64,000 nt of DNA from an uncultured archaeon. Lineage in GTDB: Archaea > Thermoplasmatota > Penumbrarchaeia > JASLWR01. The DNA is taken from assembly GCA_964342815.1 (NCBI GenBank), contig CAYFHS010000002.1:278282-342281 (forward strand), read 5' to 3'. The translations under genes and the position numbers were made by a program. Numbering within the stretch: the stretch's first letter is position 1; the number at the start of each line of letters is the position of its first letter. The notes beneath the pieces were generated by a model. It was not told where the DNA came from and ran no database searches. It saw only the letters and a list, made by a program, of their open reading frames with translations. Of this stretch, positions 1 to 64,000 are shown one piece after another.

Positions 1-818
1 ATCATCCCGGGATCGGATGCGCTGCTTTCCAGCAAAACCGGGAAACCGAAAGGCCTGAATTTCTTTTTGATAGCGGATCTGCGTAGTATGGTAAGATTCC
101 TGAGTGCATCACCGAGTTGTTTTGGCCCAAAATCGAGTACGATATCTTCGACGCCTTTTCCCTTGACCTTCTCCGAGAGTTCCGCCAGTCCGTTCAGGTC
201 TTCGCAGTAGACTACCAGGGGTAATTTCAGTTCCGCCGCCAGACCCGCCATGGCTTCCCAGTTATCCTGGGTTGCACGATACAAAAGGGGTCTCGCACTC
301 ACGAGAGCGCGGGCTGCTCCTTCCATGGTTCCCGCATCATCCGCCATGAGTATCATGGGTTTTCCCGCAAGCGAATTGACCTTTTCCGCAGCCTCCTTGA
401 ACTTCCCCGCGTCTCCGGATGCACGCACCGCCACCATGTCCAGCTTCATTACCTGACCTATGCGGTCGAATTCGTAGGATTTTACACCGGCGGCCTTCCC
501 TTCCAGGTCGCCGTCATCGTCGGCTATTATCTGGCAAAGAAGCGTCGGATGGAAGAATTTCTTGTCGTGCCTGAACATTTCCGTCTCGTCACCCATCTCC
601 ACTTCAGCTCCGACGGGGCCGAACTTGACCTTCTTGATGGGTGGTGCCGCCGCTCCCTCGAGAGCCCCTCTTCCTGCATCGGATATGTCCGGACAGCTGT
701 CGAGCGAGGTCTTCTGGTTGGCGAGCTGCATGGCGAATGCCAGGCAGGTCGGAAAACCGCATTTGCCGCAGTTGGTTTTCGGTAACTGCATGAATATCTG
801 CATTGCATTAAGTGCCAT
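1..818 (-). CDS. acsC: Corrinoid iron-sulfur protein large (gamma) subunit, 3'-truncated at the window edge
   Basis: Not in the ORF track because it runs off the edge. Manual translation from ATG 818 gives MALNAMQIFMQLPKTNCGKCGFPTCLAFAMQLANQKTSLDSCP, the CxxCxxxxC...CP 4Fe-4S motif of AcsC/CdhE. The frame is open to position 1. Its ATG overlaps the acsD stop (TGATG). Confidence 0.93.
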   Translation of the reverse strand, partial: MALNAMQIFMQLPKTNCGKCGFPTCLAFAMQLANQKTSLDSCPDISDAGRGALEGAAAPPIKKVKFGPVGAEVEMGDETEMFRHDKKFFHPTLLCQIIADDDGDLEGKAAGVKSYEFDRIGQVMKLDMVAVRASGDAGKFKEAAEKVNSLAGKPMILMADDAGTMEGAARALVSARPLLYRATQDNWEAMAGLAAELKLPLVVYCEDLNGLAELSEKVKGKGVEDIVLDFGPKQLGDALRNLTILRRSAIKKKFRPFGFPVLLESSASDPGM

Positions 819-1777
819 CACTCACCACCCCCAGGGTAAAGTTCGTCAACAGCTTGTTTCATTCTCTGGAGAACGGAGGGGCTGTGCACTACCAGGAGTT
901 CCGCCCCGGCGACGAGAGCTGCCATGCCCGTGTCCGCTTCCCATTCGATGCCGCGTTTGGTTGGCTCTCCCAGACGGTCCCCGACCTCGTTCACATCGGG
1001 CGCAGCCCATGCAAGAGACAGGTCGCATATGATAGGTGCCTGCAGAAGGTTATCCCCCATGAGAGCAGCAAGCCGGATCCTCTCTATTATTGAATATGAA
1101 TATTCCAGACCGACCCCGAGAGCCGCCTGCAGCGGGTCCATGACAATGTTACCCAGATCAATACCGAAATCCTTCAGAAGGATCACTATCTGCTTTGCAA
1201 GGTTGATGTCGATGTTGCTGAAACCGATAACGCAGTGCCCGTTCGCCATGGAAGCAACGGCAATGGATTTGTACCAATCCTCCTCTGCCGCACCCAAAAG
1301 AAGCCGCTCCCCCTTTCCCGCCTCGGAAACCATTTCCATCAATTTCGTGTCGTTCTCATTATGTCCTGAACCATATACGATAAGAGGTACGCCAACAGCT
1401 TCCAATACTGCTTTCAGGGTATTGACAGCATCCTCGTTGCTGCCTCCATCTCCTTCGGGATTGGTGCTAACTAGCTTCAGACATAAGCCCTCGGCTCCAA
1501 ACTCAACGCATTTCTTTGCCCAGGAAACAGGGTCGTTGATGGCATCGCCGAATTCTTCCTTGACTGCTTCGGGAAAGTCCGCAGGGAGGCTGTCCAGCAC
1601 ATCCATGAAGAGCGCCGGTTTTCGTCCCGGACTTCCCTCGAAATTCAAATAAGGCAGAGCACTGGAACCGCCAATTATCACCTTGGATGTCCTTGTGCCC
1701 CCCTCCTCTTTTGTTGCCCCGATAGTGACCTCTCTTATACTTCCGCTCCATTTCTCTTTGGGTATTTCGAAAACCAT
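818..1777 (-). CDS. acsD: Corrinoid iron-sulfur protein small (delta) subunit
   Basis: 319 aa; N-terminus W-SGSIREVTIGAT..GGTR; TIM-barrel motifs ERLLLGAAEED, NIDINLAKQ, ERIRLAALMGD; lies between the ACS gene and acsC. Confidence 0.93.
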   Translation of the reverse strand: MVFEIPKEKWSGSIREVTIGATKEEGGTRTSKVIIGGSSALPYLNFEGSPGRKPALFMDVLDSLPADFPEAVKEEFGDAINDPVSWAKKCVEFGAEGLCLKLVSTNPEGDGGSNEDAVNTLKAVLEAVGVPLIVYGSGHNENDTKLMEMVSEAGKGERLLLGAAEEDWYKSIAVASMANGHCVIGFSNIDINLAKQIVILLKDFGIDLGNIVMDPLQAALGVGLEYSYSIIERIRLAALMGDNLLQAPIICDLSLAWAAPDVNEVGDRLGEPTKRGIEWEADTGMAALVAGAELLVVHSPSVLQRMKQAVDELYPGGGE

Positions 1778-1790
1778 TATTTCACGTCCT

Positions 1791-4700
1791 TTACATAAAT
1801 TCCATCAGGTTGGGAAGGGCAATGGCCGGATGACCGACCTCTATGCACCATTCCATGAGCTGCGCCGGGTCCGTTACATTTGTCTCATCCGCTATCTTGT
1901 CCAGGAAATTTGGTATCCCGAGTTCCTTTGCCCGCTGCTCCATGATCTCTCGCATATCTTCCTTCAATTGCTTGGGCATCCACATCAGTCGTTTGAAGCC
2001 GTCTTCCGCCCTGATAAACTTGGGACTCACAAGGAACTTTCTTCCTATACCGAGGAAACCGGGCGTCTGCTTACCGCCTCCAACGGAACCAGCGAGTGTG
2101 GTGAACTTCATGCCGATTGGCGTCATTCCACCGTATTCCCGGTTAACAACAATGAAACCCTGGGCATCCGCGGTCATTGCAACGATGCACTCGAAACACC
2201 CGCAGCTGGTCATTGGGAATTTCATCAAGCTGTATTGGTTGAATATCTCTATCTTTCCGTGACTGTGCTCCCTTACCGCCTGGTTGACCCCTTCCCACTG
2301 GCCCTTGTGTTCATCGATGACACCGGTCTTGGGAACCGGCTGATTTGGACCTGTGGGAGCGATCTCCTTGCTGGCCTTGGAATCCATCCAGTTGATGGCA
2401 CCGCACAGTCCAAGCCTCTCCGGGCTGATTATGCATACATGATCGGGGGCGAAGGACTGGCAAAGCGTGCAGGTGTAGAAGGTATCCACAGCCTCATCGG
2501 TGAGACCCGCCATCTTCTTGTCCCTTTCTTCGTAAGAGATCCAGGCTTCTTCTTTCCATTTTTCCAGCTCCACGGGATCGGTGACAATGGTTACCTGTAC
2601 CCTGTTAAGGATCGATCCGAACTCCTGATGCATCATGGAATAAAGGATGGTCCCGAAATCTTTGAAGCAGAACCCCTCTTTTACCGAAGCCTTGGACAGC
2701 CGTATCCATACCAGATTGCGTTGGCCCGTATGCCATCCGCCTTCGGCAAAGTTGATGAATTGATGTATCCGTCTTTCTAGAACAGGTTCGAAATCCTCCT
2801 GCATCTTCTTGCCGTATACCTCCACGAACATTCCCAGCGTTGTCGAGCCTCCTTCCTCCATCTCATCCAGGTCCGGTCCGATCAACTGTATCTTACCGTC
2901 CTCTACCTGGTCCGCCTCCCTCATTTTACACAACTCGAAACAGAGGGTCTTCGAGGCACCCCCGGCCTCAATTGCCATTCCGCTCCTTCGAACGGTCTCA
3001 CCCTCAAAGGCAGGACCGTAAGCTACAGGGATATCCACATCACCCATCTTTATGACCATGTCCCTGATCTCGATGGCGGTTGAAATGATCTGGTCATAGT
3101 CCTTCTGCATTACGTATTTCCCAGGTATCTCTTCGATATCCTGGTCGGTTATGGTAGGCGAGCCGTGGAAAAGGACGGCGAACTCCGCCGCGATCTTAAT
3201 GTCATCCAGGGGGCCCAGTTGAATAACCACTACTTTCGGACGCTTGGCCATGTATTCGTAGATTCCTTTTCGGTCTCCCGGTTCCTTTCCACCGAATATC
3301 ATTGCAGCGCGAATAGCGAAGCTTAGGCCGTGTATAGCCTGGGTGAACTCTCCAACGCAGAAAAGCATTCTGTCGAGCCCTTTCTTGTCCCCCACCTGGA
3401 TACCGGCTTCCTTGATCTGCTGGATAATGTCGAAGGTGGCGATGATCAGCATACCCTTGTTCTGCGCATTTCGGACTATCTTCTTCAATGCCTGAGGATC
3501 CTTTGCCTTACCCACCAGCACGATGGCTCCTGGGATGGTATCGTCCACGAAGCCGATCCCCAGTTCCCTGAGGACGACGTCGGAAATAAAACCGCTGTAA
3601 TTCGGGTGATCCTCGTAGGGGTTCTTGCCATCGATGTATTTTATTGCTTCAACTATCTCCGCTGCGATCATGGTCGCCTCGCCGGAAGCGATGGCGCTTT
3701 CTAGAGATATGTCGTCCTCCCTTATCCGGCGGCGGACCTTGCCAAGTATTACCGGTAACTGCCCCAGGCTCTCTACCTTTACGCCGTACCAGGCCATGAC
3801 ACAGGGAAGATAATATCCTGTATTGGGGTACTCGATCCTTGCGTTCCGTCCGAATCTGGTCATTGCGCGGTTCAGAAGGTATTCTGCATAACCGGTAGCG
3901 ATTACCGCACCGTCGATTGCCTTTCTGTAAATCTGTTCCTTCATGAGTTTAGGTCTTACGTCATCCCTGGTGGTGCCATCCCAGTATAACCCCTCAGTGT
4001 CTTCACCTATCCCAAGGCGCCACCGCCTGTATTTTATAATATTGTTCAGCTTTCTTGCTGCTTCTTGAGGGTCTTGTTCGAAAACGAAGAAACCTCCGTA
4101 AACGTCGTGGGCCGTAACCTCTGCGATCTCGGTCACCAGGGGACTTCCCTTGTGATAGGCATTGACCCCCACATGAGTAGGCCAACCCGTGGTCACGAGC
4201 CAACTCCCTATGGCTACCGCTTTCTCGCTCATGGCTTCCGGAGCGGAGCCGACGATTGGAAGCTCGGACATTTTCAGGTTCATCTTCTGGGCAAGTTTAC
4301 TAACCAAATTTTGTACCCGCGAATTGTCAACACAGGATCCCATGTGAATAATTAATGGTAATCCGCCTTCGATACCGGCCTTTTCACCCACTTCCTTCAA
4401 GAATCCCTTGAGGGAATCGCCGGCATATTCCGCTGCGGCTTCAGGTGTCAACAGTCCGTGTTTGGCATATGACTGGGCCGCACAGCCGGTGGCGAGCACA
4501 AGAACATTCTTCTTTGCAAGTTCGGTCGCCACAGTGTTATGGGCAAAATCGTGCTTGACTTTTGCATTGTTACAACCGGCAAGAAGTGCGATACCCTGCA
4601 GGGTGCCGTCATTTATCTTGTCAGCGAGATACTGGTATGGTCCGTCCGGGTTCATCATTGAAAATATCCGCTCAACCTCCTCCAGACTGAAACCTGCCAC

Positions 4701-5912
4701 CACCTTGTTCTTCACTTCCGGGATATGGATGATGCTCGGGTCACGGTTCTTGAAGGCATCCATTGCCACATTCAGGATCTCACGTGCGCATTCTTCCGCA
4801 TGCTCCTCGTGGAATTCGATATGCGTGTCGCCGGGAATCCTGGTTATCTCCTGGGTGGAGATCATCTGTGTATGGAAACATTGGGCCCACCAACCTTGAC
4901 TGGGTGCGATACATTGATAGTCCACCACCATGGCGTCGATAACCCCGGTGGCAATGGCCAGCTCTTGGATCATATAATTCGTTGCTATCGGGATCCCCCG
5001 CCTCATCAACAGCTCGTTGGCAGTACAGCATATACCGACAATGTTGAAGCCTCTTGCTCCGGCCGCTTCAGCCTCGCTCCTCATATCATCCGCCATATCG
5101 CAGATCACTTCACTGAGGATCGGATTATGGCCATGCACACAGATATTGACATGATCCTCTTTCAAGCTGCCGAGGTTCGCTTCCGATTCGATCAATTTGG
5201 GTGTGCCAAACAGGATATCCGATACTTCCGTACTGAAATTTTCTCCTGTCAGATCACCGAGCGCTGCCTTCAAACCACCAAAGATGAGCGGGACCGGGTC
5301 TGCGTCGCAACCCATTGTCGTCCTGTGCATCACCTCGCATATGCCCCGATCTATGTTCGTTGGAAGAACATTGTGCGAATCCGCGAGTTCGATCATACTG
5401 TCCGGCATCAGTTTCTTGAACCAGGTGCAAGCTTCATTTGTCTGCCGAGAAAAGTCATCGAAACCCATCGCTACCACTTCACGTGCTAATTCCAATAGGT
5501 CTTTCCCTTCCGTATCGATTCCTATCTCTCCTGCAACCCTTTTCAATTTTTCCTCATCCTTTATTCTGTAAGCTGGAGCATGTCCCTCTCCTACAGCATG
5601 TAAAGTATGGGCAATATGCCGACCGTGATCCGAATGCGCTGCAGCACCGGCCGCCGCCATTCGAATGATATTCCGGGCCACTATAGTGTAGTCCCTTGCA
5701 CCGCAAACACCTTTAGCAGGTTCTCCGCCATGCGGGTTTATCCGGCATGGCCCCTGGAGGCAGATCCTGCAACACAGACCCGTATCTCCGAATCCGCACT
5801 GCGGGGATTGTTTATCTAAACGGTCCCACAGAGTATCTAGACCTTTTTCTTTCGCTATTTCCATGAGCTCTTTTGCTACTGGATCGCTTGTTTTTTCTTC
5901 AATATCAACCAT
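1791..5912 (-). CDS. Fused anaerobic CO dehydrogenase (CooS/AcsA-type) and acetyl-CoA synthase (AcsB-type)
   Basis: 1373 aa. N-terminal ~630 aa carry the CODH ligands: CGFGDTGLCCRICLQGPC and GVCGA (D/B clusters), HGHNP, GICCT, VDYQC, LAGCNN, ATGC, HMGSCVDN (C cluster), SEKA. C-terminal ~730 aa carry the AcsB N-terminal domain (YPNTGYYLP) and A-cluster motifs CTLCQSFAPDHVC, GLCGA, TSCGCFEC. No stop codon between the halves. Confidence 0.95.
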   Translation of the reverse strand: MVDIEEKTSDPVAKELMEIAKEKGLDTLWDRLDKQSPQCGFGDTGLCCRICLQGPCRINPHGGEPAKGVCGARDYTIVARNIIRMAAAGAAAHSDHGRHIAHTLHAVGEGHAPAYRIKDEEKLKRVAGEIGIDTEGKDLLELAREVVAMGFDDFSRQTNEACTWFKKLMPDSMIELADSHNVLPTNIDRGICEVMHRTTMGCDADPVPLIFGGLKAALGDLTGENFSTEVSDILFGTPKLIESEANLGSLKEDHVNICVHGHNPILSEVICDMADDMRSEAEAAGARGFNIVGICCTANELLMRRGIPIATNYMIQELAIATGVIDAMVVDYQCIAPSQGWWAQCFHTQMISTQEITRIPGDTHIEFHEEHAEECAREILNVAMDAFKNRDPSIIHIPEVKNKVVAGFSLEEVERIFSMMNPDGPYQYLADKINDGTLQGIALLAGCNNAKVKHDFAHNTVATELAKKNVLVLATGCAAQSYAKHGLLTPEAAAEYAGDSLKGFLKEVGEKAGIEGGLPLIIHMGSCVDNSRVQNLVSKLAQKMNLKMSELPIVGSAPEAMSEKAVAIGSWLVTTGWPTHVGVNAYHKGSPLVTEIAEVTAHDVYGGFFVFEQDPQEAARKLNNIIKYRRWRLGIGEDTEGLYWDGTTRDDVRPKLMKEQIYRKAIDGAVIATGYAEYLLNRAMTRFGRNARIEYPNTGYYLPCVMAWYGVKVESLGQLPVILGKVRRRIREDDISLESAIASGEATMIAAEIVEAIKYIDGKNPYEDHPNYSGFISDVVLRELGIGFVDDTIPGAIVLVGKAKDPQALKKIVRNAQNKGMLIIATFDIIQQIKEAGIQVGDKKGLDRMLFCVGEFTQAIHGLSFAIRAAMIFGGKEPGDRKGIYEYMAKRPKVVVIQLGPLDDIKIAAEFAVLFHGSPTITDQDIEEIPGKYVMQKDYDQIISTAIEIRDMVIKMGDVDIPVAYGPAFEGETVRRSGMAIEAGGASKTLCFELCKMREADQVEDGKIQLIGPDLDEMEEGGSTTLGMFVEVYGKKMQEDFEPVLERRIHQFINFAEGGWHTGQRNLVWIRLSKASVKEGFCFKDFGTILYSMMHQEFGSILNRVQVTIVTDPVELEKWKEEAWISYEERDKKMAGLTDEAVDTFYTCTLCQSFAPDHVCIISPERLGLCGAINWMDSKASKEIAPTGPNQPVPKTGVIDEHKGQWEGVNQAVREHSHGKIEIFNQYSLMKFPMTSCGCFECIVAMTADAQGFIVVNREYGGMTPIGMKFTTLAGSVGGGKQTPGFLGIGRKFLVSPKFIRAEDGFKRLMWMPKQLKEDMREIMEQRAKELGIPNFLDKIADETNVTDPAQLMEWCIEVGHPAIALPNLMEFM

Positions 5913-5977
5913 TTTATTTGCCCCTTCGTTGTTGGTTAAAAAGGTTTAAAATTTAAATCAAGAAGGCCCCATATATC

Positions 5978-6421
5978 TTAAGCATCGGTTTCGATCACTA
6001 ATAAAGCATCTACCGGGCATTGAGCAACGCAGGCAGGTGTTTCATCATCCAGGCACAGATCACATTTTACCGATTTTCCTTCGTCCGTCATCTGTATGGC
6101 GTCGAATGGACAGGCCTCAATACAGTTACCGCATCCGTCGCATATCTTCGCATCGATATACACGTAACCGTCATCCTGCTGGATTATGGCATTCTCGGGA
6201 CAGGCATCCACACATTTGGGTTTCTTGCAGAACACACACCTTATCATTTTCGGCTTTCCCTTTTTCTCGGTGATGGTGATGCGCGTAACCGGGCGGAGAC
6301 CCAATTGGGATATCTCGGAAGTACTGTTGGCTTCACTATGCACCAGGGCGCACGCGTTCTCGCAAGAATGGCATGTGACGCATAATTTGGCGTTGAAACG
6401 CACTTGCCTCAAAATATTCAC
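5978..6421 (-). CDS. CooF/DmsB-like multi-[4Fe-4S] ferredoxin, likely electron partner of the CODH
   Basis: Four Cys clusters (CVTCHSCENAC, CVFCKKPKCVDAC, CDGCGNCIEACP, KCDLC...ACVAQCP); first gene of the CODH/ACS run. Confidence 0.85.
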   Translation of the reverse strand: MNILRQVRFNAKLCVTCHSCENACALVHSEANSTSEISQLGLRPVTRITITEKKGKPKMIRCVFCKKPKCVDACPENAIIQQDDGYVYIDAKICDGCGNCIEACPFDAIQMTDEGKSVKCDLCLDDETPACVAQCPVDALLVIETDA

Positions 6422-6893
6422 CTCGGATATTTGGTATTTTTTTATATTAATAGTAGGGCATTAGTACAATTCAGGTCTGATAATTAGGAGTGTTGTCCTA
6501 CCGCAGGTGCGCATACAATTAATAATATTAATATGTTTTGAGTCCTTTAATTAGTCCTTTCCATACCGATGGGATTCCATAAGAAATCATAAAACCCCCC
6601 AAACGGTCCCTGTGACTGGGAGAGGTGTGGAATGATGGTGTTGAATCCTTAAATCCGGGAGCAGAATGATTCTTCTTCCGGACTGATATTTCCGACGTAA
6701 CAATTAAATTATTTGCTTATCAAACAACTTATTATATGTTAAAAAGTGACATTTGCGACCGGACCTTCCCCTTTGATGGGTGATCCGGGCAAGTATCTCA
6801 GAAGGCTTTTACCATGATTATACTTAAATATAGATATTCAGAATAGAGCTGAAAAGGCAGATTTGTCAATTAGCGGTTTCAGGTGATCATCAA

Positions 6894-7199
6894 ATGGCTA
6901 GGAAGAAAGATAAAAAAGGAGATCTAATGGAGACCGATCTTGACGAGGACCATAATTTCCAGGATGATGATATTCTGGAGCGCATGAGGAATGAACGGGT
7001 GCGAACGGAGGAAGAGATTTTCATACTGATGAAGGAAGCGGGGAAAGGGCTTTTTCAGAGTCAGGTTGAACTGAAACAGGCTCCCTGGAAAGTTGTCTGG
7101 TTAAAACAGGACCTCATGCTAGAACGTCAGGAAAAGATCATCGAACTGCTATCCAATATCAACAAGAACTTGGAAAAAATGTTGATAAAAGGAAAATAA
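6894..7199 (+). CDS. Hypothetical protein, acidic N-terminus and coiled-coil C-terminus
   Basis: 101-aa ORF with GGTGA ribosome-binding site; 19 bp upstream of kptA. Confidence 0.6.
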   Translation: MARKKDKKGDLMETDLDEDHNFQDDDILERMRNERVRTEEEIFILMKEAGKGLFQSQVELKQAPWKVVWLKQDLMLERQEKIIELLSNINKNLEKMLIKGK

Positions 7200-7218
7200 T
7201 TTTTATTTATTCGAAGAG

Positions 7219-7899
7219 ATGATGGAAATGTTGGGAGCGTGTTTGGAACATGGTTATTATAGGGGTGAACGATGCCCCTTTTGCGATCAGCCGGGAAAAT
7301 TTCTCATGAATGATGGTGAAATGGAGTCCATTGGACGAATGATGGCTGGAATATTACGTCATTTCCCCGAGAAGTTCAATCTACCAATTGACCACACTGG
7401 TTGGGTGGATCTCATAGGACTTATCGAAGCAATCAAGAGTCGAAGGAAACAATTCTACTGGTTGAGGCAGCATCATGTTCGGGCAATGGTGGATACTGAC
7501 AAGAAGGGACGATATCAGACGGTTGGAAATTCGATACGGGCAACCTACGGTCATACCATCGACGTGGAACCGGACCTGCCTCGAACGAACATCCCTGACG
7601 TGCTTTTTTATCCCACGAGCCATGCGGAAGCGGATCTCTTGATGGAAAGCGGCTTGATGCCCGTGGATCGAAAGAAGGTGCATTTAAGCAAGACCCTGGA
7701 TTCGGCCATGATAGCAGGGAAATTCCGTGTCGACGAACCAGTCATAGTACGAGTAGACGCCAAGGGAGCCATACTTGGCGGCTATCCCATTGGAGAGGCC
7801 GGCAGTACCGTATACATTGCCAAAGAGATACCGCCAAAATATTTGTCCTTGATCAATGATGAAGATCACGATGAGATGCGGTTGATAAATCTGGAATAA
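7219..7899 (+). CDS. kptA: RNA 2'-phosphotransferase (KptA/Tpt1) with N-terminal zinc ribbon
   Basis: Motifs LRHFPE, DKKGRY, IRATYGHTI, RKKVHLS; N-terminal CxxH...CxxC. Confidence 0.92.
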   Translation: MMEMLGACLEHGYYRGERCPFCDQPGKFLMNDGEMESIGRMMAGILRHFPEKFNLPIDHTGWVDLIGLIEAIKSRRKQFYWLRQHHVRAMVDTDKKGRYQTVGNSIRATYGHTIDVEPDLPRTNIPDVLFYPTSHAEADLLMESGLMPVDRKKVHLSKTLDSAMIAGKFRVDEPVIVRVDAKGAILGGYPIGEAGSTVYIAKEIPPKYLSLINDEDHDEMRLINLE

Positions 7900-7911
7900 A
7901 TATTTTTAACC

Positions 7912-7925
7912 TTTTTTGCAAAAAA
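7912..7925. terminator. T6-GC-A6 palindrome just after kptA, possible terminator
   Basis: TTTTTTGCAAAAAA 12 bp after the stop; oligo-T tracts terminate archaeal transcripts. Confidence 0.35.
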
Positions 7926-8007
7926 ATCCCCATTTGTCTTGTTTAGAGGCATTCAGGGATCGGATTTTCACACGGGCATTTCCCTTCGAGAAATTTTCAT
8001 GACAATG

Positions 8008-8062
8008 TTTATATAGGGTAAATTACATTGTTGTTAATGGTGAGTATACAACCCGAGGTTGT
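8008..8062 (+). promoter_or_regulatory. TATA box and inverted-repeat operator candidate upstream of the heat-shock regulator
   Basis: TTTATATA at 8008-8015; ACAAC-N5-GTTGT at 8048-8062, ending 5 bp before ATG 8068. Confidence 0.5.
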
Positions 8063-8067
8063 TAACC

Positions 8068-8793
8068 ATGAGTGCGCAAGTTCCGCCCGAAAAGACAATA
8101 TCTCTCGACGAGCTGCTGAGGATATTGGAGAATCCAACACGCAGGCAGATACTTGCCAAATTGACGAGGGAAAGGCATTACCCGCTTCAGTTATCGAAAG
8201 AACTGAACGTCTCACAGCAGTCGATAATGAAACATATGAAAGTGCTTGAGGAATACGGTCTCGTGAAGAGTGAAATGCAGAGGAGTCCCGGGGGGCCGCC
8301 CAGAAAACAATATGTCCCTGCTGCGCATTTCTCAATCGAGATATATCTATCCCCGGACACTTTCAGGGCGGAACTGCGGGATCAGTCCAAGCACTTGAGA
8401 ACTCAGTTGCCCACTGTGTCCGATGCTGCGTCGAGGGATGTGGGTGAAAAGATCATACGCTTCGGTCATGAGCTGGAACGATGTATCAACACCCCGGATT
8501 CCCAAGAATGCCTGAAACGAATATCGCAATTGATCAGGGTAATGAACCGCGAGATAGAAAAACGTGAGTCGCAGCGGGATATGCTGTTGAAACTGCGCTC
8601 TGTCGCATTAAGGGTGGGGCGCGAGGTTATCGCCGAAATGGCGGACAGCTACACCACCCGGAAGATATTGTATTATTATATAGAAGAGGACGAAATGGAT
8701 ATTGATACGCTCTCGGAAGAGATGGACATGAGAGTGAAAGTTATCGAGAAAGCCGTGAAAAAATTATTTCACGGCCTGTTTCAGGAGGATTGA
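8068..8793 (+). CDS. ArsR-family winged-helix regulator, probable heat-shock repressor (Phr/HSR1-like)
   Basis: LENPTRRQILAKL...LSKELNVSQQSIMKHMKVLEEYGLV...GGPPRKQY, then a coiled coil and a second HTH-like end; first gene of the dnaK locus. ATG 8068 preferred over the track's 8059. Confidence 0.8.
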   Translation: MSAQVPPEKTISLDELLRILENPTRRQILAKLTRERHYPLQLSKELNVSQQSIMKHMKVLEEYGLVKSEMQRSPGGPPRKQYVPAAHFSIEIYLSPDTFRAELRDQSKHLRTQLPTVSDAASRDVGEKIIRFGHELERCINTPDSQECLKRISQLIRVMNREIEKRESQRDMLLKLRSVALRVGREVIAEMADSYTTRKILYYYIEEDEMDIDTLSEEMDMRVKVIEKAVKKLFHGLFQED

Positions 8794-9020
8794 AAATGCA
8801 GATATTCAACCTGATAAGGACCATGGCGATCATGGAAAATATTCAGATGTGGGAGAAGGAGGGATTTGCGATCAATATCCTGTTCGAAGGAAACGCTTTT
8901 CCGTTTGATGCATTTGCACCAATGAATGAAATGGAATCGACTGGACAAAAGTCACGAGAAAAATATGAGGAACCCAATGAAGAGGAGCTCGGAAAATGGC
9001 AAGGAACGAAAGAACAGTAA
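8790..9020 (+). CDS. Small hypothetical protein or gene remnant between the regulator and dnaK
   Basis: 76-aa ORF overlapping the regulator stop by 4 bp; no recognisable GrpE or Hsp20 motif. Confidence 0.35.
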   Translation: MKMQIFNLIRTMAIMENIQMWEKEGFAINILFEGNAFPFDAFAPMNEMESTGQKSREKYEEPNEEELGKWQGTKEQ

Positions 9021-9108
9021 TTGTACGAAATTCCTCCCGAGAAGGTGAAATGGAACAAGGAAAAAGCACAAAATCAATATCAGTAAATCAAAAAGGAAGT
9101 GATGAAAA

Positions 9109-10935
9109 ATGGGAAAAATAATTGGAATAGATCTTGGAACTACCAACTCCGCCGTTGCCGTCATGGAAGGCGGCGAGCCCACAGTAATTCCCAATGCGGA
9201 AGGGGCAAGGGTCACGCCATCAGTAGTGGCGGTGACCAAGAACGGGGACCGTTTGGTAGGGCAGATCGCGAAGAGACAGGCGATAACGAACCCCAAGAAC
9301 ACTGTTGCCTCCATAAAGAGGAAAATGGGGACAAAGTATCGGGTAAAGATGGGTGGCGAACAGTACACGCCACAGCAAATATCCGCAATGATCCTTCGAA
9401 AGCTGAAGGAAGATGCGGAGAACTATCTTGGTGAGAAAGTGGAGGAGGCCGTGATCACGGTCCCCGCTTATTTCCACGATTCCCAGCGACAAGCGACCAA
9501 GGATGCTGGAAAGGTTGCCGGTCTGAAGGTGCGTCGTATTATTAACGAGCCCACTGCTGCGGCACTTGCTTACGGTCTAGACAAGGAAAAAGAGATGCGC
9601 ATACTGGTCTTCGACCTTGGTGGCGGAACCTTCGACGTTTCTATTCTTGAGATCGGAGAGGGCGTGTTCCAGGTAAAGTCCACAAGCGGGAACAATCTTC
9701 TTGGAGGAGATGATTTCGACAAGAAGATAATCGATTGGATGGCTCGGAAGTTCAAGAAAGAGAACGGCACCGATCTTCGCAAGGATCCAACCACCCTGCA
9801 GAGATTGAAAGACGCTGCAGAGAAGGCGAAGATCGAGCTATCGGGCGTACCCCAAACCAACATCAACATACCCTTCATTGCTCAGGTTGAAGGGGAGGCA
9901 AAGCATATCGATTACAATCTTACTAGAGCCACCTTCAACAAACTGACCAGTGATCTCATCGACAAGACCATGGGTCCCACCAAGAGGGCAATGAAGGATG
10001 CCGGTTTCAAGCCGTCGGATATAGACAAGATCCTTCTGGTAGGCGGTTCCATACGTATACCTGCCGTGCAGGATGCTATAAAGAACTATCTCAAAAAGGA
10101 GCCCTCGCGAGAAATCAACCCCGACGAGTGTGTATCCGTAGGCGCGGCGATCCAGGCAGGTGTGCTGGGTGGAGAGGTAAAGGACCTTCTGCTTCTGGAT
10201 GTAACGCCTCTATCTCTGGGCATCGAGACGCTTGGGAGTGTGATGACCAGAATAATCGAGAGGAATACCACCATACCGACATCGAAGAAGAAGATATTCT
10301 CCACTGCTGCGGACAGCCAGCCCGCGGTAGACATACACATCCTCCAGGGTGAGCGCCCCATGGCGCCGCAGAACAAGACGCTGGGCAAGTTCTCGCTGGT
10401 GGGAATCCCGCCGGCTCCCCGCGGGGTACCGCAGATAGAGGTGCAGTTCGACATAGATGTGAACGGTATACTTCACGTGTCGGCGAAGGACCTTGCCACT
10501 GGAAACGAGCAGGACGTGACCATCACAGCTACTGCCAGGTTGTCGGACAAAGAAATCGAAAAGATGCAGGGCGAAGCGGATACCCATGCCGAGGAGGACC
10601 AGAAAAAGCTGAAGCTCATCGAGGCGAAGAACAAGGCGGATACACTGGTTTATTCCACGGAAAAGGCAATGAAGGAGCACAAGGACAAGCTTGATGAAAG
10701 CAAGATCGACGACGTGACGGATGCTATCAAGAAGGTGAAAAAGGCCATGGAGGGCGACGACGCTGACGAGATAGATAAAGAATGCGAGGAACTCATGGAG
10801 ATATCGCAGCAGTTGTTCGCGGCCATGTACCAGGGGGTTGGGGATCAGGGGGACCACACCGGTTTCGAGGGAGCCTCAGACGGTGGGGATGCGGACGAAG
10901 ACGTTGTGGATGTGGACTACGACGATATGGACTGA
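9109..10935 (+). CDS. dnaK: Chaperone DnaK (Hsp70)
   Basis: [50 protein letters not shown]; lacks the N-terminal insert, as in archaeal and Gram-positive DnaK. Confidence 0.98.
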
Positions 10936-10941
10936 TCTTTT

Positions 10942-10978
10942 GATATGGGGGGCTGTTCATCCCCCCCTATCTTCTTTT
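10942..10978 (+). terminator. G/C stem-loop with T-rich tail between dnaK and dnaJ
   Basis: GATA-T-GGGGGG...CCCCCCC-TATC followed by TTCTTTT. Confidence 0.5.
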
Positions 10979-11036
10979 CGATCTTGTCCATAATCGCCAT
11001 TGATTTTTCCCCCATGGATGATATGAGGTTCGACCC

Positions 11037-12131
11037 ATGGCGCAGAGGGATTATTACGAAGTACTTGGTCTCAAAAAGGACGCTTCCAAAGAAGAGATTA
11101 CCAAGGAGTATCGAAAACGGGCCTTGAAGTACCACCCCGACCGAAACCCGGACGATAAGAAGGCTGAGGAAAAGTTCAAGGAGGCCACGGAGGCTTACGA
11201 GGTTCTCTCGGACGCTGACAAGAAGGCCCAATACGACGAGTTTGGTCACGATGCCCAGGATCTCGGCAGCAGGGGTTTCCGGTATTCTTCTGGCTTTGAC
11301 ATCAACGACGCAATGAACATATTCATGCGGGATTTCGGTGGAAGAGGAGGAGGTTCCGACAACGATATCTTTTCAATGTTCGGTGGCATGGGCCGAAGCC
11401 GCTCCCAAAGAGGCGAGAATCTGGAATATACAGTGTCCATTCCCTTGAAAAAGGCATACGAGGGGGGCAAGGTCAGCATAACCGTTCCGAGGACCGTGGG
11501 CTGTAAAGCCTGCACCGGAACAGGTGCCGAGGGCGGGAAACTAAAGACCTGTCCGCAGTGCAAGGGCAGCGGCAGAATACAGAGCGGCCGATCGGGCGGT
11601 ATGGGCCAGATGTTCATGAGCATAGGCGCTTGCCCGTCCTGCGGGGGGAGGGGGAATACTGCTGATAAACCATGTAAGCGCTGCGGCGGCCAGGGGAGCA
11701 TGTCGGAAAAGAGCAGTATCAGCGTTGACGTCCCCAGAGGCATCATGTCCGGGAAGAAGATGCGGCTGCGCGGTAAAGGAAATGCAGGGGGTCCGGGAGT
11801 GCCCCCCGGGGATCTCTATCTCCGGGTCGAGGTGATGGAGGACGGAAAGTTCAAGCGGGAAGGGGATGACCTTTACCTTACCGTAGCAATCCCTTTTTAC
11901 AAGGCGATACTGGGGGCCGAGATCGAGGTTCGGACTATGGAGGGACGGTCCAGGGTGAAAGTGCCTCCTGGAATTCAACCGGGAGCAAAGCTCAGGCTGA
12001 AAGGTAAAGGAATGCCGAGAATGAAAGGTAACGGATCGGGGAATCTATATGTCGTTATAGCTGTGAAGATACCAAAACGATTATCGGAAAAGCAGAGGGA
12101 ACTTATAGCTGAATTTGAAAAATCGGAATAA
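11037..12131 (+). CDS. dnaJ: Chaperone DnaJ
   Basis: J domain with HPD, four CxxCxGxG repeats, C-terminal substrate-binding domain. Confidence 0.97.
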
Positions 12132-12134
12132 AAC

Positions 12135-12518
12135 TCATATCAACTTTTTCAGGTCCTCCATGTTTTCTTCGTAGGCCCCGATGACGATTTCCGTTGCCCC
12201 GAAGAATTCTGAGAAATCAAGGTCCTTCAATAAACGTTCATATCCAACGAATACGGCCCTGTCCTCGTTGAGTCCCCATTTGGCCATTAATGAAGTGTTG
12301 TTCAAGCGCAGGAGATGCTCGAATATACCGCACAGGTCTCCTCCAGATATTTTCAATCCCTCGCATCTGAAGCTTATTGAGGATTCCTTAAGAATTATAT
12401 AGAGGTCAATGATCTTTTTCTTGCCGGGGATCTTCACCTTGAAACCGTTCGTGTACTGGGTAATGTCCTCGTATTTCGCTTTTTTAATGAATTTCTTGAT
12501 CTTTGTCATATCCGTCAT
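12135..12518 (-). CDS. YbjN/CesT-like chaperone-fold protein
   Basis: 127 aa; LLRLNNTSLMAKWGLNEDRAVFV resembles the YbjN core; converges with dnaJ. Confidence 0.5.
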   Translation of the reverse strand: MTDMTKIKKFIKKAKYEDITQYTNGFKVKIPGKKKIIDLYIILKESSISFRCEGLKISGGDLCGIFEHLLRLNNTSLMAKWGLNEDRAVFVGYERLLKDLDFSEFFGATEIVIGAYEENMEDLKKLI

Positions 12519-12735
12519 ATGAAAATCCTCCCGGATGGGTGCGAAAATACAATGATGATATATTATGGTTTTGCCCTGCTAAGGGGTCAAATATGCCCCG
12601 GAGGAAAAATATGTAAAACAAATTTTTGACAAACTATTTTCCCCTCGAATAGAATGAATTAGTTCCGTCCACAATTATTATTCAATTCCCCATTATTGTA
12701 TTATAGTCCTACTATTTACATTTGGGAAGAGTTCA

Positions 12736-13563
12736 TTGGAAAGTTATTTATTGTACAATGTATTGTCAAATATGATGTCAGCTTTCGGTTCAAAAGAGAA
12801 TGATGATTCTTTAAGGGTAACAAAGTTGGATCTTGTTCTTAAAACAATTATGCTTCTGACCATTTTCATCTTCATAACATTGTACCTTTTATTCTTCGAC
12901 TTCTCATGGCAGTATTCATGGGTGGTCTTTAACCTGGGGGTGGGGTATATGATCCTTACAAATGGAAAACGAAGGAATTATTATCTTCGTTTCTTCAAGG
13001 GCTTTCTGGAAATAAAGGTGTGGGCCTATGCTGCTCTCAATATATTTCTTGTAGTGGGGACAATGGTCCTGTTCTTTTTCATAAGCAGCGGCTCAACAGG
13101 TGGGGGAAGTGACGGAGGCGGTGGCAACCCCTTTGTTTCAAATCCACTTTTTCTACTTTTCCTCATTCCCATCGTCCCCATCTTTGCCGATGCTGAAACC
13201 AGAATCTTCCAGGGACTTATAATAAAAAAGATAATGGGTCGATATCTGACCTCCTGCAAGAGCTGTCAGAAGAAAGCGCTTGCTCTTGAAAAATGTGATC
13301 TGTGCGGAAATGACACCGGTGTCTCTAAGGTCCGGGAGCTGTCCCACCTTTATCTCTCAAAGGTCGCTGTTTTTGTTTCAGCTTTCGTATTCGCTCTGGT
13401 ACATGTGATCCTCACCTGGAATGTAGGCACATTCATCCTCATAGTCGGTGGTTATCTTCTCGGCCACCTGTACATAAAGGAGGGTGCGGTAATGGTGGCA
13501 AAGGTGCACATGATTTATAATTACATTTTACTTTTCATATTAATAATCTCTATGTTTATGTGA
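12736..13563 (+). CDS. CPBP (CAAX protease/Abi) family intramembrane metalloprotease with inserted zinc ribbon
   Basis: Multiple TM segments; FVFALVH (FxxxH) and VHMIYN (HxxxN); motif 1 degenerate (AETRIFQG); CKSC...CDLC insert. Confidence 0.7.
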   Translation: MESYLLYNVLSNMMSAFGSKENDDSLRVTKLDLVLKTIMLLTIFIFITLYLLFFDFSWQYSWVVFNLGVGYMILTNGKRRNYYLRFFKGFLEIKVWAYAALNIFLVVGTMVLFFFISSGSTGGGSDGGGGNPFVSNPLFLLFLIPIVPIFADAETRIFQGLIIKKIMGRYLTSCKSCQKKALALEKCDLCGNDTGVSKVRELSHLYLSKVAVFVSAFVFALVHVILTWNVGTFILIVGGYLLGHLYIKEGAVMVAKVHMIYNYILLFILIISMFM

Positions 13564-13573
13564 GGTAGTATTA

Positions 13574-16500
13574 ATGGCTCGAAAGTATGTTTTCCCGGCG
13601 GTGGCCCTGCTTCTGGTGGTACTCACCGGAGCAACCATTCGGGATGCACTTGATCTTGAGGTCTATAATCCCGGTTATGGGATGTCGGCCGTGTTTGTCA
13701 ATGGAACCACCCATGTTCTGGCCCAGGATTTTGTCAACATGAAATCAGACCTACGGTATTTTGAAATAGACCCCGAGGGAAAACTGGTGGAAAATCGGAT
13801 AGTGTACGAAGGAGAGGACGATTCCATTTCGCCTAAATTGACCGTATATGACGGCAGTCCATATTCAGCCTGGCTTATTGTGGAACCGGGGGAATCACAG
13901 GGGAAAATACAGTTCTCCGGTCTCAAAAGTCGTGGGCTTGATCCAGTATTGCTGGATGGTGACAACTGCAGGAGACTGCATATGGAAGCTGCTGCAAATA
14001 TTGTACTGGTGTATCACAGGGAAAAAGATATTTATGCAATTTCGGGGAAACCAAGTGATATTCTGGCAAAAAAAACATCTCCGGTCTTACTTTACAGCTC
14101 TGAAGGGGAAATCACCGCACTGGATTTTGCTGCCCACGGTAGCAGCATTTCTGTTTTCTGGTCGGAAAGGTCCGCTGGGTCGGAGTTAAATCAAACCCGC
14201 ATCATGATGCTGAACAGGAACCTGTCCAACCCGGATGATCTGTCCCAGCCAGAGGAATTACTAAACAGCGCTCGGGAAATAAATTCAATGAAATGCGATG
14301 CTAGCTCAGAGAGGTTCTGCTTAAGCTATGCTGAGTATATTTCCGGAGATGAGGAATTTTCCAGCATCCAGCTCTGGGCATTGGAGTCCTCCCTTTTTGG
14401 AAATTTCAGCTCCCCGGTGAAAATAGGTTCAGGGAAGAGCGCTTCCATTCCACGTTTTGTCAATTATGATGGAAATCAAGCCTGGATTGTATGGTCGGAT
14501 AATGAAGTTTACAGAAGAATGCTGGATGAGGGGGAAAGAGGTGAAGACCTGAGTCGAAGGAATTTTGAGATTTATTCGTGCAGCATTGTAAACGAGAGCA
14601 GTTCCGTCCCGGTAATGCTGACCTCTGCAGACTCCGAGCGAAGTATAGGTGTTGTCCTTGTTACTAATAATGATCGAACCATTATATGGATGGACCTGGC
14701 GGACGGCTATAACCTGTATATGAGCCCGTGGCACGGGGCTGCAATCGGAAAATCCACCGATCTGACCGGAAATGAAACACCCGGTATAGGTTCTATGATG
14801 GCAATGTTGATGATTCCCCTGATAATCGGCATGGTTGCCGTCTTCGTATGGAAGTTCAGGGCACAGAAAAAAGCCCAGGTAAAGGGTCCCGAAGAGCTGA
14901 GGAAAACAGTAGAGCTGGAGTTTGTAAAGTTCGTTGACCTGAGAAGCTATGTCTTTCTCAAATGGTTCTTCTTAATCGCCGGCGGGACCTTTATGATTCT
15001 GTTCATGGTTCTTGGAATAATGTCTGATGAATATTTGGAACCCGGGTTCCGCATATTTCCCCTCGGCATATTCCTCAATCTCATGGCTTTAATAATGGGA
15101 GCTTCCGTATTGTACAAACTGAGCGATGAAAAGGATGTTAGTCAATATCACAGGATCGGCATATACCTCACGTTGGGGGCGTTGGTACTTGCTGCAGTAG
15201 GCGTAGGGGCATTCGGTGCCGTTCAGTATCTAGGGTGGAAACCGATAGGTGCTGCTACCTTTTCAATTCACGTAAGTTCCATCCTTTCTTTTTCCCTGGC
15301 AATGGCAGGCCCCAGCGTAATTATTGCAGGGGCTACAGGGAGAAAAGGTCCTCTCTTAGCAGCGGTAGCCTATGTGATGGTACCCATCAATCTGATTTAC
15401 GGATTGTGGCAATATTCCGAGAATTCTTTCTTTCCCTATATCAGGTGCCCGGCTTATTATCTGAGCTCTACAAATCTGATGCCGATTATGGTAATCACAA
15501 TGATGGTGTCCATCTTTTTCACCATGATGCTGATCAAGTCACTTGGCCGGGAAAAGGTAAAGAAGCTCAAGGATTGGACGGCAGATGACCTGAGTATTCT
15601 GAGACGGAACGCCCTTATCTTTGTGGGGTTGATGACAGTTATGTTTTTAGGATTGGAGATTTTTATGTTCTGGGACTTAGGTTTTCAATTTGAGATAGAT
15701 ACCACCATGTTGGTCTTTGGTGCCCTTTTCGTAGTTATGACCCTGATGTTGCACAAGATGATGACCATAAGAATGACCCCGGAACAGGCAAAAAAGGCCA
15801 TGGCCGACTCGCCTTCAAATTTTATTTTTGGGGGTTATGCAATGCCTCTAATTACACTGATAATGTCGTTTGTGTGCGGTATGCTCTTTGGCATTATCGG
15901 AGGATTGATCTTTGTGGGATTTTTTTTCTATCAGGAATACTCTTTTGATCGTTTTTTAAGACAAAAAGGATTTGAATATATAAAGCAAGCTCCAAAGGTC
16001 ATTGAGGATATCAAGAAGGAGGATAAGGCGGATAGGATAATAATCGACAAGGGGAGGCGGTTTACCAGAGTCCAGGTGGCGAAGTATATAAACAGGAACG
16101 AGAGGATGATCCTCACATTGCATGGAATACTGTATATCGTAACGGCGTTGATGGCAAGCGGAGGCCTGAAACATCCAGCGGCCGATGGAATTGGCGGAAT
16201 CATCCGGCTGGTTTTGGTTTCGGCAGGCCTTCTCATTCAAACGGGTCTGGTAATTTATCTGCTCGTAAACTTTCGAAGAATTGGCCAGGCTCGATCCTTG
16301 ACCGAACTTATTCAGTACAATGGTAAAACCGGTATGGAGGTGATGGGATACGTGGTGATATTCTTTTTAACCTTACTGGGAATGGACAAGATCGGTTTTA
16401 TTTCCATCTCTTCTCTGGTAATTCTCGGTGGGGTCATTACTCTTATGAGCATTTACAAAGTGAAGAAAAAGAACGTTTCTCTTCCTAATGGGGCATATCT

Positions 16501-17974
16501 GGTCAAGGGCCCCCATGCTCTGGGACTCAAGAGGTATGTGGATTCCCGCGAAGCCGCAAAAAAGGCCAGGGAAAAGGGTATAGTGTCTCTTATCGGAGAT
16601 GAGGTCATTCCGGTTCATTCCTCCAGGGATAGCGGAAAAACACGGCTCGATGGGTCTGACTCCTCTTCTGAAACCCCTCCGGCAGATACGGAAAAACCTC
16701 GAAAGATAGGGGAGGGGGAGCATGGAGCGGTACTGTGCCAGGAACCCAGCGACATGTTTGAAAAGAGGAAAAAGCAGTCCCTTTATGTGGCAATATTTAT
16801 TATGGCAATGCCCTTTATTTTCGGGGGAATTCTCGGCTTTCAGCTGTCCATTATGGTTGAGAGCATCAACAAGACTGTGTTGTGTATCGCCCCCTCATTG
16901 ATCCTTGTTCCCATATTTCTGGGGCTCGGCGTCACCATGGTGAAGAGACGAGAAAAACTGAAGCCCATAACATTTCACGATTACGGGATCTCTTTATCAA
17001 ATCTCCTGGGCAAAGAGATGTTCATCCCATACGGTTTTATAGAAAAATTCAATATCTCCGCAGGACCGAAGGGTAGAATTTTCCAGGGGGTCCAGAAAGG
17101 ATATCCCCTGAATATACTCGTATGGCCCGAGCTGGAGGCCCTCATACCTTCGCTGGAGAAACGCTTTGGGAATCCCGACTATATACCTACAGCCAAAAAG
17201 GCACCCGTTTCACATAGAGGAAAGGAAACCTTTGTCTATATATGCTCCCTCCCGTTGGGTTTTCTATTTTCAGCTCTGATAGCCGTACAAGGAGATATGG
17301 ATAATTTTTGGCCCAACGCTCTGGGAATGATGCCGCTGGGTGTTTCCATTTCCCTTGTCCTGTCCACCAGGGTCGCTGGCCTGATCCTTAAGAACAGGCA
17401 GTACAAACCTGACCCCAGACCGTTCTTTGCGGTTCTAGTGGTGGGTTTGGTGCTGGGGATCCCGGCCTGGTTCATCATTCCACCGGGCAACTTCATAATG
17501 TCGAATAATGATGAGCACCAAATGGAAATGGATGACTTTCTTTCATCCATGACAAGTACCGGATTGATCAACGATACTGAATTATTACTTGAAGATAGTC
17601 TGGTGGTTGATGATGAACTGTCCATGGTGAATGTTACGCTTGAGCTGCAGTGCACAGTTGGCGGTCAATATGCCGTCTATGTGGGTGAGAACGCAAGGTT
17701 GACGCTGATCAATTGTACTGTAAAGGGCCGGAGTCGAGATCTGGGTGCCGCCTTTGAGGTACACGGGGAACTGGAAGCCACTGATACTACCTTTTATTGG
17801 ATCTTCGGGACCACCGATCAAACAAATGGCCAGGGAGGCATCGAGTTTTACAGCTCATATGGGAATTTCCAAAGCTGCACATTCCGGGATATGCTGACCA
17901 ATGCTGTTATGGAGTTCGATTCGGAAATTTTCTTTAACGACTGTGTTTTTGAGAATGTGGTGACGAATGCGTAG
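13574..17974 (+). CDS. Very large polytopic membrane protein: signal peptide, ~400-aa extracellular domain, many TM helices, C-terminal right-handed beta-helix; probably continues into 17977-18351 across a frameshift
   Basis: 1466-aa ORF with hydrophobic stretches; the C-terminus has beta-helix repeats (LTLINCTV, FQSCTFRD, FNDCVFEN) that end abruptly. Confidence 0.75.
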   Translation: MARKYVFPAVALLLVVLTGATIRDALDLEVYNPGYGMSAVFVNGTTHVLAQDFVNMKSDLRYFEIDPEGKLVENRIVYEGEDDSISPKLTVYDGSPYSAWLIVEPGESQGKIQFSGLKSRGLDPVLLDGDNCRRLHMEAAANIVLVYHREKDIYAISGKPSDILAKKTSPVLLYSSEGEITALDFAAHGSSISVFWSERSAGSELNQTRIMMLNRNLSNPDDLSQPEELLNSAREINSMKCDASSERFCLSYAEYISGDEEFSSIQLWALESSLFGNFSSPVKIGSGKSASIPRFVNYDGNQAWIVWSDNEVYRRMLDEGERGEDLSRRNFEIYSCSIVNESSSVPVMLTSADSERSIGVVLVTNNDRTIIWMDLADGYNLYMSPWHGAAIGKSTDLTGNETPGIGSMMAMLMIPLIIGMVAVFVWKFRAQKKAQVKGPEELRKTVELEFVKFVDLRSYVFLKWFFLIAGGTFMILFMVLGIMSDEYLEPGFRIFPLGIFLNLMALIMGASVLYKLSDEKDVSQYHRIGIYLTLGALVLAAVGVGAFGAVQYLGWKPIGAATFSIHVSSILSFSLAMAGPSVIIAGATGRKGPLLAAVAYVMVPINLIYGLWQYSENSFFPYIRCPAYYLSSTNLMPIMVITMMVSIFFTMMLIKSLGREKVKKLKDWTADDLSILRRNALIFVGLMTVMFLGLEIFMFWDLGFQFEIDTTMLVFGALFVVMTLMLHKMMTIRMTPEQAKKAMADSPSNFIFGGYAMPLITLIMSFVCGMLFGIIGGLIFVGFFFYQEYSFDRFLRQKGFEYIKQAPKVIEDIKKEDKADRIIIDKGRRFTRVQVAKYINRNERMILTLHGILYIVTALMASGGLKHPAADGIGGIIRLVLVSAGLLIQTGLVIYLLVNFRRIGQARSLTELIQYNGKTGMEVMGYVVIFFLTLLGMDKIGFISISSLVILGGVITLMSIYKVKKKNVSLPNGAYLVKGPHALGLKRYVDSREAAKKAREKGIVSLIGDEVIPVHSSRDSGKTRLDGSDSSSETPPADTEKPRKIGEGEHGAVLCQEPSDMFEKRKKQSLYVAIFIMAMPFIFGGILGFQLSIMVESINKTVLCIAPSLILVPIFLGLGVTMVKRREKLKPITFHDYGISLSNLLGKEMFIPYGFIEKFNISAGPKGRIFQGVQKGYPLNILVWPELEALIPSLEKRFGNPDYIPTAKKAPVSHRGKETFVYICSLPLGFLFSALIAVQGDMDNFWPNALGMMPLGVSISLVLSTRVAGLILKNRQYKPDPRPFFAVLVVGLVLGIPAWFIIPPGNFIMSNNDEHQMEMDDFLSSMTSTGLINDTELLLEDSLVVDDELSMVNVTLELQCTVGGQYAVYVGENARLTLINCTVKGRSRDLGAAFEVHGELEATDTTFYWIFGTTDQTNGQGGIEFYSSYGNFQSCTFRDMLTNAVMEFDSEIFFNDCVFENVVTNA

Positions 17975-17976
17975 AG

Positions 17977-18351
17977 ATGAACGGCGGCAGGGTGGAATTG
18001 GTCAATTGTACTCTGGAGAACAGCGATTTTAGCCTGGGATGTTTCAATGGAGCAAGATTAATAGTGGATTCCTGTACATTCATCCGGTGTAATAATGCCT
18101 GCTGGAGTGCTGGCGGAGGAAATGATCTGAAAATTACAGGCTCAACATTTAGAGACTGTGAGGTCGCAGTTCGCACCAAGATAGGTGATGATCTGATAAC
18201 TGAGGGCCTGGTCTTTGAAAACTGCGGTATCGAGATAGATACCAATGTTTTGAACTTCAGCAATTATCTTTGCGGGGGCTTGCTCATATTTAGCGTTCTT
18301 GTGCCCGTACTTGTTTACTTCGTGAAAAAGAAACGGGGAAAAGACTATTGA
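17977..18351 (+). CDS. C-terminal part of the preceding protein (beta-helix repeats, TM anchor, basic tail)
   Basis: LVNCTLENS, IVDSCTFIRC, ITGSTFRDC continue the upstream repeat; ends GGLLIFSVLVPVLVYFVKKKRGKDY. Confidence 0.7.
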   Translation: MNGGRVELVNCTLENSDFSLGCFNGARLIVDSCTFIRCNNACWSAGGGNDLKITGSTFRDCEVAVRTKIGDDLITEGLVFENCGIEIDTNVLNFSNYLCGGLLIFSVLVPVLVYFVKKKRGKDY

Positions 18352-18472
18352 GCGGGCAATGGTGCCAGCTGAATATCGGAGAAGCTCGGATGATCAAAAT
18401 CAAAGCAAATTAATTATTATATAACGCCGTTATATGTTTATAATTGTTTGACCCAGTAACAGGGCGAAATAC

Positions 18473-19204
18473 ATGAAGAGATTAGTTTTTTTTATTTCAA
18501 TAGTTATTATCCTTGCCGAATCATTTTTGATAATAAACGGCTTGTCTACTTCCGGAGAAAATCCCGATCAAGCGGATAATGAGCTTCAGTACTACAGCAT
18601 AACTGGTAGGATATTGCCTCCCAATGCCACAATGAACACCTGCTGCCAGGGGACCGTTCCCTTTTTCGATAACGCCACGGGTGATTTCAAAATGGACGAT
18701 CTTAAGAATGGTGAATACAGATTAGCGTTTGCCTCTCCAGGATATGAAACCCATCTGGAAATTATACAGATTGACGGTTCGGATGTAGATCTGGGGACCA
18801 TACAAATGTTAAAGGAAGGAGAAGGACCCAGCTATTATATCGTCTCGGTGGGCCCCTGGCTCGATGCTGATGGCAAAGGAATTGCCGGGATAATCGTTTC
18901 TTATGAGAAGGATGGCGATAGTTACTGGAACATAACCGATGATAACGGTTTCGCATGGATCAAGGGACCGGTGGAATCCATCGAGGACGGAGCTTCCATG
19001 ACCGCGAGTTTCAAAACCAGAAAATTGATCTGGAAATGGAATTTGGACAGCCCCCCGTACAACGTTTTCATCACAAGGAAAGTGGAATCCAAAGAATCCT
19101 ACAGAATGTTGATCATAATAATCGGTGTTCTTCTAATACTATTAATGGCCGCTGTGCTTTTCGTACGTATTTTCCGTGGCAGGGATAAAGGTAATCTGCA
19201 GTGA
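18473..19204 (+). CDS. Secreted, C-terminally anchored protein with carboxypeptidase-regulatory-like (Ig-like) domains
   Basis: N-terminal signal; ITGRILP...GEYRLAFASPGYE; C-terminal TM followed by RIFRGRDK. Confidence 0.7.
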   Translation: MKRLVFFISIVIILAESFLIINGLSTSGENPDQADNELQYYSITGRILPPNATMNTCCQGTVPFFDNATGDFKMDDLKNGEYRLAFASPGYETHLEIIQIDGSDVDLGTIQMLKEGEGPSYYIVSVGPWLDADGKGIAGIIVSYEKDGDSYWNITDDNGFAWIKGPVESIEDGASMTASFKTRKLIWKWNLDSPPYNVFITRKVESKESYRMLIIIIGVLLILLMAAVLFVRIFRGRDKGNLQ

Positions 19205-19372
19205 ATTCCGTCTAAATCAGGTATTATTTAAAGTCAATATCAATTATTTAGAACAATTTGGGGTGGCCGGTACCAGTTAGTAGACAAAGCACCTTCTTTG
19301 TTTGTGACACCCAGATTAATGAATTTATCGGGAAAACATATGGAGAATTTTTAATTACCATAACTTCCTATA

Positions 19373-19657
19373 GTGGAAAGAATCATAACGATTTTACAAA
19401 CAAAGGTGATCATTCTGGTTGACGACAATATTAATGAACTGAATGCCATGGTAGCCGGACTGAAAAGACGGCTCGAAGCGGCCATCGAGGACGGAATAAT
19501 CGACAGGCAAGAGAACGAAGACGTCATGTGGAGGATAAAGGAGATCGAGATGACCATCCTCAACGATGGAATAATCACGAAGAAGGAACGGGCCCTGATG
19601 CGCGAGGCCCAGGAAATGCTTGACTCCTATTACTCCAGAGCCGAGAAAAAGATATAA
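19373..19657 (+). CDS. Small helical hypothetical protein with two DGII-x2-KE type motifs
   Basis: AIEDGIIDRQE and ILNDGIITKKE; start codon uncertain. Confidence 0.55.
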   Translation: MERIITILQTKVIILVDDNINELNAMVAGLKRRLEAAIEDGIIDRQENEDVMWRIKEIEMTILNDGIITKKERALMREAQEMLDSYYSRAEKKI

Positions 19658-19662
19658 AGATG

Positions 19663-20235
19663 TTATTTCCTGCTTCCAGGTTTCTCCATCTCCACTCCCT
19701 GTGCACAGAGTGGACACTCCTCTTTTTCGTACTGCTCGAAATCGAGAAACACAAGCGAGTCGAAGGGCACCCCATCGAGATCCCGCATATTGTTCCTCCG
19801 TACCATGGAGCCCACTTTCAACACTTCCACTCCCGCCTTGCGGAGCAGCCGGACGACTTCTCTAACACTTCCTCCAGTGGTCACCACGTCCTCGATCACT
19901 GCCACTCTCGTCCCGGGAGCTACGTTGAGGCCTCTTCTAATGGTCATTTTACCATTCCGGTCCCTCTCCGCGAACACGAATGGGACTCCAAGTATGTCAG
20001 CCACCTTGTACCCGATGACCAGTGCGCCTATTGCCGGTGAGACAATACAGTCCAAAGATGGGAGATGTTCTATCAGCTCCAGCGCAAAGAATTCAACATC
20101 CTGTGGGTTCACCAGTGCTTTCGCACACTGTATGTAATTTTCTGAATGTAGCCCCGAGCTCAGCTGGAAATGACCGGACAACAGGGCTCCCGATTCCTTC
20201 AAGCGGTCCAATACTATTTGTTCATTGTCGCTCAC
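19663..20235 (-). CDS. pyrE: Orotate phosphoribosyltransferase
   Basis: GHFQLSSGLHS, FAER, PRPP-binding VAVIEDVVTTGGS. Confidence 0.95.
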   Translation of the reverse strand: MSDNEQIVLDRLKESGALLSGHFQLSSGLHSENYIQCAKALVNPQDVEFFALELIEHLPSLDCIVSPAIGALVIGYKVADILGVPFVFAERDRNGKMTIRRGLNVAPGTRVAVIEDVVTTGGSVREVVRLLRKAGVEVLKVGSMVRRNNMRDLDGVPFDSLVFLDFEQYEKEECPLCAQGVEMEKPGSRK

Positions 20236-21026
20236 AATACCCTCTCCATTGCCTGTTTTACAACTACGTTTATCTCAATTACCTTTTCCCGCGATGCTTC
20301 AAAGTACATTTTATCGCTTGAAGCATATATTATGGACCTCGAAGCATTGAAGATGAATTTGTCCTCCCCTATGGCCTCGATGGATCTCTCCACGGAACCC
20401 CCCTGTGCACCGATCCCCGGTACCAGAATAATGGAATTTCCCACTCTTTTTGATATCTCCGTCAGATATTCGAGTTTCGTGGCCCCGGCCACAGCTCCAC
20501 AATTCGCATAACGAGATATCTCGTCACTTATTTCCTGGTACAGCGGTTTTTTGCCATATAAAAAGAACTGCTCGCTGCCAGGATTCGACGTGAAATTCAG
20601 TACAAATAGATATTTGTCCTCGTAATCCAAAAACTCCTTGAGCGAAGAAAATCCCAGAAGAGGATTTATTGTGGTTGCATCCGCCCCGTAATACTCGAAT
20701 ATTTCCTTTGCATAAGCCTTGTTGGTATGGCCGATATCGCCTCTTTTCGCGTCCAGTATCAGTAATGTCCCGTACTCATGTATCAGATGGCAGATGAACT
20801 TCAACTGCTCTAGGCCTTGGGGCCCGTACTGCTCGAAGAACGCTATGTTGGGTTTGTAACCCACCACCAACTCGTGAGTAGCATCGATTATCTTTTGAAA
20901 GAAACCACCGATCCGGCCGACCTCAGCGTATCCCTGAGCCATTTTTTCCAGCACCGGGTCTAATCCCACCACCAGCCTGGAACCTGTTTTTAGCTTTCTA
21001 TCATTGATTTTCTTTATAAAATTCAT
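20232..21026 (-). CDS. pyrF: Orotidine-5'-phosphate decarboxylase
   Basis: VVGLDP, YKPNIAFFE, ILDAKRGDIGHT, LVPGIGAQGG, NASRSII. Confidence 0.95.
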   Translation of the reverse strand: MNFIKKINDRKLKTGSRLVVGLDPVLEKMAQGYAEVGRIGGFFQKIIDATHELVVGYKPNIAFFEQYGPQGLEQLKFICHLIHEYGTLLILDAKRGDIGHTNKAYAKEIFEYYGADATTINPLLGFSSLKEFLDYEDKYLFVLNFTSNPGSEQFFLYGKKPLYQEISDEISRYANCGAVAGATKLEYLTEISKRVGNSIILVPGIGAQGGSVERSIEAIGEDKFIFNASRSIIYASSDKMYFEASREKVIEINVVVKQAMERVL

Positions 21027-21922
21027 AGGAGCCCCCCCCTGATCTCATCCAGGCTGAGATTTTTTTCTTCTAAATAGTTTTGAAGTCCGGTTCTTATGTC
21101 TCCCACCAGGTCTGGGTTCTTGAAAAGCCCGCTTCCAACGGCAATGAGGTCCGCTCCCAAGAGGAAATATTCCAGAGCAGAAAGATGGTCCACGATGCCC
21201 CCGTGGGCTATCACAGGAATGTCAAGTTCTTTTTTTACTTCATATACCATTCTCAACCCCACAGGTCTGATGGCGGGACCTGACAATCCCCCGGTGACAT
21301 TTCCCAGCACAAATTTCCTTTTTATAGGGTCCACCTTTATCCCGGCCAGGGTATTTACGAGAGATAATGCATCTGCGCCGCCTTCCATCGCACTTCGCGC
21401 GATCTTCACTATATCAGGAGCATTTGGTGAAAGCTTTGCCACTAAGGGTTTAGAGATGACTTCCCTAACTTCTGATACTGCATTGAAGGTATCGTCGGGA
21501 ACATGGCAGAATCGCATGCCAGTATCCACGTTCGGACAAGAAAGATTAAGCTCGATGGCATCTACGTAATTTACCTCCCCTATGCTCTTGGCCATATGAA
21601 CCAGATCGCCCGTTTTCTCTCCGGCAATACTGACAATAATGTTTGTTCTGTGTGATTCGAGGTAAGGCAGTTCGTTTCCCAAGAAACTCTCGATCCCGGG
21701 ATTGGCGAGACCTATGGAGTTCATAATCCCGCAATCCGTTTCAGCGATCCGTGGATGAGGATTGCCTTTACGCGGCTCCCTGCTTATCGTTTTTGTGATA
21801 ATGCCGCCTACATTTTCGAGTCCTATCTCGTCATCGAACTCCCTTCCGTACTTCGCTATCCCTGATGCAAGAACAATGGGATTCCTGAATTCCATGCCCA
21901 GAAATTTGCACATCAGATTCAT
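21023..21922 (-). CDS. pyrD: Dihydroorotate dehydrogenase family 1B, catalytic subunit
   Basis: NPIVLASG, GNPHPRIAET, NSIGLANPG, ELNLSCPN, KLSPN, GGLSGPAIRP. Confidence 0.95.
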   Translation of the reverse strand: MNLMCKFLGMEFRNPIVLASGIAKYGREFDDEIGLENVGGIITKTISREPRKGNPHPRIAETDCGIMNSIGLANPGIESFLGNELPYLESHRTNIIVSIAGEKTGDLVHMAKSIGEVNYVDAIELNLSCPNVDTGMRFCHVPDDTFNAVSEVREVISKPLVAKLSPNAPDIVKIARSAMEGGADALSLVNTLAGIKVDPIKRKFVLGNVTGGLSGPAIRPVGLRMVYEVKKELDIPVIAHGGIVDHLSALEYFLLGADLIAVGSGLFKNPDLVGDIRTGLQNYLEEKNLSLDEIRGGLL

Positions 21923-22740
21923 TTAAAAACCACCTTTCTGTTGCTGTTAACCTCGAATGCAGGTCCGTCGGTACAGGCATCTTTCAATATCTCTTCACCA
22001 TTTTCCACCATTCTCACCGGACATCCCATGCACATGCCTCTTCCGCAGCCCATCCGCCTCTCCATCAGGAGATGGCCTTGTACATTCATTTCAATAATTA
22101 TCTCCTGGACGGCCTCCTGCATCTCTTCGGGCCCGCAGGATATAACATAATCCGGTTCATATCCTCTGCCCTCCATATATTTTTTGTAGAAATCCACCAC
22201 GGTCATCCCCATCTCATTGAAAGGTATGAGATGTACGTCCATTCCTCGAAATATATTTGGAAAGTTGAGGTGGAGCTTCAATGCATCGAAAAAATCTCTT
22301 TCTCCAGCCCCGAACAACAGGGAAATATCATCATATCTTCCTCGTCTCAAACACTCCCAGCAGAAGAAGTAGAGAGGCACAATTCCGACACCCCCGGCAA
22401 TCAGGTCGACCTTTTTTCCCGGGAAGTTCAATATTTCATCCAAACCATTACCGCGGGGACCCTTGAACCGAATCGCATCCCCTACATTTCTAAACAGTAG
22501 ATTGCGGGTACCCTTTCCCTTGATCTCGATCAACAGCTCAATGATGGTGCCCATGGCGTCCAGTATGGAAAAAGGTCGATCCAGGAAACAATCTTCACCG
22601 GTTTCAAGCATTATGAACTGGCCGGGCGCCGCCTGTAGTACATGATGGGAATCGATCCTCAGAAGAAGGTATGTACGGTTCGAACATTCGAACGTTGTTC
22701 TACCCACCAGTCTCCCTTCAAAAATAGAAGATGATCTCAT
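21919..22740 (-). CDS. pyrK: Dihydroorotate dehydrogenase electron-transfer subunit
   Basis: PGQFIML, RPFSI, GPRGNG, AGGVGIVP, CGPEEM, 2Fe-2S motif MGCGRGMCMGC...C. Confidence 0.93.
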   Translation of the reverse strand: MRSSSIFEGRLVGRTTFECSNRTYLLLRIDSHHVLQAAPGQFIMLETGEDCFLDRPFSILDAMGTIIELLIEIKGKGTRNLLFRNVGDAIRFKGPRGNGLDEILNFPGKKVDLIAGGVGIVPLYFFCWECLRRGRYDDISLLFGAGERDFFDALKLHLNFPNIFRGMDVHLIPFNEMGMTVVDFYKKYMEGRGYEPDYVISCGPEEMQEAVQEIIIEMNVQGHLLMERRMGCGRGMCMGCPVRMVENGEEILKDACTDGPAFEVNSNRKVVFK

Positions 22741-23996
22741 TTTCGATACCTCCTCCTGTAAATCCGGCCCTCCTTGACGACCATCTCGATCCTCCCGGCA
22801 AATTTTTTCCCAATGAACGGATTGTTCTTACCCTTCGATAACAGGTCCCTTTCATTCAGTATGTAATCACCCTTTTTTATCACCATGAAAGAAGCATTGC
22901 TGCCAACCTCTATTGTCTCAGAGGGAACCGAAAGCAGCGAGGCGGGGTTGAAGGACGTAAGCATATTATACTGGTCGTAGCTGATATTTCCCGTCATTAT
23001 TAGGTGAGTGTATATGTTTAAGAAGAAAGAATCGAAACCGGAAAAGCCATAGGCTGCATCGGCCACCGTGCATCTTTTTTCATTCATGGCATGCGGTGCG
23101 TGATCGCTTGCCACCATATCGATCTTCCCGTCTATTAATGCATGCAGGAGATATTTTCGCGTTTTCTCTGTCCTCAAAGGTGGATTGACCTTGTAAAATC
23201 CATCCCTGTAATCGATATCGTCCGTTGATAGAAACAGATGATGTGGCGTAACCTCGCAAGTGATGGGCAAACCCGCGCTCTTTGCATCTACCACTCTCTC
23301 AACCCCTTGAACAGACGAAACGTGGCAGATATGCAGCTTTGAGCCCACCTCACCAGCCACCCTTATATTCCTTTTGATGATGCAGACTTCATCTTCTTCC
23401 GTAACCGAGGAAATCTTCAGCGATTCAGTTTTTCCGGTCCTTTCCATGTATCCCGATGAAGGATTGTTTTCACAATGACTCATCACCGTCTTTCCGCACC
23501 TCTTCGCCTCCCAAAAGACCTTTCTAAGCATCATTTCGTCTGCAATGGTATTGCCGTCATCGCTGAGTGCGCGGACACAGTCCGGGTACTTGTCGATCGG
23601 CGCCATTGTCCTGCCCATTAGTCCCACAGTAGCGGCTCCGTTGATATTTATCTCCGACGCGCCAAGGACGCGTGCTTTCTCCTCGATAGACCTGATCATA
23701 TCGGGCCCATCTAGAACGGGTGAGGTGTTTGCCATCACGGCAACCCTGGAGATACCATTAAGAAGGGCGGCTTTGAGGCCGGATTCCAGGCCTTCCTTGT
23801 ATACCTGCCCCGGTTCTCGAAGATGAGCGTGCACGTCTATCATCAGGGGATATATCTCCATACCGCCAAGGTCGATGAAAGTATCCGATTTTTCCAGCTC
23901 ATTTGTTCCCGAGGGGACTATAGCCGTGATCATGGAATCCCGGACGTGCATATCCACCAGCTCACCTCTGAGAAGTGCTCTCGAAAAGCCTTTCAT
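22737..23996 (-). CDS. pyrC: Dihydroorotase
   Basis: DVHAHLREPG, HICHVSS, CEVTPHHL, KVNPPLR, ASDHAPH. Confidence 0.95.
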   Translation of the reverse strand: MKGFSRALLRGELVDMHVRDSMITAIVPSGTNELEKSDTFIDLGGMEIYPLMIDVHAHLREPGQVYKEGLESGLKAALLNGISRVAVMANTSPVLDGPDMIRSIEEKARVLGASEININGAATVGLMGRTMAPIDKYPDCVRALSDDGNTIADEMMLRKVFWEAKRCGKTVMSHCENNPSSGYMERTGKTESLKISSVTEEDEVCIIKRNIRVAGEVGSKLHICHVSSVQGVERVVDAKSAGLPITCEVTPHHLFLSTDDIDYRDGFYKVNPPLRTEKTRKYLLHALIDGKIDMVASDHAPHAMNEKRCTVADAAYGFSGFDSFFLNIYTHLIMTGNISYDQYNMLTSFNPASLLSVPSETIEVGSNASFMVIKKGDYILNERDLLSKGKNNPFIGKKFAGRIEMVVKEGRIYRRRYRK

Positions 23997-24344
23997 TCTA
24001 TGCCACCCCTGTGAATTGATCTACCGAGCGTAAAATTGTAAAAATAAATCATACTGTCAAAAGGTTGGCGCTGTCCAAGTCCCCTCGAAAAAAAATATCC
24101 TTGGGAGGACATGCAATCGCACATAAATTCCGGGTAGTTACGGAAGAAAACCATATTAGAAGAGAATGAGGGGAGACCACGGTTATTAACTTATCGCGTA
24201 ATTTTTTCACCCCGAACAGATTGGGTGGAAAGACGGTCTTCCCTTAAAATAAACATAATTTCCATTCGTGTAGTAAACCTTTATATCATTGAATACATTA
24301 ACACCCGAATATTTTTCGGAGAATCCGAAAGAGGAGGAATTAAG

Positions 24345-25088
24345 TTGGGGAGAAAGAAGAAGGTATCCCGAGCCCAGATGAGAAAGGCAAAGGACAGATG
24401 GAAATCTAAAGAATGGTACAATATTTACTCGCCCGTCATGTTCAACAAATCCGAGATTGGCACTACCATGAGCAATGATGCTCAAAGTGTAGTCGGAAGG
24501 ACTCTCGATTCAACTCTGCACGAGATCACGGGTGATTTTTCAAAGATACATATCAAACTGAAGTTCAAGATTAACGATGTAGTGGGAAGCGACGCCCATA
24601 CCAAATTCATCGGACACTGTTTGACAAGCGATTATATCCGGAGATTGACCCGGAGGAAAAGATCCAAAATGGATGCAGTTTTCGACGTTCTCACCAAAGA
24701 CGGTTATCTAGTCCGGGTGAAACCCCTGGCCATGACCGAACATAGAATACAATCGTCACAGAAAAGGGCGATCCGCGAAAAGATGAAAGAAGTCGTGGAG
24801 GGTTTCGCGAAAGATAATATCATGAGCGAGTTCGTAAAAGGCATGGTATTCGGCAAACTCCCCGTGGAGATCTTTCGCGTCTGCAAGAAGATATATCCCA
24901 TGAAACGGATCGAGATCCGGAAATCCGAGATCTTAAAATCACCAGCCAGCACACCGGATGAGGGATTGGAGGAAGAAAAACCCGAGGAAACGGAAGATTC
25001 TGGTGAAACCGAAACGGATGCTGCAGCGGCTACAGATGAGCCCGAGGAAGAAGTTACTGCAGACGCTGAGATACCTCCGGACGAGTAG
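24345..25088 (+). CDS. rps3ae: 30S ribosomal protein S3Ae (eS1) with acidic C-terminal tail
   Basis: KDRWKSKEWYNIYSP, DYIRRLTRRKRSKMD, KKIYPMKRIEIRK; TTG start at 24345 follows a GAGGAGG RBS (the track start at 24225 is too far upstream). Confidence 0.95.
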   Translation: MGRKKKVSRAQMRKAKDRWKSKEWYNIYSPVMFNKSEIGTTMSNDAQSVVGRTLDSTLHEITGDFSKIHIKLKFKINDVVGSDAHTKFIGHCLTSDYIRRLTRRKRSKMDAVFDVLTKDGYLVRVKPLAMTEHRIQSSQKRAIREKMKEVVEGFAKDNIMSEFVKGMVFGKLPVEIFRVCKKIYPMKRIEIRKSEILKSPASTPDEGLEEEKPEETEDSGETETDAAAATDEPEEEVTADAEIPPDE

Positions 25089-25163
25089 AAAATAGCTCTG
25101 CTCACGATATCGGGAACAGTTTCTTTCTCTTGCCGGGTGATTTGGCGTCATTAAAGTGGTATT

Positions 25164-26051
25164 ATGGACAATGAGATTCTGGCCAAGTACAGGAAAGCGG
25201 GGAAGATCGCGGGAAAGGCCAGAAAATTCGGACTTAGCCTTATTAAAGAAGGAACTTTGTTTCTGGAAGTTGCTGAAGCTATCGAAAAGAAGATAGTCGA
25301 TCTTGGCGGCAATATAGGTTTTCCTACTAATATCGCAGTTGACGAGCAGGCGGCTCACTACACTCCTCGCATTGATGATGAACTTAGGTTCCGGAGGAAA
25401 ATGGTGGTAAAACTGGATGTAGGCGTCCACGTGGACGGCTACATCGGCGATACGGCATCCACGGTGGAGGTGGGGAGCAACGACAGCAGAATGTTGATAC
25501 AGGCCAGCAGAGAAGCTTTGCTGAATGCACTGGATATAGTAAGAGGGGGCGTGGGGCTTGGCATGATTGCTGCCACTATCGAGGATACGATACGATCTTT
25601 CGGTTTCAGGCCAATATCGAATCTTACAGGGCACGGTCTGGGGCAGTATAAACTGCACACGGGTGTTGCCATTCCAAACGTGCGTGGGCCGGAAAAGGAC
25701 GTGCTGAAAGCAGGTGAGGTGGTTGCCATCGAACCCTTTGCCACCAACGGTGAAGGTTGGGTGAAAGAGACTGACGCCAGCCATATATACCAGTTCATCC
25801 GGGAAAAGAGGGTGAAGGATGCCAGTGCCCGCGAACTTCTGGGCTTCATTTCCGGGAAATGGCCGGCACTACCTTTCTCTGAGAGGTGGTGTCGAGAATT
25901 CATGGAACGACCGGCCCCGGCTCTTACGAGACTTGTCAGGTCGAGGGCCATATCGTCATACCCGATACTTCGGGACCGGGGCGGCGGAATGGTGTCCCAG
26001 GCGGAACATACTCTTCTAGTTACCGACGACGGGTGCGAGATACTTACCTGA
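25164..26051 (+). CDS. map: Methionine aminopeptidase type II
   Basis: FPTNIA..AAHYTP, KLDVGVHVDGYIGDTA, LTGHGL, AIEPFAT, QAEHT. Confidence 0.96.
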   Translation: MDNEILAKYRKAGKIAGKARKFGLSLIKEGTLFLEVAEAIEKKIVDLGGNIGFPTNIAVDEQAAHYTPRIDDELRFRRKMVVKLDVGVHVDGYIGDTASTVEVGSNDSRMLIQASREALLNALDIVRGGVGLGMIAATIEDTIRSFGFRPISNLTGHGLGQYKLHTGVAIPNVRGPEKDVLKAGEVVAIEPFATNGEGWVKETDASHIYQFIREKRVKDASARELLGFISGKWPALPFSERWCREFMERPAPALTRLVRSRAISSYPILRDRGGGMVSQAEHTLLVTDDGCEILT

Positions 26052-26090
26052 ATAATATAAAATTACTATCATTATTTTGATTATGGGGGC

Positions 26091-27428
26091 ATGATGGTGA
26101 GTAAAGTTGAAGGATCATCTATCGGGGAATATGTGAATATCGCAGATGTGCTGACCGGGAAGCATACGGACCGGATGGTTAGCTTGCGCGGTTGGATTTA
26201 CCGCACCCGCTCGTCTGGGCGACTCGTGTTCCCGGTGATCAGAGACCGTTCCGGCCAGATACAGTGCACGGTTTTCAAAGGAAGTGTGTCGCAGGATGAT
26301 TTCAAGGCGGCCAAGAAAGCACTTGTGGAATCCAGTGTCGTGATCAGCGGTAAAGCGGTGGAAGATAAGAGGGCGCCGGGGGGTTTCGAGATACAGGTCG
26401 AGAATTTCACCGTTGTCCATTTCGCGGAAGTTTTTCCTATAACGAAGGACCAGAGCATCGAGTTCCTGGCGGATAAGCGGCACCTCTGGCTCAGAAGCAC
26501 GAAGATGACCGCGGTACTGAAGTTGAGAAGCACAGTATTCGGAGCGATTCACGAATATTTCCGCAGCGAAGGTTTTTACGAGTACCAGAGCCCCATATTC
26601 CAGGCGGTGCAGTGCGAGGGCGGCTCCACCCTCTTCAACGTGGATTATTTCAAACAAAAAGGGATATTCCTGGCTCAAACCTGGCAGCTGTATGCGGAGC
26701 CGGCCATCTTCAGCCTGGAAAAGATATATACAATTGCACCGTCCTTCAGGGCCGAGAAATCAAAGACGTCGCGCCATCTTACCGAATACTGGCACGCTGA
26801 GATGGAGATGGCATGGTCCACTTTCGACGGTATAATCCGCCACGGCGAGGCTTTAATCAAGCATGTGATCAGCAGGGTACTTGCGGAAAATGGAAAGGAG
26901 CTGGAGATACTGGGTCGTGATATCGGTAAACTTGAGCCTAGTCTCAACAAACCCTTCGTAAGAATGACATACGACGAGGCTATCGAACTGCTGCGTGAGA
27001 AGAGCGGTATTGATGTGGCCTGGGGCAAGGACCTGAGAACCGTGGAAGAAGATGAGATTGTTAAGAATTTCGACCGTTTCGTCATCGTGACCCATTATCC
27101 GAAATCGGTGAAAGCGTTCTACATGAAGGAAGACCCGGATAATCCCGAGGTCGTTTTTGGTACGGATTTCCTTGCACCGGAAGGATACGGGGAGATAATC
27201 GGCGGAAGCCAGAGAGAGGAGAAGCTGGAGGAGATAGAGCGTAAGCTCGTGGAGATGGGGGAGAAAGTGGAAGAATACAGTTTCTATCTCGATACCAGAA
27301 GATACGGTTCGGTCCCCCACGGCGGTTTCGGCATGGGGGTGGAACGATTGATATCGTGGCTGTGCGGGCTGGAGAATATAAAGGACGCCATCCCCTTCCC
27401 AAGAACACTTACGAGATATTATCCATAG
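26091..27428 (+). CDS. asnS: Asparagine--tRNA ligase
   Basis: OB-fold anticodon domain, RHLWLRS, FRAEKSKTSRHLTEYW, EIIGGSQRE, PHGGFGMGVER. Confidence 0.9.
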   Translation: MMVSKVEGSSIGEYVNIADVLTGKHTDRMVSLRGWIYRTRSSGRLVFPVIRDRSGQIQCTVFKGSVSQDDFKAAKKALVESSVVISGKAVEDKRAPGGFEIQVENFTVVHFAEVFPITKDQSIEFLADKRHLWLRSTKMTAVLKLRSTVFGAIHEYFRSEGFYEYQSPIFQAVQCEGGSTLFNVDYFKQKGIFLAQTWQLYAEPAIFSLEKIYTIAPSFRAEKSKTSRHLTEYWHAEMEMAWSTFDGIIRHGEALIKHVISRVLAENGKELEILGRDIGKLEPSLNKPFVRMTYDEAIELLREKSGIDVAWGKDLRTVEEDEIVKNFDRFVIVTHYPKSVKAFYMKEDPDNPEVVFGTDFLAPEGYGEIIGGSQREEKLEEIERKLVEMGEKVEEYSFYLDTRRYGSVPHGGFGMGVERLISWLCGLENIKDAIPFPRTLTRYYP

Positions 27429-27495
27429 ATACAATTCATTATATAGATTGGGGAATTATACACTTTAAGGACATTTAAAATTCAGCGGTGATAAG

Positions 27496-27939
27496 ATGCA
27501 CGAGCTCGTAGGGAAATATGTCAAGGACACGAATGACATCGAACTGGGTACGATAGTTGATCTCAAAGATGGCTTTTTTGAGATAGAAGAAGGAGTTTTC
27601 GGAACCTTCTTCCTTGATGTGGCCATGGTGGTCGCAGTGGGCGAAGACGTCGGACTGGATGCAAGCATTCAAACAGTTTTGCACAACAAGAAGGTGCTAG
27701 ACAAGGAAGGGGAAGAATTGGGAACTGTACACGATGTTATGGAAGCCGACGATGTCATGGATTTTATACTAGTGGCGGTTGGTGAAAATTTGTTCTCAAT
27801 CCCCATCGAGAACCTTCATAGGATCGGTGACGATCTTGAGCTTAACATCGACAGGGAGGAAGCGGAATATATTCAGGAGGAGCACAGTTTCCGCGAAGAG
27901 ATCGTCCACAGGATCAAGGGTTTTCTGCATCTTGATTGA
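27496..27939 (+). CDS. Tandem PRC-barrel domain protein
   Basis: Two repeats: LVGKYVKDTNDIELGTIVD and KKVLDKEGEELGTVHDV. Confidence 0.7.
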   Translation: MHELVGKYVKDTNDIELGTIVDLKDGFFEIEEGVFGTFFLDVAMVVAVGEDVGLDASIQTVLHNKKVLDKEGEELGTVHDVMEADDVMDFILVAVGENLFSIPIENLHRIGDDLELNIDREEAEYIQEEHSFREEIVHRIKGFLHLD

Positions 27940-28333
27940 TTTTATTACGAAGGACCCTTGGCGGTAGAGGGCCCCGCGGCTCACTTTCAAGTCTCATCAA
28001 ACCGACTCTTATTAGTATTTCGATGAAGGTCCAGACCCGTTTCGAGACCGGCTCTACTCTTTCCTTGAACTCCTCGTCCATGACGGCGCAGATCTCGGCA
28101 AAGCTTTTTCTACCGTCACAGAGTAACCATATACGCGTTCCCAGCTCGTCCAGGGGCCGTCGAATATGGCTCACTCCTCCTAATTTTCGATATAGGAATC
28201 TCTCGAATGCACGAAACTCTTTTTTGTAGGTGATGACGACCTTCCCGTTCTCCATTTTCCAGTGAACGGGATTCCTCGTTGGATAAATAGCGGAAAGTTT
28301 TTCGAGATTTTCGTCCGTACCCGGTCCCGACAT
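27914..28333 (-). CDS. PqqD-like (RiPP recognition element fold) protein
   Basis: LDELGTRIWLLCDGRKSFAEIC...FIEILIRVGL matches the PqqD winged-helix pattern. Confidence 0.7.
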   Translation of the reverse strand: MSGPGTDENLEKLSAIYPTRNPVHWKMENGKVVITYKKEFRAFERFLYRKLGGVSHIRRPLDELGTRIWLLCDGRKSFAEICAVMDEEFKERVEPVSKRVWTFIEILIRVGLMRLESEPRGPLPPRVLRNKINQDAENP

Positions 28334-28376
28334 CCAAAATCACCTTTTCCTCTACAATAACCGAGTTTTCTCGATC

Positions 28377-29660
28377 CTATAATTCCACCTTTTGGAACTT
28401 TTCCCTGCCGCCAAGGGGCATGGTGGCATCGAATATCGCCTTTGCGGTGTAGCCGTCGGGACTGCTGGGATCGAGAGACGAACCCCGCTGAGCCTTAATA
28501 ATTTTCAGATCATTATCGGACTGGAACCGCGTTGCCATCGCCCACTCGAGTTCCTGCGCTGAGAAAATATCGATATCATCGTCAACCACGGAAACGTGCT
28601 TCATGGAGGTATGGGCTCCGAGGGCCAGTTCACCTGCCCGCATTCCATCGTCCTCGTTTCGCTTTTCGATTGAGACCGCTCCGTGCAGCCACGAGCATCC
28701 TCCCGGGGTTAGAAAAACGTTTTTTACGTCCAATCCACTGTTTTTCAGCACGTCGTAGATCCTGGCTTCCCGGGGCATGCCCATCAGGAGAAAATGCTCG
28801 TAACCGCCTGGGAGAATTGCGTGAAATAAGGGTTCGTCACGGTGGTATATACGGTCGATCTTGAGAACCGGTTGTTGTCTTATGCGGTCCCGGGTTCCGG
28901 TTATATCCACAAAAGGACCTTCGTCTCCCTGTTGTGCGGTAAGACGTCCAAGCAAAACATACTCGCTGCCGACCGGGACAGCGCATCCGTTCTCCATTTC
29001 ATACAGTTCGATATCCCCGTTTCCGATAATTCGTGAAATGGAATTTGCGATTTTGTATTCCTCCATATCCGGACCTACCGATATGGCTCCGGCGATGGCA
29101 ACCTCCGGCGGAACGCCTATGGCTATTGCCACGGCAAGCTCGTTTCCTGCTTCCACAGAAGCCTGGTATCGGCGGTAAAGGTCCCGCTCCACCAGCCTTA
29201 CCGTTCCCGTGTCGCTGCCGGTGATCATGACCCGGTGATATGATATATTATTGTTATCAAGGACTCCGGCCGAGAATATCGAAGCCGTGAGATAGGGCCC
29301 GCCGTCACCAGGGTAGAAAATGGGTATCGGGAGAGCTCCGAGATCAACGGGGGATATCTCGTTTTTAAGGAAAGGGGCGTCATCCACGATTCGCGGGTTC
29401 GAGGGTTCCCGAATCGCTCTCGATATGAGAGGCAGCAGGTCGGCGGGAGTGGCGGAGAGGCATTCGGATACGAAGTTACGGTCGGCGTAGAGGTTGGCGC
29501 AGACCTTCGTGCCGTTTACGTTGTGAAATAACAGAGGTGTTTTGCCTTGGCGCGCGATGATTCGGGAGAGCTCCAGCTCCGGTGATACTTTTTCCGATAA
29601 CTCTACGATATCACTGCATCGTTCGATACAAGTACGAAAGTTCATATTATCCGTTCCCAA
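28377..29660 (-). CDS. UbiD-family prFMN-dependent decarboxylase, possibly anhydromevalonate-phosphate decarboxylase
   Basis: DGGPYLTA, NISYHR, DEGPFVDITG, GGCSWLHG, VVDDDIDI, WAMATRFQ, GSSLDPS. Confidence 0.85.
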   Translation of the reverse strand: MGTDNMNFRTCIERCSDIVELSEKVSPELELSRIIARQGKTPLLFHNVNGTKVCANLYADRNFVSECLSATPADLLPLISRAIREPSNPRIVDDAPFLKNEISPVDLGALPIPIFYPGDGGPYLTASIFSAGVLDNNNISYHRVMITGSDTGTVRLVERDLYRRYQASVEAGNELAVAIAIGVPPEVAIAGAISVGPDMEEYKIANSISRIIGNGDIELYEMENGCAVPVGSEYVLLGRLTAQQGDEGPFVDITGTRDRIRQQPVLKIDRIYHRDEPLFHAILPGGYEHFLLMGMPREARIYDVLKNSGLDVKNVFLTPGGCSWLHGAVSIEKRNEDDGMRAGELALGAHTSMKHVSVVDDDIDIFSAQELEWAMATRFQSDNDLKIIKAQRGSSLDPSSPDGYTAKAIFDATMPLGGREKFQKVEL

Positions 29661-29792
29661 CAGCCGTTCAATAGAAAGAAAACTCGCTTCATACTATTAA
29701 AACGTGTTTATCGAAATACCAAGACGTTTACCGAACTTCCTTTATGTGAAATAGAAATCAAGCAAAATGAAAATATAGGAAATTTATATTAA

Positions 29793-29808
29793 GTTATAAC
29801 GTTATAAC
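29793..29808. promoter_or_regulatory. Perfect 16-bp palindrome, probable VapBC autoregulatory operator
   Basis: GTTATAACGTTATAAC between a TATA-like TTTATATT (29783-29790) and the antitoxin ATG (29815). Confidence 0.6.
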
Positions 29809-29814
29809 ATTAAT

Positions 29815-30036
29815 ATGGCGAAAATGTTTGATGCAAAGCTGCGTCCAGTAGGAAATTCACTGGGTTTTATAGTTCCAAAAGAAATCATAAAAGGTAATGG
29901 ATATCAAAAAGGCGATATTATCCATGTTGCCATTCCATCGAATGATCTGGAGCACCGTAACGATAAACTGAAAAATATAGCTGGCATTTATTCTGACAAA
30001 CCTCGATTTGAGAGAGAAAAGGGAGATCGTTTTTAA
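29815..30036 (+). CDS. vapB: AbrB/MazE-fold antitoxin (VapB)
   Basis: KLRPVGNSLGFIVPKE swapped-hairpin motif; overlaps the PIN gene by 1 bp. Confidence 0.8.
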   Translation: MAKMFDAKLRPVGNSLGFIVPKEIIKGNGYQKGDIIHVAIPSNDLEHRNDKLKNIAGIYSDKPRFEREKGDRF

Positions 30037-30425
30037 TGTTTATCGATACTTCGGTTTTGATCGAACTTTTAAAATCCAAACCAGGTTCGGAAATCTTCGA
30101 GAAAATATATTCTCATATCAGGGAAGAAAATCTATTCATTTCAGTCATTCAAATGGGCGAAATTTCGGACTGGTGTTTTAGAAACGATGAAGATCCGTCG
30201 AAGATAATGCCTGAATTGAAAGAGATAGTGGAGATATTGGAACTTGGTGAAGAGATCGTACTTCGAGCGTCGAAAATAAAATATGAACGTAGAAGAGAAG
30301 GATTCAAGAAGTTTGGTTTGATCGACGGATTGATCCTGGCAAGTTCAAGATATCTGGGCGAGACCTTGTTGACATATGACGCGGACTTTCGGGACTTGAA
30401 TGATGTAATTCTATTGAAGAAATAA
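30036..30425 (+). CDS. vapC: PIN-domain toxin (VapC)
   Basis: MFIDTSVLI, ISVIQMGEI, GLIDGLILAS, LLTYDADF. Confidence 0.88.
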   Translation: MFIDTSVLIELLKSKPGSEIFEKIYSHIREENLFISVIQMGEISDWCFRNDEDPSKIMPELKEIVEILELGEEIVLRASKIKYERRREGFKKFGLIDGLILASSRYLGETLLTYDADFRDLNDVILLKK

Positions 30426-30579
30426 TGAAGTGTCCCGCTCATAATCTCCGATTGATTCTACTTGATTCTCCACCCGTCCAATCATCTCTTTTCCCATCAG
30501 TGTGTCTAACAATCATAATCTATAAATAATTAAAACCTTATTTTACAATGTCTCGCTATCCAGACATCAAGGAGTTACC

Positions 30580-33500
30580 ATGTATTCCAAAAAAGCTGTT
30601 ACTCTGGCTTTGACTTTGCTTCTTCTCTCTTCCTATGCAATCATCGATTTTGATCAAACTTCAACAGAGAACAGGGACGCGCGCCTTTCTTCTAACAACG
30701 AACTGAGTAAAGATGAAACCTACAGAACCAGGTTTGCTGGGGGAAATGGGACCGAAGATGATCCATATCAGATATCTAATGTCACGCAGTTGCAGGATAT
30801 GAATTTGGACCTGGCTGCGAGTTATATATTGGTTAATGATATTGATGCATCCGAGACGAGAGGATGGAATGACGGGAGGGGATTTTCTCCTATAGCGAAA
30901 GATATTGGGGAGGAAGTAAATCAATTCACTGGAAGCCTTAATGGAAATGGATGTCATATCACTGATTTATATATCAACAGGCCGTCTGAGGACAATATCG
31001 GTCTATTTTGTGATATCAGTAATAGTGGACATATTAGCAATGTCAGTTTGATTGGTAGCAAGGTAAACGGTGATCGAAATGTTGGTGGGCTGGTGGGATT
31101 CAGTTGGTTTGGTACCATAAAGAATTGCTATGCAACAGGAGATATGAGCGGAGGATGGTATGTCGGTGGACTAGTGGGTGAAAATGGAGGTACGGTCCTG
31201 AACTGTTCTGCAACAGGAAATCTCACCAGTGATTCTAGAAGTGGTGGGTTAGTGGGTTACAATAAAGGCACTATACAGAACTGCTATGCAACAGGATATG
31301 TGAATGGGAAATGGAATATCGGGGGACTTGTGGGTTTTAACGCAGGTCCATTAGAGAACTGCTATGCAACAGGATATGTGATAGGAGAAGAAGGTATCGG
31401 CGGATTGGTGGGCTGGATTGTTTCCGAAGGACCGATAAGGAACTGCTATGCAACAAGTAATGTGACTGGTGATCAGAATATTGGTGGATTGGTGGGATTA
31501 AACGGTGGCGCGGTCTGGAATTCTTATGCAACAGGAAATGTTACCGGAGAAACAGAGTATGTTGGCGGGCTGGTGGGAAAAAATAAAGGCCCAATACATA
31601 ACAGCTATGCAATAGGAAATGTGAGCGCTCATCGCACCGTCGGTGGACTGGTCGGTATGAACAAAGATGCTTCGATCGAAAACTGCACGTCAATAGTAAA
31701 CATTAATGGAAGTTGGAATATCGGTGGGCTTATAGGTAATAACCAGTTCGGAACGGTACAAAACTGCACTACAGCGAGCAATGTAAGTGGGGACAACTAT
31801 ATCGGTGGACTGATCGGAAGCAGTTCTGGCACGATACAGAACTGCTCTTCCATAGGTAATGTGAAGGGAGAAGAGAATGTTGCCGGATTGGTTGGATTCA
31901 ATTCTGGCACGGTACAGAAATGCTCTGCAACAGGTAATGTGAGCGGGAATTTGAGTGTCGGCGGACTCATAGGTAATAACCAGTTTGGATCACTATATGA
32001 CTGCTATACCATCGGAAATATCAGCGGTATACGGAATGTTGGTGGACTCGTTGGACAACTCAATTTAAGCTACAATTTCCCGTGGAAAAGCTTCAACTCA
32101 TTTTATTGTATCAATTATACTACTGTTAACAACAAGCATTATGTTACGCCTTATGGCATCTATAAAAACCAGTTCGAGGATTGGATAAGTAATGGAAAAT
32201 CACTTGATATAGATGATTATCTTTCCAAAATACCAGGTACAAATAACTATAATATTTCTAGTGTTTCTGATATGAAAAAAATGTTACCATTCGCTTCATT
32301 TCCTTATTACAAGTTCAAACAAACTTCTGATATCAACCTGGCATCTGAGACGGAGTTTTATATACCCATTCTAAAAAGCGAGTACAATGGAAATGGTCAT
32401 TCGATATCGCATTTGGAAATTACATATTATAATAATGATAATTTAGGTATGTTTGGCACAATCTATGTTGGAGGATCTGTAGTTAATGTTTCCATAATCA
32501 ATAGTCAAGTAAGTGGTAATGATCTAATCGGAGGACTCTCAGGATACAATCAAGGTGTGATATTAAACTGCTCCACAGCTGGAAATACCATAGGTATTGA
32601 TAGTGTGGGTGGACTGGTAGGATTCAACTCGGCGACGATCCAGAACTGCTATGCAACAGGAGATATGAGCGGAGGATGGTATGTCGGTGGGTTAGTAGGA
32701 TTCAATCGTGACAAAGTGAATAACTCATATGCTACTGGAGAAGTGATTGGAGATTATGAAGTTGGAGGATTGGTGGGATTGAGTGATTCCGAAGGATCGA
32801 TAAGGAATTGCTATGCAACAGGTAATGTTACGGGTGTTCTGAATCTTGGAGGATTGGTGGGATTTGTTACCCATGGATCGATAAAGAACTGCTATGCAAC
32901 AGGTAATGTGATTGGAGATTTTGTGATTGGAGGATTGGTGGGATTTGTTACCTATGGATCGATAACGAACTGCTACACAACAGGCTATGTTACAGGGGAT
33001 GTGGATGTTGGTGGGCTAGTGGGAGACAATTTGATGAGCATTGTAGAGAACTGTTTCTGGGATATTGATACTTCTAGTCAGCCAAACAGCTTCGGCGGTA
33101 AAGGTAAAACTACAATAGAAATGATGACAAAAAGTACTTTCACAGAGGCGGGTTGGGATTTCGAAAGTATCTGGGCCATAAATGAATATGTTGATTACCC
33201 CCATCTTCAGTGGGAACGAAGAATAAAAATTGAGCCCGATGACTACGATAATGATAGTATCCCTGACATCATCGACGATTTTCCGACTGATCCTGCTGCT
33301 TCCATTGATATGGATAGTGACGGCTCACCAGATCAATGGAATCCCGGAATGAACGAAACAAATTCAACTACGGGATTACATCTGGACGCATTTCCCCTGG
33401 ACCCTGCAGCATCTCTGGATTCCGACAAAGATGGTATGCCGGACAAGTGGAATCCTGGGATGGACCAGAGTGATTCAACCTCGTATCCCCCATTAGAACT

Positions 33501-33720
33501 CGATATTTACCCAAACGATCCGGAGAACAAGTCACCTGGAGACAATAGCACTGAGACAACGACCGATAGCAGTTCAAAAACCTGGATTTGGGTGTCAGTG
33601 GCCGTAATGATCGTATTATTGGTCGCAGTTATTTTTGCCGTAGTGATCCGAAAGAAACGAAAGCCACAAGAAAAAGAAGAAAAAAATGATCTTGGCAGGG
33701 TTGAACCTGATGAGAAATAG
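30580..33720 (+). CDS. Cell-surface protein with two GLUG-repeat beta-helix modules, thrombospondin type-3-like Ca-binding repeats and a C-terminal TM anchor
   Basis: Many (V/I)GGLVG-N-G-I-NCYATG-V repeats; GNGTEDDPYQI cap; D-x-D-x-DG-x-PD repeats; TM followed by RKKRK. Confidence 0.88.
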   Translation: MYSKKAVTLALTLLLLSSYAIIDFDQTSTENRDARLSSNNELSKDETYRTRFAGGNGTEDDPYQISNVTQLQDMNLDLAASYILVNDIDASETRGWNDGRGFSPIAKDIGEEVNQFTGSLNGNGCHITDLYINRPSEDNIGLFCDISNSGHISNVSLIGSKVNGDRNVGGLVGFSWFGTIKNCYATGDMSGGWYVGGLVGENGGTVLNCSATGNLTSDSRSGGLVGYNKGTIQNCYATGYVNGKWNIGGLVGFNAGPLENCYATGYVIGEEGIGGLVGWIVSEGPIRNCYATSNVTGDQNIGGLVGLNGGAVWNSYATGNVTGETEYVGGLVGKNKGPIHNSYAIGNVSAHRTVGGLVGMNKDASIENCTSIVNINGSWNIGGLIGNNQFGTVQNCTTASNVSGDNYIGGLIGSSSGTIQNCSSIGNVKGEENVAGLVGFNSGTVQKCSATGNVSGNLSVGGLIGNNQFGSLYDCYTIGNISGIRNVGGLVGQLNLSYNFPWKSFNSFYCINYTTVNNKHYVTPYGIYKNQFEDWISNGKSLDIDDYLSKIPGTNNYNISSVSDMKKMLPFASFPYYKFKQTSDINLASETEFYIPILKSEYNGNGHSISHLEITYYNNDNLGMFGTIYVGGSVVNVSIINSQVSGNDLIGGLSGYNQGVILNCSTAGNTIGIDSVGGLVGFNSATIQNCYATGDMSGGWYVGGLVGFNRDKVNNSYATGEVIGDYEVGGLVGLSDSEGSIRNCYATGNVTGVLNLGGLVGFVTHGSIKNCYATGNVIGDFVIGGLVGFVTYGSITNCYTTGYVTGDVDVGGLVGDNLMSIVENCFWDIDTSSQPNSFGGKGKTTIEMMTKSTFTEAGWDFESIWAINEYVDYPHLQWERRIKIEPDDYDNDSIPDIIDDFPTDPAASIDMDSDGSPDQWNPGMNETNSTTGLHLDAFPLDPAASLDSDKDGMPDKWNPGMDQSDSTSYPPLELDIYPNDPENKSPGDNSTETTTDSSSKTWIWVSVAVMIVLLVAVIFAVVIRKKRKPQEKEEKNDLGRVEPDEK

Positions 33721-33779
33721 AATTTTCAACTTCGGAGAAATGGCGTGGGAGTGATAGTCACCTTTCTGATTACGTATAT

Positions 33780-33915
33780 CTTCTGCTCCCGCAGAAGCCG
33801 GGGGGGCTAGCCCCCTTTTTCTTTGTTTTTATTTTTTATTTTTCGGTCGGGCCGGTGTACGCTTCGCTCGCCTTATGGCCCCCGGCCCTCTTTATACAAA
33901 AGAAAAATCATAAAG
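33780..33915. repeat. REP-like intergenic element, copy A
   Basis: CTTCTGC/GCAGAAG hairpin; G-run/C-run hairpin with T tract; GGGCCGG...CCGGCCC stem; then CTCTTT..AAAAGAAAAATCATA, shared with the copy at 48035-48230. Confidence 0.5.
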
Positions 33916-34011
33916 AACGACGTAAATAAGGTGTCAAGCTCTACATAACTATTTATATCATGCAGAATATCGCAGTTCTATTGATAAAAAAAACATAAAG
34001 GAGCGATTCGG

Positions 34012-34302
34012 ATGGCATACAAGGTAAGAATGGTAGAGATGGCCGGCAAACTGTATTTGGAGATACCTCAGGAGGTTCAGGATGACCTCGAGATAAACCC
34101 GGATGGGTTGGCATCCGTTAAGGTGTATAACAGGCGGTCGTTTCTCGTGGAAATTAACGTCGCCGCAGATGCAAAGAGATCCAAGTGCGAGGCGTGCCTC
34201 CAGCGAGATGGGAAATTCATGTGTAAATTGTGCAAGCACTGGATCTGCTCGTCGTGTTTCTGGGAGATGGGAGGCATCTGCCGCAAGTGCATGGGAAAGT
34301 GA
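34012..34302 (+). CDS. AbrB-like N-terminal domain fused to a B-box-like zinc finger
   Basis: GKLYLEIPQEVQDDLEI; CEAC...CKLCKHWICSSC...CRKC. Confidence 0.6.
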   Translation: MAYKVRMVEMAGKLYLEIPQEVQDDLEINPDGLASVKVYNRRSFLVEINVAADAKRSKCEACLQRDGKFMCKLCKHWICSSCFWEMGGICRKCMGK

Positions 34303-34319
34303 TTTTCGGGTGCAGCTGA

Positions 34320-34634
34320 ATGATAACCATCAAATCAAGCTCGCAGGATGCGGTGGTGCTTCGTTATCTGCTGGAAAAATATCCTGTGACGGTAAAAGAA
34401 CTTTCCGATATGCTGACGCTTCCAAAAAGAACGTTGGATCAGGTAATAAAGAGGCTGAAACGGAGGGGCATCATCATACTGGAGCCGTTGCCTGGGAAAA
34501 CCTACGTTCGGCTGATAAGGCATGACATCAAGTTCGTCGGCATCAATCCGTCCCAGAGAAAGACACTGAAACATACCGGTAGGAAGGGGAAGAAAGGATT
34601 TGAGGACGAGGATGTTTCCAAAGCCTATCAGTGA
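34320..34634 (+). CDS. Winged-helix DNA-binding protein
   Basis: YPVTVKELSDMLTLPKRTLDQVIKRLKRRGII. Confidence 0.7.
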   Translation: MITIKSSSQDAVVLRYLLEKYPVTVKELSDMLTLPKRTLDQVIKRLKRRGIIILEPLPGKTYVRLIRHDIKFVGINPSQRKTLKHTGRKGKKGFEDEDVSKAYQ

Positions 34635-34668
34635 TCATCTGATTGAGCGGTCCGTACGGATGGTTTGA

Positions 34669-35274
34669 ATGTCACAAAATACTACCCTGGAAATAACCAA
34701 GCTCTCAAATCCGGGGAAAAATCCACGTATTCTTCTTCACATATGCTGCGCGCCGTGCTCCACCCGCTCAATCGATCTTTTACGCTCGGAGGGCTGGAAG
34801 GTCACAGGGTACTTTTACAACCCAAATATTTATCCACATGAGGAATACCTGATGAGATTGGATGAAGCAAATCAATACGCTGATAAGGCGGGAATTCCAC
34901 TCAGTACAGGTGTTTATGATAATGATGAATGGGAGGCGACCGTAAAAGAATACTCGCATTTGGGAGAAGGGTCCCGTAGATGCAGGGAATGCATATCATT
35001 CAGGTTGGAACGATGCGCAGGTCTGGCCGCCGACCTGAAATTCGACGCTTTCACCACCACGTTAACCATATCGCCCCATAAGAACAGCAAAATGATTTTC
35101 GAAATTGGCAATGAAATGGGCGGAAGACATAACGTGTGCTTCAAAAGTTATAATTTCAAAAAGAAGGACGGCTTTAAAAAAAGCATTTTCATATGTCGAG
35201 AGCATGGGATACGCCGACAGGATTACTGCGGGTGCAGGTATTCTCTCTTGGAACGACGAAAGGTCGGAAAATAG
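34669..35274 (+). CDS. queH: Epoxyqueuosine reductase QueH (DUF208) homologue
   Basis: LLHICCAPCS, FYNPNIYPHEEY, RCRECISFRL, FTTTLTISPHKN, RQDYCGCRYS. Confidence 0.88.
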   Translation: MSQNTTLEITKLSNPGKNPRILLHICCAPCSTRSIDLLRSEGWKVTGYFYNPNIYPHEEYLMRLDEANQYADKAGIPLSTGVYDNDEWEATVKEYSHLGEGSRRCRECISFRLERCAGLAADLKFDAFTTTLTISPHKNSKMIFEIGNEMGGRHNVCFKSYNFKKKDGFKKSIFICREHGIRRQDYCGCRYSLLERRKVGK

Positions 35275-35291
35275 AGAACGGGGGAAATTGG

Positions 35292-35618
35292 TTATTTGCT
35301 TTTCTTAGCCTTATCCTTTAATCGCTTCGTGCGGGCCTTGGCATTGAATCCCGTTGCTATATCGAGAAATTTATTGTATTTTTTCCTGGAGTCCAGCCCG
35401 GCTTCGATGTCCACATCAGGGTCCATTATGGTATCCACCATAAGCGTGCTCTTATCCTTCACCCAGGCGATTAGAGGCGAGAGGGCCCCATAGGTCACGT
35501 AGCATTTCCCATCTTTCAGCGAAACATGTGCCTCGCCAAACACATCACTCAGAACGTCGAATAACTTCGTCCCCTCGATATTCTTGTACTTTCCCCGTTT
35601 AATGTCCTGTTCCATCAT
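35292..35618 (-). CDS. Conserved archaeal hypothetical protein (DUF5611-like)
   Basis: VTYGAL, TLMVDTIMD, KYNKFLDIATGFNAKAR-K pattern; ATG 35618 follows a GGTGAT RBS. Confidence 0.65.
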   Translation of the reverse strand: MMEQDIKRGKYKNIEGTKLFDVLSDVFGEAHVSLKDGKCYVTYGALSPLIAWVKDKSTLMVDTIMDPDVDIEAGLDSRKKYNKFLDIATGFNAKARTKRLKDKAKKSK

Positions 35619-35769
35619 TTTTATCACCCTGGTAGTTCGTAGTCCGCTGGACGGTAAACCTTCATCTTGTGATTTATATTTTTGGGATATACCACAGGTT
35701 AAATTAAATAACATTTGTGAAATAATTGTTTGTCAGTATATCGTTCACAATTTGCACGGTGGGAAGAAA

Positions 35770-38700
35770 ATGAAATTGAATGATACTAATACAAAATGTT
35801 TAGCATTCATAATTATTATATTATTATTTGCAAATATCAACCTGTTATGGGATCGAGATGATAAAGAACCCGATGGATCTGAGCCCTCGGTGCAGGTAAA
35901 GGAGCATCGCCGGGAACATATTACCGGGACTCCGTCCGCTTCCTATTCTACAGGGGCTACTCGGGCAGTACGTAATTATCTTGAGGACCTAAACGCACAG
36001 TACAACTGGATCGACATAAGTCAGACCGGTACTTCGATATTCCTGGACGACGACGATTACCGGGAGGTCAACATGGGTTTGACCTTCAATTTCTACGACA
36101 CACCTTTCACCAGCTGCCGTATCAGTTCCAACGGAATGATCGTTTTCGGTAACACCAGCGATCCCTGGGAATACGAAAACGTACAATTTCCGTCAAACGT
36201 TTATTCTTATTACATGGCCCCGTTATGGGATGACCTATATCCTCCCGAAGGTGGAACGATATGCTACAAGAAACTTACGAATCCCGAACGTTTCGTGGTA
36301 TCCTATCTGGGAGTCCCCCATATCGACGATTGGGGGGGAGGAGGAATAGGTAACACATTTCAGGTGATAATGGATGCAAGTACAGGTATGATAACTTTCA
36401 ATTATCAGAACTTATGGGGCCAGAACAGTCCCACCGTGGGCCTCAACATGGGTGATGGAACCCATTTCAATATGCCCTTTTTCAACCAGAACCCTCCCGG
36501 TCTGCCCCGCTCACTTAAGTTTTTCATAACTATACCTCCCGTACCTGATGGTATGGCGCTTCGGAGCGCCAACGGTTACCGGAACATATGTTACACGGAA
36601 TTCCAACCGTACACCCTGGGGATCAACCTCACCACATACGAGGGCCTGAACGATATTTCCGATCTGAAGATAAAACTTGATTACAACACAACCAACATAA
36701 CGCTTGGTTTCAACGGTACATACAACAAATTTTACAAGAATGGCGACCCGGAGGACCATATCCACCTTCTCGATACGTCGTCATACAGGAATGACGGAAT
36801 CGATAAATGGTGGTTGTATTTCAACGTTACTTTCAACTTCACTTTTCCCCATGAAGATAAGATCGACTGCCTTGTTAGAACGTCAGGGAAATGCGGAATC
36901 TCACTCGATTACTGGTTCTCAAACGTCTTCAGGGTGGAAAACGACCTTATGTTCCAGGGAATTCCCTCATTCGAGGGTGAATTTCAGGGTGTGTTAAATG
37001 AGAACGATTGGATACGCGGAGGGGAGAAGATATCGGTATCCGGTCTCAGGGTTGTATATCAGGATTCGGCAGACGTCGTTCCCGCCGATGAACATTATGA
37101 CATCAAGGTCTTCGATAAAGCGGGAAACCACTGGTGGGACAATGAATCCAGTGGTGAAGAGGTCGCTCTGAATATTACTGCCCGTGATGAATCCGATACG
37201 GGCGAGGAATATACCATTACAATCGAAAACATACCTGACGCGGGAGTGTGCGCTATGGATTTGATATTTCCAATAAAAATTGATGCCGATGATCCTGAGC
37301 CACCACGCAATCTGCTTTGCCACCATAAGAATTTCAAAAATGATGAAACGGAATATACCAATGGGACCACGGCCTTCGTTACATGGGATGCCGTGGAGGA
37401 TACTCATTCGGGCCTGAAGGGATATTACCTATCACAGTTGGACAACTCGGGAACGCAGAATGGAACCTTCATTGAAGATACCATAAAAGCTGTTGACAAC
37501 CTCAAGGAAGGGCCGGCCCCCGTTTATGTCTGGTGCATAGACAATGTGGGGAACATAGGTGAAGCCTCTTTCTCTGAGATAATGGTTGACCGGACAGGAC
37601 CGGTATTCACAAATCTGACGCCTGAGGACGGTGCCTGGCACTCTAGCAGGAACGTTGAATTCTCTGTGGAGATATGGGACCGGAACGGCTCGGGAGTGGA
37701 CGGTACAACGGTGGAGTACGCATTGTCAACCGAGGGTCCATTCGACTATTCCTTCTGGGTGCCAGTGTGGGTTGAACCGGGTGCAGAGTTTGTCAACCCT
37801 TCACTTGACTATAAATTCCAGGAAGGGGCCGACAATTACGTGAAATGGCGGGCAAAGGACATGGCAGGAAACGGATTCGTGGAATCCCCGCCTGTGAACA
37901 TAAAGATAGATACCACCTACATAGATTTCGCCGAGGAGCTCACGGAGCAGGTCGCTTGGTACAAAAACAGGGTAGTCACCACCGGTATTTACGTAAGAGA
38001 CCTGGGCAGCGGTATTAATTTAAGTTCTTTTCAGGTAAGAATATCCACCGAAGGCTCCACAGCTTTCGGGGAATGGATGCCCGTGGATGTAAGAAATATT
38101 TCCGAGGCGGATATTGAGAATTACCGGGCCGGGTCTACGGGGCTGTCAACTGATGACTGGGACGATGAGGGGGCGTACAGGATAACGGCCACCTTTGCGT
38201 ACGCAGAGGGAGTCGACAACTACATCATGTTCCGGGGTACCGATCTGGTTGGAAATCCATTTGGCTCATCGGAGAAGTTCAACCTTAAGATAGATACCTC
38301 TCCGGTATATTTCGGCCTTTTCTCGCCTGGGGAGGACGAGTATGCCAACAAACAGGAAGTGGAATGTTTCATTGAGATCATGGATGATGGGTCCGGGGTG
38401 GACCCTGCAACAGTTGAATATTCCGTTGCCATGGGGGCGGGGGGCGACAGTTTAAGTTTTGGAGCATGGAAAACGGTCCTCTACGTTTCTCCGGGCAAAC
38501 CGACCCAGGTTTCATTGGACATCGAATTTGATTGGGGGCGGAACAACTTTATAAGGTGGAGGGCGGACGACATTATCGGTTCCGGCCACAACATTTCACC
38601 TTCGTACAGGATTTGGGTCAACTCCGATCCGGAACCGGAAATATCCTCACCCAAGGACGGTTTTAGTTCGTTCGATGACGTGGAAATACTGTTCGATGCT

Positions 38701-39810
38701 TCGAATTCCACCGACCTTGATGGGGACGCGCTTAATTTCACGTGGTATACCAACCTGAGCGGGGACGTGCCACTGAGTACGGAGGTGCTGTTCAGGGGGA
38801 AGCTGACCCCAGGGCATCACTTGATCACTTTACATGTGGATGACGGGCACGGCAATAATATGACCAGTGAGATCAAGGTCAATGTGAAGCCCAGGGCCGA
38901 TGAAGGAGGCGATCTCTTTGGTTTTTCCTCCGACAGCACGGTTCTTTGGATTATCATTTGTCTTTTTGTTCTTGTACTGATTGCAGTTGTGTTGATTTTC
39001 ATATTTGTTGTACGGAAAAAAAGAGATAAGGACGGGAATGAACAGGCACAATTGCCGCCACCCGGATCTCCAGTTCCACCTCAAGGAACTCCAATGGAAC
39101 AGGAACGGTTCCACCCGCCTTTGGGAGATCATGGGGAGCCGAGAAGCTTCCCGCCACCGCAGGATTATTACGCAACGGCGCCGGGTGTCAGCACGGAAAT
39201 GCAGACTGAAATGCTCGGCCCCCTTCCCGAGCTGACCCTGAGTGATCACGGCGAAGCTGGCCAACTGGCCCTTCCCGCTGCAGCTGACGGTCAGCCCGTG
39301 GAATCAGCCGCGCTTTCTACGGATGGGACTTCCCCCGGGGCAGCGGATCTTGTATCCCACAAGCCTGCTGAAAAGGAAGAACCGGTACCTGCCAAGACTA
39401 CGATAAAAAAGAGGCGGAAAAGAGTGGTCAAAAAGCCGATGGCCGAGATGCCGAAAAAGACTCCGAGTATCGGCGAAGCTCTGGAAGCATGGTCATTGGA
39501 CTTTGAAGAGAAAACCTCTGGAACCAAACCCAGTGCAGAACCTACTTCAGAGAACGTTCAGCCGTCCTCCGACGTTGTGGATACGGGCAATGTGGATACG
39601 GAGACAGTTATCTTGGACGAAGAGAAAGCAACACCCGCAGAGGCTGCTGCGTCCCCCGAAGATGTTGCTGTGGATCCCAAAGAAGAAGTCAAGGAAGTGG
39701 TTCTCACCTGTCATTCGTGCAGCGGGGATTACGCTGCTTCCATTACCGAGCTACCCATAATCGTAGTATGCCCGCATTGCAGCGCAGAGGGACAGATCGA
39801 TTCGCTCTGA
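35770..39810 (+). CDS. Large single-pass surface protein: NIDO-like, FN3/Ig and PKD domains, TM, long Pro/acidic cytoplasmic tail ending in a zinc ribbon
   Basis: FNFYDTPF...ISSNGMIVF...APLWDDL (NIDO-like); FDASNSTDLDGD (PKD); TM + RKKR; terminal CHSC...CPHC. ATG 35770 preferred over the track's 35584. Confidence 0.8.
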   Translation: MKLNDTNTKCLAFIIIILLFANINLLWDRDDKEPDGSEPSVQVKEHRREHITGTPSASYSTGATRAVRNYLEDLNAQYNWIDISQTGTSIFLDDDDYREVNMGLTFNFYDTPFTSCRISSNGMIVFGNTSDPWEYENVQFPSNVYSYYMAPLWDDLYPPEGGTICYKKLTNPERFVVSYLGVPHIDDWGGGGIGNTFQVIMDASTGMITFNYQNLWGQNSPTVGLNMGDGTHFNMPFFNQNPPGLPRSLKFFITIPPVPDGMALRSANGYRNICYTEFQPYTLGINLTTYEGLNDISDLKIKLDYNTTNITLGFNGTYNKFYKNGDPEDHIHLLDTSSYRNDGIDKWWLYFNVTFNFTFPHEDKIDCLVRTSGKCGISLDYWFSNVFRVENDLMFQGIPSFEGEFQGVLNENDWIRGGEKISVSGLRVVYQDSADVVPADEHYDIKVFDKAGNHWWDNESSGEEVALNITARDESDTGEEYTITIENIPDAGVCAMDLIFPIKIDADDPEPPRNLLCHHKNFKNDETEYTNGTTAFVTWDAVEDTHSGLKGYYLSQLDNSGTQNGTFIEDTIKAVDNLKEGPAPVYVWCIDNVGNIGEASFSEIMVDRTGPVFTNLTPEDGAWHSSRNVEFSVEIWDRNGSGVDGTTVEYALSTEGPFDYSFWVPVWVEPGAEFVNPSLDYKFQEGADNYVKWRAKDMAGNGFVESPPVNIKIDTTYIDFAEELTEQVAWYKNRVVTTGIYVRDLGSGINLSSFQVRISTEGSTAFGEWMPVDVRNISEADIENYRAGSTGLSTDDWDDEGAYRITATFAYAEGVDNYIMFRGTDLVGNPFGSSEKFNLKIDTSPVYFGLFSPGEDEYANKQEVECFIEIMDDGSGVDPATVEYSVAMGAGGDSLSFGAWKTVLYVSPGKPTQVSLDIEFDWGRNNFIRWRADDIIGSGHNISPSYRIWVNSDPEPEISSPKDGFSSFDDVEILFDASNSTDLDGDALNFTWYTNLSGDVPLSTEVLFRGKLTPGHHLITLHVDDGHGNNMTSEIKVNVKPRADEGGDLFGFSSDSTVLWIIICLFVLVLIAVVLIFIFVVRKKRDKDGNEQAQLPPPGSPVPPQGTPMEQERFHPPLGDHGEPRSFPPPQDYYATAPGVSTEMQTEMLGPLPELTLSDHGEAGQLALPAAADGQPVESAALSTDGTSPGAADLVSHKPAEKEEPVPAKTTIKKRRKRVVKKPMAEMPKKTPSIGEALEAWSLDFEEKTSGTKPSAEPTSENVQPSSDVVDTGNVDTETVILDEEKATPAEAAASPEDVAVDPKEEVKEVVLTCHSCSGDYAASITELPIIVVCPHCSAEGQIDSL

Positions 39811-39884
39811 GACATGGTAGCTGTTATTGTATTGAGTGAAATATTTTTACTGTGTTATACTGAGATAATTAATCTCTACTGGTG

Positions 39885-39960
39885 TTTTTCTTCGAGGCCT
39901 GCGACCCCCAGGCAAACGCAGGCCTCGTCTACGACACAAAAGAAGAATAGATAAGATCAT
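39885..39960. repeat. REP-like intergenic element, copy B
   Basis: Perfect 11-bp stem CGAGGCCTGCG (39893-39903) / CGCAGGCCTCG (39917-39927), then TCTACGACACAAAAGAAGAA; near-identical to 48045-48096. Confidence 0.75.
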
Positions 39961-40070
39961 CAAGGGCCTGATCCATCTCACCATAAACCTTATATAATTG
40001 TCCCAAGACCGTTCCAATCTCCTTAATATAAGCCTCGACCATACCATCATTATACCAAAAGGTGATCGTG

Positions 40071-41021
40071 ATGGTAAGAAAAAAAGTGATAAAAAAGAGT
40101 CGGAAAAACGTAAAGAAAATGGAACGCGAAGTTAAACTGATCCTCGGCGGGATCGGTGCGATCACCCTGCTGCTTGCAGGGATCATTGTGGTACTGACGG
40201 TTGATTTCGGACCCGAAGAAAAACCGTCCGAACCCCTTCCAGAACCAGAAAAATATTCGAATCTCTATATTGATGAAGTGCGGTTCGTAAATTCCAAAAC
40301 AAACACCCGGGCCGATGCGGATGATCACAAAGTGGAGGCAACAGTATATTTCACAAACGATGGTGACGCCACCGCAAAGGACGTGGAACTGGATATATTT
40401 GCACTGGTAACGGAGACCAATATGGCAGAGGATAGTGATACCGTAAAGGTGGGGGATGTGGATGCCATGAAGACTATGAAGGCAACTTTCTCTTTGGATC
40501 TGCCGGTAGGCGAGGAATACAAGATAGACCTTCTCGTATTCGAGGATGGTATGATTATAAAGAAAGGATTCGGTACGGTGAAGCTGGAGGATAGATCGAT
40601 GGTATCGGCGCAGCAGTTCAAGACGACATATGGAGATAATGATGTTGAGGCTAACAAAGGACCTAATGTCCCCTCAGGGGACTATGATGATGATGATGAT
40701 GACACAATATCCGGTTCTTTTTTAGAAAATGGTATTTCCAAAGAAGAGGAAAGTACTTTCGCGGGATTGTTGATATCATTGATATGTGTGATAGTTATTG
40801 TGATAATCCTGACCGTGGTTTGGATCGTAAAGAAAAAACGGAGAAGCAAAAATGAATCCCAAAAAAGTTCTTTTTACCTGAACAAGACTCCTGGAAATGA
40901 AATGCAAAATGAGTGGAACGGCAATTTGGATGCCGAAACTGGATCGAATAGCTCATTACCTGGGAACTCACAAACCGCCGAATATAGCTCAGAATTCAAC
41001 CAGGAATCCTGGAAACCCTAA
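40071..41021 (+). CDS. Membrane protein with N- and C-terminal TM helices around a CARDB/Ig-like domain
   Basis: Basic N-terminus + TM; VYFTNDGDATAKDV; poly-D linker; second TM + KKKRR. Confidence 0.7.
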   Translation: MVRKKVIKKSRKNVKKMEREVKLILGGIGAITLLLAGIIVVLTVDFGPEEKPSEPLPEPEKYSNLYIDEVRFVNSKTNTRADADDHKVEATVYFTNDGDATAKDVELDIFALVTETNMAEDSDTVKVGDVDAMKTMKATFSLDLPVGEEYKIDLLVFEDGMIIKKGFGTVKLEDRSMVSAQQFKTTYGDNDVEANKGPNVPSGDYDDDDDDTISGSFLENGISKEEESTFAGLLISLICVIVIVIILTVVWIVKKKRRSKNESQKSSFYLNKTPGNEMQNEWNGNLDAETGSNSSLPGNSQTAEYSSEFNQESWKP

Positions 41022-41136
41022 CTGAAAGGGCAAAGGCGGCGAAATTCGAAAATAATATCTCAAATGAAGCCAACAAAGCTCAAAATTTGATGATACCGCC
41101 GCCTATCATTTCCATTATTATACCAATTTTTTTATA

Positions 41137-42180
41137 TTGGATAGATGTATTATTTATGTTTCGATGGAGTACAGAAATATGGATAAGGAATACCAAAATA
41201 AAAAACTCCATTTATTATTTGTCACCAGTGTAGTAGCGGTGTGTATCATTCTGTTTATTCATGCTGTATCGGCCGAGAAATTGTCTGTGGTTAAGGGTAA
41301 AATTACCTTTGAAAAAGGAGAACCCCAATTTTTAATGGATTTATTGTTATATTCACAAAACGGAACAATTATAAACTCTACCATTATTGAATCAAATGAT
41401 ACTTATTCATTTTCGAATATTCCAACCGGAAACTATACTTTGAAAGTAATATCGAAGAATAATACTCTGTATATATTCAATTTCACGTTGGTTCCCGAGG
41501 AGATATTAACCCACAATATAACAATTGAAGAATATTCATATGACGATGATGACAATAATGGAGGGCCAGTTGACAAGCCAGGTGATGATGAAGATGACGA
41601 CAAAGAACCGGGTGACGGGCCCGATGACGATGATACGAAGCCAAACTCGGGAATGGGAATTTCTAAGGAAGATGAAACCGTCCGAAATTTGTCAGTTATT
41701 TTTCTAGTAGTTATATTGATTTTGATAATAATCTCCCTCGCAATTTTCTCCCGCATCCGCAGAAGCCAGTTACTGAAGCACGACACGCGGCAGCGCATCT
41801 GCTCTCACATACTCGAGAACCCCGGCAAGCATTTTACCGCCCTCAAGAACGAACTCGCTCTGCCCACCGGCGTGATGAGCTATCACCTAGACCGTCTCGA
41901 AAGGGAGAATTTCATACTTTCGCGGATGGAAGGGAAGTTCAAGCGTTTCTACCCGCCCCGCTGGGACCATAAACCGGAGCTCCGTCTCACTGCAATTCAG
42001 GAAACTATCCTCGAGCAGATCAAAAAATATCCCGGTATATCACAGAGCGACATTACTCGAAAGATCGGCCGCAACCGAAAAGTGGTGAACTACCAGGTGC
42101 ACCAGCTCGCGGATATGGACCTTATCGCCATCGAGAAGGAAGGCAGGGAATCAATGTGCTATTTCGTCCGGAATGCGTGA
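41137..42180 (+). CDS. Membrane-anchored transcription regulator: extracellular Ig-like domain, TM, cytoplasmic double winged helix
   Basis: RQRICSHILENPGKHF...YHLDRLERE...KFKRFYP and QETILEQIKKYPGISQSDI...NYQVHQL, after a TM helix. Start uncertain. Confidence 0.8.
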   Translation: MDRCIIYVSMEYRNMDKEYQNKKLHLLFVTSVVAVCIILFIHAVSAEKLSVVKGKITFEKGEPQFLMDLLLYSQNGTIINSTIIESNDTYSFSNIPTGNYTLKVISKNNTLYIFNFTLVPEEILTHNITIEEYSYDDDDNNGGPVDKPGDDEDDDKEPGDGPDDDDTKPNSGMGISKEDETVRNLSVIFLVVILILIIISLAIFSRIRRSQLLKHDTRQRICSHILENPGKHFTALKNELALPTGVMSYHLDRLERENFILSRMEGKFKRFYPPRWDHKPELRLTAIQETILEQIKKYPGISQSDITRKIGRNRKVVNYQVHQLADMDLIAIEKEGRESMCYFVRNA

Positions 42181-42280
42181 TTCGATGCACTTGAATCGTA
42201 ATCCCAATGTCGTATAATAATCTATTTATATGCATAAAATATTGTTTGTACATTCTTTTTCTTTCCCCGGAAGTGGTCAT

Positions 42281-45200
42281 ATGGCGATAATAAAAAAAAG
42301 CATCGTTCTCATTTTACTAGTATTACTAATGGCAGCCAACCTCCATAATTTCACCAATCCAAGTACCTCTCGCTCCTCATCTTCCAACGTTCGCGGATAT
42401 GATCGCAATTCACTTTCAAGCCAGACGCCCTCAAGGCAGGGTGCGTGGTATATGCATCGGCAAAATGCAAGCCGCAACAGCTTCGCAGAAGGAATAACCG
42501 CACCAAATACCAACAATACATTATGGACCTTCAATACGACGAATTCCAACACTGGGAACGGCGTGTATTCCTCCGCAGCTATCGTTGACGAAAAGGTCTA
42601 TATCGGTTCGGGCGAGGGAAAGTTGTATTGTCTGGACCTCATGACCGGCGACCATTACTGGAATTACTCCACCATACCAGGAGCATGGTCACACGGCCAG
42701 TCATGTTCACCTGCTTTTTCCAACGGTAAAGTATTCGTGGGAAATGATTTTATTCCTAAATTGTGGTGTATCGATGCTGTAACTGGTGGGGAGATATGGA
42801 ACTTCTCGACCCGCGCCGGAGGTATGCTTGGTATATACTCATCACCGGCGGTTCATAACGATCGGGTTTATTTCGGGACTGAAAACAACAAGGTATTTTG
42901 TATCCCGGTGGACGATCCTAACGGCGATGGAACAATGGATTACTCCGAAAGGATATGGGATTTCACAGCGCCGGACAAGGTCTGGTCGTCACCAGCGGTA
43001 ACAGATGACAGGGTATACGTTGGCTGTGGTGATTCAAATTCCGTCGGCGCCAACAAGCTCTATTGTCTTTACGCCAATAACGGAACCATCGACTGGGTAT
43101 TCCCGTCAAGAAGAGACATTAAGGACGTTATCTCAACTCCTGTTATCATGAAAGGCAGGGTCTATTTCGGGGCCGGCGATAATAATGTATATGCACTATA
43201 TGCCAATAACGGTACCAAGATATGGAATTACACTACAAGAGACATGGTCATATCATCACCCGTGGTAGCATATGGCAGGGTATTCATAGGAAGCGATGAT
43301 AACCGATTGTACTGCCTGGACGCCGATACCGGTGTCGGGATATGGGATTATGCCACCAAGGGGGAGATATGGTCTTCGCCAAGCGTTGCCGATGAAAAGG
43401 TTTACGTGGCGTCCACCGATGGAACCTTGTACTGTATCAATGCCACCTCGGGTAAACCGGAACTTATCTGGAGCTACAAGATCACTTCCAAGCAGTACGG
43501 GGTTTGTTCCTCGCCCTCCATTGCAGATGGCATGCTTGTCATCGGCGGGGCAACAGGAGGTAATTTGGGTACATCAAAGGTTTATTGTTTTTCTGATGCC
43601 GATACCACGCCACCCACGATAATGGATATTTATCCCGAAGATCAATCCGTGGATATTCCCACTACGGTTAGCATCACCATTGATTTCAATGAACCCATGG
43701 ACCCTTCTTCCGTAACCACCGAGAGCATTTTGCTGAGGAACGACACTTACGATGATGTTGCAGGAACGATCCTCTACGACGATAACGCCTTTACTGCAAC
43801 CTTCACTCCGGCCTCCCCACTTTCCCGCGGAGAGACCTTTAATGTAACCGTATTAAGCACGATAAAGGATGCGGCGGGCAATGGATTGGATGGAAACGAC
43901 AACGGTCAAATGGATGGCTCGCCCCTTGACGACTACAGTTGGGAATTTACCACTTCAGTGAATAAACCACCCGTTCTTTCAGCCCCGACGCTTACACCTA
44001 CGGAAGGAAATCTGGAAACGGATTTCGAATTTTCAGTCATTTATACCGATCTCGATAATGATAATCCCGAGGATTCACCTGGATTTATCAGGGTACATCT
44101 GAACGGTGAATTGATCGGCAGGACCATGACGGTAGACCCCGATGCTTCGGCGCTTTTAACGGACGGTAACCGCAGTAACGGCGAGCAGTATTCCTATGAA
44201 ATGAAGTTTCCAATTTACGGGGAGCATACTTATCAGTTCAAATGCTCGGACGGAATCGATACCGCGTCGACTCAGATTTTTAATGATCCATTGGTCTGGT
44301 ACCCGCAGGAACTTTCATTGATACCAAATCAAACAGCTATCGAGGATATCGACCTCATTCTCGATTTGAATGATGAGATCCACGACGAGGATATGAATGA
44401 AGGCGATCTCGAATTATCGGTGAACTCGAGCTATGCAACCGTGGAAGATTTCAACATCACTTTCAATTATCCCAATTCGTTCAATTATCCCAGCGGCAGA
44501 ACCCACGAAATTGTTGAAATTCTATTATCGGACCCCATCAAGGGATACAACGTGAGCCAGGAGGTGAAAGTGGAAGTGATTCCAATTAACGATGCACCTA
44601 TTATTACGGGGATGACCGACCAGTTGGTCAATATCGGAGAAAAATTCGTTCTGAACCTTACTTTGTACATAAGCGACGAAGACAATAATATGTCTGAGCT
44701 GGAAATTTCCACAAATTCAAGTTATGCTACTGTTGTGGGCGGAGAGATTACTTTTTTCTATCCCGCCAAGGCCGGGATCGTGAGAGATCACATCAACATC
44801 ACCGTTTTCGACGGGGAGTTTTACTGCCGAAGGAATATCACGGTCATGGTCACACTGGAGGGGATCCCGTTCATACTATCGTCCATCCCCCAGCAGAACG
44901 CCGTGGAAGATGTTGATCTGGTGCTGGATATGGGTGATTTCATAACACCCGCGGGTGCGTATACGTTGAATGATTTCGTCTTGTCAATTAACTCGACTTT
45001 CGGAGTTGTAAATGGAGTAATAATAACTTTCAATTACCCGAATTCGTTTAATTATCCAAAAGAACGAAATCACGAATTCATAACGGTCAATATTTCTTAC
45101 GGAAATCATGTTGAATCCGTGAGCTTTAAGATCAATGTTCAGAATGTGAACGATGCCCCGATACTGCTGGATGTCACAACGCCATCATCGTCATTCGATG

Positions 45201-46060
45201 ACACGCCCATCATTTTCGGATTGATATATTTTGATGATGACGGCAGTGATGGCCCATTGGTGGCGGTCGTGATAAACGATGTGGAATACTCGATGAATCA
45301 CATAAGTGGCGACATTCACACCTTAGGGGGGACCTATCAATTGGAAATGAATCTATCGGCAGGTGAATTCAGTTATTATTATAAGGTGGACGATCAAGAA
45401 AATACCTCCAATAGTAACGAAACTTCACAGCTTTATTCATTGACCGTAATTGAACATACCGGATCCGGCGATGATGACGATGACGAGGGAACGGTGGATC
45501 AAGAAACAAGGGGGGGCCTTTTTATCTGGTTGACCATGGCGGCAATCGTGATGATCGCCATAGCCGTGCTGGCAATTCTTTTTGTTCTCAAGCGCGATAG
45601 AAAAAAGGACGAAGGAGAGGAGGATGGAGAGGAAGATGAAAAAGGGATGATGCTGTCGGATATCAGGGGCGGGAAGAAAGAATTGGTAAGCGAGCTGGTG
45701 GAGCTGGAGGATGAACGGGAAGCGGTCCTCGAAAGATTGGATCGAATAGCAGGAAAGCTCGAGCAGCTGGATTGGGATTATGAAGACGGCTACATTGACA
45801 CCTGGCGATATGAAATGCTTGTGGATAAATGCCTCCATGGACGAGAAAAGCTGCTCGATGAATTGGATGAGATCCATGATGATATCGATTATCTGGAAGA
45901 GGAGCTTGAGCGCGCGGAGCATAGAAAGAACAGCAGGAAGAGACAATACGGCGGCGGGGGTGACGATGATTTTTATTATTCGGGGTATCAGGAGGCGGGT
46001 GATCAATGGGAAGATGATTTCCATGAGGACTGGATGACAGACGAGTATTGGGATGATTAA
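42281..46060 (+). CDS. Surface protein with PQQ-like beta-propeller, SbsA Ig-like and cadherin-like domains, TM and an acidic coiled-coil cytoplasmic tail
   Basis: Repeated SSP(A/V)V.DGRVY.GS.D..LYCLDA..G..IW; DTTPPTIMDIYP...IDFNEPMD; NDAP linkers; TM + KRDRKK. Confidence 0.85.
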   Translation: MAIIKKSIVLILLVLLMAANLHNFTNPSTSRSSSSNVRGYDRNSLSSQTPSRQGAWYMHRQNASRNSFAEGITAPNTNNTLWTFNTTNSNTGNGVYSSAAIVDEKVYIGSGEGKLYCLDLMTGDHYWNYSTIPGAWSHGQSCSPAFSNGKVFVGNDFIPKLWCIDAVTGGEIWNFSTRAGGMLGIYSSPAVHNDRVYFGTENNKVFCIPVDDPNGDGTMDYSERIWDFTAPDKVWSSPAVTDDRVYVGCGDSNSVGANKLYCLYANNGTIDWVFPSRRDIKDVISTPVIMKGRVYFGAGDNNVYALYANNGTKIWNYTTRDMVISSPVVAYGRVFIGSDDNRLYCLDADTGVGIWDYATKGEIWSSPSVADEKVYVASTDGTLYCINATSGKPELIWSYKITSKQYGVCSSPSIADGMLVIGGATGGNLGTSKVYCFSDADTTPPTIMDIYPEDQSVDIPTTVSITIDFNEPMDPSSVTTESILLRNDTYDDVAGTILYDDNAFTATFTPASPLSRGETFNVTVLSTIKDAAGNGLDGNDNGQMDGSPLDDYSWEFTTSVNKPPVLSAPTLTPTEGNLETDFEFSVIYTDLDNDNPEDSPGFIRVHLNGELIGRTMTVDPDASALLTDGNRSNGEQYSYEMKFPIYGEHTYQFKCSDGIDTASTQIFNDPLVWYPQELSLIPNQTAIEDIDLILDLNDEIHDEDMNEGDLELSVNSSYATVEDFNITFNYPNSFNYPSGRTHEIVEILLSDPIKGYNVSQEVKVEVIPINDAPIITGMTDQLVNIGEKFVLNLTLYISDEDNNMSELEISTNSSYATVVGGEITFFYPAKAGIVRDHINITVFDGEFYCRRNITVMVTLEGIPFILSSIPQQNAVEDVDLVLDMGDFITPAGAYTLNDFVLSINSTFGVVNGVIITFNYPNSFNYPKERNHEFITVNISYGNHVESVSFKINVQNVNDAPILLDVTTPSSSFDDTPIIFGLIYFDDDGSDGPLVAVVINDVEYSMNHISGDIHTLGGTYQLEMNLSAGEFSYYYKVDDQENTSNSNETSQLYSLTVIEHTGSGDDDDDEGTVDQETRGGLFIWLTMAAIVMIAIAVLAILFVLKRDRKKDEGEEDGEEDEKGMMLSDIRGGKKELVSELVELEDEREAVLERLDRIAGKLEQLDWDYEDGYIDTWRYEMLVDKCLHGREKLLDELDEIHDDIDYLEEELERAEHRKNSRKRQYGGGGDDDFYYSGYQEAGDQWEDDFHEDWMTDEYWDD

Positions 46061-46151
46061 GGTAAAAAAAGCACTTAGCACAGAACTGAATTACCTGTAA
46101 TTTTTTATACTATCAAGTACATGAGGGTTTTATACCATTTTAGGTGATCAC

Positions 46152-46742
46152 ATGGGAACGGAAGAAGCGAAGGCAAAGAGCGAAGTACCGGGTATGGGCT
46201 ATTATGCATTTCTCATAACATTTGGAATAATACTCATGATCGCGGGAACCGTAATTGGTATTATGTTGATGAGAAACCCGGACGATTCCGCCGTTCATAC
46301 TCTGGATTTCCGGAGACTCAACTCATACAATAAACCCCTTGACAAGGGCCATTACCAGATATGGTACGTAGATAGGTACGGCGAGTACGATCTTGTTGAA
46401 AGCAACGACCCTGGGGAAGTGTATATAAAGGATCCCAATGGAGCCGACGTGAACCTGATATATGAGGACGCATCCATAGAGGGGGAATACGATGAATGGG
46501 TTATATTTGCGTCTTTCGAGGCGGAGGAAACCGGTGAATATAACTTCAGAACCACTAAAAATGTTGAGATATACATCACCACACCTTTCAAAGAGGAGCC
46601 TTATTATTATATTCTGGTGCCTTTCGGCATAGGCATAGGCGGCGGCCTGGTGCTGATGTGCGTGGGCCTCCATTATATAAAAAAGATTCAGGCGATGAGA
46701 ATGGCTCGGGATAAGGCAAAGACAGAGTACTGGCAAGGTTGA
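46152..46742 (+). CDS. Two-TM membrane protein of unknown function
   Basis: Hydrophobic helices near both ends; GGTGAT RBS. Confidence 0.7.
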   Translation: MGTEEAKAKSEVPGMGYYAFLITFGIILMIAGTVIGIMLMRNPDDSAVHTLDFRRLNSYNKPLDKGHYQIWYVDRYGEYDLVESNDPGEVYIKDPNGADVNLIYEDASIEGEYDEWVIFASFEAEETGEYNFRTTKNVEIYITTPFKEEPYYYILVPFGIGIGGGLVLMCVGLHYIKKIQAMRMARDKAKTEYWQG

Positions 46743-46815
46743 ATTAAGTTCCACTTTCAATGCGGACCGGCATCCTTTCAGCTACAAGAACGGGGTCGGT
46801 ACTATAATTTTTCCG

Positions 46816-47961
46816 CTATAATTCAGAGCCCCTCAAAATTTTTTCATAATAATCTGAGCTCCCCGTTTCAAGAATTTCCAGTATTATCTCTTCCGTGACC
46901 CGGCCAACCCCGCTTATCTTTTGAAGCTCCTCCTTCATTGATGATAACGGATCTTTAAGTTTAGAAATGGAATTGGCAGCATAACCGTAGGGCGATCTTC
47001 TTCTTTCCAGTTTCAGAACATAATCCATGTGCTCCAGCATCACCGCTACGAGGTCGTTCTCATCCAGAATGTCCTTGAACAGCCGCAGAGGGATTCGTTT
47101 TGGCATCTGAAACTTGTTCGCGAGCCCGTTGAAAAGAAGATTCAGCTTATTATGGTAACTGCCGGATGGCTGGCCCCATTTGTTTCCCGCGTACAGCTTT
47201 TGGTATTCCGGGATCAGTTCTTCATATTTCCTTGCGAGAACTTTCATAAAATGTTCTTTCTGCCTACCGTCTTTGAGGGTCATTCCGCCGAATATGATGA
47301 AATCCGCACCCGCTTCCTTTGCCTTTTTTATGGACTCGTTTAACATCCCCCTGGTGTCGGTCAAATGGGGAATGACGGGAAGCAGGAACATGCCGCATGC
47401 GATCCCTTCGTTCTTCAGGTACCTTATGGTATCCAATCGCTCGCTGGGAGCAGGGATGCCGGGCTCGAATATGCTGCTTATCTCGTTGTTCATGGATGAA
47501 AAACTGAAACTTGCGATTACCCGGCTCCTCTGATTTATCTTCTTCAGCAGATCGATATCTCTCTTTATGAGGGTCGATTTTGTAATCATGTGGACCGGCC
47601 GATGGTATTCATAACAAAGCTCGAGCGTTCTTCTGGTCAGCTGGTATTTCCGCTCTATGGTCTGGTAGCTGTCTCCCACTCCGCCGCCAACTATGATAAA
47701 ACCCTTTTTTACAGGCTTTCTTTTTCTCCGCGGGTCCAGCTCCCGACGCAGGATATCAATGGCGTTGACCTTGACCGCAACGTCCCTTCCGAACTTACCC
47801 TCGACATAGTATCTTTCCGCCCGCCCGTCGCAGTAGACACAGTCGTGCCGGCATCCCCGATAGAGGTTCATGCCGTACCGGGATAAAAACCACGAGTCGA
47901 TCCTTTTATGTCTGCGAAGTATGGATTTCGCCTGAATCTCTGTTATCGTCATCTTTTCCAT
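46816..47961 (-). CDS. Spore-photoproduct-lyase-like radical SAM protein with C-terminal helix-hairpin-helix domain
   Basis: NLYRGCRHDCVYCDGR, DSYQTIE, ITKSTLIKRD, PAPSERL; tail LQKISGVGRVTEEIILEILETG. Confidence 0.82.
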   Translation of the reverse strand: MEKMTITEIQAKSILRRHKRIDSWFLSRYGMNLYRGCRHDCVYCDGRAERYYVEGKFGRDVAVKVNAIDILRRELDPRRKRKPVKKGFIIVGGGVGDSYQTIERKYQLTRRTLELCYEYHRPVHMITKSTLIKRDIDLLKKINQRSRVIASFSFSSMNNEISSIFEPGIPAPSERLDTIRYLKNEGIACGMFLLPVIPHLTDTRGMLNESIKKAKEAGADFIIFGGMTLKDGRQKEHFMKVLARKYEELIPEYQKLYAGNKWGQPSGSYHNKLNLLFNGLANKFQMPKRIPLRLFKDILDENDLVAVMLEHMDYVLKLERRRSPYGYAANSISKLKDPLSSMKEELQKISGVGRVTEEIILEILETGSSDYYEKILRGSEL

Positions 47962-48034
47962 TTCTCCTTCACTTGAATGTATATTAGTTGACTTTATATT
48001 ATTGTTAATGGGGATTTTGCATTTCTTGAATATT

Positions 48035-48230
48035 ATCTTTTATTCGAGGCCTGCGACGTAAGAAACGCAGGCCTCGTCTACGACAAAAAAGAAGAATCTT
48101 AAAATCATAAAAGGTCGGTGGAAACCGACCAAAGGGGGTCACCCCCTTTTTCATTGTATTTATTTTTTGGTTCGGACCTGCGTTTCTTACGTCGCAGGTC
48201 CTCTTTGGTAAGAAGAGAAAATATCATAGT
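48035..48230. repeat. REP-like composite intergenic element, copy C (two large stems flanking two small hairpins)
   Basis: CGAGGCCTGCG-ACGTAAGAAA-CGCAGGCCTCG (48045-48076); GGTCGG/CCGACC; GGGGG/CCCCC + T tract; GGACCTGCG-TTTCTTACGT-CGCAGGTCC (48174-48201). Confidence 0.75.
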
Positions 48231-48286
48231 CGCAAAAGAGTAATCCGTCGAAACCATAATTAGGGAAAACGTGGTTTTCACCGCTA

Positions 48287-49165
48287 ATGACTGAGCGTTC
48301 CAGACAGACGCAAAACAGCTTTCCCAGTAACTATCTTCAAGCCCTGCTGGCGTTCAAGCATCTCATGCGCATAGGCAACTGCACAATGGGAATTCTCATG
48401 GTGGTCATTGGTTCCTTTGCCGTATTCCAGGGCGACTTTCTCGACCACATTGAGCTTATAATACCGGCCTGTATTGTCGCATTCTTTTTGATGGCCGGCG
48501 GCAACATGATAAACGACGTTTTCGATGTGGAGGTGGACCGTAATGCACATCCTGGCCGTGCGATCCCCCGAGGTATATTCTCGGGCCGTTTCGTGCTGTT
48601 TTGGGCCCTGTCCTTCTACGCCGTTGCCCTCTTCTTTGCCGCCATCATAAATCTGAACTGCTTCATATTCGCCCTGGCAGCCGAGTTTCTTCTGTTATTT
48701 TATGAACTGTCTCTCAAGAAATATCCGGGTGCCGGCAACATTGTCATAGGCGCGCTGGTGGGAAGCGTTTTCCTCGGTACTGCCGCGGCCATCGACCGCT
48801 GGAAGATACTGACGTTCCTTGGACTGCTGGCCTTTCTCATCAACGTTGCCCGCGAGATGATAAAGGATATTGAGGATATGGAGGGGGACGTGGACCGGAA
48901 TACCTTTCCCAGAAGTTTCGGTGTGAACGCGACGTTGTACGCCGCCTGGTCCATACTCATCATTACCGTGGTTTTATTTTTTATACCCTATTACCCGCTG
49001 AAACTTTTCTCAGGAATTCTCTATCTCGCCGGAATGGGTGCGGCCGATCTGGTAATATTGTTTGCCATATTTAGTTCGAAGAAGAATGCTGAAAAGGGGC
49101 AGCAGATGCTGAAGTTCGCAATGCTTCTAGCCCTTGTGGCTTTTCTGCTGGGTAATTGGGTTTGA
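48287..49165 (+). CDS. UbiA-family prenyltransferase, probable digeranylgeranylglyceryl phosphate synthase
   Basis: GGNMINDVFDVEVDRNAHPGRAIPRG, LKKYPGAGN, AREMIKDIEDMEGD. Confidence 0.85.
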   Translation: MTERSRQTQNSFPSNYLQALLAFKHLMRIGNCTMGILMVVIGSFAVFQGDFLDHIELIIPACIVAFFLMAGGNMINDVFDVEVDRNAHPGRAIPRGIFSGRFVLFWALSFYAVALFFAAIINLNCFIFALAAEFLLLFYELSLKKYPGAGNIVIGALVGSVFLGTAAAIDRWKILTFLGLLAFLINVAREMIKDIEDMEGDVDRNTFPRSFGVNATLYAAWSILIITVVLFFIPYYPLKLFSGILYLAGMGAADLVILFAIFSSKKNAEKGQQMLKFAMLLALVAFLLGNWV

Positions 49166-49256
49166 TCATCAAAAGAACAGATGGGAATAGAAAAAGACGG
49201 GGGCCCAAAGTCTCTCTAATTCAAGAAAGCTTTACTGAGCCCCAATAGCCTTGACA

Positions 49257-52200
49257 TCATCTCTTATCCATATCTTCTTCAGGTTCCTTGCCTCTTTTCC
49301 TGAACACCAGGAATATCACAACGAACACCAGAGCAGCAAGCACAACCACGGCAATATAGACAATCATCGTATCGCTCAGCCCCGACTCCGGCTGTATATC
49401 TGTCTCGGCGGAAAATATGGTGAGCTTCAATCCCTCGTCGCTGCCCAGCTCGTCCTCTCCGCCCATGTAGTTTGCCGCACCTTCCTGGTCATCGTAGAGC
49501 TTGTCGGATGCAGGAACCTCGCCGTCCACCCTTTCGTCGAAGTCCTCGGAAAGGCCTTTTTCCCATACGTTACCGGACTTGATCTTCATTTGCTTCGTAA
49601 ACGTCCGGGTTCCGTCCTCGAGCTTCATCTCTTTGGGAAGGGTTATGATGCACTCCACGTCCATGGAGAACGGTCCCTTGATATTGAGGTCGAAATCCGA
49701 GTTCTTTTCGAGGTTCACGTCTCCCACTGCTTCCATGTTGAAGGTTATTTCCATATCGAGGGCGGCCGGTGTTATTTCTCCCTCCAGCTTCGAACCCATC
49801 TCGTAGGACAGCGATTCATCGTCAATTACGAAGGGGACGCCTCCCAGTGAAAGCACAGGTCGTATGATGGGATTTTCCGTGATCGAGGTGTGTTTTTCGA
49901 TTAGAAGCCTCTCTGAGGCCGATATAACCATGTCACCGTTTCCAAGTTCGTTCTCGATACTCGCCTTCATCATCAATGCGGGGCCGCCGAGATGCACATT
50001 GGTGGCGACCTTCACCGAACCAGTGCTTTCGAAATTCATTTTTAACTTTCCGCTGTTCGCCTCTCCCTTCTCCAATTTCAGGGAAATGCCCTTCGGACCG
50101 GCATCGCTTATCTCGAAGGACGATACCTCCGATACGGCAAAAACCTCGCCGCCGTTCGTCTTGTAGGCGAATGCCTTGTAACTGCCCTGGGGAAGCCTCA
50201 GCCCTATTTCATCGCCCCTGGTGCCTCCATCAGCCTTTTCCTCCCGGTATTCCACATTGTTCCATCCGCCGTATCCACGGTAATCGACGCCTCTCCCGGT
50301 ATCGAAAACTGCGAGTTCGATATATCCGTCACCACCTGTGCTGTCTTCGAATGTGGCCGAAAAGGTCTCTTCATCGGGAATTATGCGCTTCTCAAGCTCG
50401 AAGTCATGGGTTATGGTCCCTGGAGAATCGGCATGGGTGATGAATTTCGCAGGGAAATAATCAACCCAATCTTCCCGGTATTTATCATCTTCTTCTTCCC
50501 TATCTTTGTCATCGGGATCTTTCATATCATTGCTGGTGCTCCCGTCCTCCCGGTAATTCATATAGTAATTTCCCTCTGTTGATAGGATGATATCACCCAA
50601 CGGTACGTATATCTCGTAATGACCAGTCTCATCGGTATATGTATTGTTGTGCAGAACGTATTCATCGGTTATGATGGTGGCATCGAGATGGTAGTAGGTA
50701 AGCGGCGCTTTCGTAGCTGCGTCCCTTACGAATCCCTCTATCCTCACCACATCCTTGGGCTTGGGTTTGAGAAGAATCTCGATCTCCGCCGTTTCCCCGG
50801 ACAGCACCTCCAGTTCGGTGGAGTATGGAAAAAATGGTGTTTCGACCTTGTAGAATCCCCCCATATTCTCATTGTCAGAATCTGCACCGTTCTCTCCGTA
50901 TTTCTCCTTGTATTCCTCGGGATTCAGGTATAAATCCTCTATTACTCTGACGTTCATGTAATAATATCCCGGATACACTTCCATGGAAAATTTGCCGTTC
51001 TCGTCAACGTTCGCGGCGAGATACATGAATATCTCCCCCCCGTAGATGCTTATTTCGGAATTTGTGACTATCTCTCCAGTGTCCCGGTCTTTGACTATAC
51101 CGCTTATCTTCGCATCCTTCTTTGGCATGTTCTTGAAGGTCACGTTATGCCAGATAGTTTCCTTTCCTTCAATGGAAAATTCGAATTTATGTTCCCTGAA
51201 ATTCCCTTCGTCAGGCCATGGTTCAGTATCTCCAGCTTCGCTGGTACCTTCCTCGCCAATTTCGATTTCCTCAACTTCATCACCCCTGTTGGCTTCCTTT
51301 GATCCTCCCCCCTCATCGTTTCCCGGCATGGGTTTTTCATCGTACTCGACCACATCATCTCCGCCGTAGTAATATGGAGGCGACACTGTCATGATGTAGT
51401 CACCAGCCCGCAAGGGTATCTCGTAGTAACCGTCCTTCTCGGTATATCCGAAATATTCATTTCCATATCCCGGATAGTTATTAGGAGGTGTGTCAACCGA
51501 GCCCACGGCTCCACCGCCGCTTGCCATTTCCTTTTCATCATCCCTTGTATCGTCCTTATCATCTTCTACCGGCTTACCTTCCGGAACTTCCCCGTTTGCA
51601 CCGACGAAAGAGGGAAATACGTATATCCAGGCATCCCCAACGCCGTTCCCGTCCTCGTCTCTTGCATACCCTTTTATCATTGCATCCACCGGGGGCAACG
51701 GCTCCAGAGATATGTTGTGCCAGACAGTTTCGTTCTCCACGACAACTATCTTTGTGGAGTACGGAAGATATTCGGCTGCCCCCTTCTCCACCCCCCCGCC
51801 GCTCCCGGATGAATCCTCGGGCCCTTCCCTTTCATCTTCCAGATACGCATCCTTCCAGAAGAGATGGGCATCTACGTAATAGGTGCCCGGGATAAGTTTG
51901 ACGGTGTAATATCCCTTTGGGTCGGTATGGGTGAATTTCATGGGGATGTAATAGTAATTCATATAACCGGATGACGAGCTCCCGCTGTTCTCTGATGAAC
52001 CTTCTTTGTCTTCCCACTCTTCATCATCATCCATGGGGACCTCGGGGGGGCGCTGTTCTTTCGGCAGTAATGGAGATTCGATCAGGTTGAAACTCAGTTC
52101 GACATCTGAAAGTACTTCCCCGGTTTTTTCATCCTTTACAGAACCCTTAACAATGCTACTCTCCGGAGGAAAGGGAGTGATATTAATGGTATAATTCACT

Positions 52201-52604
52201 GCTCCCTTGATCTCCAGCACGAAAAAATTTTCAAAATACTTATCCTTTGCTGCCCAGAACTGGAAGGTGCCAATATCGAGGTGAAAAGTTATGCTCCCGT
52301 TCTCATCGGTGATCCCCTTGACTTCCTGGAATTCCCGCCAATCGCCATCCGCTTTTCCCTCGTTGAACCCGTAAACGGATGCGCCCGGGACCGTCTCACC
52401 GTTCTTGTCATTTAGCACTGTTATGTTGACGGAAAACTCTCCATCTCCCAAGAGACCTTCCTTTTCATCCAGGTAATCATCATTGTCGGGATCTTCACCG
52501 TTAGTATCTTTTTCATCGTCATTGCTCTCGAGAGCCGCAACTGCCGTCATGCACAACAGTAACATGAGTGCCAGCGCAAATATCTTGTTGATGGTCTTTG
52601 CCAT
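49257..52604 (-). CDS. Secreted, C-terminally anchored protein with several carboxypeptidase-regulatory-like domains separated by acidic linkers
   Basis: Repeated (I/V)KG.V.D..TGE....A and TD..G.Y...L..G.Y motifs; C-terminal TM + RKRGK. Confidence 0.8.
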   Translation of the reverse strand: MAKTINKIFALALMLLLCMTAVAALESNDDEKDTNGEDPDNDDYLDEKEGLLGDGEFSVNITVLNDKNGETVPGASVYGFNEGKADGDWREFQEVKGITDENGSITFHLDIGTFQFWAAKDKYFENFFVLEIKGAVNYTINITPFPPESSIVKGSVKDEKTGEVLSDVELSFNLIESPLLPKEQRPPEVPMDDDEEWEDKEGSSENSGSSSSGYMNYYYIPMKFTHTDPKGYYTVKLIPGTYYVDAHLFWKDAYLEDEREGPEDSSGSGGGVEKGAAEYLPYSTKIVVVENETVWHNISLEPLPPVDAMIKGYARDEDGNGVGDAWIYVFPSFVGANGEVPEGKPVEDDKDDTRDDEKEMASGGGAVGSVDTPPNNYPGYGNEYFGYTEKDGYYEIPLRAGDYIMTVSPPYYYGGDDVVEYDEKPMPGNDEGGGSKEANRGDEVEEIEIGEEGTSEAGDTEPWPDEGNFREHKFEFSIEGKETIWHNVTFKNMPKKDAKISGIVKDRDTGEIVTNSEISIYGGEIFMYLAANVDENGKFSMEVYPGYYYMNVRVIEDLYLNPEEYKEKYGENGADSDNENMGGFYKVETPFFPYSTELEVLSGETAEIEILLKPKPKDVVRIEGFVRDAATKAPLTYYHLDATIITDEYVLHNNTYTDETGHYEIYVPLGDIILSTEGNYYMNYREDGSTSNDMKDPDDKDREEEDDKYREDWVDYFPAKFITHADSPGTITHDFELEKRIIPDEETFSATFEDSTGGDGYIELAVFDTGRGVDYRGYGGWNNVEYREEKADGGTRGDEIGLRLPQGSYKAFAYKTNGGEVFAVSEVSSFEISDAGPKGISLKLEKGEANSGKLKMNFESTGSVKVATNVHLGGPALMMKASIENELGNGDMVISASERLLIEKHTSITENPIIRPVLSLGGVPFVIDDESLSYEMGSKLEGEITPAALDMEITFNMEAVGDVNLEKNSDFDLNIKGPFSMDVECIITLPKEMKLEDGTRTFTKQMKIKSGNVWEKGLSEDFDERVDGEVPASDKLYDDQEGAANYMGGEDELGSDEGLKLTIFSAETDIQPESGLSDTMIVYIAVVVLAALVFVVIFLVFRKRGKEPEEDMDKR

Positions 52605-52789
52605 TATCGTTCCTCCTTAATAGTAATCATATACTATCTTCGTTCCTGATTTATAAAGATTCCAATCAGTTTTCAAAGATATTCCGATTAATATGCGGAG
52701 ATTATTGATGTAAAATCTATATATATGATTTGGTAGAATTATCGAAACGACCTTATTTATTTGACAGAATACGACGAACAGGTGTGCAT

Positions 52790-53197
52790 ATGGAAGCGGA
52801 GATAAAGATGGTGAAAGGAATAACAACGGTGGGTAAAAGCGACAGCAATCACTGGGTTCCCATGGATGGATTAAAGGATTTCAACGGTGCGGAGGGCGCG
52901 AACAAGCCTATGGAACTGGTTCTAATCGCACTTGGCGGATGTACTGTCATGGATGTTATCTCTATACTGACCAAGATGCACCAGCCCTTCAATGGTTTGG
53001 GTGCCAAACTAAGTGCCGAGGTGAGCCAGGAACATCCCAAGGTTTTTGAAAAGATTAAGATCAAATACATAGTCGAGGGCGAGGTGGATTCCGAAAAACT
53101 CGAAAGGGCGATAACACTTTCCCGGGATAGATACTGTCCGATTTCTGCAATGCTAAGCAAAACCTGCCCAATTGATTGGGAATATGAAATTCAATGA
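52790..53197 (+). CDS. OsmC/YhfA-family protein
   Basis: KPMELVLIALGGCTVMDV...SRDRYCPIS; ATG 52790 follows a GGTG RBS. Confidence 0.88.
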   Translation: MEAEIKMVKGITTVGKSDSNHWVPMDGLKDFNGAEGANKPMELVLIALGGCTVMDVISILTKMHQPFNGLGAKLSAEVSQEHPKVFEKIKIKYIVEGEVDSEKLERAITLSRDRYCPISAMLSKTCPIDWEYEIQ

Positions 53198-53216
53198 GAC
53201 CCTGGCATAATATCGA

Positions 53217-54224
53217 TCATGATCGGATGACTTTTATCGTGGTTTCACATTTAGGGCATTTCCCGTCCTTCATCCGGTTTTTACGAAGACCCATATAACT
53301 TCTCTTTATAACCCATTTACCGCACCCTGGACAATGCGTGTGAGCTCCCTTGTCCGCAAGTACGTTCCCGAGAAAGACGTAATGTATTCCCATTCCCTTT
53401 GCTCTGTCGTATATATCAACCAGAGAAGAGGTGGTGGTTCTTTTCCTGTCCGTCATCTTGTAATCGGGATGGAAAGCACTAAAATGAAGCGGAATATCCG
53501 GTCCAAGCTCCCGAAGAACCCATTCCAGATACCCCTCGATCTCTCCGGGGTCGTCGTTCAATTCCGGTATGACGAGGTAAGTAAGTTCGATGTGGATGTT
53601 TAGCTCCCTTGCCAGTTTGCACGTGTCCAGCACTTTTTCCAGTCGTCCGCCTGCGATCTTGCGGTAGAAATCCTTGGAAAACGACTTCACGTCGATGTTC
53701 ATGGCATCGAGGTACGGGGAAATGTTCCTCAAGGGTTCCGGATTTATGAATCCGTTAGTAACGTAAATATTCTTTATCCCCTCCTCGTGAGCCAGTTTGG
53801 AGGAATCGTAGGTGAACTCATACCAGATGCTGGGTTCGTTGTAGGTCCAGGCAATGGACGCACAACCAGCCCGTTTCGCCATTCGGACAGTTTCCGCAGG
53901 TGTAATATTCATCAAAGAACTCTTCCGAATGTCCGCTTGCGATATGCTGGAGTTCTGGCAAAAATCACACTTGAAGTTACATCCAACGGTACCGAATGAC
54001 ATGGCTCTGCTTCCCGGGATGAAATGATACAGCGGTTTTTTCTCAATGGGGTCCGGATGTGTCGAAGAGGTTTTTCCATATATCAGGCTGTACAGAATAC
54101 CGTCCAAATTCCGTCTGACACCGCAAATTCCTGTCTTTCCGCTTCGAAGAAGACAGTGGTGCGGACACAGTTTGCACCTGACCTTCAGATTTTCCAGCTT
54201 ATCATAATACATGGCTTCTTTCAT
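53217..54224 (-). CDS. AmmeMemoRadiSam system radical SAM enzyme
   Basis: CKLCPHHC...GICGVR, DPIEKKPLYHF, GCNFKCDFCQN, TYNEP, HFSAFHPDYKM. Confidence 0.9.
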   Translation of the reverse strand: MKEAMYYDKLENLKVRCKLCPHHCLLRSGKTGICGVRRNLDGILYSLIYGKTSSTHPDPIEKKPLYHFIPGSRAMSFGTVGCNFKCDFCQNSSISQADIRKSSLMNITPAETVRMAKRAGCASIAWTYNEPSIWYEFTYDSSKLAHEEGIKNIYVTNGFINPEPLRNISPYLDAMNIDVKSFSKDFYRKIAGGRLEKVLDTCKLARELNIHIELTYLVIPELNDDPGEIEGYLEWVLRELGPDIPLHFSAFHPDYKMTDRKRTTTSSLVDIYDRAKGMGIHYVFLGNVLADKGAHTHCPGCGKWVIKRSYMGLRKNRMKDGKCPKCETTIKVIRS

Positions 54225-54255
54225 TCAAAAACCTTCTTTCAAATTCTACCTTTCA

Positions 54256-55599
54256 TCACCATTCCATGGGGTGAAATCCGAAAAGGGCCATGATCTCCAC
54301 TGACACCGCATTATCGGGTGATCTTTTTTTGATGTTGATGACCTTCTCAACCGCCACAAGATCCATTTCCACTCTTCTTTTGAAAACTGTGAATTCTCGA
54401 TTATCAATTACATTCCGCGTCCTGGTAAACAGCAAAGCTTCTCGTACTGACGGACGCCCCGAGCCCCTGTCCAGTTCTCCCGTTATGGCATCCCAGCACT
54501 CTTCAACGGATTCTCCCTGCCCCATGCTGACGTTCAGCACTCCACCGCCCCTGAAGAAGTTCATGGTCATATCTCCGTGATCATCCAGCAGGTCGCGTAT
54601 TCTCAATATGGCCAGGTTCAATAACTCATCCATCACCTCGAATCCCTTTATGAGTGGAAGATCGGGTTCCAGCGATGTTAGGAGATCATTGGGAACGGTA
54701 AGAACCTTGTCCGAGCATAGCTTCAATTCTTTTAATCCTTTAGCAGTGTTGCTCTTTTTGCCCCCTCCCTCATCCTTGAAAGGCAGGGTCACAATAGGAC
54801 ACACTTTCGCACCGATTTCCTTCGCGGCCCTGACAATTACGGGTCCTGCTCCAGTTCCCGTCCCACCCCCCATTCCGAAGGTAACTATCACAACATCAAA
54901 ACCTTTCAAGCTGGCCTTGAACCGCTCCAGTGAGAATTCAGCGGCTTCGCGGCCAAGTATCACATCCCCCTCTGTCCCATTTCCACCAGTGATATCTTCA
55001 CCAATGTATACTTTGTGTGGAACGCCAACCTGGAATAACTCCTGGAGATTGCTGTCCACCGCAATTATCTTCATCTCTCGGCCCGTTATCTTCTTTCCTT
55101 CCAGTGACCGGTACATCTTCCCCACGATATTACCTCCAGCGCCCCCTACGCCAACCACTGCGATCCTGAAGTTCCTCTTTTTATCGATTCCGTATGAAGG
55201 GGATGATGGCGATAAAAAATCCCTGCCAAATCCTGGTATTTCCTTTTCCTTTTTATTGGTTTTCAGAGCTATGTCACCTACATTTTCGTCAGTATCCTCA
55301 TTCCAATCCTCCAAGGGTTCTGCTCCCACGTCAGATTCTACCAATAACTCGTACATTATACTCTCGTCATCATCTCCGGTGCGTGCATCCTTGGTTTCAA
55401 TCTCTTGGTCATATTTCCCCCCTTCCTCCTGTTCTTTCATAACTTCTTTTACAACTTCACAATGCATTTCATAGGGAACGTCCATGAGCTCCGAAAGACT
55501 GATCAACATCTCCGCCTGAACCTTTTCGAGACTACCCTCGGCCAGGGCCTTGCGAACCATCTCTCCATATATCTTTCGTTTATCTGTATCATCTATCAT
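54256..55599 (-). CDS. Divergent FtsZ/tubulin-family GTPase paralogue with N-terminal helical and acidic extension
   Basis: IAVVGVGGAGGN, GREAAE, GMGGGTGTGAGPV, VTLPFKDEG; T7 loop absent. ATG 55599 with GGTG RBS preferred over the track's 55701. Confidence 0.85.
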   Translation of the reverse strand: MIDDTDKRKIYGEMVRKALAEGSLEKVQAEMLISLSELMDVPYEMHCEVVKEVMKEQEEGGKYDQEIETKDARTGDDDESIMYELLVESDVGAEPLEDWNEDTDENVGDIALKTNKKEKEIPGFGRDFLSPSSPSYGIDKKRNFRIAVVGVGGAGGNIVGKMYRSLEGKKITGREMKIIAVDSNLQELFQVGVPHKVYIGEDITGGNGTEGDVILGREAAEFSLERFKASLKGFDVVIVTFGMGGGTGTGAGPVIVRAAKEIGAKVCPIVTLPFKDEGGGKKSNTAKGLKELKLCSDKVLTVPNDLLTSLEPDLPLIKGFEVMDELLNLAILRIRDLLDDHGDMTMNFFRGGGVLNVSMGQGESVEECWDAITGELDRGSGRPSVREALLFTRTRNVIDNREFTVFKRRVEMDLVAVEKVINIKKRSPDNAVSVEIMALFGFHPMEW

Positions 55600-55788
55600 C
55601 GTGTTACACCAAGCTCGATTGAGTGACCGGAAACGGTTTTTTACTATACTATCGGAGATAGATAAACGTTTTGTTGCCAATCTCACATTGACCTTACCCA
55701 TCCCCGTTCCATTCCATAATTTCTGAAATGTTCATATAAACAAAAGAGAAGGCAAAATATTAATCCCTATTTCCCCACTCCCCCCCCG

Positions 55789-56721
55789 ATGAAGCCTCAA
55801 CTGGAAAGAATGCTCGAGATGCAACAGTATTATGTCGCAGGGGAGCACAGCGCCGTAAAGCTGTGTCATTGGTTAAAGGAAAAACTAACAAGCGGCAGGA
55901 GCTGTTACAAGGAAAAATTCTATGGTATCGACTGTCATAGATGCCTCCAGATGACACCTGCAGTGAATCAATGTAACCAGAAATGTCTTTTCTGCTGGCG
56001 TTTCCAGGGTCTCAATGAGATCCATTTCGAAGAATTCGACGAGCCGGAATTCATTTTGGATGCCTTGATAGAAGGGCAGCGAAAGCTAATAACGGGATTC
56101 AAAGGGAATCCCAAATGCTCCCATGAGAGGTATGAAGAAGCACGGAATCCCAATCAGGTTGCAATCTCTCTTTCAGGTGAGCCGACCCTGTATCCTGAGC
56201 TAGGTGCCTTCATCGAATTGTGTCATAAAAGGGGGATGACCACATTTCTTGTGACAAACGGAACCCTTCCCGAATCGCTTGTTAATCTGGATCCCCTCCC
56301 CACACAATTATATGTCAGTTTGGATGCTCCTAACGAAGAAATTTACCGGCGGTTATGCGTTCCAATGGCGAAGAGTGCATCCTGGGATTCATTGATGGAA
56401 ACACTGAACATTCTCCCCTCACTGGATACTAGAACAGTCATAAGACATACATTGGTCAAGGGATACAACCTCGGATATCAAAAGGAGTATGCTGCCCTTA
56501 TTGATGCTGCCGAACCTGATTTCGTGGAGCCAAAAGGATATGTCTTTGTGGGGTATTCCCGCAACAGGATGACAATCGATAACATGCCCTCACACAATGA
56601 GATAAGGGAATTCTCCGAAGACTTGGGCCATCGTACAGGTTTTGAGATGCTGGGTGAACAGAGGGCATCGAGGGTTGTGGTCATGGGAGACGACAAGGGA
56701 AAACTCCGTATCCGAAAATAA
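55789..56721 (+). CDS. taw1: 4-demethylwyosine synthase (Taw1/TYW1), radical SAM
   Basis: HSAVKLCHW, CYKEKFYGIDCHRCLQMTP, CNQKCLFCWR, AISLSGEPTLY. Confidence 0.93.
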   Translation: MKPQLERMLEMQQYYVAGEHSAVKLCHWLKEKLTSGRSCYKEKFYGIDCHRCLQMTPAVNQCNQKCLFCWRFQGLNEIHFEEFDEPEFILDALIEGQRKLITGFKGNPKCSHERYEEARNPNQVAISLSGEPTLYPELGAFIELCHKRGMTTFLVTNGTLPESLVNLDPLPTQLYVSLDAPNEEIYRRLCVPMAKSASWDSLMETLNILPSLDTRTVIRHTLVKGYNLGYQKEYAALIDAAEPDFVEPKGYVFVGYSRNRMTIDNMPSHNEIREFSEDLGHRTGFEMLGEQRASRVVVMGDDKGKLRIRK

Positions 56722-56861
56722 TAATAAGGATTCGACCACGGCAACTCCAATAATTTGTTGAAATTACCAGACAAAAGTGTTAAAAAATATTGAGTTATTA
56801 TGATTGGCATATAATTAAGGTATGAAAAACCTATCAGAATAGGATTGACGGAGTTGATGAT

Positions 56862-59800
56862 TTGAGCCGCATTGGAGTTATGGGGACGGTGATGCTTTTA
56901 CTTGTCAACTTGTTAATCGGTAATCTTCTAATCCCAGTGGAGCTCTCCGAAGAAGAATCGAATACGGCGAATATCAAGAAAGTTCTCAAAACTCCTGATT
57001 GGAGGGAGGACACCAGAGGACCTGCCATGGAATCTGATCCTCAGGGAGGATCCTGGTACGATGATTTCAATGATTTTGGCGGACTTAATCAATCAGAAAA
57101 CGTTACAATTATAAACAGTATTGCGAGATCGAGTCAGCGGGCATACCGTGTACCCGTTACACTGGTGAATAACGGTGAACTTCTTCGTGATTTCCAGGTA
57201 AAGATCAATATTAATGAGAGCTTTTTTGATTATACTAAAGCAGAACCCAATGGGGAGGATATTCGCTTTACTCACGAGAATGGTGTGAAATTGGATCATT
57301 GGATCGAAAAATGGAACGAGGACGGCAATTCTACCGTGTGGGTCAGGATTCCCGACCTCCCGGAGGGCAGCACCACGGTGAGAATGTATTACGGTTGTCC
57401 GGAAGCCGAGGACGGCAGTGATGGTTCAGCGGTCTTCGATTTCTTCGATGACTTTTCATTCTATGACGATGCTAAATGGGTTAGTACCGGAACGTCTTCC
57501 GTAAACAACGGGTATTTAACGGTAAGAACCGGTGCTGTGTATTCCCGAAATACGGCTTCCAACCAACCAGGAAAAATTTGCGAGGCAAAGTTGAAATGGA
57601 ACAATTTTGCACATTTTTCCGGTCTTTGCATGGGAAGTACGCACTCGACCCAGGGAAGTAATGCAGGGTCGGACAAGATTGTCTATCTCATGACGAATAT
57701 GGGCGGAGATCCCAGTATAAGGGCCTGGGCGGGTTCGGGCGATGAGGCCACGTACGATATCATATCCGGTGCAACGCAGTATACTGCAACGCAGGGTGTG
57801 GAGCATACCATGGGTTTCACATTGACCGATACGAATCTATCATTCCAGATGAACTCGGCAACAACGAATAATTATATCGGTACGTGGTCCGGTCCGTTCT
57901 ACATCTGGTTGGGTTTTTTTACTGGTTCCAGAGGGGGCAACACAGATATTTCGGATGTATCTGTAGACCGGGTGATGGTCCGCAAGATCGGAGAGAATCC
58001 TGAAACCATTTTCGGGCAAGAAGAACAAAATCCCTCTTCTTACATGATATCCCAATCAATAAGTCTTCCCGATAGGATGCGCTGGGAGTTTCTCACTCTT
58101 GCCAAAACAGAAACAAATGATTCAAAAATAACCGTCTCTATCTTGAATGCAGCAACGAACAGTACTATTGCGGGATTTGATAATATTACCGGAAACGCTC
58201 TTATTCTATCGAACCTGAGTGAGACTGAAATCCAGTTGAAGGCCGTCTTCAACGGAAGCGGTCCGTCAAGATCGACAATGGGATCCTGGGGCATCGAATG
58301 GGTGGATGAAAGTGCGTGGCGCGACAGTTTTATCGGTGGTGAAAAGATAGATAGGCATAGGGGAGTCTCTGTTGGGAACGGCCGTGTAAAGTTGGATCAT
58401 TGGAGATACCGAAGACCTATCGAGATATCATATGCGGGGGAAAATCTCAACGATTTTCAGCTAATGATCCCATTCAACAATACATATTTTGATCATTCGA
58501 AGGCTAAATCTGCCGGTGAGGATATTCGATTTTACGATGAGGGGGGATATGAATTACCTTACTGGATCGAACATTGGAATCTTGCCGGGTACAGCAAAGT
58601 TTGGATAAATAAACCCAGTATCAGGAACGGAAGCTCCATAATATGGATGTATTACGGGAACCCTGATGCGGAAAGGAAAAGTAATGGTGAGCTTGTATTC
58701 GATTTTTTTGATGATTTCAACGGATATACGTTGAACCTATCGAAATGGAACGTTCCGGACAATACCGGGTGGTCGATTGTTGGGGGCCGTCTGAAGGGTA
58801 CGAACAATAACGGCAGGATACTGAGCAAAGCCAAGTTTAGTAATCCAATCGTCCAGGAAGTAAAGACGAGAATCAGTACGAGACCTCCCAATGGTTTCCA
58901 AGGGGCGGGTTTTTACAGCTCGAACAATAATTGTTTCGGTTATTTATGTCATCCAGGTGGTGACTGGTTGAGAAACGAAGGAAGCTGGGTCTTCCTGGGA
59001 GCCGAGCATGTGGGTTTGAATCAATGGCATGATATGCGGATTACGGCCAAGTCAGCTACGCAGGTAAATATTGACATAAAGAACTTTGAAACGGGGGCTG
59101 ATGTTTATAACCAGGATTTCACCAATGCGGTATGGAATGAGAGAATTGCTCTTGGAAGACGGTCTGACGATTCAGGTCTCGACCAGGCCTATGAAGCCTA
59201 CTGGGAGTATGTCAGAGCAAGAAAATTTGCATCAGTGGAACCGTTGATCAATATTGGTGACGAATATGCAAACCCCGCTCCTTTTATAAGTTCAATTCCA
59301 ATTTCACTACCGGAAAACATGTTGTGGTCGACCCTGTCCCTTAACAAGACGGAGCCCGGCAGCATGCAGATTAATCTATCTGTTATCGATTCAAGCAACA
59401 GGACGATCAAGGGTTTCGAGAATCTGACGAACAGCACCATGGATATCGACCGATTTAATGATTTGAACCTGTCCGAAATCCGTCTCAAAGTTCATTATTT
59501 TGGTACCGGAATAAAATTGCCAATTCTCAACTCCTGGTCTGTGAATTGGTCCGGTATTTTGGCACCGAGACTTTTATTCGAAATACCGGATATGGAAATT
59601 CAGGAAGATACCACTGAAGCCAATATTCTGAACCTTACGACTTATATTTTGGATATATACAAGGATCGAGGTCCTACCGTTTTCGCTTTGGAATATGTTT
59701 CCGATACACAAAACATATCGCTGGCCATAAACGACTCAATTCTTCATCTTCACGATCTTCGAACAAACTGGTTGGGATTTATTGAGGTGGTGGTCAATTG

Positions 59801-61772
59801 TACGAACTATTATGATAGGTCCACTTTATCCAATCATTTCAACATCACCGTGATGAACGTGAACGATCCGCCCGTGGTGGAGCTGCTCTCACCCTTGGAC
59901 CGCTCGGTAATCGCCGAGCGCAGCGTAACTCTGTCATGGAATGCAACCGACATAGATAACGATCTCGCGGATCTCTCCTATGATATTTACTTCAGCGATG
60001 ATCCCTCGGTTCCACTCTATAAATCGGGCGTCAAAGGCTTAAATTACACTATTGATTCTCTCGAGGATGGTAAAAGATATTTTTGGTATGTTATCCCCCA
60101 TGACCGAGAACGTAATGGAACCTGTATAAACCATTCAAATAGTTTCACTGTAAGCACTGCAGCGCTAATTTTACTCCTACCGGAAAATGGGGCGATACTC
60201 AACGCTACGGGAATCGATCTCAAATGGCATTTGATAAATACGAATGAAGCATGGAAGAAATACCATATCTATATGGGCAGTACCTCGAAGGACCTTCTCG
60301 AAACGAACGTAACATACGATGAATATTTCTCAATAAACCTGCCGAATATCAACGATACCTATTTTTGGAAGATCATTGCTGAGATTGGCGATACGAACCG
60401 TTCCATTGAAAGCGAGGTCTGGTCGTTCTCTACGAAAAAGGTATTCGTCCCTGTTCACGATATAAAAATATCATTTACGGAGGACCGTGTAAGTGGATTT
60501 CAAAGCAGCAACATAACCGTGGAGCTCAATATCTCCAATCGCGGTAATGTCAAGGAAGAGATTATTATCGAAATTATCGGTGAATTGGCTGGCAAAGTGG
60601 GGCACGAACCCACCATATTACTTGCCCCTGGCCAACAGATATTTCTGACAATGAAACTAAAAATGGAATATATAAAGCATGCAAAAGTCTACCTTCTTCA
60701 GGCAAGAGCGACGTATTCCGGTGAGAGCACCGAGGCAGAACTGGAGGTAGATATTGCGCTGGAGCAAAGCTCTCTGGATATAAAAAGCTCTTCGGGATGG
60801 GTCTGGATAACTATAGCAATATTATTTATTCTGGTCATTGTTGTGATTTTACTACTTATTATCAGACGTTCTGGAAAAAAGAAAAAAGAACGACTCGATC
60901 CGGATATAGATATCCCTGAAACGGAAAAGATCGATAAAGCGAAGGAAACAAACGTTAAAGCAGCTGGCTTCGCCGCCGTTGAATCCCAATCTTCTTACAC
61001 TCCCTACAGTGAAATTTCCAATATGGAAGCCTTCACAGTGAAAACGCATGATGATTTCGGCTTCCAAGGTGGAATAACCCCTCCTGCACCAGCTGAAACC
61101 CGGCGCTATGATTACCGGAAAACCCGAACCGGATCCAAAAAGGGAACTGTGGACGATGGACCTCGAGTTACAGATGGTGATGAAGAGAAAACCATCGTAC
61201 CGGAAATTGAGGTGCTGCCGCCCAAGCCCATGGAAAAGCTGGAGTCCTTCCTGAAAAGTTCCCGAATTGAACGGAAACAATCCCTTCCTACGGCGGAAAT
61301 AGATGTTCCGACATTGCTCGAGCCTCCATCAACCGAGGATGCAGGTCATCCCACCCCTGCTCTTCCCGAATTCTCGTCTGATTCGTATCCCGAACCACTG
61401 CCTTCTTCTTATGAGGACCCCCCGTTTTCTACCTATGAACCCCCTTCGCTTTCTTCTTCTGAGGATTCCCCGTCTCCTACCTATGAACCCCCTTCGCCTT
61501 CTTCTTATGAAGATCCCCAATCTTCTACCTATGAACCCCCTTCACCTTCTTCTTCTGAAGATCCCTCGTCTCCTACCTATGAACCCCCTTCACCTTCCTC
61601 GTTTGAAGAGCCCCCTCCAACGGAACTTGATGATTTCACTGGTATTGATGGAACCGACACCATGGATGATGAGGTCTCGCCCCTATCGTCAGGGGATAAT
61701 GTTCTGGATGCATTTTCCAAATATTTGGAAAAAATGCCGGACTATCTTCCCCCATCCGATGATAAAAAATAA
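56862..61772 (+). CDS. Very large single-pass surface protein: two DUF2341-like domains, cadherin/FN3/CARDB-like domains, TM, long Pro/Ser-rich cytoplasmic tail
   Basis: Two copies of GEDIRF...L.(H/Y)WIE.WN...VW...P...MYYG.P..G..VF.FFDDF; NVNDPP; TM + RRSGKKKK. Confidence 0.82.
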   Translation: MSRIGVMGTVMLLLVNLLIGNLLIPVELSEEESNTANIKKVLKTPDWREDTRGPAMESDPQGGSWYDDFNDFGGLNQSENVTIINSIARSSQRAYRVPVTLVNNGELLRDFQVKININESFFDYTKAEPNGEDIRFTHENGVKLDHWIEKWNEDGNSTVWVRIPDLPEGSTTVRMYYGCPEAEDGSDGSAVFDFFDDFSFYDDAKWVSTGTSSVNNGYLTVRTGAVYSRNTASNQPGKICEAKLKWNNFAHFSGLCMGSTHSTQGSNAGSDKIVYLMTNMGGDPSIRAWAGSGDEATYDIISGATQYTATQGVEHTMGFTLTDTNLSFQMNSATTNNYIGTWSGPFYIWLGFFTGSRGGNTDISDVSVDRVMVRKIGENPETIFGQEEQNPSSYMISQSISLPDRMRWEFLTLAKTETNDSKITVSILNAATNSTIAGFDNITGNALILSNLSETEIQLKAVFNGSGPSRSTMGSWGIEWVDESAWRDSFIGGEKIDRHRGVSVGNGRVKLDHWRYRRPIEISYAGENLNDFQLMIPFNNTYFDHSKAKSAGEDIRFYDEGGYELPYWIEHWNLAGYSKVWINKPSIRNGSSIIWMYYGNPDAERKSNGELVFDFFDDFNGYTLNLSKWNVPDNTGWSIVGGRLKGTNNNGRILSKAKFSNPIVQEVKTRISTRPPNGFQGAGFYSSNNNCFGYLCHPGGDWLRNEGSWVFLGAEHVGLNQWHDMRITAKSATQVNIDIKNFETGADVYNQDFTNAVWNERIALGRRSDDSGLDQAYEAYWEYVRARKFASVEPLINIGDEYANPAPFISSIPISLPENMLWSTLSLNKTEPGSMQINLSVIDSSNRTIKGFENLTNSTMDIDRFNDLNLSEIRLKVHYFGTGIKLPILNSWSVNWSGILAPRLLFEIPDMEIQEDTTEANILNLTTYILDIYKDRGPTVFALEYVSDTQNISLAINDSILHLHDLRTNWLGFIEVVVNCTNYYDRSTLSNHFNITVMNVNDPPVVELLSPLDRSVIAERSVTLSWNATDIDNDLADLSYDIYFSDDPSVPLYKSGVKGLNYTIDSLEDGKRYFWYVIPHDRERNGTCINHSNSFTVSTAALILLLPENGAILNATGIDLKWHLINTNEAWKKYHIYMGSTSKDLLETNVTYDEYFSINLPNINDTYFWKIIAEIGDTNRSIESEVWSFSTKKVFVPVHDIKISFTEDRVSGFQSSNITVELNISNRGNVKEEIIIEIIGELAGKVGHEPTILLAPGQQIFLTMKLKMEYIKHAKVYLLQARATYSGESTEAELEVDIALEQSSLDIKSSSGWVWITIAILFILVIVVILLLIIRRSGKKKKERLDPDIDIPETEKIDKAKETNVKAAGFAAVESQSSYTPYSEISNMEAFTVKTHDDFGFQGGITPPAPAETRRYDYRKTRTGSKKGTVDDGPRVTDGDEEKTIVPEIEVLPPKPMEKLESFLKSSRIERKQSLPTAEIDVPTLLEPPSTEDAGHPTPALPEFSSDSYPEPLPSSYEDPPFSTYEPPSLSSSEDSPSPTYEPPSPSSYEDPQSSTYEPPSPSSSEDPSSPTYEPPSPSSFEEPPPTELDDFTGIDGTDTMDDEVSPLSSGDNVLDAFSKYLEKMPDYLPPSDDKK
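61401..61615 (+). repeat. 48-bp (16-aa) intragenic tandem repeat, about 4.4 copies
   Basis: ACCTATGAACCCCCTTC at 61431, 61479, 61527 and 61575. Confidence 0.9.
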
Positions 61773-61778
61773 AATTTT

Positions 61779-62522
61779 TCATTCACCCATTGCCGGATCC
61801 TCGAGCCCCGCTTCATGGAAAGCCCTTTTCCGGAGTATGCAACTATCGCACCTGCCGCACGGCCGCTCCTGGTCGGAATAGCAGCTCCATGTGAACTGGT
61901 AAGGTACGCCCAATTTATGTCCCAGGCGTATAATCTCGCTCTTTTTCATGTTCAGAAGAGGCGTTTTTATCGTTATCGGATCCCCCTCCACTCCTCTGCG
62001 TGTGGCCAGATCAGCCATTTTCTGATACGCCTCGATGTATTCCGGGCGGCAATCGGGGTAGCCGCTATAATCCACCGCATTCACACCGATATATATCGAA
62101 TCGGCCCCCAGTACCTCGGCCCAACCAAGGGCTATAGACAGAAAAATAGTGTTCCGGGCGGGAACGTAACTGAGCGGGATATCACGCATCTCTTCCTCTT
62201 TCCGGTCCATGGGGATATTGATCCCATCCTCGGTCAGAGCGCTGCCTCCTATCTTAGCCAGATCCATCTGGAATATTTTATGTTCCGTGATCCGGAAGTG
62301 AGCGGCGATCTTTTTTGCATACATCAATTCACGTTTCAGGGTTTGGCCGTAATCGAAGGAAAGGGCGGAAGTCTCGTGATTCTCATGCGCCGCGAGAGCA
62401 CATACGGTGGACGAATCGAGTCCTCCACTGAGAAGTATTACTGCCTTTTTAACCTCATTCGATCCCTTTGTTCCTTCCTCGGTCCAGCCCATCTCTATCC
62501 CTTCAAATTTAGCGAATACCAC
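61779..62522 (-). CDS. queC: 7-cyano-7-deazaguanine (preQ0) synthase
   Basis: LLSGGLDS, FDYGQ, YVPARNTIF, DYSGYPDCRPE, TWSCY...CGRCDSC. Confidence 0.96.
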   Translation of the reverse strand: MVFAKFEGIEMGWTEEGTKGSNEVKKAVILLSGGLDSSTVCALAAHENHETSALSFDYGQTLKRELMYAKKIAAHFRITEHKIFQMDLAKIGGSALTEDGINIPMDRKEEEMRDIPLSYVPARNTIFLSIALGWAEVLGADSIYIGVNAVDYSGYPDCRPEYIEAYQKMADLATRRGVEGDPITIKTPLLNMKKSEIIRLGHKLGVPYQFTWSCYSDQERPCGRCDSCILRKRAFHEAGLEDPAMGE

Positions 62523-62983
62523 GCACCCTGCCCGGGTCCTTCATCCACCCCAAGCTTGAGTGAATCGAGGTTTCCAATATCTTTCAACCGTTTTGAGAGT
62601 TCGTGAGCCAGATAGTCTGCCAGCATTTCAGCCGAGCTGGAAGATATCTGTAAAACAATGATATCTTCGGAGGGAAATACATATCGTTTATCGCTCCAAT
62701 TAAGTTCAACAGATTCATCACCCATGACCATATCAATATCATGGTTCGTTGCGGGAATAATAATTCGATGGTCAAGTCGGCTCAGTATTTCTCTCAAGTA
62801 ATATTTGACAAGTGAGAAATCCACAACAACATCTTCTTCGTCCAGCTTTCCTTCCATTTCCAGGTGGACTGCATACGAATGACCGTGAAGTCTACCGCAT
62901 TTCTCGTGATGGGGGATGAAATGACAGGCCGAGAATCTCAGATCTTCCTTCCATCCGTCTAGTTTGATTATCATGTTCACCAC
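62495..62983 (-). CDS. queD: 6-carboxy-5,6,7,8-tetrahydropterin synthase
   Basis: FSACHF, CGRLHGHSY, VVDFS, LDHR, SSAEMLA. Confidence 0.92.
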   Translation of the reverse strand: MVNMIIKLDGWKEDLRFSACHFIPHHEKCGRLHGHSYAVHLEMEGKLDEEDVVVDFSLVKYYLREILSRLDHRIIIPATNHDIDMVMGDESVELNWSDKRYVFPSEDIIVLQISSSSAEMLADYLAHELSKRLKDIGNLDSLKLGVDEGPGQGAWYSLNLKG

Positions 62984-63207
62984 TTTTCAGAAGCTGGAAA
63001 GATGAATGTGGATGCGTGATATTTGTAATTTATCTTGATTTATCCCGCTAATTCGAACAAGACGTGCCAGTAATCTGGGATGAACTCCCTTCGAAGGCCG
63101 TCCAATCACGGGAGGTAAATTAGGCCAGTAATTGACATTGTCATTCCCGTTATCCACTGATAACGCAAACTTGAAATACCATAAAATTAATGTCGGCGGC
63201 TGGTGCG

Positions 63208-63234
63208 CCTGGGGAATTATAAACGTTCCCCAGG
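63208..63234 (+). promoter_or_regulatory. Candidate 23S rRNA promoter enclosed in a 9-bp inverted repeat
   Basis: CCTGGGGAA-TTATAAACG-TTCCCCAGG; purine-rich BRE-like segment followed by TTATAAA. Confidence 0.45.
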
Positions 63235-63319
63235 TAAGGGTATAGGGCCCAAAATACCAGTATTGGGTGCCAATGATTACCAAATCATATGCAATCTGGA
63301 CGCCAGTTGAGTCGATAAG

Positions 63320-64000
63320 CGGCTACTACGTCGTCTGGGGAATGGCTCGGCTCGGACGCCGATGAAGGTCGTGCCAAGCTGCGATATAGCTCGGGGTAGG
63401 CGCATGGAGCCTTTGAACCCGAGATTGCCGAATGGGACATCCCGGATGCAATAGCATTCAATCCTTCAGGATGGGGAACGCGGGGAATTGAAACATCTTA
63501 GTACCCGTAGGAAAAGAAATCAATAGAGATACCGTGAGTAAAGGCGATCGAAAGCGGTATAGGGCAAACCGAATCCCTTATGGAAACATAGGGGAGATGT
63601 GGAGTTGGAGATCCATTTACATCTTCGCTAATGAAGCTCGAAGTCTCCTGGAAAGGTACGCCATAGCGGGTGATAGCCCCGTAGAGAAGCATTAGAAAGA
63701 TGATTTTTGGATATCTCGAGTAGTGTGCGTTGGATATCGCGCATGAATGTGGGAGGCACTAACTTCCAACCCTAAATACGTTCCGAGACCGATAGTGTAC
63801 TAGTAGCGTGAGTGAAAGCTGAAAAGTACCGTGGAAGCGAAGTGCAAAGAGCCTGAAATCAGACGACAATAGCCTTATATGGCAAGAAACGAAAGAAGCA
63901 TTTATTTGTGGACCGCTGTCATATTGTCCGTTTCGAATAACGGGCCAGGGAGTTCCGATCAATGGCGAGGTTAAGTGGATAACCCCGGAGCCGTAGGGAA
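63320..64000 (+). rRNA. rrl: 23S rRNA, 5' part, truncated at the window edge; 5' end approximate
   Basis: Archaeal LSU signatures GAATGGCTCGGCTC, GATGAAGGTCGTGCCAAGCTGCGAT, GGGGAATTGAAACATCTTAGTACCC, CCTAAATAC...GACCGATAG, CCGTTTCGAATAACGGGCCAGGGAG. Confidence 0.97.

Follow-up and report, generated by a model that had tools for sequence, protein, structure and literature searches.

CODH/ACS is among the oldest carbon-fixing enzymes and is a target for biocatalysis with CO2 and CO. Archaeal CdhC is without an N-terminal A1 domain. The methanogen ACDS complex CdhABCDE (PDB 9C0S, 3CF4) carries out the same overall chemistry with an A-cluster module homologous to that of the single-chain enzyme described here, which in contrast has no CdhA-type CODH, possesses the A1 domain and is paired with tetrahydrofolate (THF) instead of H4MPT. 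In comparison to the AcsA2-AcsB2 enzymes of Moorella thermoacetica (PDB 1MJG, 1OAO) and Carboxydothermus hydrogenoformans (7ZKJ), the catalytic modules are ~47–49% identical. Cluster ligands, A1, tunnel alanines and the F512 equivalent are common to both, and so are the partners AcsCD, AcsE, CooC, RACo and the THF methyl branch. The bacterial enzyme, however, is made of two polypeptides with clustered accessory genes, whereas here there is one polypeptide, in an archaeal host, with the accessory genes scattered.

The closest unfused relatives are the split cooS-acsB genes of Thermoplasmata (GCA_046761045.1, locus L139), with AcsB 63–65% and CODH 54–61% identical. Their order is cooT-cooC-tautomerase-ferredoxin-cooS-acsB-acsD-acsC, with RACo and a second CooC on the opposite strand. 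Both systems have the order ferredoxin-CODH-ACS-AcsD-AcsC and a YWxGxT motif in the CODH tail. The split form differs in having two genes that overlap by 4 bases in different frames, and in the clustering of CooT, CooC, RACo and other accessories around them.

CODH-ACS fusions from archaeal MAGs, placed in clade F and having the full active-site motif, are listed in Supplementary Table 1 of Inoue et al. 2019 (Front Microbiol, PMC6344411), where the two fused entries are noted with an extra N-terminal Cys3 motif. Our literature searches found no main-text description of the fusion beyond this supplementary table. Domain order, clade F CODH and archaeal MAG origin are the same in the protein presented here. 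Going by the published descriptions, it belongs to a different subgroup from the 2019 entries, with a longer linker bearing YWxGxT; it has no Cys before C39. Since the fusion was listed in 2019, it is not new as a discovery; it is genuine, and across a large uncultured archaeal group it is the usual form.

The window, i.e. the whole stretch of 64,000 nucleotides analysed, contains at positions 1791–5912 of the minus strand one uninterrupted ORF of 1373 codons, with an ATG start and zero internal stops. A complete CooS/AcsA-type Ni-CODH (residues 1–634) is followed in it by 23 linker residues and an AcsB with all three domains, and the ORF lies in an operon of four genes, in the order CooF-like ferredoxin, fusion, AcsD and AcsC. 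The features are as follows.

5978..6421, minus strand: CooF-like polyferredoxin, first operon gene (147 aa, 16 Cys; Fer4_11/Fer4_7 matches)
4011..5912, minus strand: CODH domain of the fusion, residues 1–634, clade-F Ni-CODH (TIGR01702, 702 bits)
3942..4010, minus strand: junction/linker, residues 635–657, GIGEDTEGLYWDGTTRDDVRPKL, in frame
3033..3941, minus strand: AcsB domain A1, residues ~658–960, CODH-docking and tunnel-bearing (Pfam CODH_A_N, PF18537, at 679–760)
1791..3032, minus strand: AcsB domains A2 and A3, residues 961–1373, with the A-cluster, plus stop codon (Pfam CdhC 961–1114, ACS_CODH_B_C 1127–1370)
818..1777, minus strand: AcsD, corrinoid iron-sulfur protein small subunit, 319 aa (PF03599; NF003376, 339 bits, cut-off 280)
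1..821, minus strand: AcsC, corrinoid iron-sulfur protein large subunit (FeS and CdhD domains; NF003195, 525 bits, cut-off 306)

The full-length AcsC gene encodes 441 aa; its N-terminal 273 codons are inside the window and it runs ~500 bases past the window start. No further acs gene was found after AcsC. The CODH D-cluster probably has the CooF-like polyferredoxin as its electron partner, and three relatives (L136, L138 and L139) likewise have a ferredoxin of 110–150 aa immediately upstream of their fused or split gene. At its end the contig (342 kb) carries an archaeal 23S rRNA gene, the archaeal LSU rRNA starting at window position 63314, and the nearest genome is that of Thermoplasmatota archaeon ETNP2_MAG_1 (93% identity).

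In the CODH half, the Pfam Prismane/CODH domain is found at residues 46–616 (model positions 1–513 of 513), and NCBIfam TIGR01702 (CooS) scores 702.5 bits over residues 9–635 (cut-off 478; model positions 2–621 of 621). A PDB sequence search matched residues 6–639 to the AcsA/CooS chains of C. hydrogenoformans and M. thermoacetica (E ~1e-200 to 1e-229, the range for both halves), and the domain can be aligned over its whole length with R. rubrum CooS (9–638 of 639). The D-cluster ligands C39/C47, the B-cluster ligands C48/C51/C56/C70 and the C-cluster ligands H262/C296/C334/C447/C477/C527 are all present, while the acid-base pair His93/Lys563 is kept as H93 and K564; ligands and pair are invariant or nearly so across 42 fused homologues. 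The cdhA model TIGR00314 reaches only 54 bits against its cut-off of 781, which argues against a CdhA-type CODH. In the CODH tree this half is sister to the Bacillota AcsA clade, and the published fused relatives have been assigned to clade F. The AF2 model of the domain is close to CODH-II (TM 0.97, rmsd 1.6 Å).

In the AcsB half, the AcsB-type NCBIfam model NF040764 is covered from position 1 to 705 of 705 by residues 666–1370 (932 bits, cut-off 800), and the cdhC model scores 423 bits over residues 959–1364. The PDB search matched residues 652–1370 to positions 11–728 of 730 in the AcsB chains of C. hydrogenoformans and M. thermoacetica. Presence of the A1 domain is indicated by the A1 fragments 9fu4_B and 6yua_A, which match residues 652–972. 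The A-cluster residues C1148, C1151, C1160, C1170 and C1237-G1238-C1239 are present and, together with F1154, align with C506, C509, C518, C528, C595-G596-C597 and F512 of Neomoorella. The tunnel alanines are kept as A751, A866 and A909 (A110, A222 and A265 in Moorella-type numbering).

The initial annotation had described the locus as an uninterrupted 1373-aa fusion of CooS/AcsA-type and three-domain AcsB halves, distinct from CdhA and CdhC, with all recognisable CODH ligands and A-cluster cysteines, in an archaeal host. All of this is borne out by the ORF with its Pfam and NCBIfam domains and its recurrence in relatives, by the cdhA score and the A1 domain, by the residues found, and by the LSU rRNA and nearest genome. 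The linker it gave, RRWRLGIGEDTEGLYWDGTTRDDVRP, is located at residues 629–654.

By its sequence, the 23-residue linker is a shortened CODH C-terminal tail joined to the AcsB N-terminal head. In split archaeal relatives the separate CODH has the same YWxGxT motif in its C-terminal tail. The linker stands in place of the free tails (~40 residues) of the Neomoorella type. Linker sequence and length differ among the fused subgroups, but the linker is always in frame. The AF2 monomer fold, covering residues 1–962 of 1373 (pLDDT 87.2, pTM 0.91), predicts the linker as an ordered, non-helical strap with pLDDT of 88–92. It is reasonable to suppose that tethering would fix the stoichiometry of the CO channel; the split CODH/ACS of bacteria is already a tight 1:1 complex.

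The other pathway genes are scattered over the genome and unlinked. AcsE is present (NF005719, 279 bits, cut-off 259; PDB MeTr match, 4e-71), as is a CooC that shares 59% identity with the one encoded next to cooS in a relative. RACo/AcsV, FTHFS (formyl-THF ligase), FolD, MetF-MetV-MvhD with two HdrA-like genes, and ATP-grasp genes of the ACD type are also encoded, together with FdhD and a NuoE/NuoF/FdhA cluster representing a HydABC-type formate dehydrogenase. The genome carries, as predicted from these genes, a THF-type Wood-Ljungdahl pathway with FTHFS, FolD, MetF, AcsE, CoFeSP and formate dehydrogenase. The H4MPT markers Mch and Ftr, as well as McrA, were not found in this genome, which is 88.9% complete, so that their absence is not proven. 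Searches of the same 88.9% complete genome also found no CdhA, second CODH or further ACS match; the only other prismane-family gene, a candidate for a second CODH, is a hybrid-cluster protein.

An intact and conserved ORF with its domains, ligands, operon and pathway genes is very probably explained, as a whole, by a working single-chain bifunctional CODH/ACS that closes the THF-type Wood-Ljungdahl pathway of a non-methanogenic Thermoplasmatota archaeon. We infer by homology the dimer, the use of the tunnel, the flux direction and whatever advantage the tether may bring. Two chains would most likely pair via their CODH domains, rebuilding the bacterial alpha2-beta2 shape with a shared D-cluster at the dimer interface. 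Electrons from the CooF-like ferredoxin would reach the C-cluster by way of the D- and B-clusters and reduce CO2 to CO there, and the CO would travel through the internal tunnel in A1 of AcsB to the Ni-Ni-[4Fe4S] A-cluster. The methyl group of methyl-tetrahydrofolate would be carried by AcsE to the corrinoid protein AcsCD and from there to the A-cluster, where CO, methyl and CoA would form acetyl-CoA; the reverse direction is also possible. The linker would tie each A1 to a CODH domain, either of its own chain or of the partner chain, in a fixed 1:1 ratio. The enzyme most likely serves either as an electron sink (acetogenesis via ADP-forming acetyl-CoA synthetase) or in CO2 assimilation.

A single ORF of this kind might be an artefact of assembly or sequencing, with a lost base merging overlapping cooS and acsB. 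In the split archaeal relatives the two genes overlap by 4 bases in different frames (5995–8004 and 8001–10157 in L139; also L140), so a single indel could fuse them, and frameshifts do occur in some MAG copies (L026, L053, L065 and L096). However, the same ORF is present in an independently assembled genome of the same genus, with the same flanks and synteny over ~14.7 kb, and the genomes of seven relatives have open frames of 1373–1393 codons. More than 120 protein clusters (90% identity) contain all four domains within 1300–1400 aa, and these, which are the family of the 2019 entries, are archaeal where named. Moreover, ~15 residues found in the split forms are missing from the linker, and the junction is therefore a deletion and not a one-base slip, leaving an artefact extremely improbable. 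It could also be imagined that the CODH part is a decaying remnant and that the ACS works alone, as in some Methanomassiliicoccales relatives; proteins with an intact AcsB on a shrunken CODH part without cluster ligands do exist (P0171, P0174, P0177, P0207, L066 and L069). In the window protein, by contrast, every D-, B- and C-cluster ligand is present along with H93 and K564, the CODH is full-length in comparison to R. rubrum CooS, CooC is encoded in the genome, and no other CODH was found there to supply CO. We thus regard decay of its CODH as very improbable.

The initial annotation had further proposed that the archaeon acquired a bacterial carbonyl branch. A recent horizontal transfer that brought a bacterial acs operon into this archaeon or into close ancestors of it would fit with the first description of this type of architecture in bacteria and with the G+C of the operon (0.50–0.53), slightly above the window mean, although other conserved genes of the window are equally high. 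The CODH half is also only slightly closer to archaeal split CODHs (54–68%) than to Bacillota CooS/AcsA (52–54%), and the midpoint-rooted CODH tree places the archaeal clade inside other bacterial CODHs, as sister to the Bacillota AcsA clade. Against this, the nearest relatives of each half, at least 100 in number, are archaeal where named, while the first bacterial-labelled AcsB among the matches listed has 50% identity and the bacterial loci have 42–49%. Both halves fall in an archaeal clade, which a branch of 99–100% separates from the sampled bacteria in half and concatenated trees; with either model, the bacteria in the concatenated trees lie together on one side of a 99% branch. The gene is common to relatives of the genus, family and class, in several families of the class, at 93–69% identity, and is syntenic within the genus. 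Sharing across the class, synteny and a separate archaeal clade imply that any inter-domain transfer was old, and a recent acquisition is unlikely. The position of both halves in an archaeal clade apart from the sampled bacteria points to old archaeal inheritance instead of a recent bacterial import. The proposed acquisition of a bacterial carbonyl branch is therefore not supported. The initial annotation also mentioned fused forms in some bacteria; none was present among 121 loci examined, in which all bacterial loci are split, and the published fused entries are archaeal. According to a 2026 preprint, too, AcsB occurs in a number of archaeal phyla, with the position of the root left undecided (PMC13370988).

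Clustering at 50% leaves essentially a single representative of the fusion. The best trees call for two changes between the fused and split states, and a single clade of all fused forms is not rejected by the AU test (p 0.415). Under the mixture model, the split group is placed weakly (70%) beside the subgroup of the window protein. Some database proteins inside the fused clade appear unfused. One of them, P0122, is an annotation artefact, as its DNA has one open frame of ~1378 codons; since this sole case checked at the DNA level is an artefact, such proteins were not counted as fissions. Methanomassiliicoccales have forms of ~1150, 1035, 1006 and 990 residues without cluster ligands, which would be intermediates. 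On balance we lean towards an old fusion with one to three origins, each from overlapping cooS/acsB genes, in ancestors of several Thermoplasmatota orders, with part of the CODH tail kept as the linker, followed by stepwise decay of the CODH domain in the methanogenic Methanomassiliicoccales, with AcsB-only genes as the end point.

A natural single chain is a ready-made construct with fixed 1:1 stoichiometry, which could be used for the study of CO channelling, assembly and the large movements of the ACS domains, and which might express more easily. If the old fusion and subsequent decay are true, the family would be a natural series on ACS without its CODH and on the contribution of the tether. 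The gene marks a THF-type, non-methanogenic Wood-Ljungdahl pathway in Thermoplasmatota of the marine oxygen-minimum-zone type (the nearest genome is ETNP-labelled), and it is relevant to the debated question of how truly 'bacterial' the three-domain AcsB is.

The window that holds the fusion is the final 64 kb of a contig of 342,281 bp, in a genome of 4.35 Mb (116 contigs, completeness 88.9%, contamination 3.2%). An archaeal LSU rRNA gene begins at window position 63314 on the same contig, in agreement with the archaeal source assumed in the initial annotation. The genes of its operon are as follows:

5978-6421, minus strand, CooF-like ferredoxin with 16 Cys, first gene
1791-5912, minus strand, CODH-AcsB fusion, second gene
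818-1777, minus strand, AcsD, third gene
running off the window start, minus strand, AcsC (441 aa), fourth gene

Unrelated genes come after AcsC, and acsE, cooC and RACo are all absent from the operon. Elsewhere in the window, a tubulin/FtsZ-family protein of 481 aa (54256-55701, minus strand) carries a long N-terminal extension, since its GTPase domain begins only at residue 179. Two giant ORFs without any Pfam match (13574-17974, plus strand, 1466 aa; 35584-39810, plus strand, 1408 aa) are surrounded by other large surface-protein genes:

30580-33720, gene with GLUG repeats
42230-46060, gene with a PQQ propeller and Big_5
56862-61772, gene with DUF2341

As initially described, the fusion is encoded by one continuous ORF; it has 1373 codons, begins with ATG and is not interrupted by a stop. 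Its product contains four Pfam domains:

residues 46-616, Prismane/CODH, full
residues 679-760, CODH_A_N (AcsB N-terminal domain)
residues 961-1114, CdhC
residues 1127-1370, ACS_CODH_B_C

Among the NCBIfam models, TIGR01702 (anaerobic CODH catalytic subunit) covers residues 9-635 with 702 bits (cut-off 478) and NF040764 (three-domain alpha/beta ACS) covers residues 666-1370 with 932 bits (cut-off 800). The archaeal cdhA model, at 54 bits, falls far short of its cut-off of 781. The AcsB is therefore full-length, N-terminal domain included, as had been claimed. Searches of PDB sequences matched residues 6-639 to AcsA/CooS chains, with residues 652-1370 aligning from end to end with AcsB chains from C. 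hydrogenoformans and M. thermoacetica. Since the alignment to R. rubrum CooS (639 residues) ends at residue 634, the fusion is made up of two complete enzymes, CODH and AcsB, joined by a linker of about 23 residues.

The cluster ligands reported from the sequence could all be located. Ligands of the D-cluster (C39, C47), B-cluster (C48, C51, C56, C70) and C-cluster (H262, C296, C334, C447, C477, C527), together with H93 and K564, are present, and across 42 aligned fused homologues they show little or no variation. Alignment to the AcsB of Neomoorella stamsii (729 aa, equal in length to the Moorella enzyme) reveals that the A-cluster cysteines and the Cys-Gly-Cys motif are all kept, as are the F512 equivalent and three tunnel alanines (reference positions 110, 222 and 265); we take the roles of these positions to be those described in the Moorella literature.

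Residues 1-962, which comprise CODH, the linker and A1 (the CODH-docking, tunnel-bearing domain of AcsB), were modelled with AlphaFold2 from a 42-sequence alignment (mean pLDDT 87.2, pTM 0.91); being a monomer, the model does not discriminate between A1 docked on the CODH domain of the same chain and on that of a partner chain. The CODH part of the model fits CODH-II closely (TM 0.97, rmsd 1.6 A), and the linker (633-657) is non-helical and confidently placed (pLDDT 88-92). No solved chain spans both the CODH and A1 parts (query-normalised TM at most 0.65). In the fused subgroup of the window the linker reads ...YRRWRLGIGEDTEGLYWDGTTRDDVRPKLMKEQIY..., while in split relatives the CODH ends in ...RRWKLGMDEDKEVLYWTGETAAEVFAEKPEVATNGGERE and AcsB starts with MTRVSQTELF.... 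The linker thus corresponds to the CODH tail, lacking about 15 residues, followed by the AcsB head, and the junction is, as read from these termini, a deletion across the stop and start codons with no inserted spacer. Linkers of other fused subgroups are 5-11 residues shorter and without the YWxGxT motif, which fits both later indels and separate fusions.

The same ORF is present at 93% identity in a separate assembly of the same genus, Thermoplasmatota archaeon ETNP2_MAG_1, whose gene order matches that of the window from dnaJ/dnaK to the end of the acs operon. Among 40 relatives' genomes the fusion occurs in seven, always as an open frame (1373-1393 codons, 69-93% identity), with a patchy distribution across the families of the class (0 of 24 in one well-sampled family). 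In a collection of 5.8 billion proteins, at least 120 clusters carry all four domains within 1300-1400 residues; those with names belong to Thermoplasmata, Thermoplasmatota, Methanomassiliicoccales, 'Methanobacteriota', 'Halobacteriota' or Bathyarchaeia MAGs, and clustering at 50% reduces the fusion to essentially one representative. The independent assembly, the open frames of relatives and the protein clusters are together strong evidence from sequence that the fusion is real. A 730-aa 'AcsB' (71% identity) considered as an unfused exception proved to be an annotation artefact: in the complete 3.58-Mb Thermoplasmata genome CP070629.1 (L138:3057-7191), the public annotation gives this AcsB only, with no gene in the 2 kb upstream, yet the DNA carries an uninterrupted frame of about 1378 codons, so that the annotation there misses part of the fused gene. 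Intein or homing-endonuclease inserts (PF14528, PF14890) occur in several archaeal AcsB genes, whether fused or standing alone, with ORFs reaching about 1896 codons (L027:5971-11658; P0102, P0145, P0203, P0206, P0214, P0216).

The initial annotation proposed that a bacterial carbonyl branch had been acquired, and remarked on fused forms in bacteria. Neither is supported by our comparisons. Among 121 loci from species-representative genomes, all fused copies are archaeal and all bacterial loci are split or have acsB alone. Both halves have archaeal proteins as their closest unfused relatives (up to 65% for AcsB and 61% for CODH), whereas the first bacterial-labelled AcsB among the matches listed stands at 50%, bacterial loci at 42-49%, and bacterial CooS/AcsA at 52-54% to the CODH half. 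There is also a genuinely split archaeal group, in which cooS and acsB lie in different frames with a 4-base overlap and share a cluster with cooT, cooC, RACo and other accessory genes. The AcsB tree (163 rows) recovers the named archaeal sequences as a clade (100%) distinct from bacteria; in it the split group diverges first, and next comes a clade of 78 rows (95%), most of them fused. These archaeal sequences are also monophyletic (97%) in the CODH tree (150 rows), where Bacillota AcsA is their sister group. In concatenated trees (LG+G4; C20 mixture model) the sampled bacteria all fall to one side of a branch with 99% support. These relatives and clades indicate that archaea have had the gene for a long time; a 2026 preprint leaves archaeal-first versus bacterial-first origin open (PMC13370988). 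The concatenated trees require two changes of fused state, although one clade uniting every fused form is not rejected (AU test, p 0.415). One fused subgroup (L136:8001-12110, encoding P0037, and P0039; 1369 aa) has its AcsB half outside the main archaeal clade (FastTree) and its CODH half inside. It resides in a compact Wood-Ljungdahl supercluster in the order MetF, HdrA/MvhD, MetV, FdhD, ferredoxin, fusion, AcsD, AcsC, AcsE, CooC, NuoE-NuoF-FdhA.

In Methanomassiliicoccales-type relatives AcsB is intact with all six A-cluster Cys, while the N-terminal CODH part is progressively shorter and has lost its cluster ligands (total lengths about 1150, 1035, 1006, 990, then 711-755 residues; proteins P0171, P0174, P0177, P0175, P0207, P0209, P0239; loci L066:3113-6076, L069:3107-6100, L070:2122-5085, L079:3401-6010). 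Since they nest within the fused clade of the AcsB tree, the fusion seems to have come first and the decay of the CODH domain later.

The source genome encodes AcsE on contig C23 (NF005719, 279 bits, cut-off 259; PDB MeTr, E 4e-71), a CooC that adjoins folC and is 59% identical to the CooC beside cooS of a relative, RACo/AcsV, formyl-THF ligase, FolD, MetF-MetV-MvhD with two HdrA-like genes, a NuoE/NuoF/FdhA cluster, FdhD and ADP-forming acetyl-CoA synthetase-type genes. It therefore encodes a complete tetrahydrofolate-type Wood-Ljungdahl pathway. Mch, Ftr, McrA and a second CODH or ACS were not found in this 88.9% complete genome; its sole other prismane-family gene, considered as a second CODH, is a hybrid-cluster protein. 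Within the limits of that completeness there is no sign of methanogenesis, which fits the non-methanogenic host initially envisaged. CooC, RACo, AcsE, FTHFS, FolD, MetFV-MvhD-HdrA and a HydABC-type FDH lie at seven places (C1:93078-93848, C22:44772-45551, C23:58949-59725, C5:64350-66062, C71:2556-3074, C1:248376-255998, C13:4178-8278). In contrast to this dispersal, most such genes flank CODH/ACS in the relatives at loci L136, L139 and L140.

By homology, two chains would most likely dimerise via their CODH domains, restoring an alpha2-beta2 enzyme. The ferredoxin would supply the D-, B- and C-clusters with electrons and CO would move through A1 to the A-cluster, where the methyl group would come from AcsCD, which AcsE would load from methyl-THF and RACo would keep active. 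The tether would secure equal amounts and proximity of the CODH and ACS modules; it may or may not alter kinetics or CO leakage, the bacterial CODH/ACS complex being tight already. The enzyme may run towards acetogenesis, assimilation or acetate oxidation.

Supplementary Table 1 of Inoue et al. 2019 lists such fusions for two 'Euryarchaeota archaeon RBG' CODHs, and the main text of that paper says of fused CODHs only that these were classified (PMC6344411); the fused form is therefore not new with this copy. A 2020 preprint notes that order UBA10834, which is basal to Methanomassiliicoccales, has CODH/ACS and the Wood-Ljungdahl pathway, and does not mention the fusion. We found no biochemical or structural study of a fused CODH-ACS in the literature. 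The fused enzyme is thus already known but barely described, and the present copy is a further member. To this our analysis adds a genome-wide pathway reconstruction for the source archaeon, the derivation of the linker from CODH tail and AcsB head, a demonstration from DNA that a sporadic 'split' entry may be an artefact, and a series of apparently decaying CODH domains in Methanomassiliicoccales.

Follow-up and report, generated by a model that had tools for sequence, protein, structure and literature searches.

Growth of an FtsZ filament takes place at one of its ends and shrinkage at the other. In alpha/beta-tubulin the faces of the subunits are specialised by paralogues, one of which has a non-catalytic residue in T7, so that the nucleotide facing it is never hydrolysed. 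A regulatory paralogue of FtsZ has a precedent in plants, where it is named ARC3. For FtsZ itself, the active site of a subunit is completed by the T7 loop of the adjoining one, and filaments gain subunits at the bottom end, which is the T7 end (10.1101/2020.02.25.965095). Mutants of FtsZ in T7 bind GTP but are defective in assembly or in GTPase activity (PMC3684127), and blockers of the bottom face, MciZ being an example, act substoichiometrically as cappers (bioRxiv 10.1101/2020.02.25.965095). Regulatory or degenerate duplicates of FtsZ have been found in Hyphomicrobiales, as truncated FtsZ1/FtsZ3 (PMC13732431). A degenerate FtsZ is also on record in N. maritimus, as an FtsZ-like protein without T7 (PMC3684127), and FtsZl1/Tubulin_2 offers a further precedent for an FtsZ paralogue (PMC9871819).

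The protein of interest here has 447 amino acids, belongs to the tubulin/FtsZ superfamily, and is encoded on the minus strand at 54256-55599 of the window, meaning the whole stretch of 64,000 nucleotides that was analysed. We refer to it and its relatives as family A. A literature search found no description of this family or of its architecture. The host is an uncultured marine Thermoplasmatota archaeon, represented by a metagenome-assembled genome (MAG) of 4.35 Mb with a completeness of 89%. The nearest named record to that genome is an Eastern Tropical North Pacific MAG.

Gene and domain layout

The coding sequence (54256..55599, minus strand) specifies 447 aa and ends with the stop codon at 54258-54256, its start having been placed by alignment of homologues. 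The longest open frame at the locus is larger, 54256-55701, and would give 481 aa. We rejected the start at 55701, since most relatives lack the extension and, in the orthologue from the same genus, a stop breaks it. All of the relatives begin at a Met corresponding to 55599, and the same-genus orthologue, with an open frame of 448 aa, has its stop just upstream of that same Met. In front of the ATG there is a putative TATA-like box, tatagtaaaaaa, at 55637..55648 on the minus strand, about 45 nt to the 5' side, and a GGTG that may be a Shine-Dalgarno-like element at 55607..55610, also on the minus strand. The shared Met, the stop upstream of it in the orthologue, and the elements read in front of the ATG together make 55599 the correct start, as the first-pass annotation had it.

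The AF2 model was made from an alignment of 8 family members and 38 FtsZ sequences and has a mean pLDDT of 80. It lays the protein out as a three-helix N-terminal domain, an acidic disordered linker of about 80 residues, and then a complete FtsZ two-domain core. The three helices are in residues 1-60 (55420..55599, minus strand), with pLDDT 87 to 91, and the linker is residues 61-140 (55180..55419, minus strand), with pLDDT <50 and 23 D/E against 9 K/R. The approximately 140 extra N-terminal residues had been read from the sequence as a helical domain plus an acidic linker, and the model and the residue counts bear this out. Inside the linker, the short motifs EDW (residues 98-100) and FGRDFLSPSSPSYG (residues 125-138) are conserved in 5-6 of 8 members.

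Residues 141-444 of the core are modeled at pLDDT of about 90, including a beta-alpha-beta-alpha-beta-beta C-terminal domain, and in Foldseek about 310 columns of the core align with FtsZ chains of known structure, at TM 0.84-0.87. The GTPase domain, which is the nucleotide-binding part through helix H7, is residues 141-340 (54580..55179, minus strand) according to PF00091 and the Foldseek matches to FtsZ. The C-terminal domain is residues 354-447 (54259..54540, minus strand). This domain had been called short and divergent, with no FtsZ tail. The divergence of the sequence and the absence of the tail hold, in that a Pfam scan finds no match to FtsZ_C (PF12327) and the chain stops a few residues past the final strand, where linker and tail peptide are both missing. 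The FtsZ fold is nevertheless complete by AF2 and Foldseek, and, given the TM values across the core, the C-terminal domain has diverged and has not been lost.

The N-terminal domain has no significant family by Pfam, by Atlas, or by Foldseek with a separate AF2 model (pLDDT 87). Likeness to ENT, TerB or DjlA-N comes from weak leads below threshold, namely Pfam ENT (E = 0.12), TerB/DjlA-N clusters in Atlas (0.86, where the lead level is 0.9), and the EMSY ENT domain, found by Foldseek using the separate model (E = 2.2, probability 0.75). Helical modules with weak similarity to the domain are present in three unrelated proteins of the host, one with DUF835 and HEAT, one with 7TM and a zinc ribbon, and one that is DnaJ-like. 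Matches to TerB, DUF533 and Tic110 (E from 0.0004 to 1.1) are confined to these similar modules encoded by other host genes.

Profile searching places the protein above the gathering threshold of Pfam Tubulin PF00091 (123.9 bits against 33, E = 1.3e-35), and below the equivalog cut-off of TIGR00065 ftsZ (179.8 bits against 295.2, with model positions 12-216 of 353 matched). Tubulin_2 (PF13809) gives 15.6 bits at E = 0.0097, which is below its gathering threshold of 27. Among solved structures the closest relative is M. jannaschii FtsZ (E = 3e-37), and structures of CetZ are much weaker matches, E being 1.7e-11 to 8e-6. Family A is a member of the tubulin/FtsZ superfamily, but falls outside FtsZ proper by the equivalog score, by T7, by FtsZ_C at the sequence level, and by the tail. 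It does not belong to CetZ or to Tubulin_2 either.

The nucleotide pocket and the T7 face

Motifs were compared column by column between the family A consensus and a 38-sequence FtsZ consensus, using the numbering of the 447-residue protein. The T1 loop GVGGAGGN (residues 150-157; 55129..55152), the T4 tubulin signature GMGGGTGTG (residues 242-250; 54850..54876), and T5 as PFKDEG (residues 273-278; 54766..54783), all on the minus strand, are intact. They contain the GVGGAGGN, GGGTGTG and PFxxEG that the first-pass annotation had quoted. T6 (PND) and the H7 base contacts F320 and D324 are retained as well. Two loops are changed, in the same way as had been noticed at first. T2 is DSN (residues 182-184; 55048..55056, minus strand) where FtsZ has NTD, a consensus against consensus difference that replaces the cis-acting Asp, and T3 is GNGTE (residues 206-210; 54970..54984, minus strand) where FtsZ has GLGAG, of the pattern GxGAG. 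The changed T2 and T3 might weaken the binding of GTP or favour GDP.

What is left of T7 and H8 is a degenerate, shortened element, HGDMTMNFFRGGG, at residues 341-353 (54541..54579, minus strand), as delimited by HMMER, MAFFT, the family alignment, and AF2. The stretch reads GDMTMNFFRGGG where the FtsZ consensus is GLINVDFADV..., with HGDMTMNFFR (residues 341-350) replacing the GLINVDFAD of FtsZ. At the positions of E. coli N207, D209 and D212 the protein has T, N and R. H8 is missing six residues in the alignments of both HMMER and MAFFT, and a short helix at 342-348 is all that AF2 shows between H7 and S7. Of 261 other FtsZ matches, 248 carry the motif NxD[hydrophobic]xD, as against 0 of 8 family A members. 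Across the family the replacement has its own consensus, [DE]-x-[TS]-x-x-F-F-x-GGG, of which F-F-x-GGG is strongly conserved. The loss of the T7 loop was the main observation of the first reading, and it holds with one caveat, which concerns the absence of an acidic T7. The acidic D343, which stands two residues ahead of the lost Asn, is kept in 7 of 8 members and could in principle act as a displaced catalytic residue.

If D343 did so, the protein would be an active and dynamic FtsZ-like GTPase with a rebuilt T7 (D/E at 343), that is, a third functional FtsZ for division. The acidic residue next to the T7 position and the intact GTP pocket are what speak for it. However, the positions of both catalytic Asp residues vary across the family (N/F/P/D at one and R/S/N/T at the other), H8 is six residues shorter, the Asp of T2 is gone, and 180 bits falls below the 295-bit equivalog cut-off, so that we consider a rebuilt active site improbable.

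Relatives, selection and position in the tree

Nine relatives of 31-80% identity all have the N-terminal domain, an acidic linker of variable nature, the intact pocket, and the loss of T7. A word-based search of 5.8 billion proteins yielded three full-length relatives at 58-79% identity, with a gap before ordinary FtsZ at E = 1e-37. Four more, at 32-45% identity, came from running HMMER exhaustively against 1.84 billion representatives, and another, with 80% identity, from a GTDB genome. The metagenomic members are P0003, P0004, P0121, P0122 and P0125. The family is very rare, with about six 50%-identity clusters among the 1.84 billion representatives. Three other sequences (P0124, P0126 and P0127, with E from 1e-42 to 1e-56) were rejected as members. 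In each of them two complete canonical FtsZ units are fused in tandem, and the score is doubled as a result.

A profile search with family A found it in 3 of 37 genomes of the class and in 3 of 401 sampled Thermoplasmatota genomes, all three of them in a single archaeal family. The fourth genome of that family, G003, is without the gene. We do not count this as a loss, since the near-universal radical SAM gene that neighbors it is missing there too, so the region is probably unassembled in G003.

Between the gene and its same-genus orthologue, dN/dS is 0.12 overall. By part, it is 0.05 for the GTPase domain, 0.08 for the region of T7 and the C-terminal domain, 0.29 for the N-terminal domain, and 0.29 for the linker, so purifying selection acts on every part and is strong overall. 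The value of 0.08 around T7, along with the strong conservation of F-F-x-GGG, indicates that the altered T7 face is functional and is not decaying. A check for pseudogene decay had been suggested at the outset. A lost catalytic motif and a very long branch are what one might expect of a decaying pseudogene or an annotation artefact. Against that, all nine relatives, the most distant at 31% identity, have an unbroken frame, the motifs that replace the lost ones are kept, and the dN/dS values just given are low both overall and in the GTPase domain; we reject decay or artefact.

The dN/dS values also bear on whether the protein polymerises at all. It might be a GTP-binding switch or adaptor that does not, using the FtsZ core as a nucleotide sensor and an ENT/TerB-like N-terminal domain for dimerisation or for holding partners. 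The alteration of T2, T3 and T7 while the binding loops are retained would suit such a protein. Weak leads in the same direction are the recurrence of modules like the N-terminal domain in three unrelated multidomain proteins of the host, and that the best fold lead, EMSY ENT, is a dimerisation module. Yet the whole core is under dN/dS <0.1, including a C-terminal domain that exists mainly for filament contacts, and every similarity of the N-terminal domain is below significance. A non-polymerising switch is in our view unlikely.

A PMSF tree was made from 53 sequences, with an outgroup of weak-match paralogues that we assumed to be CetZ-like. Family A is monophyletic with support of 100, on a stem of 2.9 substitutions per site. 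It is placed outside all bacterial and archaeal FtsZ with support of 85, a join that was flagged as a meeting of long branches, and the outgroup separates from FtsZ plus family A with 100% support. By the AU test, a grouping of family A with Thermoplasmatota FtsZ is not rejected (delta lnL 0.03, p = 0.48), and neither is a grouping with the canonical FtsZ from the same archaeal family (delta lnL 7.6, p = 0.23). Path lengths in the tree for family A are 3-5 times those of the canonical FtsZ copies for the same genome pair.

That this is an FtsZ paralogue is well founded, the gene being real, strongly selected, and far closer to FtsZ than to CetZ. The first reading had also raised the possibility that it is a new tubulin-superfamily branch, apart from FtsZ1, FtsZ2 and CetZ. 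The part about a distinct clade stands, with full support, but the deep position is not shown, in view of the long stem and the AU results. Because of the 3-5x faster evolution and the restriction to one archaeal family, we consider a fast-evolving duplicate of lineage-specific origin to be no less likely than an ancient branch. Family A illustrates that a duplicate evolving very fast may take on the look, in a tree, of a new and deep tubulin-superfamily branch.

Possible roles and comparison with known systems

Counting canonical ftsZ genes in the host genome was another of the early suggestions, and the count is two, on contigs C10 and C38. Their products have 406 and 396 bits on TIGR00065, above the cut-off, and have T7 and a C-terminal tail, in which a linker is followed by a conserved terminal LGLDFI[RK]. 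They are candidate partners for family A in the same genome. A PF00091 search of the host genome had no match other than family A and these two, and from this we take it that the host has no CetZ-like gene. A fourth member of the superfamily, family B, is encoded on contig C30 and has the reverse defect. Its T7 (VNIDLAD) and FtsZ_C are intact, its T1 has become GVGEKG, its T4 has become SDLMDESLD, and the GTP pocket is lost. With 80 bits it is, like family A, a one-face derivative of the same superfamily in the same genome that scores under the FtsZ cut-off. Unlike family A, which loses T7 and is confined to one archaeal family, proteins of the family B type keep T7 and FtsZ_C, lose T1 and T4, and are found throughout the class, so family B is not dependent on family A. 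A complex prediction of the family A core (residues 141-447) with family B, GTP and Mg had a score of 0.13, the mark being 0.32, and is counted neither for nor against a contact between the two.

The neighbors of the family A gene are housekeeping genes, TYW1, which is divergently oriented, and an AmmeMemoRadiSam radical SAM enzyme (359 bits). The AmmeMemoRadiSam gene is 31 bp downstream here and convergent in another genus, and 35 of the 37 class genomes have it whether or not family A is there. Based on that distribution and on the orientation differing between genera, a functional tie between the two genes was rejected. In its neighborhood the family A gene showed no linkage to division genes such as ftsZ and sepF.

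The first-pass annotation had proposed a subunit unable to hydrolyse GTP that could cap or regulate FtsZ filaments, and the loss of motifs is what speaks for it. The role we lean toward, tentatively and with confidence somewhat short of even, is that family A could be a GTP-binding bottom capper or stabiliser of canonical FtsZ filaments with its T7 face disabled. By its motifs, the protein would still bind guanine nucleotide through its top face, where T1, T4, T5, T6 and H7 are intact. The bottom face, without the T7 catalytic residues and most of H8, would not activate GTP hydrolysis in the subunit below, and T2 and T3, the loops that handle the gamma-phosphate and Mg, are altered too. The nucleotide face could then dock on the T7 face that is exposed at the growing (bottom) end of a canonical FtsZ filament. 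As its nucleotide face would be usable and its T7 face disabled, family A would add to the growing end and leave a non-catalytic end. That new end could not form a catalytic interface, so elongation or turnover would be blocked or slowed there. The three-helix domain and the acidic linker might stand in for the missing tail as a handle for partners or for self-association.

The strong conservation of the bottom face fits a face that still binds, as in a homopolymer or a stable GTP-locked interface, equally well as it fits one that blocks. It is possible, though we would not expect it, that family A makes its own stable homopolymer that hydrolyses slowly or not at all, a separate filament for shape or positioning as CetZ is with respect to FtsZ, with the N-terminal domain anchoring or bundling it. 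Both longitudinal faces are strongly conserved, the top through the LTSLEPDLPLIKGF segment and the bottom through T-x-NFF-x-GGG. The gene being unlinked to division genes, and the protein having its own conserved N-terminal module and motifs, would be natural for a separate filament. The H8 deletion and the loss of T7 residues nevertheless take away much of the canonical longitudinal interface, and the restriction to one small lineage also argues against a filament system of this kind.

An extension of the capper reading takes in both derivatives. Family A, with only the pocket, and family B, with only T7 and the C-terminal domain, might have split the two faces between them, and might be natural cappers for the bottom and top ends of canonical FtsZ, or else might close on each other as a heterodimer with one composite GTPase site. 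We hold this to be doubtful. If it were true, the split would be a built-in, polarity-specific control system for the FtsZ cytoskeleton. End-specific control is known from laboratory point mutants and small inhibitor proteins, and here the defect of the T7 face is fixed in a natural paralogue under selection. Should the capping role be true, cells would be regulating filament ends by dedicated subunits derived from FtsZ, and family A would be a ready-made reagent for studies of kinetic polarity.

Compared with canonical archaeal FtsZ (M. jannaschii FtsZ1, PDB ID: 1fsz and 1w5a; TIGR00065), family A has the same two-domain fold at TM 0.78-0.87, matching contacts in T1, T4, T5, T6 and H7, and a GTPase-domain identity of 35-41%. 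It differs in having no T7 N/D/D, a 6-residue deletion in H8, changed T2 and T3, no C-terminal linker or tail, no PF12327 match, and 140 extra N-terminal residues. CetZ (PDB ID: 4b45, 4b46 and 3zid) is likewise an archaeal paralogue in the tubulin superfamily, with a role outside of division, but is far more distant from family A than FtsZ is (E of about 1e-11 to 8e-6 against 3e-37). Alpha/beta-tubulin is made of obligate heterodimers and, unlike family A, keeps the length of the T7 loop. ARC3, the Hyphomicrobiales FtsZ1/FtsZ3, the N. maritimus FtsZ-like protein and FtsZl1 are duplicates in which, as in family A, parts of the machinery have been lost, and they tune or inhibit division or are otherwise employed. 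None of them has the combination of N-terminal domain, acidic linker, and full core with T7 and H8 deleted.

The closest likeness in mode of action may be to engineered FtsZ mutants in T7 or the bottom face, and to the MciZ-FtsZ and SulA cases, in which, as the motifs of family A suggest for it, the nucleotide face is usable and the T7 face is disabled. The outcome of disabling that face is capping of the growing end or substoichiometric poisoning of assembly (10.1101/2020.02.25.965095; PMC3684127). What sets family A apart from those systems is that a conserved paralogue found in nature, with an extra domain of its own, carries the defect, and it is by analogy that we infer functional equivalence. 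Its interest is raised by the mirror-image paralogue, family B, in the same genome. Among known systems, family A would work most like an FtsZ bottom-face mutant.

Genomic surroundings of the FtsZ paralogue

The FtsZ paralogue at 54256-55599 lies between two giant predicted surface proteins, one of 1115 aa that carries CarboxypepD_reg and Big_1-like domains (49257-52604, minus strand) and one of 1636 aa with 2 copies of DUF2341 (56862-61772, plus strand), and the same arrangement is kept in a genome of the same genus (L007). The paralogue is absent from the assembly of G003, another genome of the same archaeal family that is 93% complete. The AmmeMemoRadiSam radical SAM gene, otherwise near-universal in the class (35 of 37 genomes), is likewise absent from that assembly, and because the two are absent together, it is suggested that the whole region is missing from the G003 assembly rather than lost by the organism.

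A paralogue with the reverse defect and other features of the genome

The genome has a fourth tubulin-superfamily gene, encoding 373 aa on contig C30 (locus L006 694-1815, plus strand), in which the defect is reversed relative to the window's paralogue: T7 is intact, reading VNIDLAD, as is FtsZ_C (PF12327, E = 1.7 × 10−24), whereas GTP loops T1 and T4 are destroyed. It also has a large charged insert and, at the C-terminus, an LLHxY tail of its own. Similar proteins are present class-wide. The next gene after it encodes a membrane protein of 415 aa whose tail is acidic.

Three unrelated multidomain proteins of this genome (L032 889-3132, minus; L033 952-2718, minus; L034 490-1680, plus) each contain a helical module resembling the N-terminal domain of the window's paralogue, with the pattern Y-x-x-x-l-x-x-A-x-x-DG-x-i-x-x-x-E-x-x-mL-x-x-L and weak matches to TerB, DUF533, Tic110, and ENT. 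The remaining domains in the set are HEAT repeats with DUF835, a 7TM region with zinc ribbons, and a DnaJ-like N-terminus.

Elsewhere, contig C20 (62789-68053) has 2 very long open frames of 2756 and 1640 aa when read through, each with a single in-frame stop, TAG in the longer and TGA in the shorter; this may reflect neighbouring genes, recoding, or a single giant gene that has been broken.

Canonical and tandem FtsZ

Metagenomic proteins P0124, P0126, and P0127 (744-840 aa) are each made up of a tandem pair of complete canonical FtsZ units with a low-complexity linker between them, and could be natural FtsZ-FtsZ fusions or else artefacts of assembly or gene calling.

In the tree of 53 FtsZ-superfamily sequences, both canonical FtsZ copies of the class belong to a single archaeal clade. 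Some other Thermoplasmatota have a second type of archaeal FtsZ (L049, L050, L056, and P0034), which was not found in the genome of the window.
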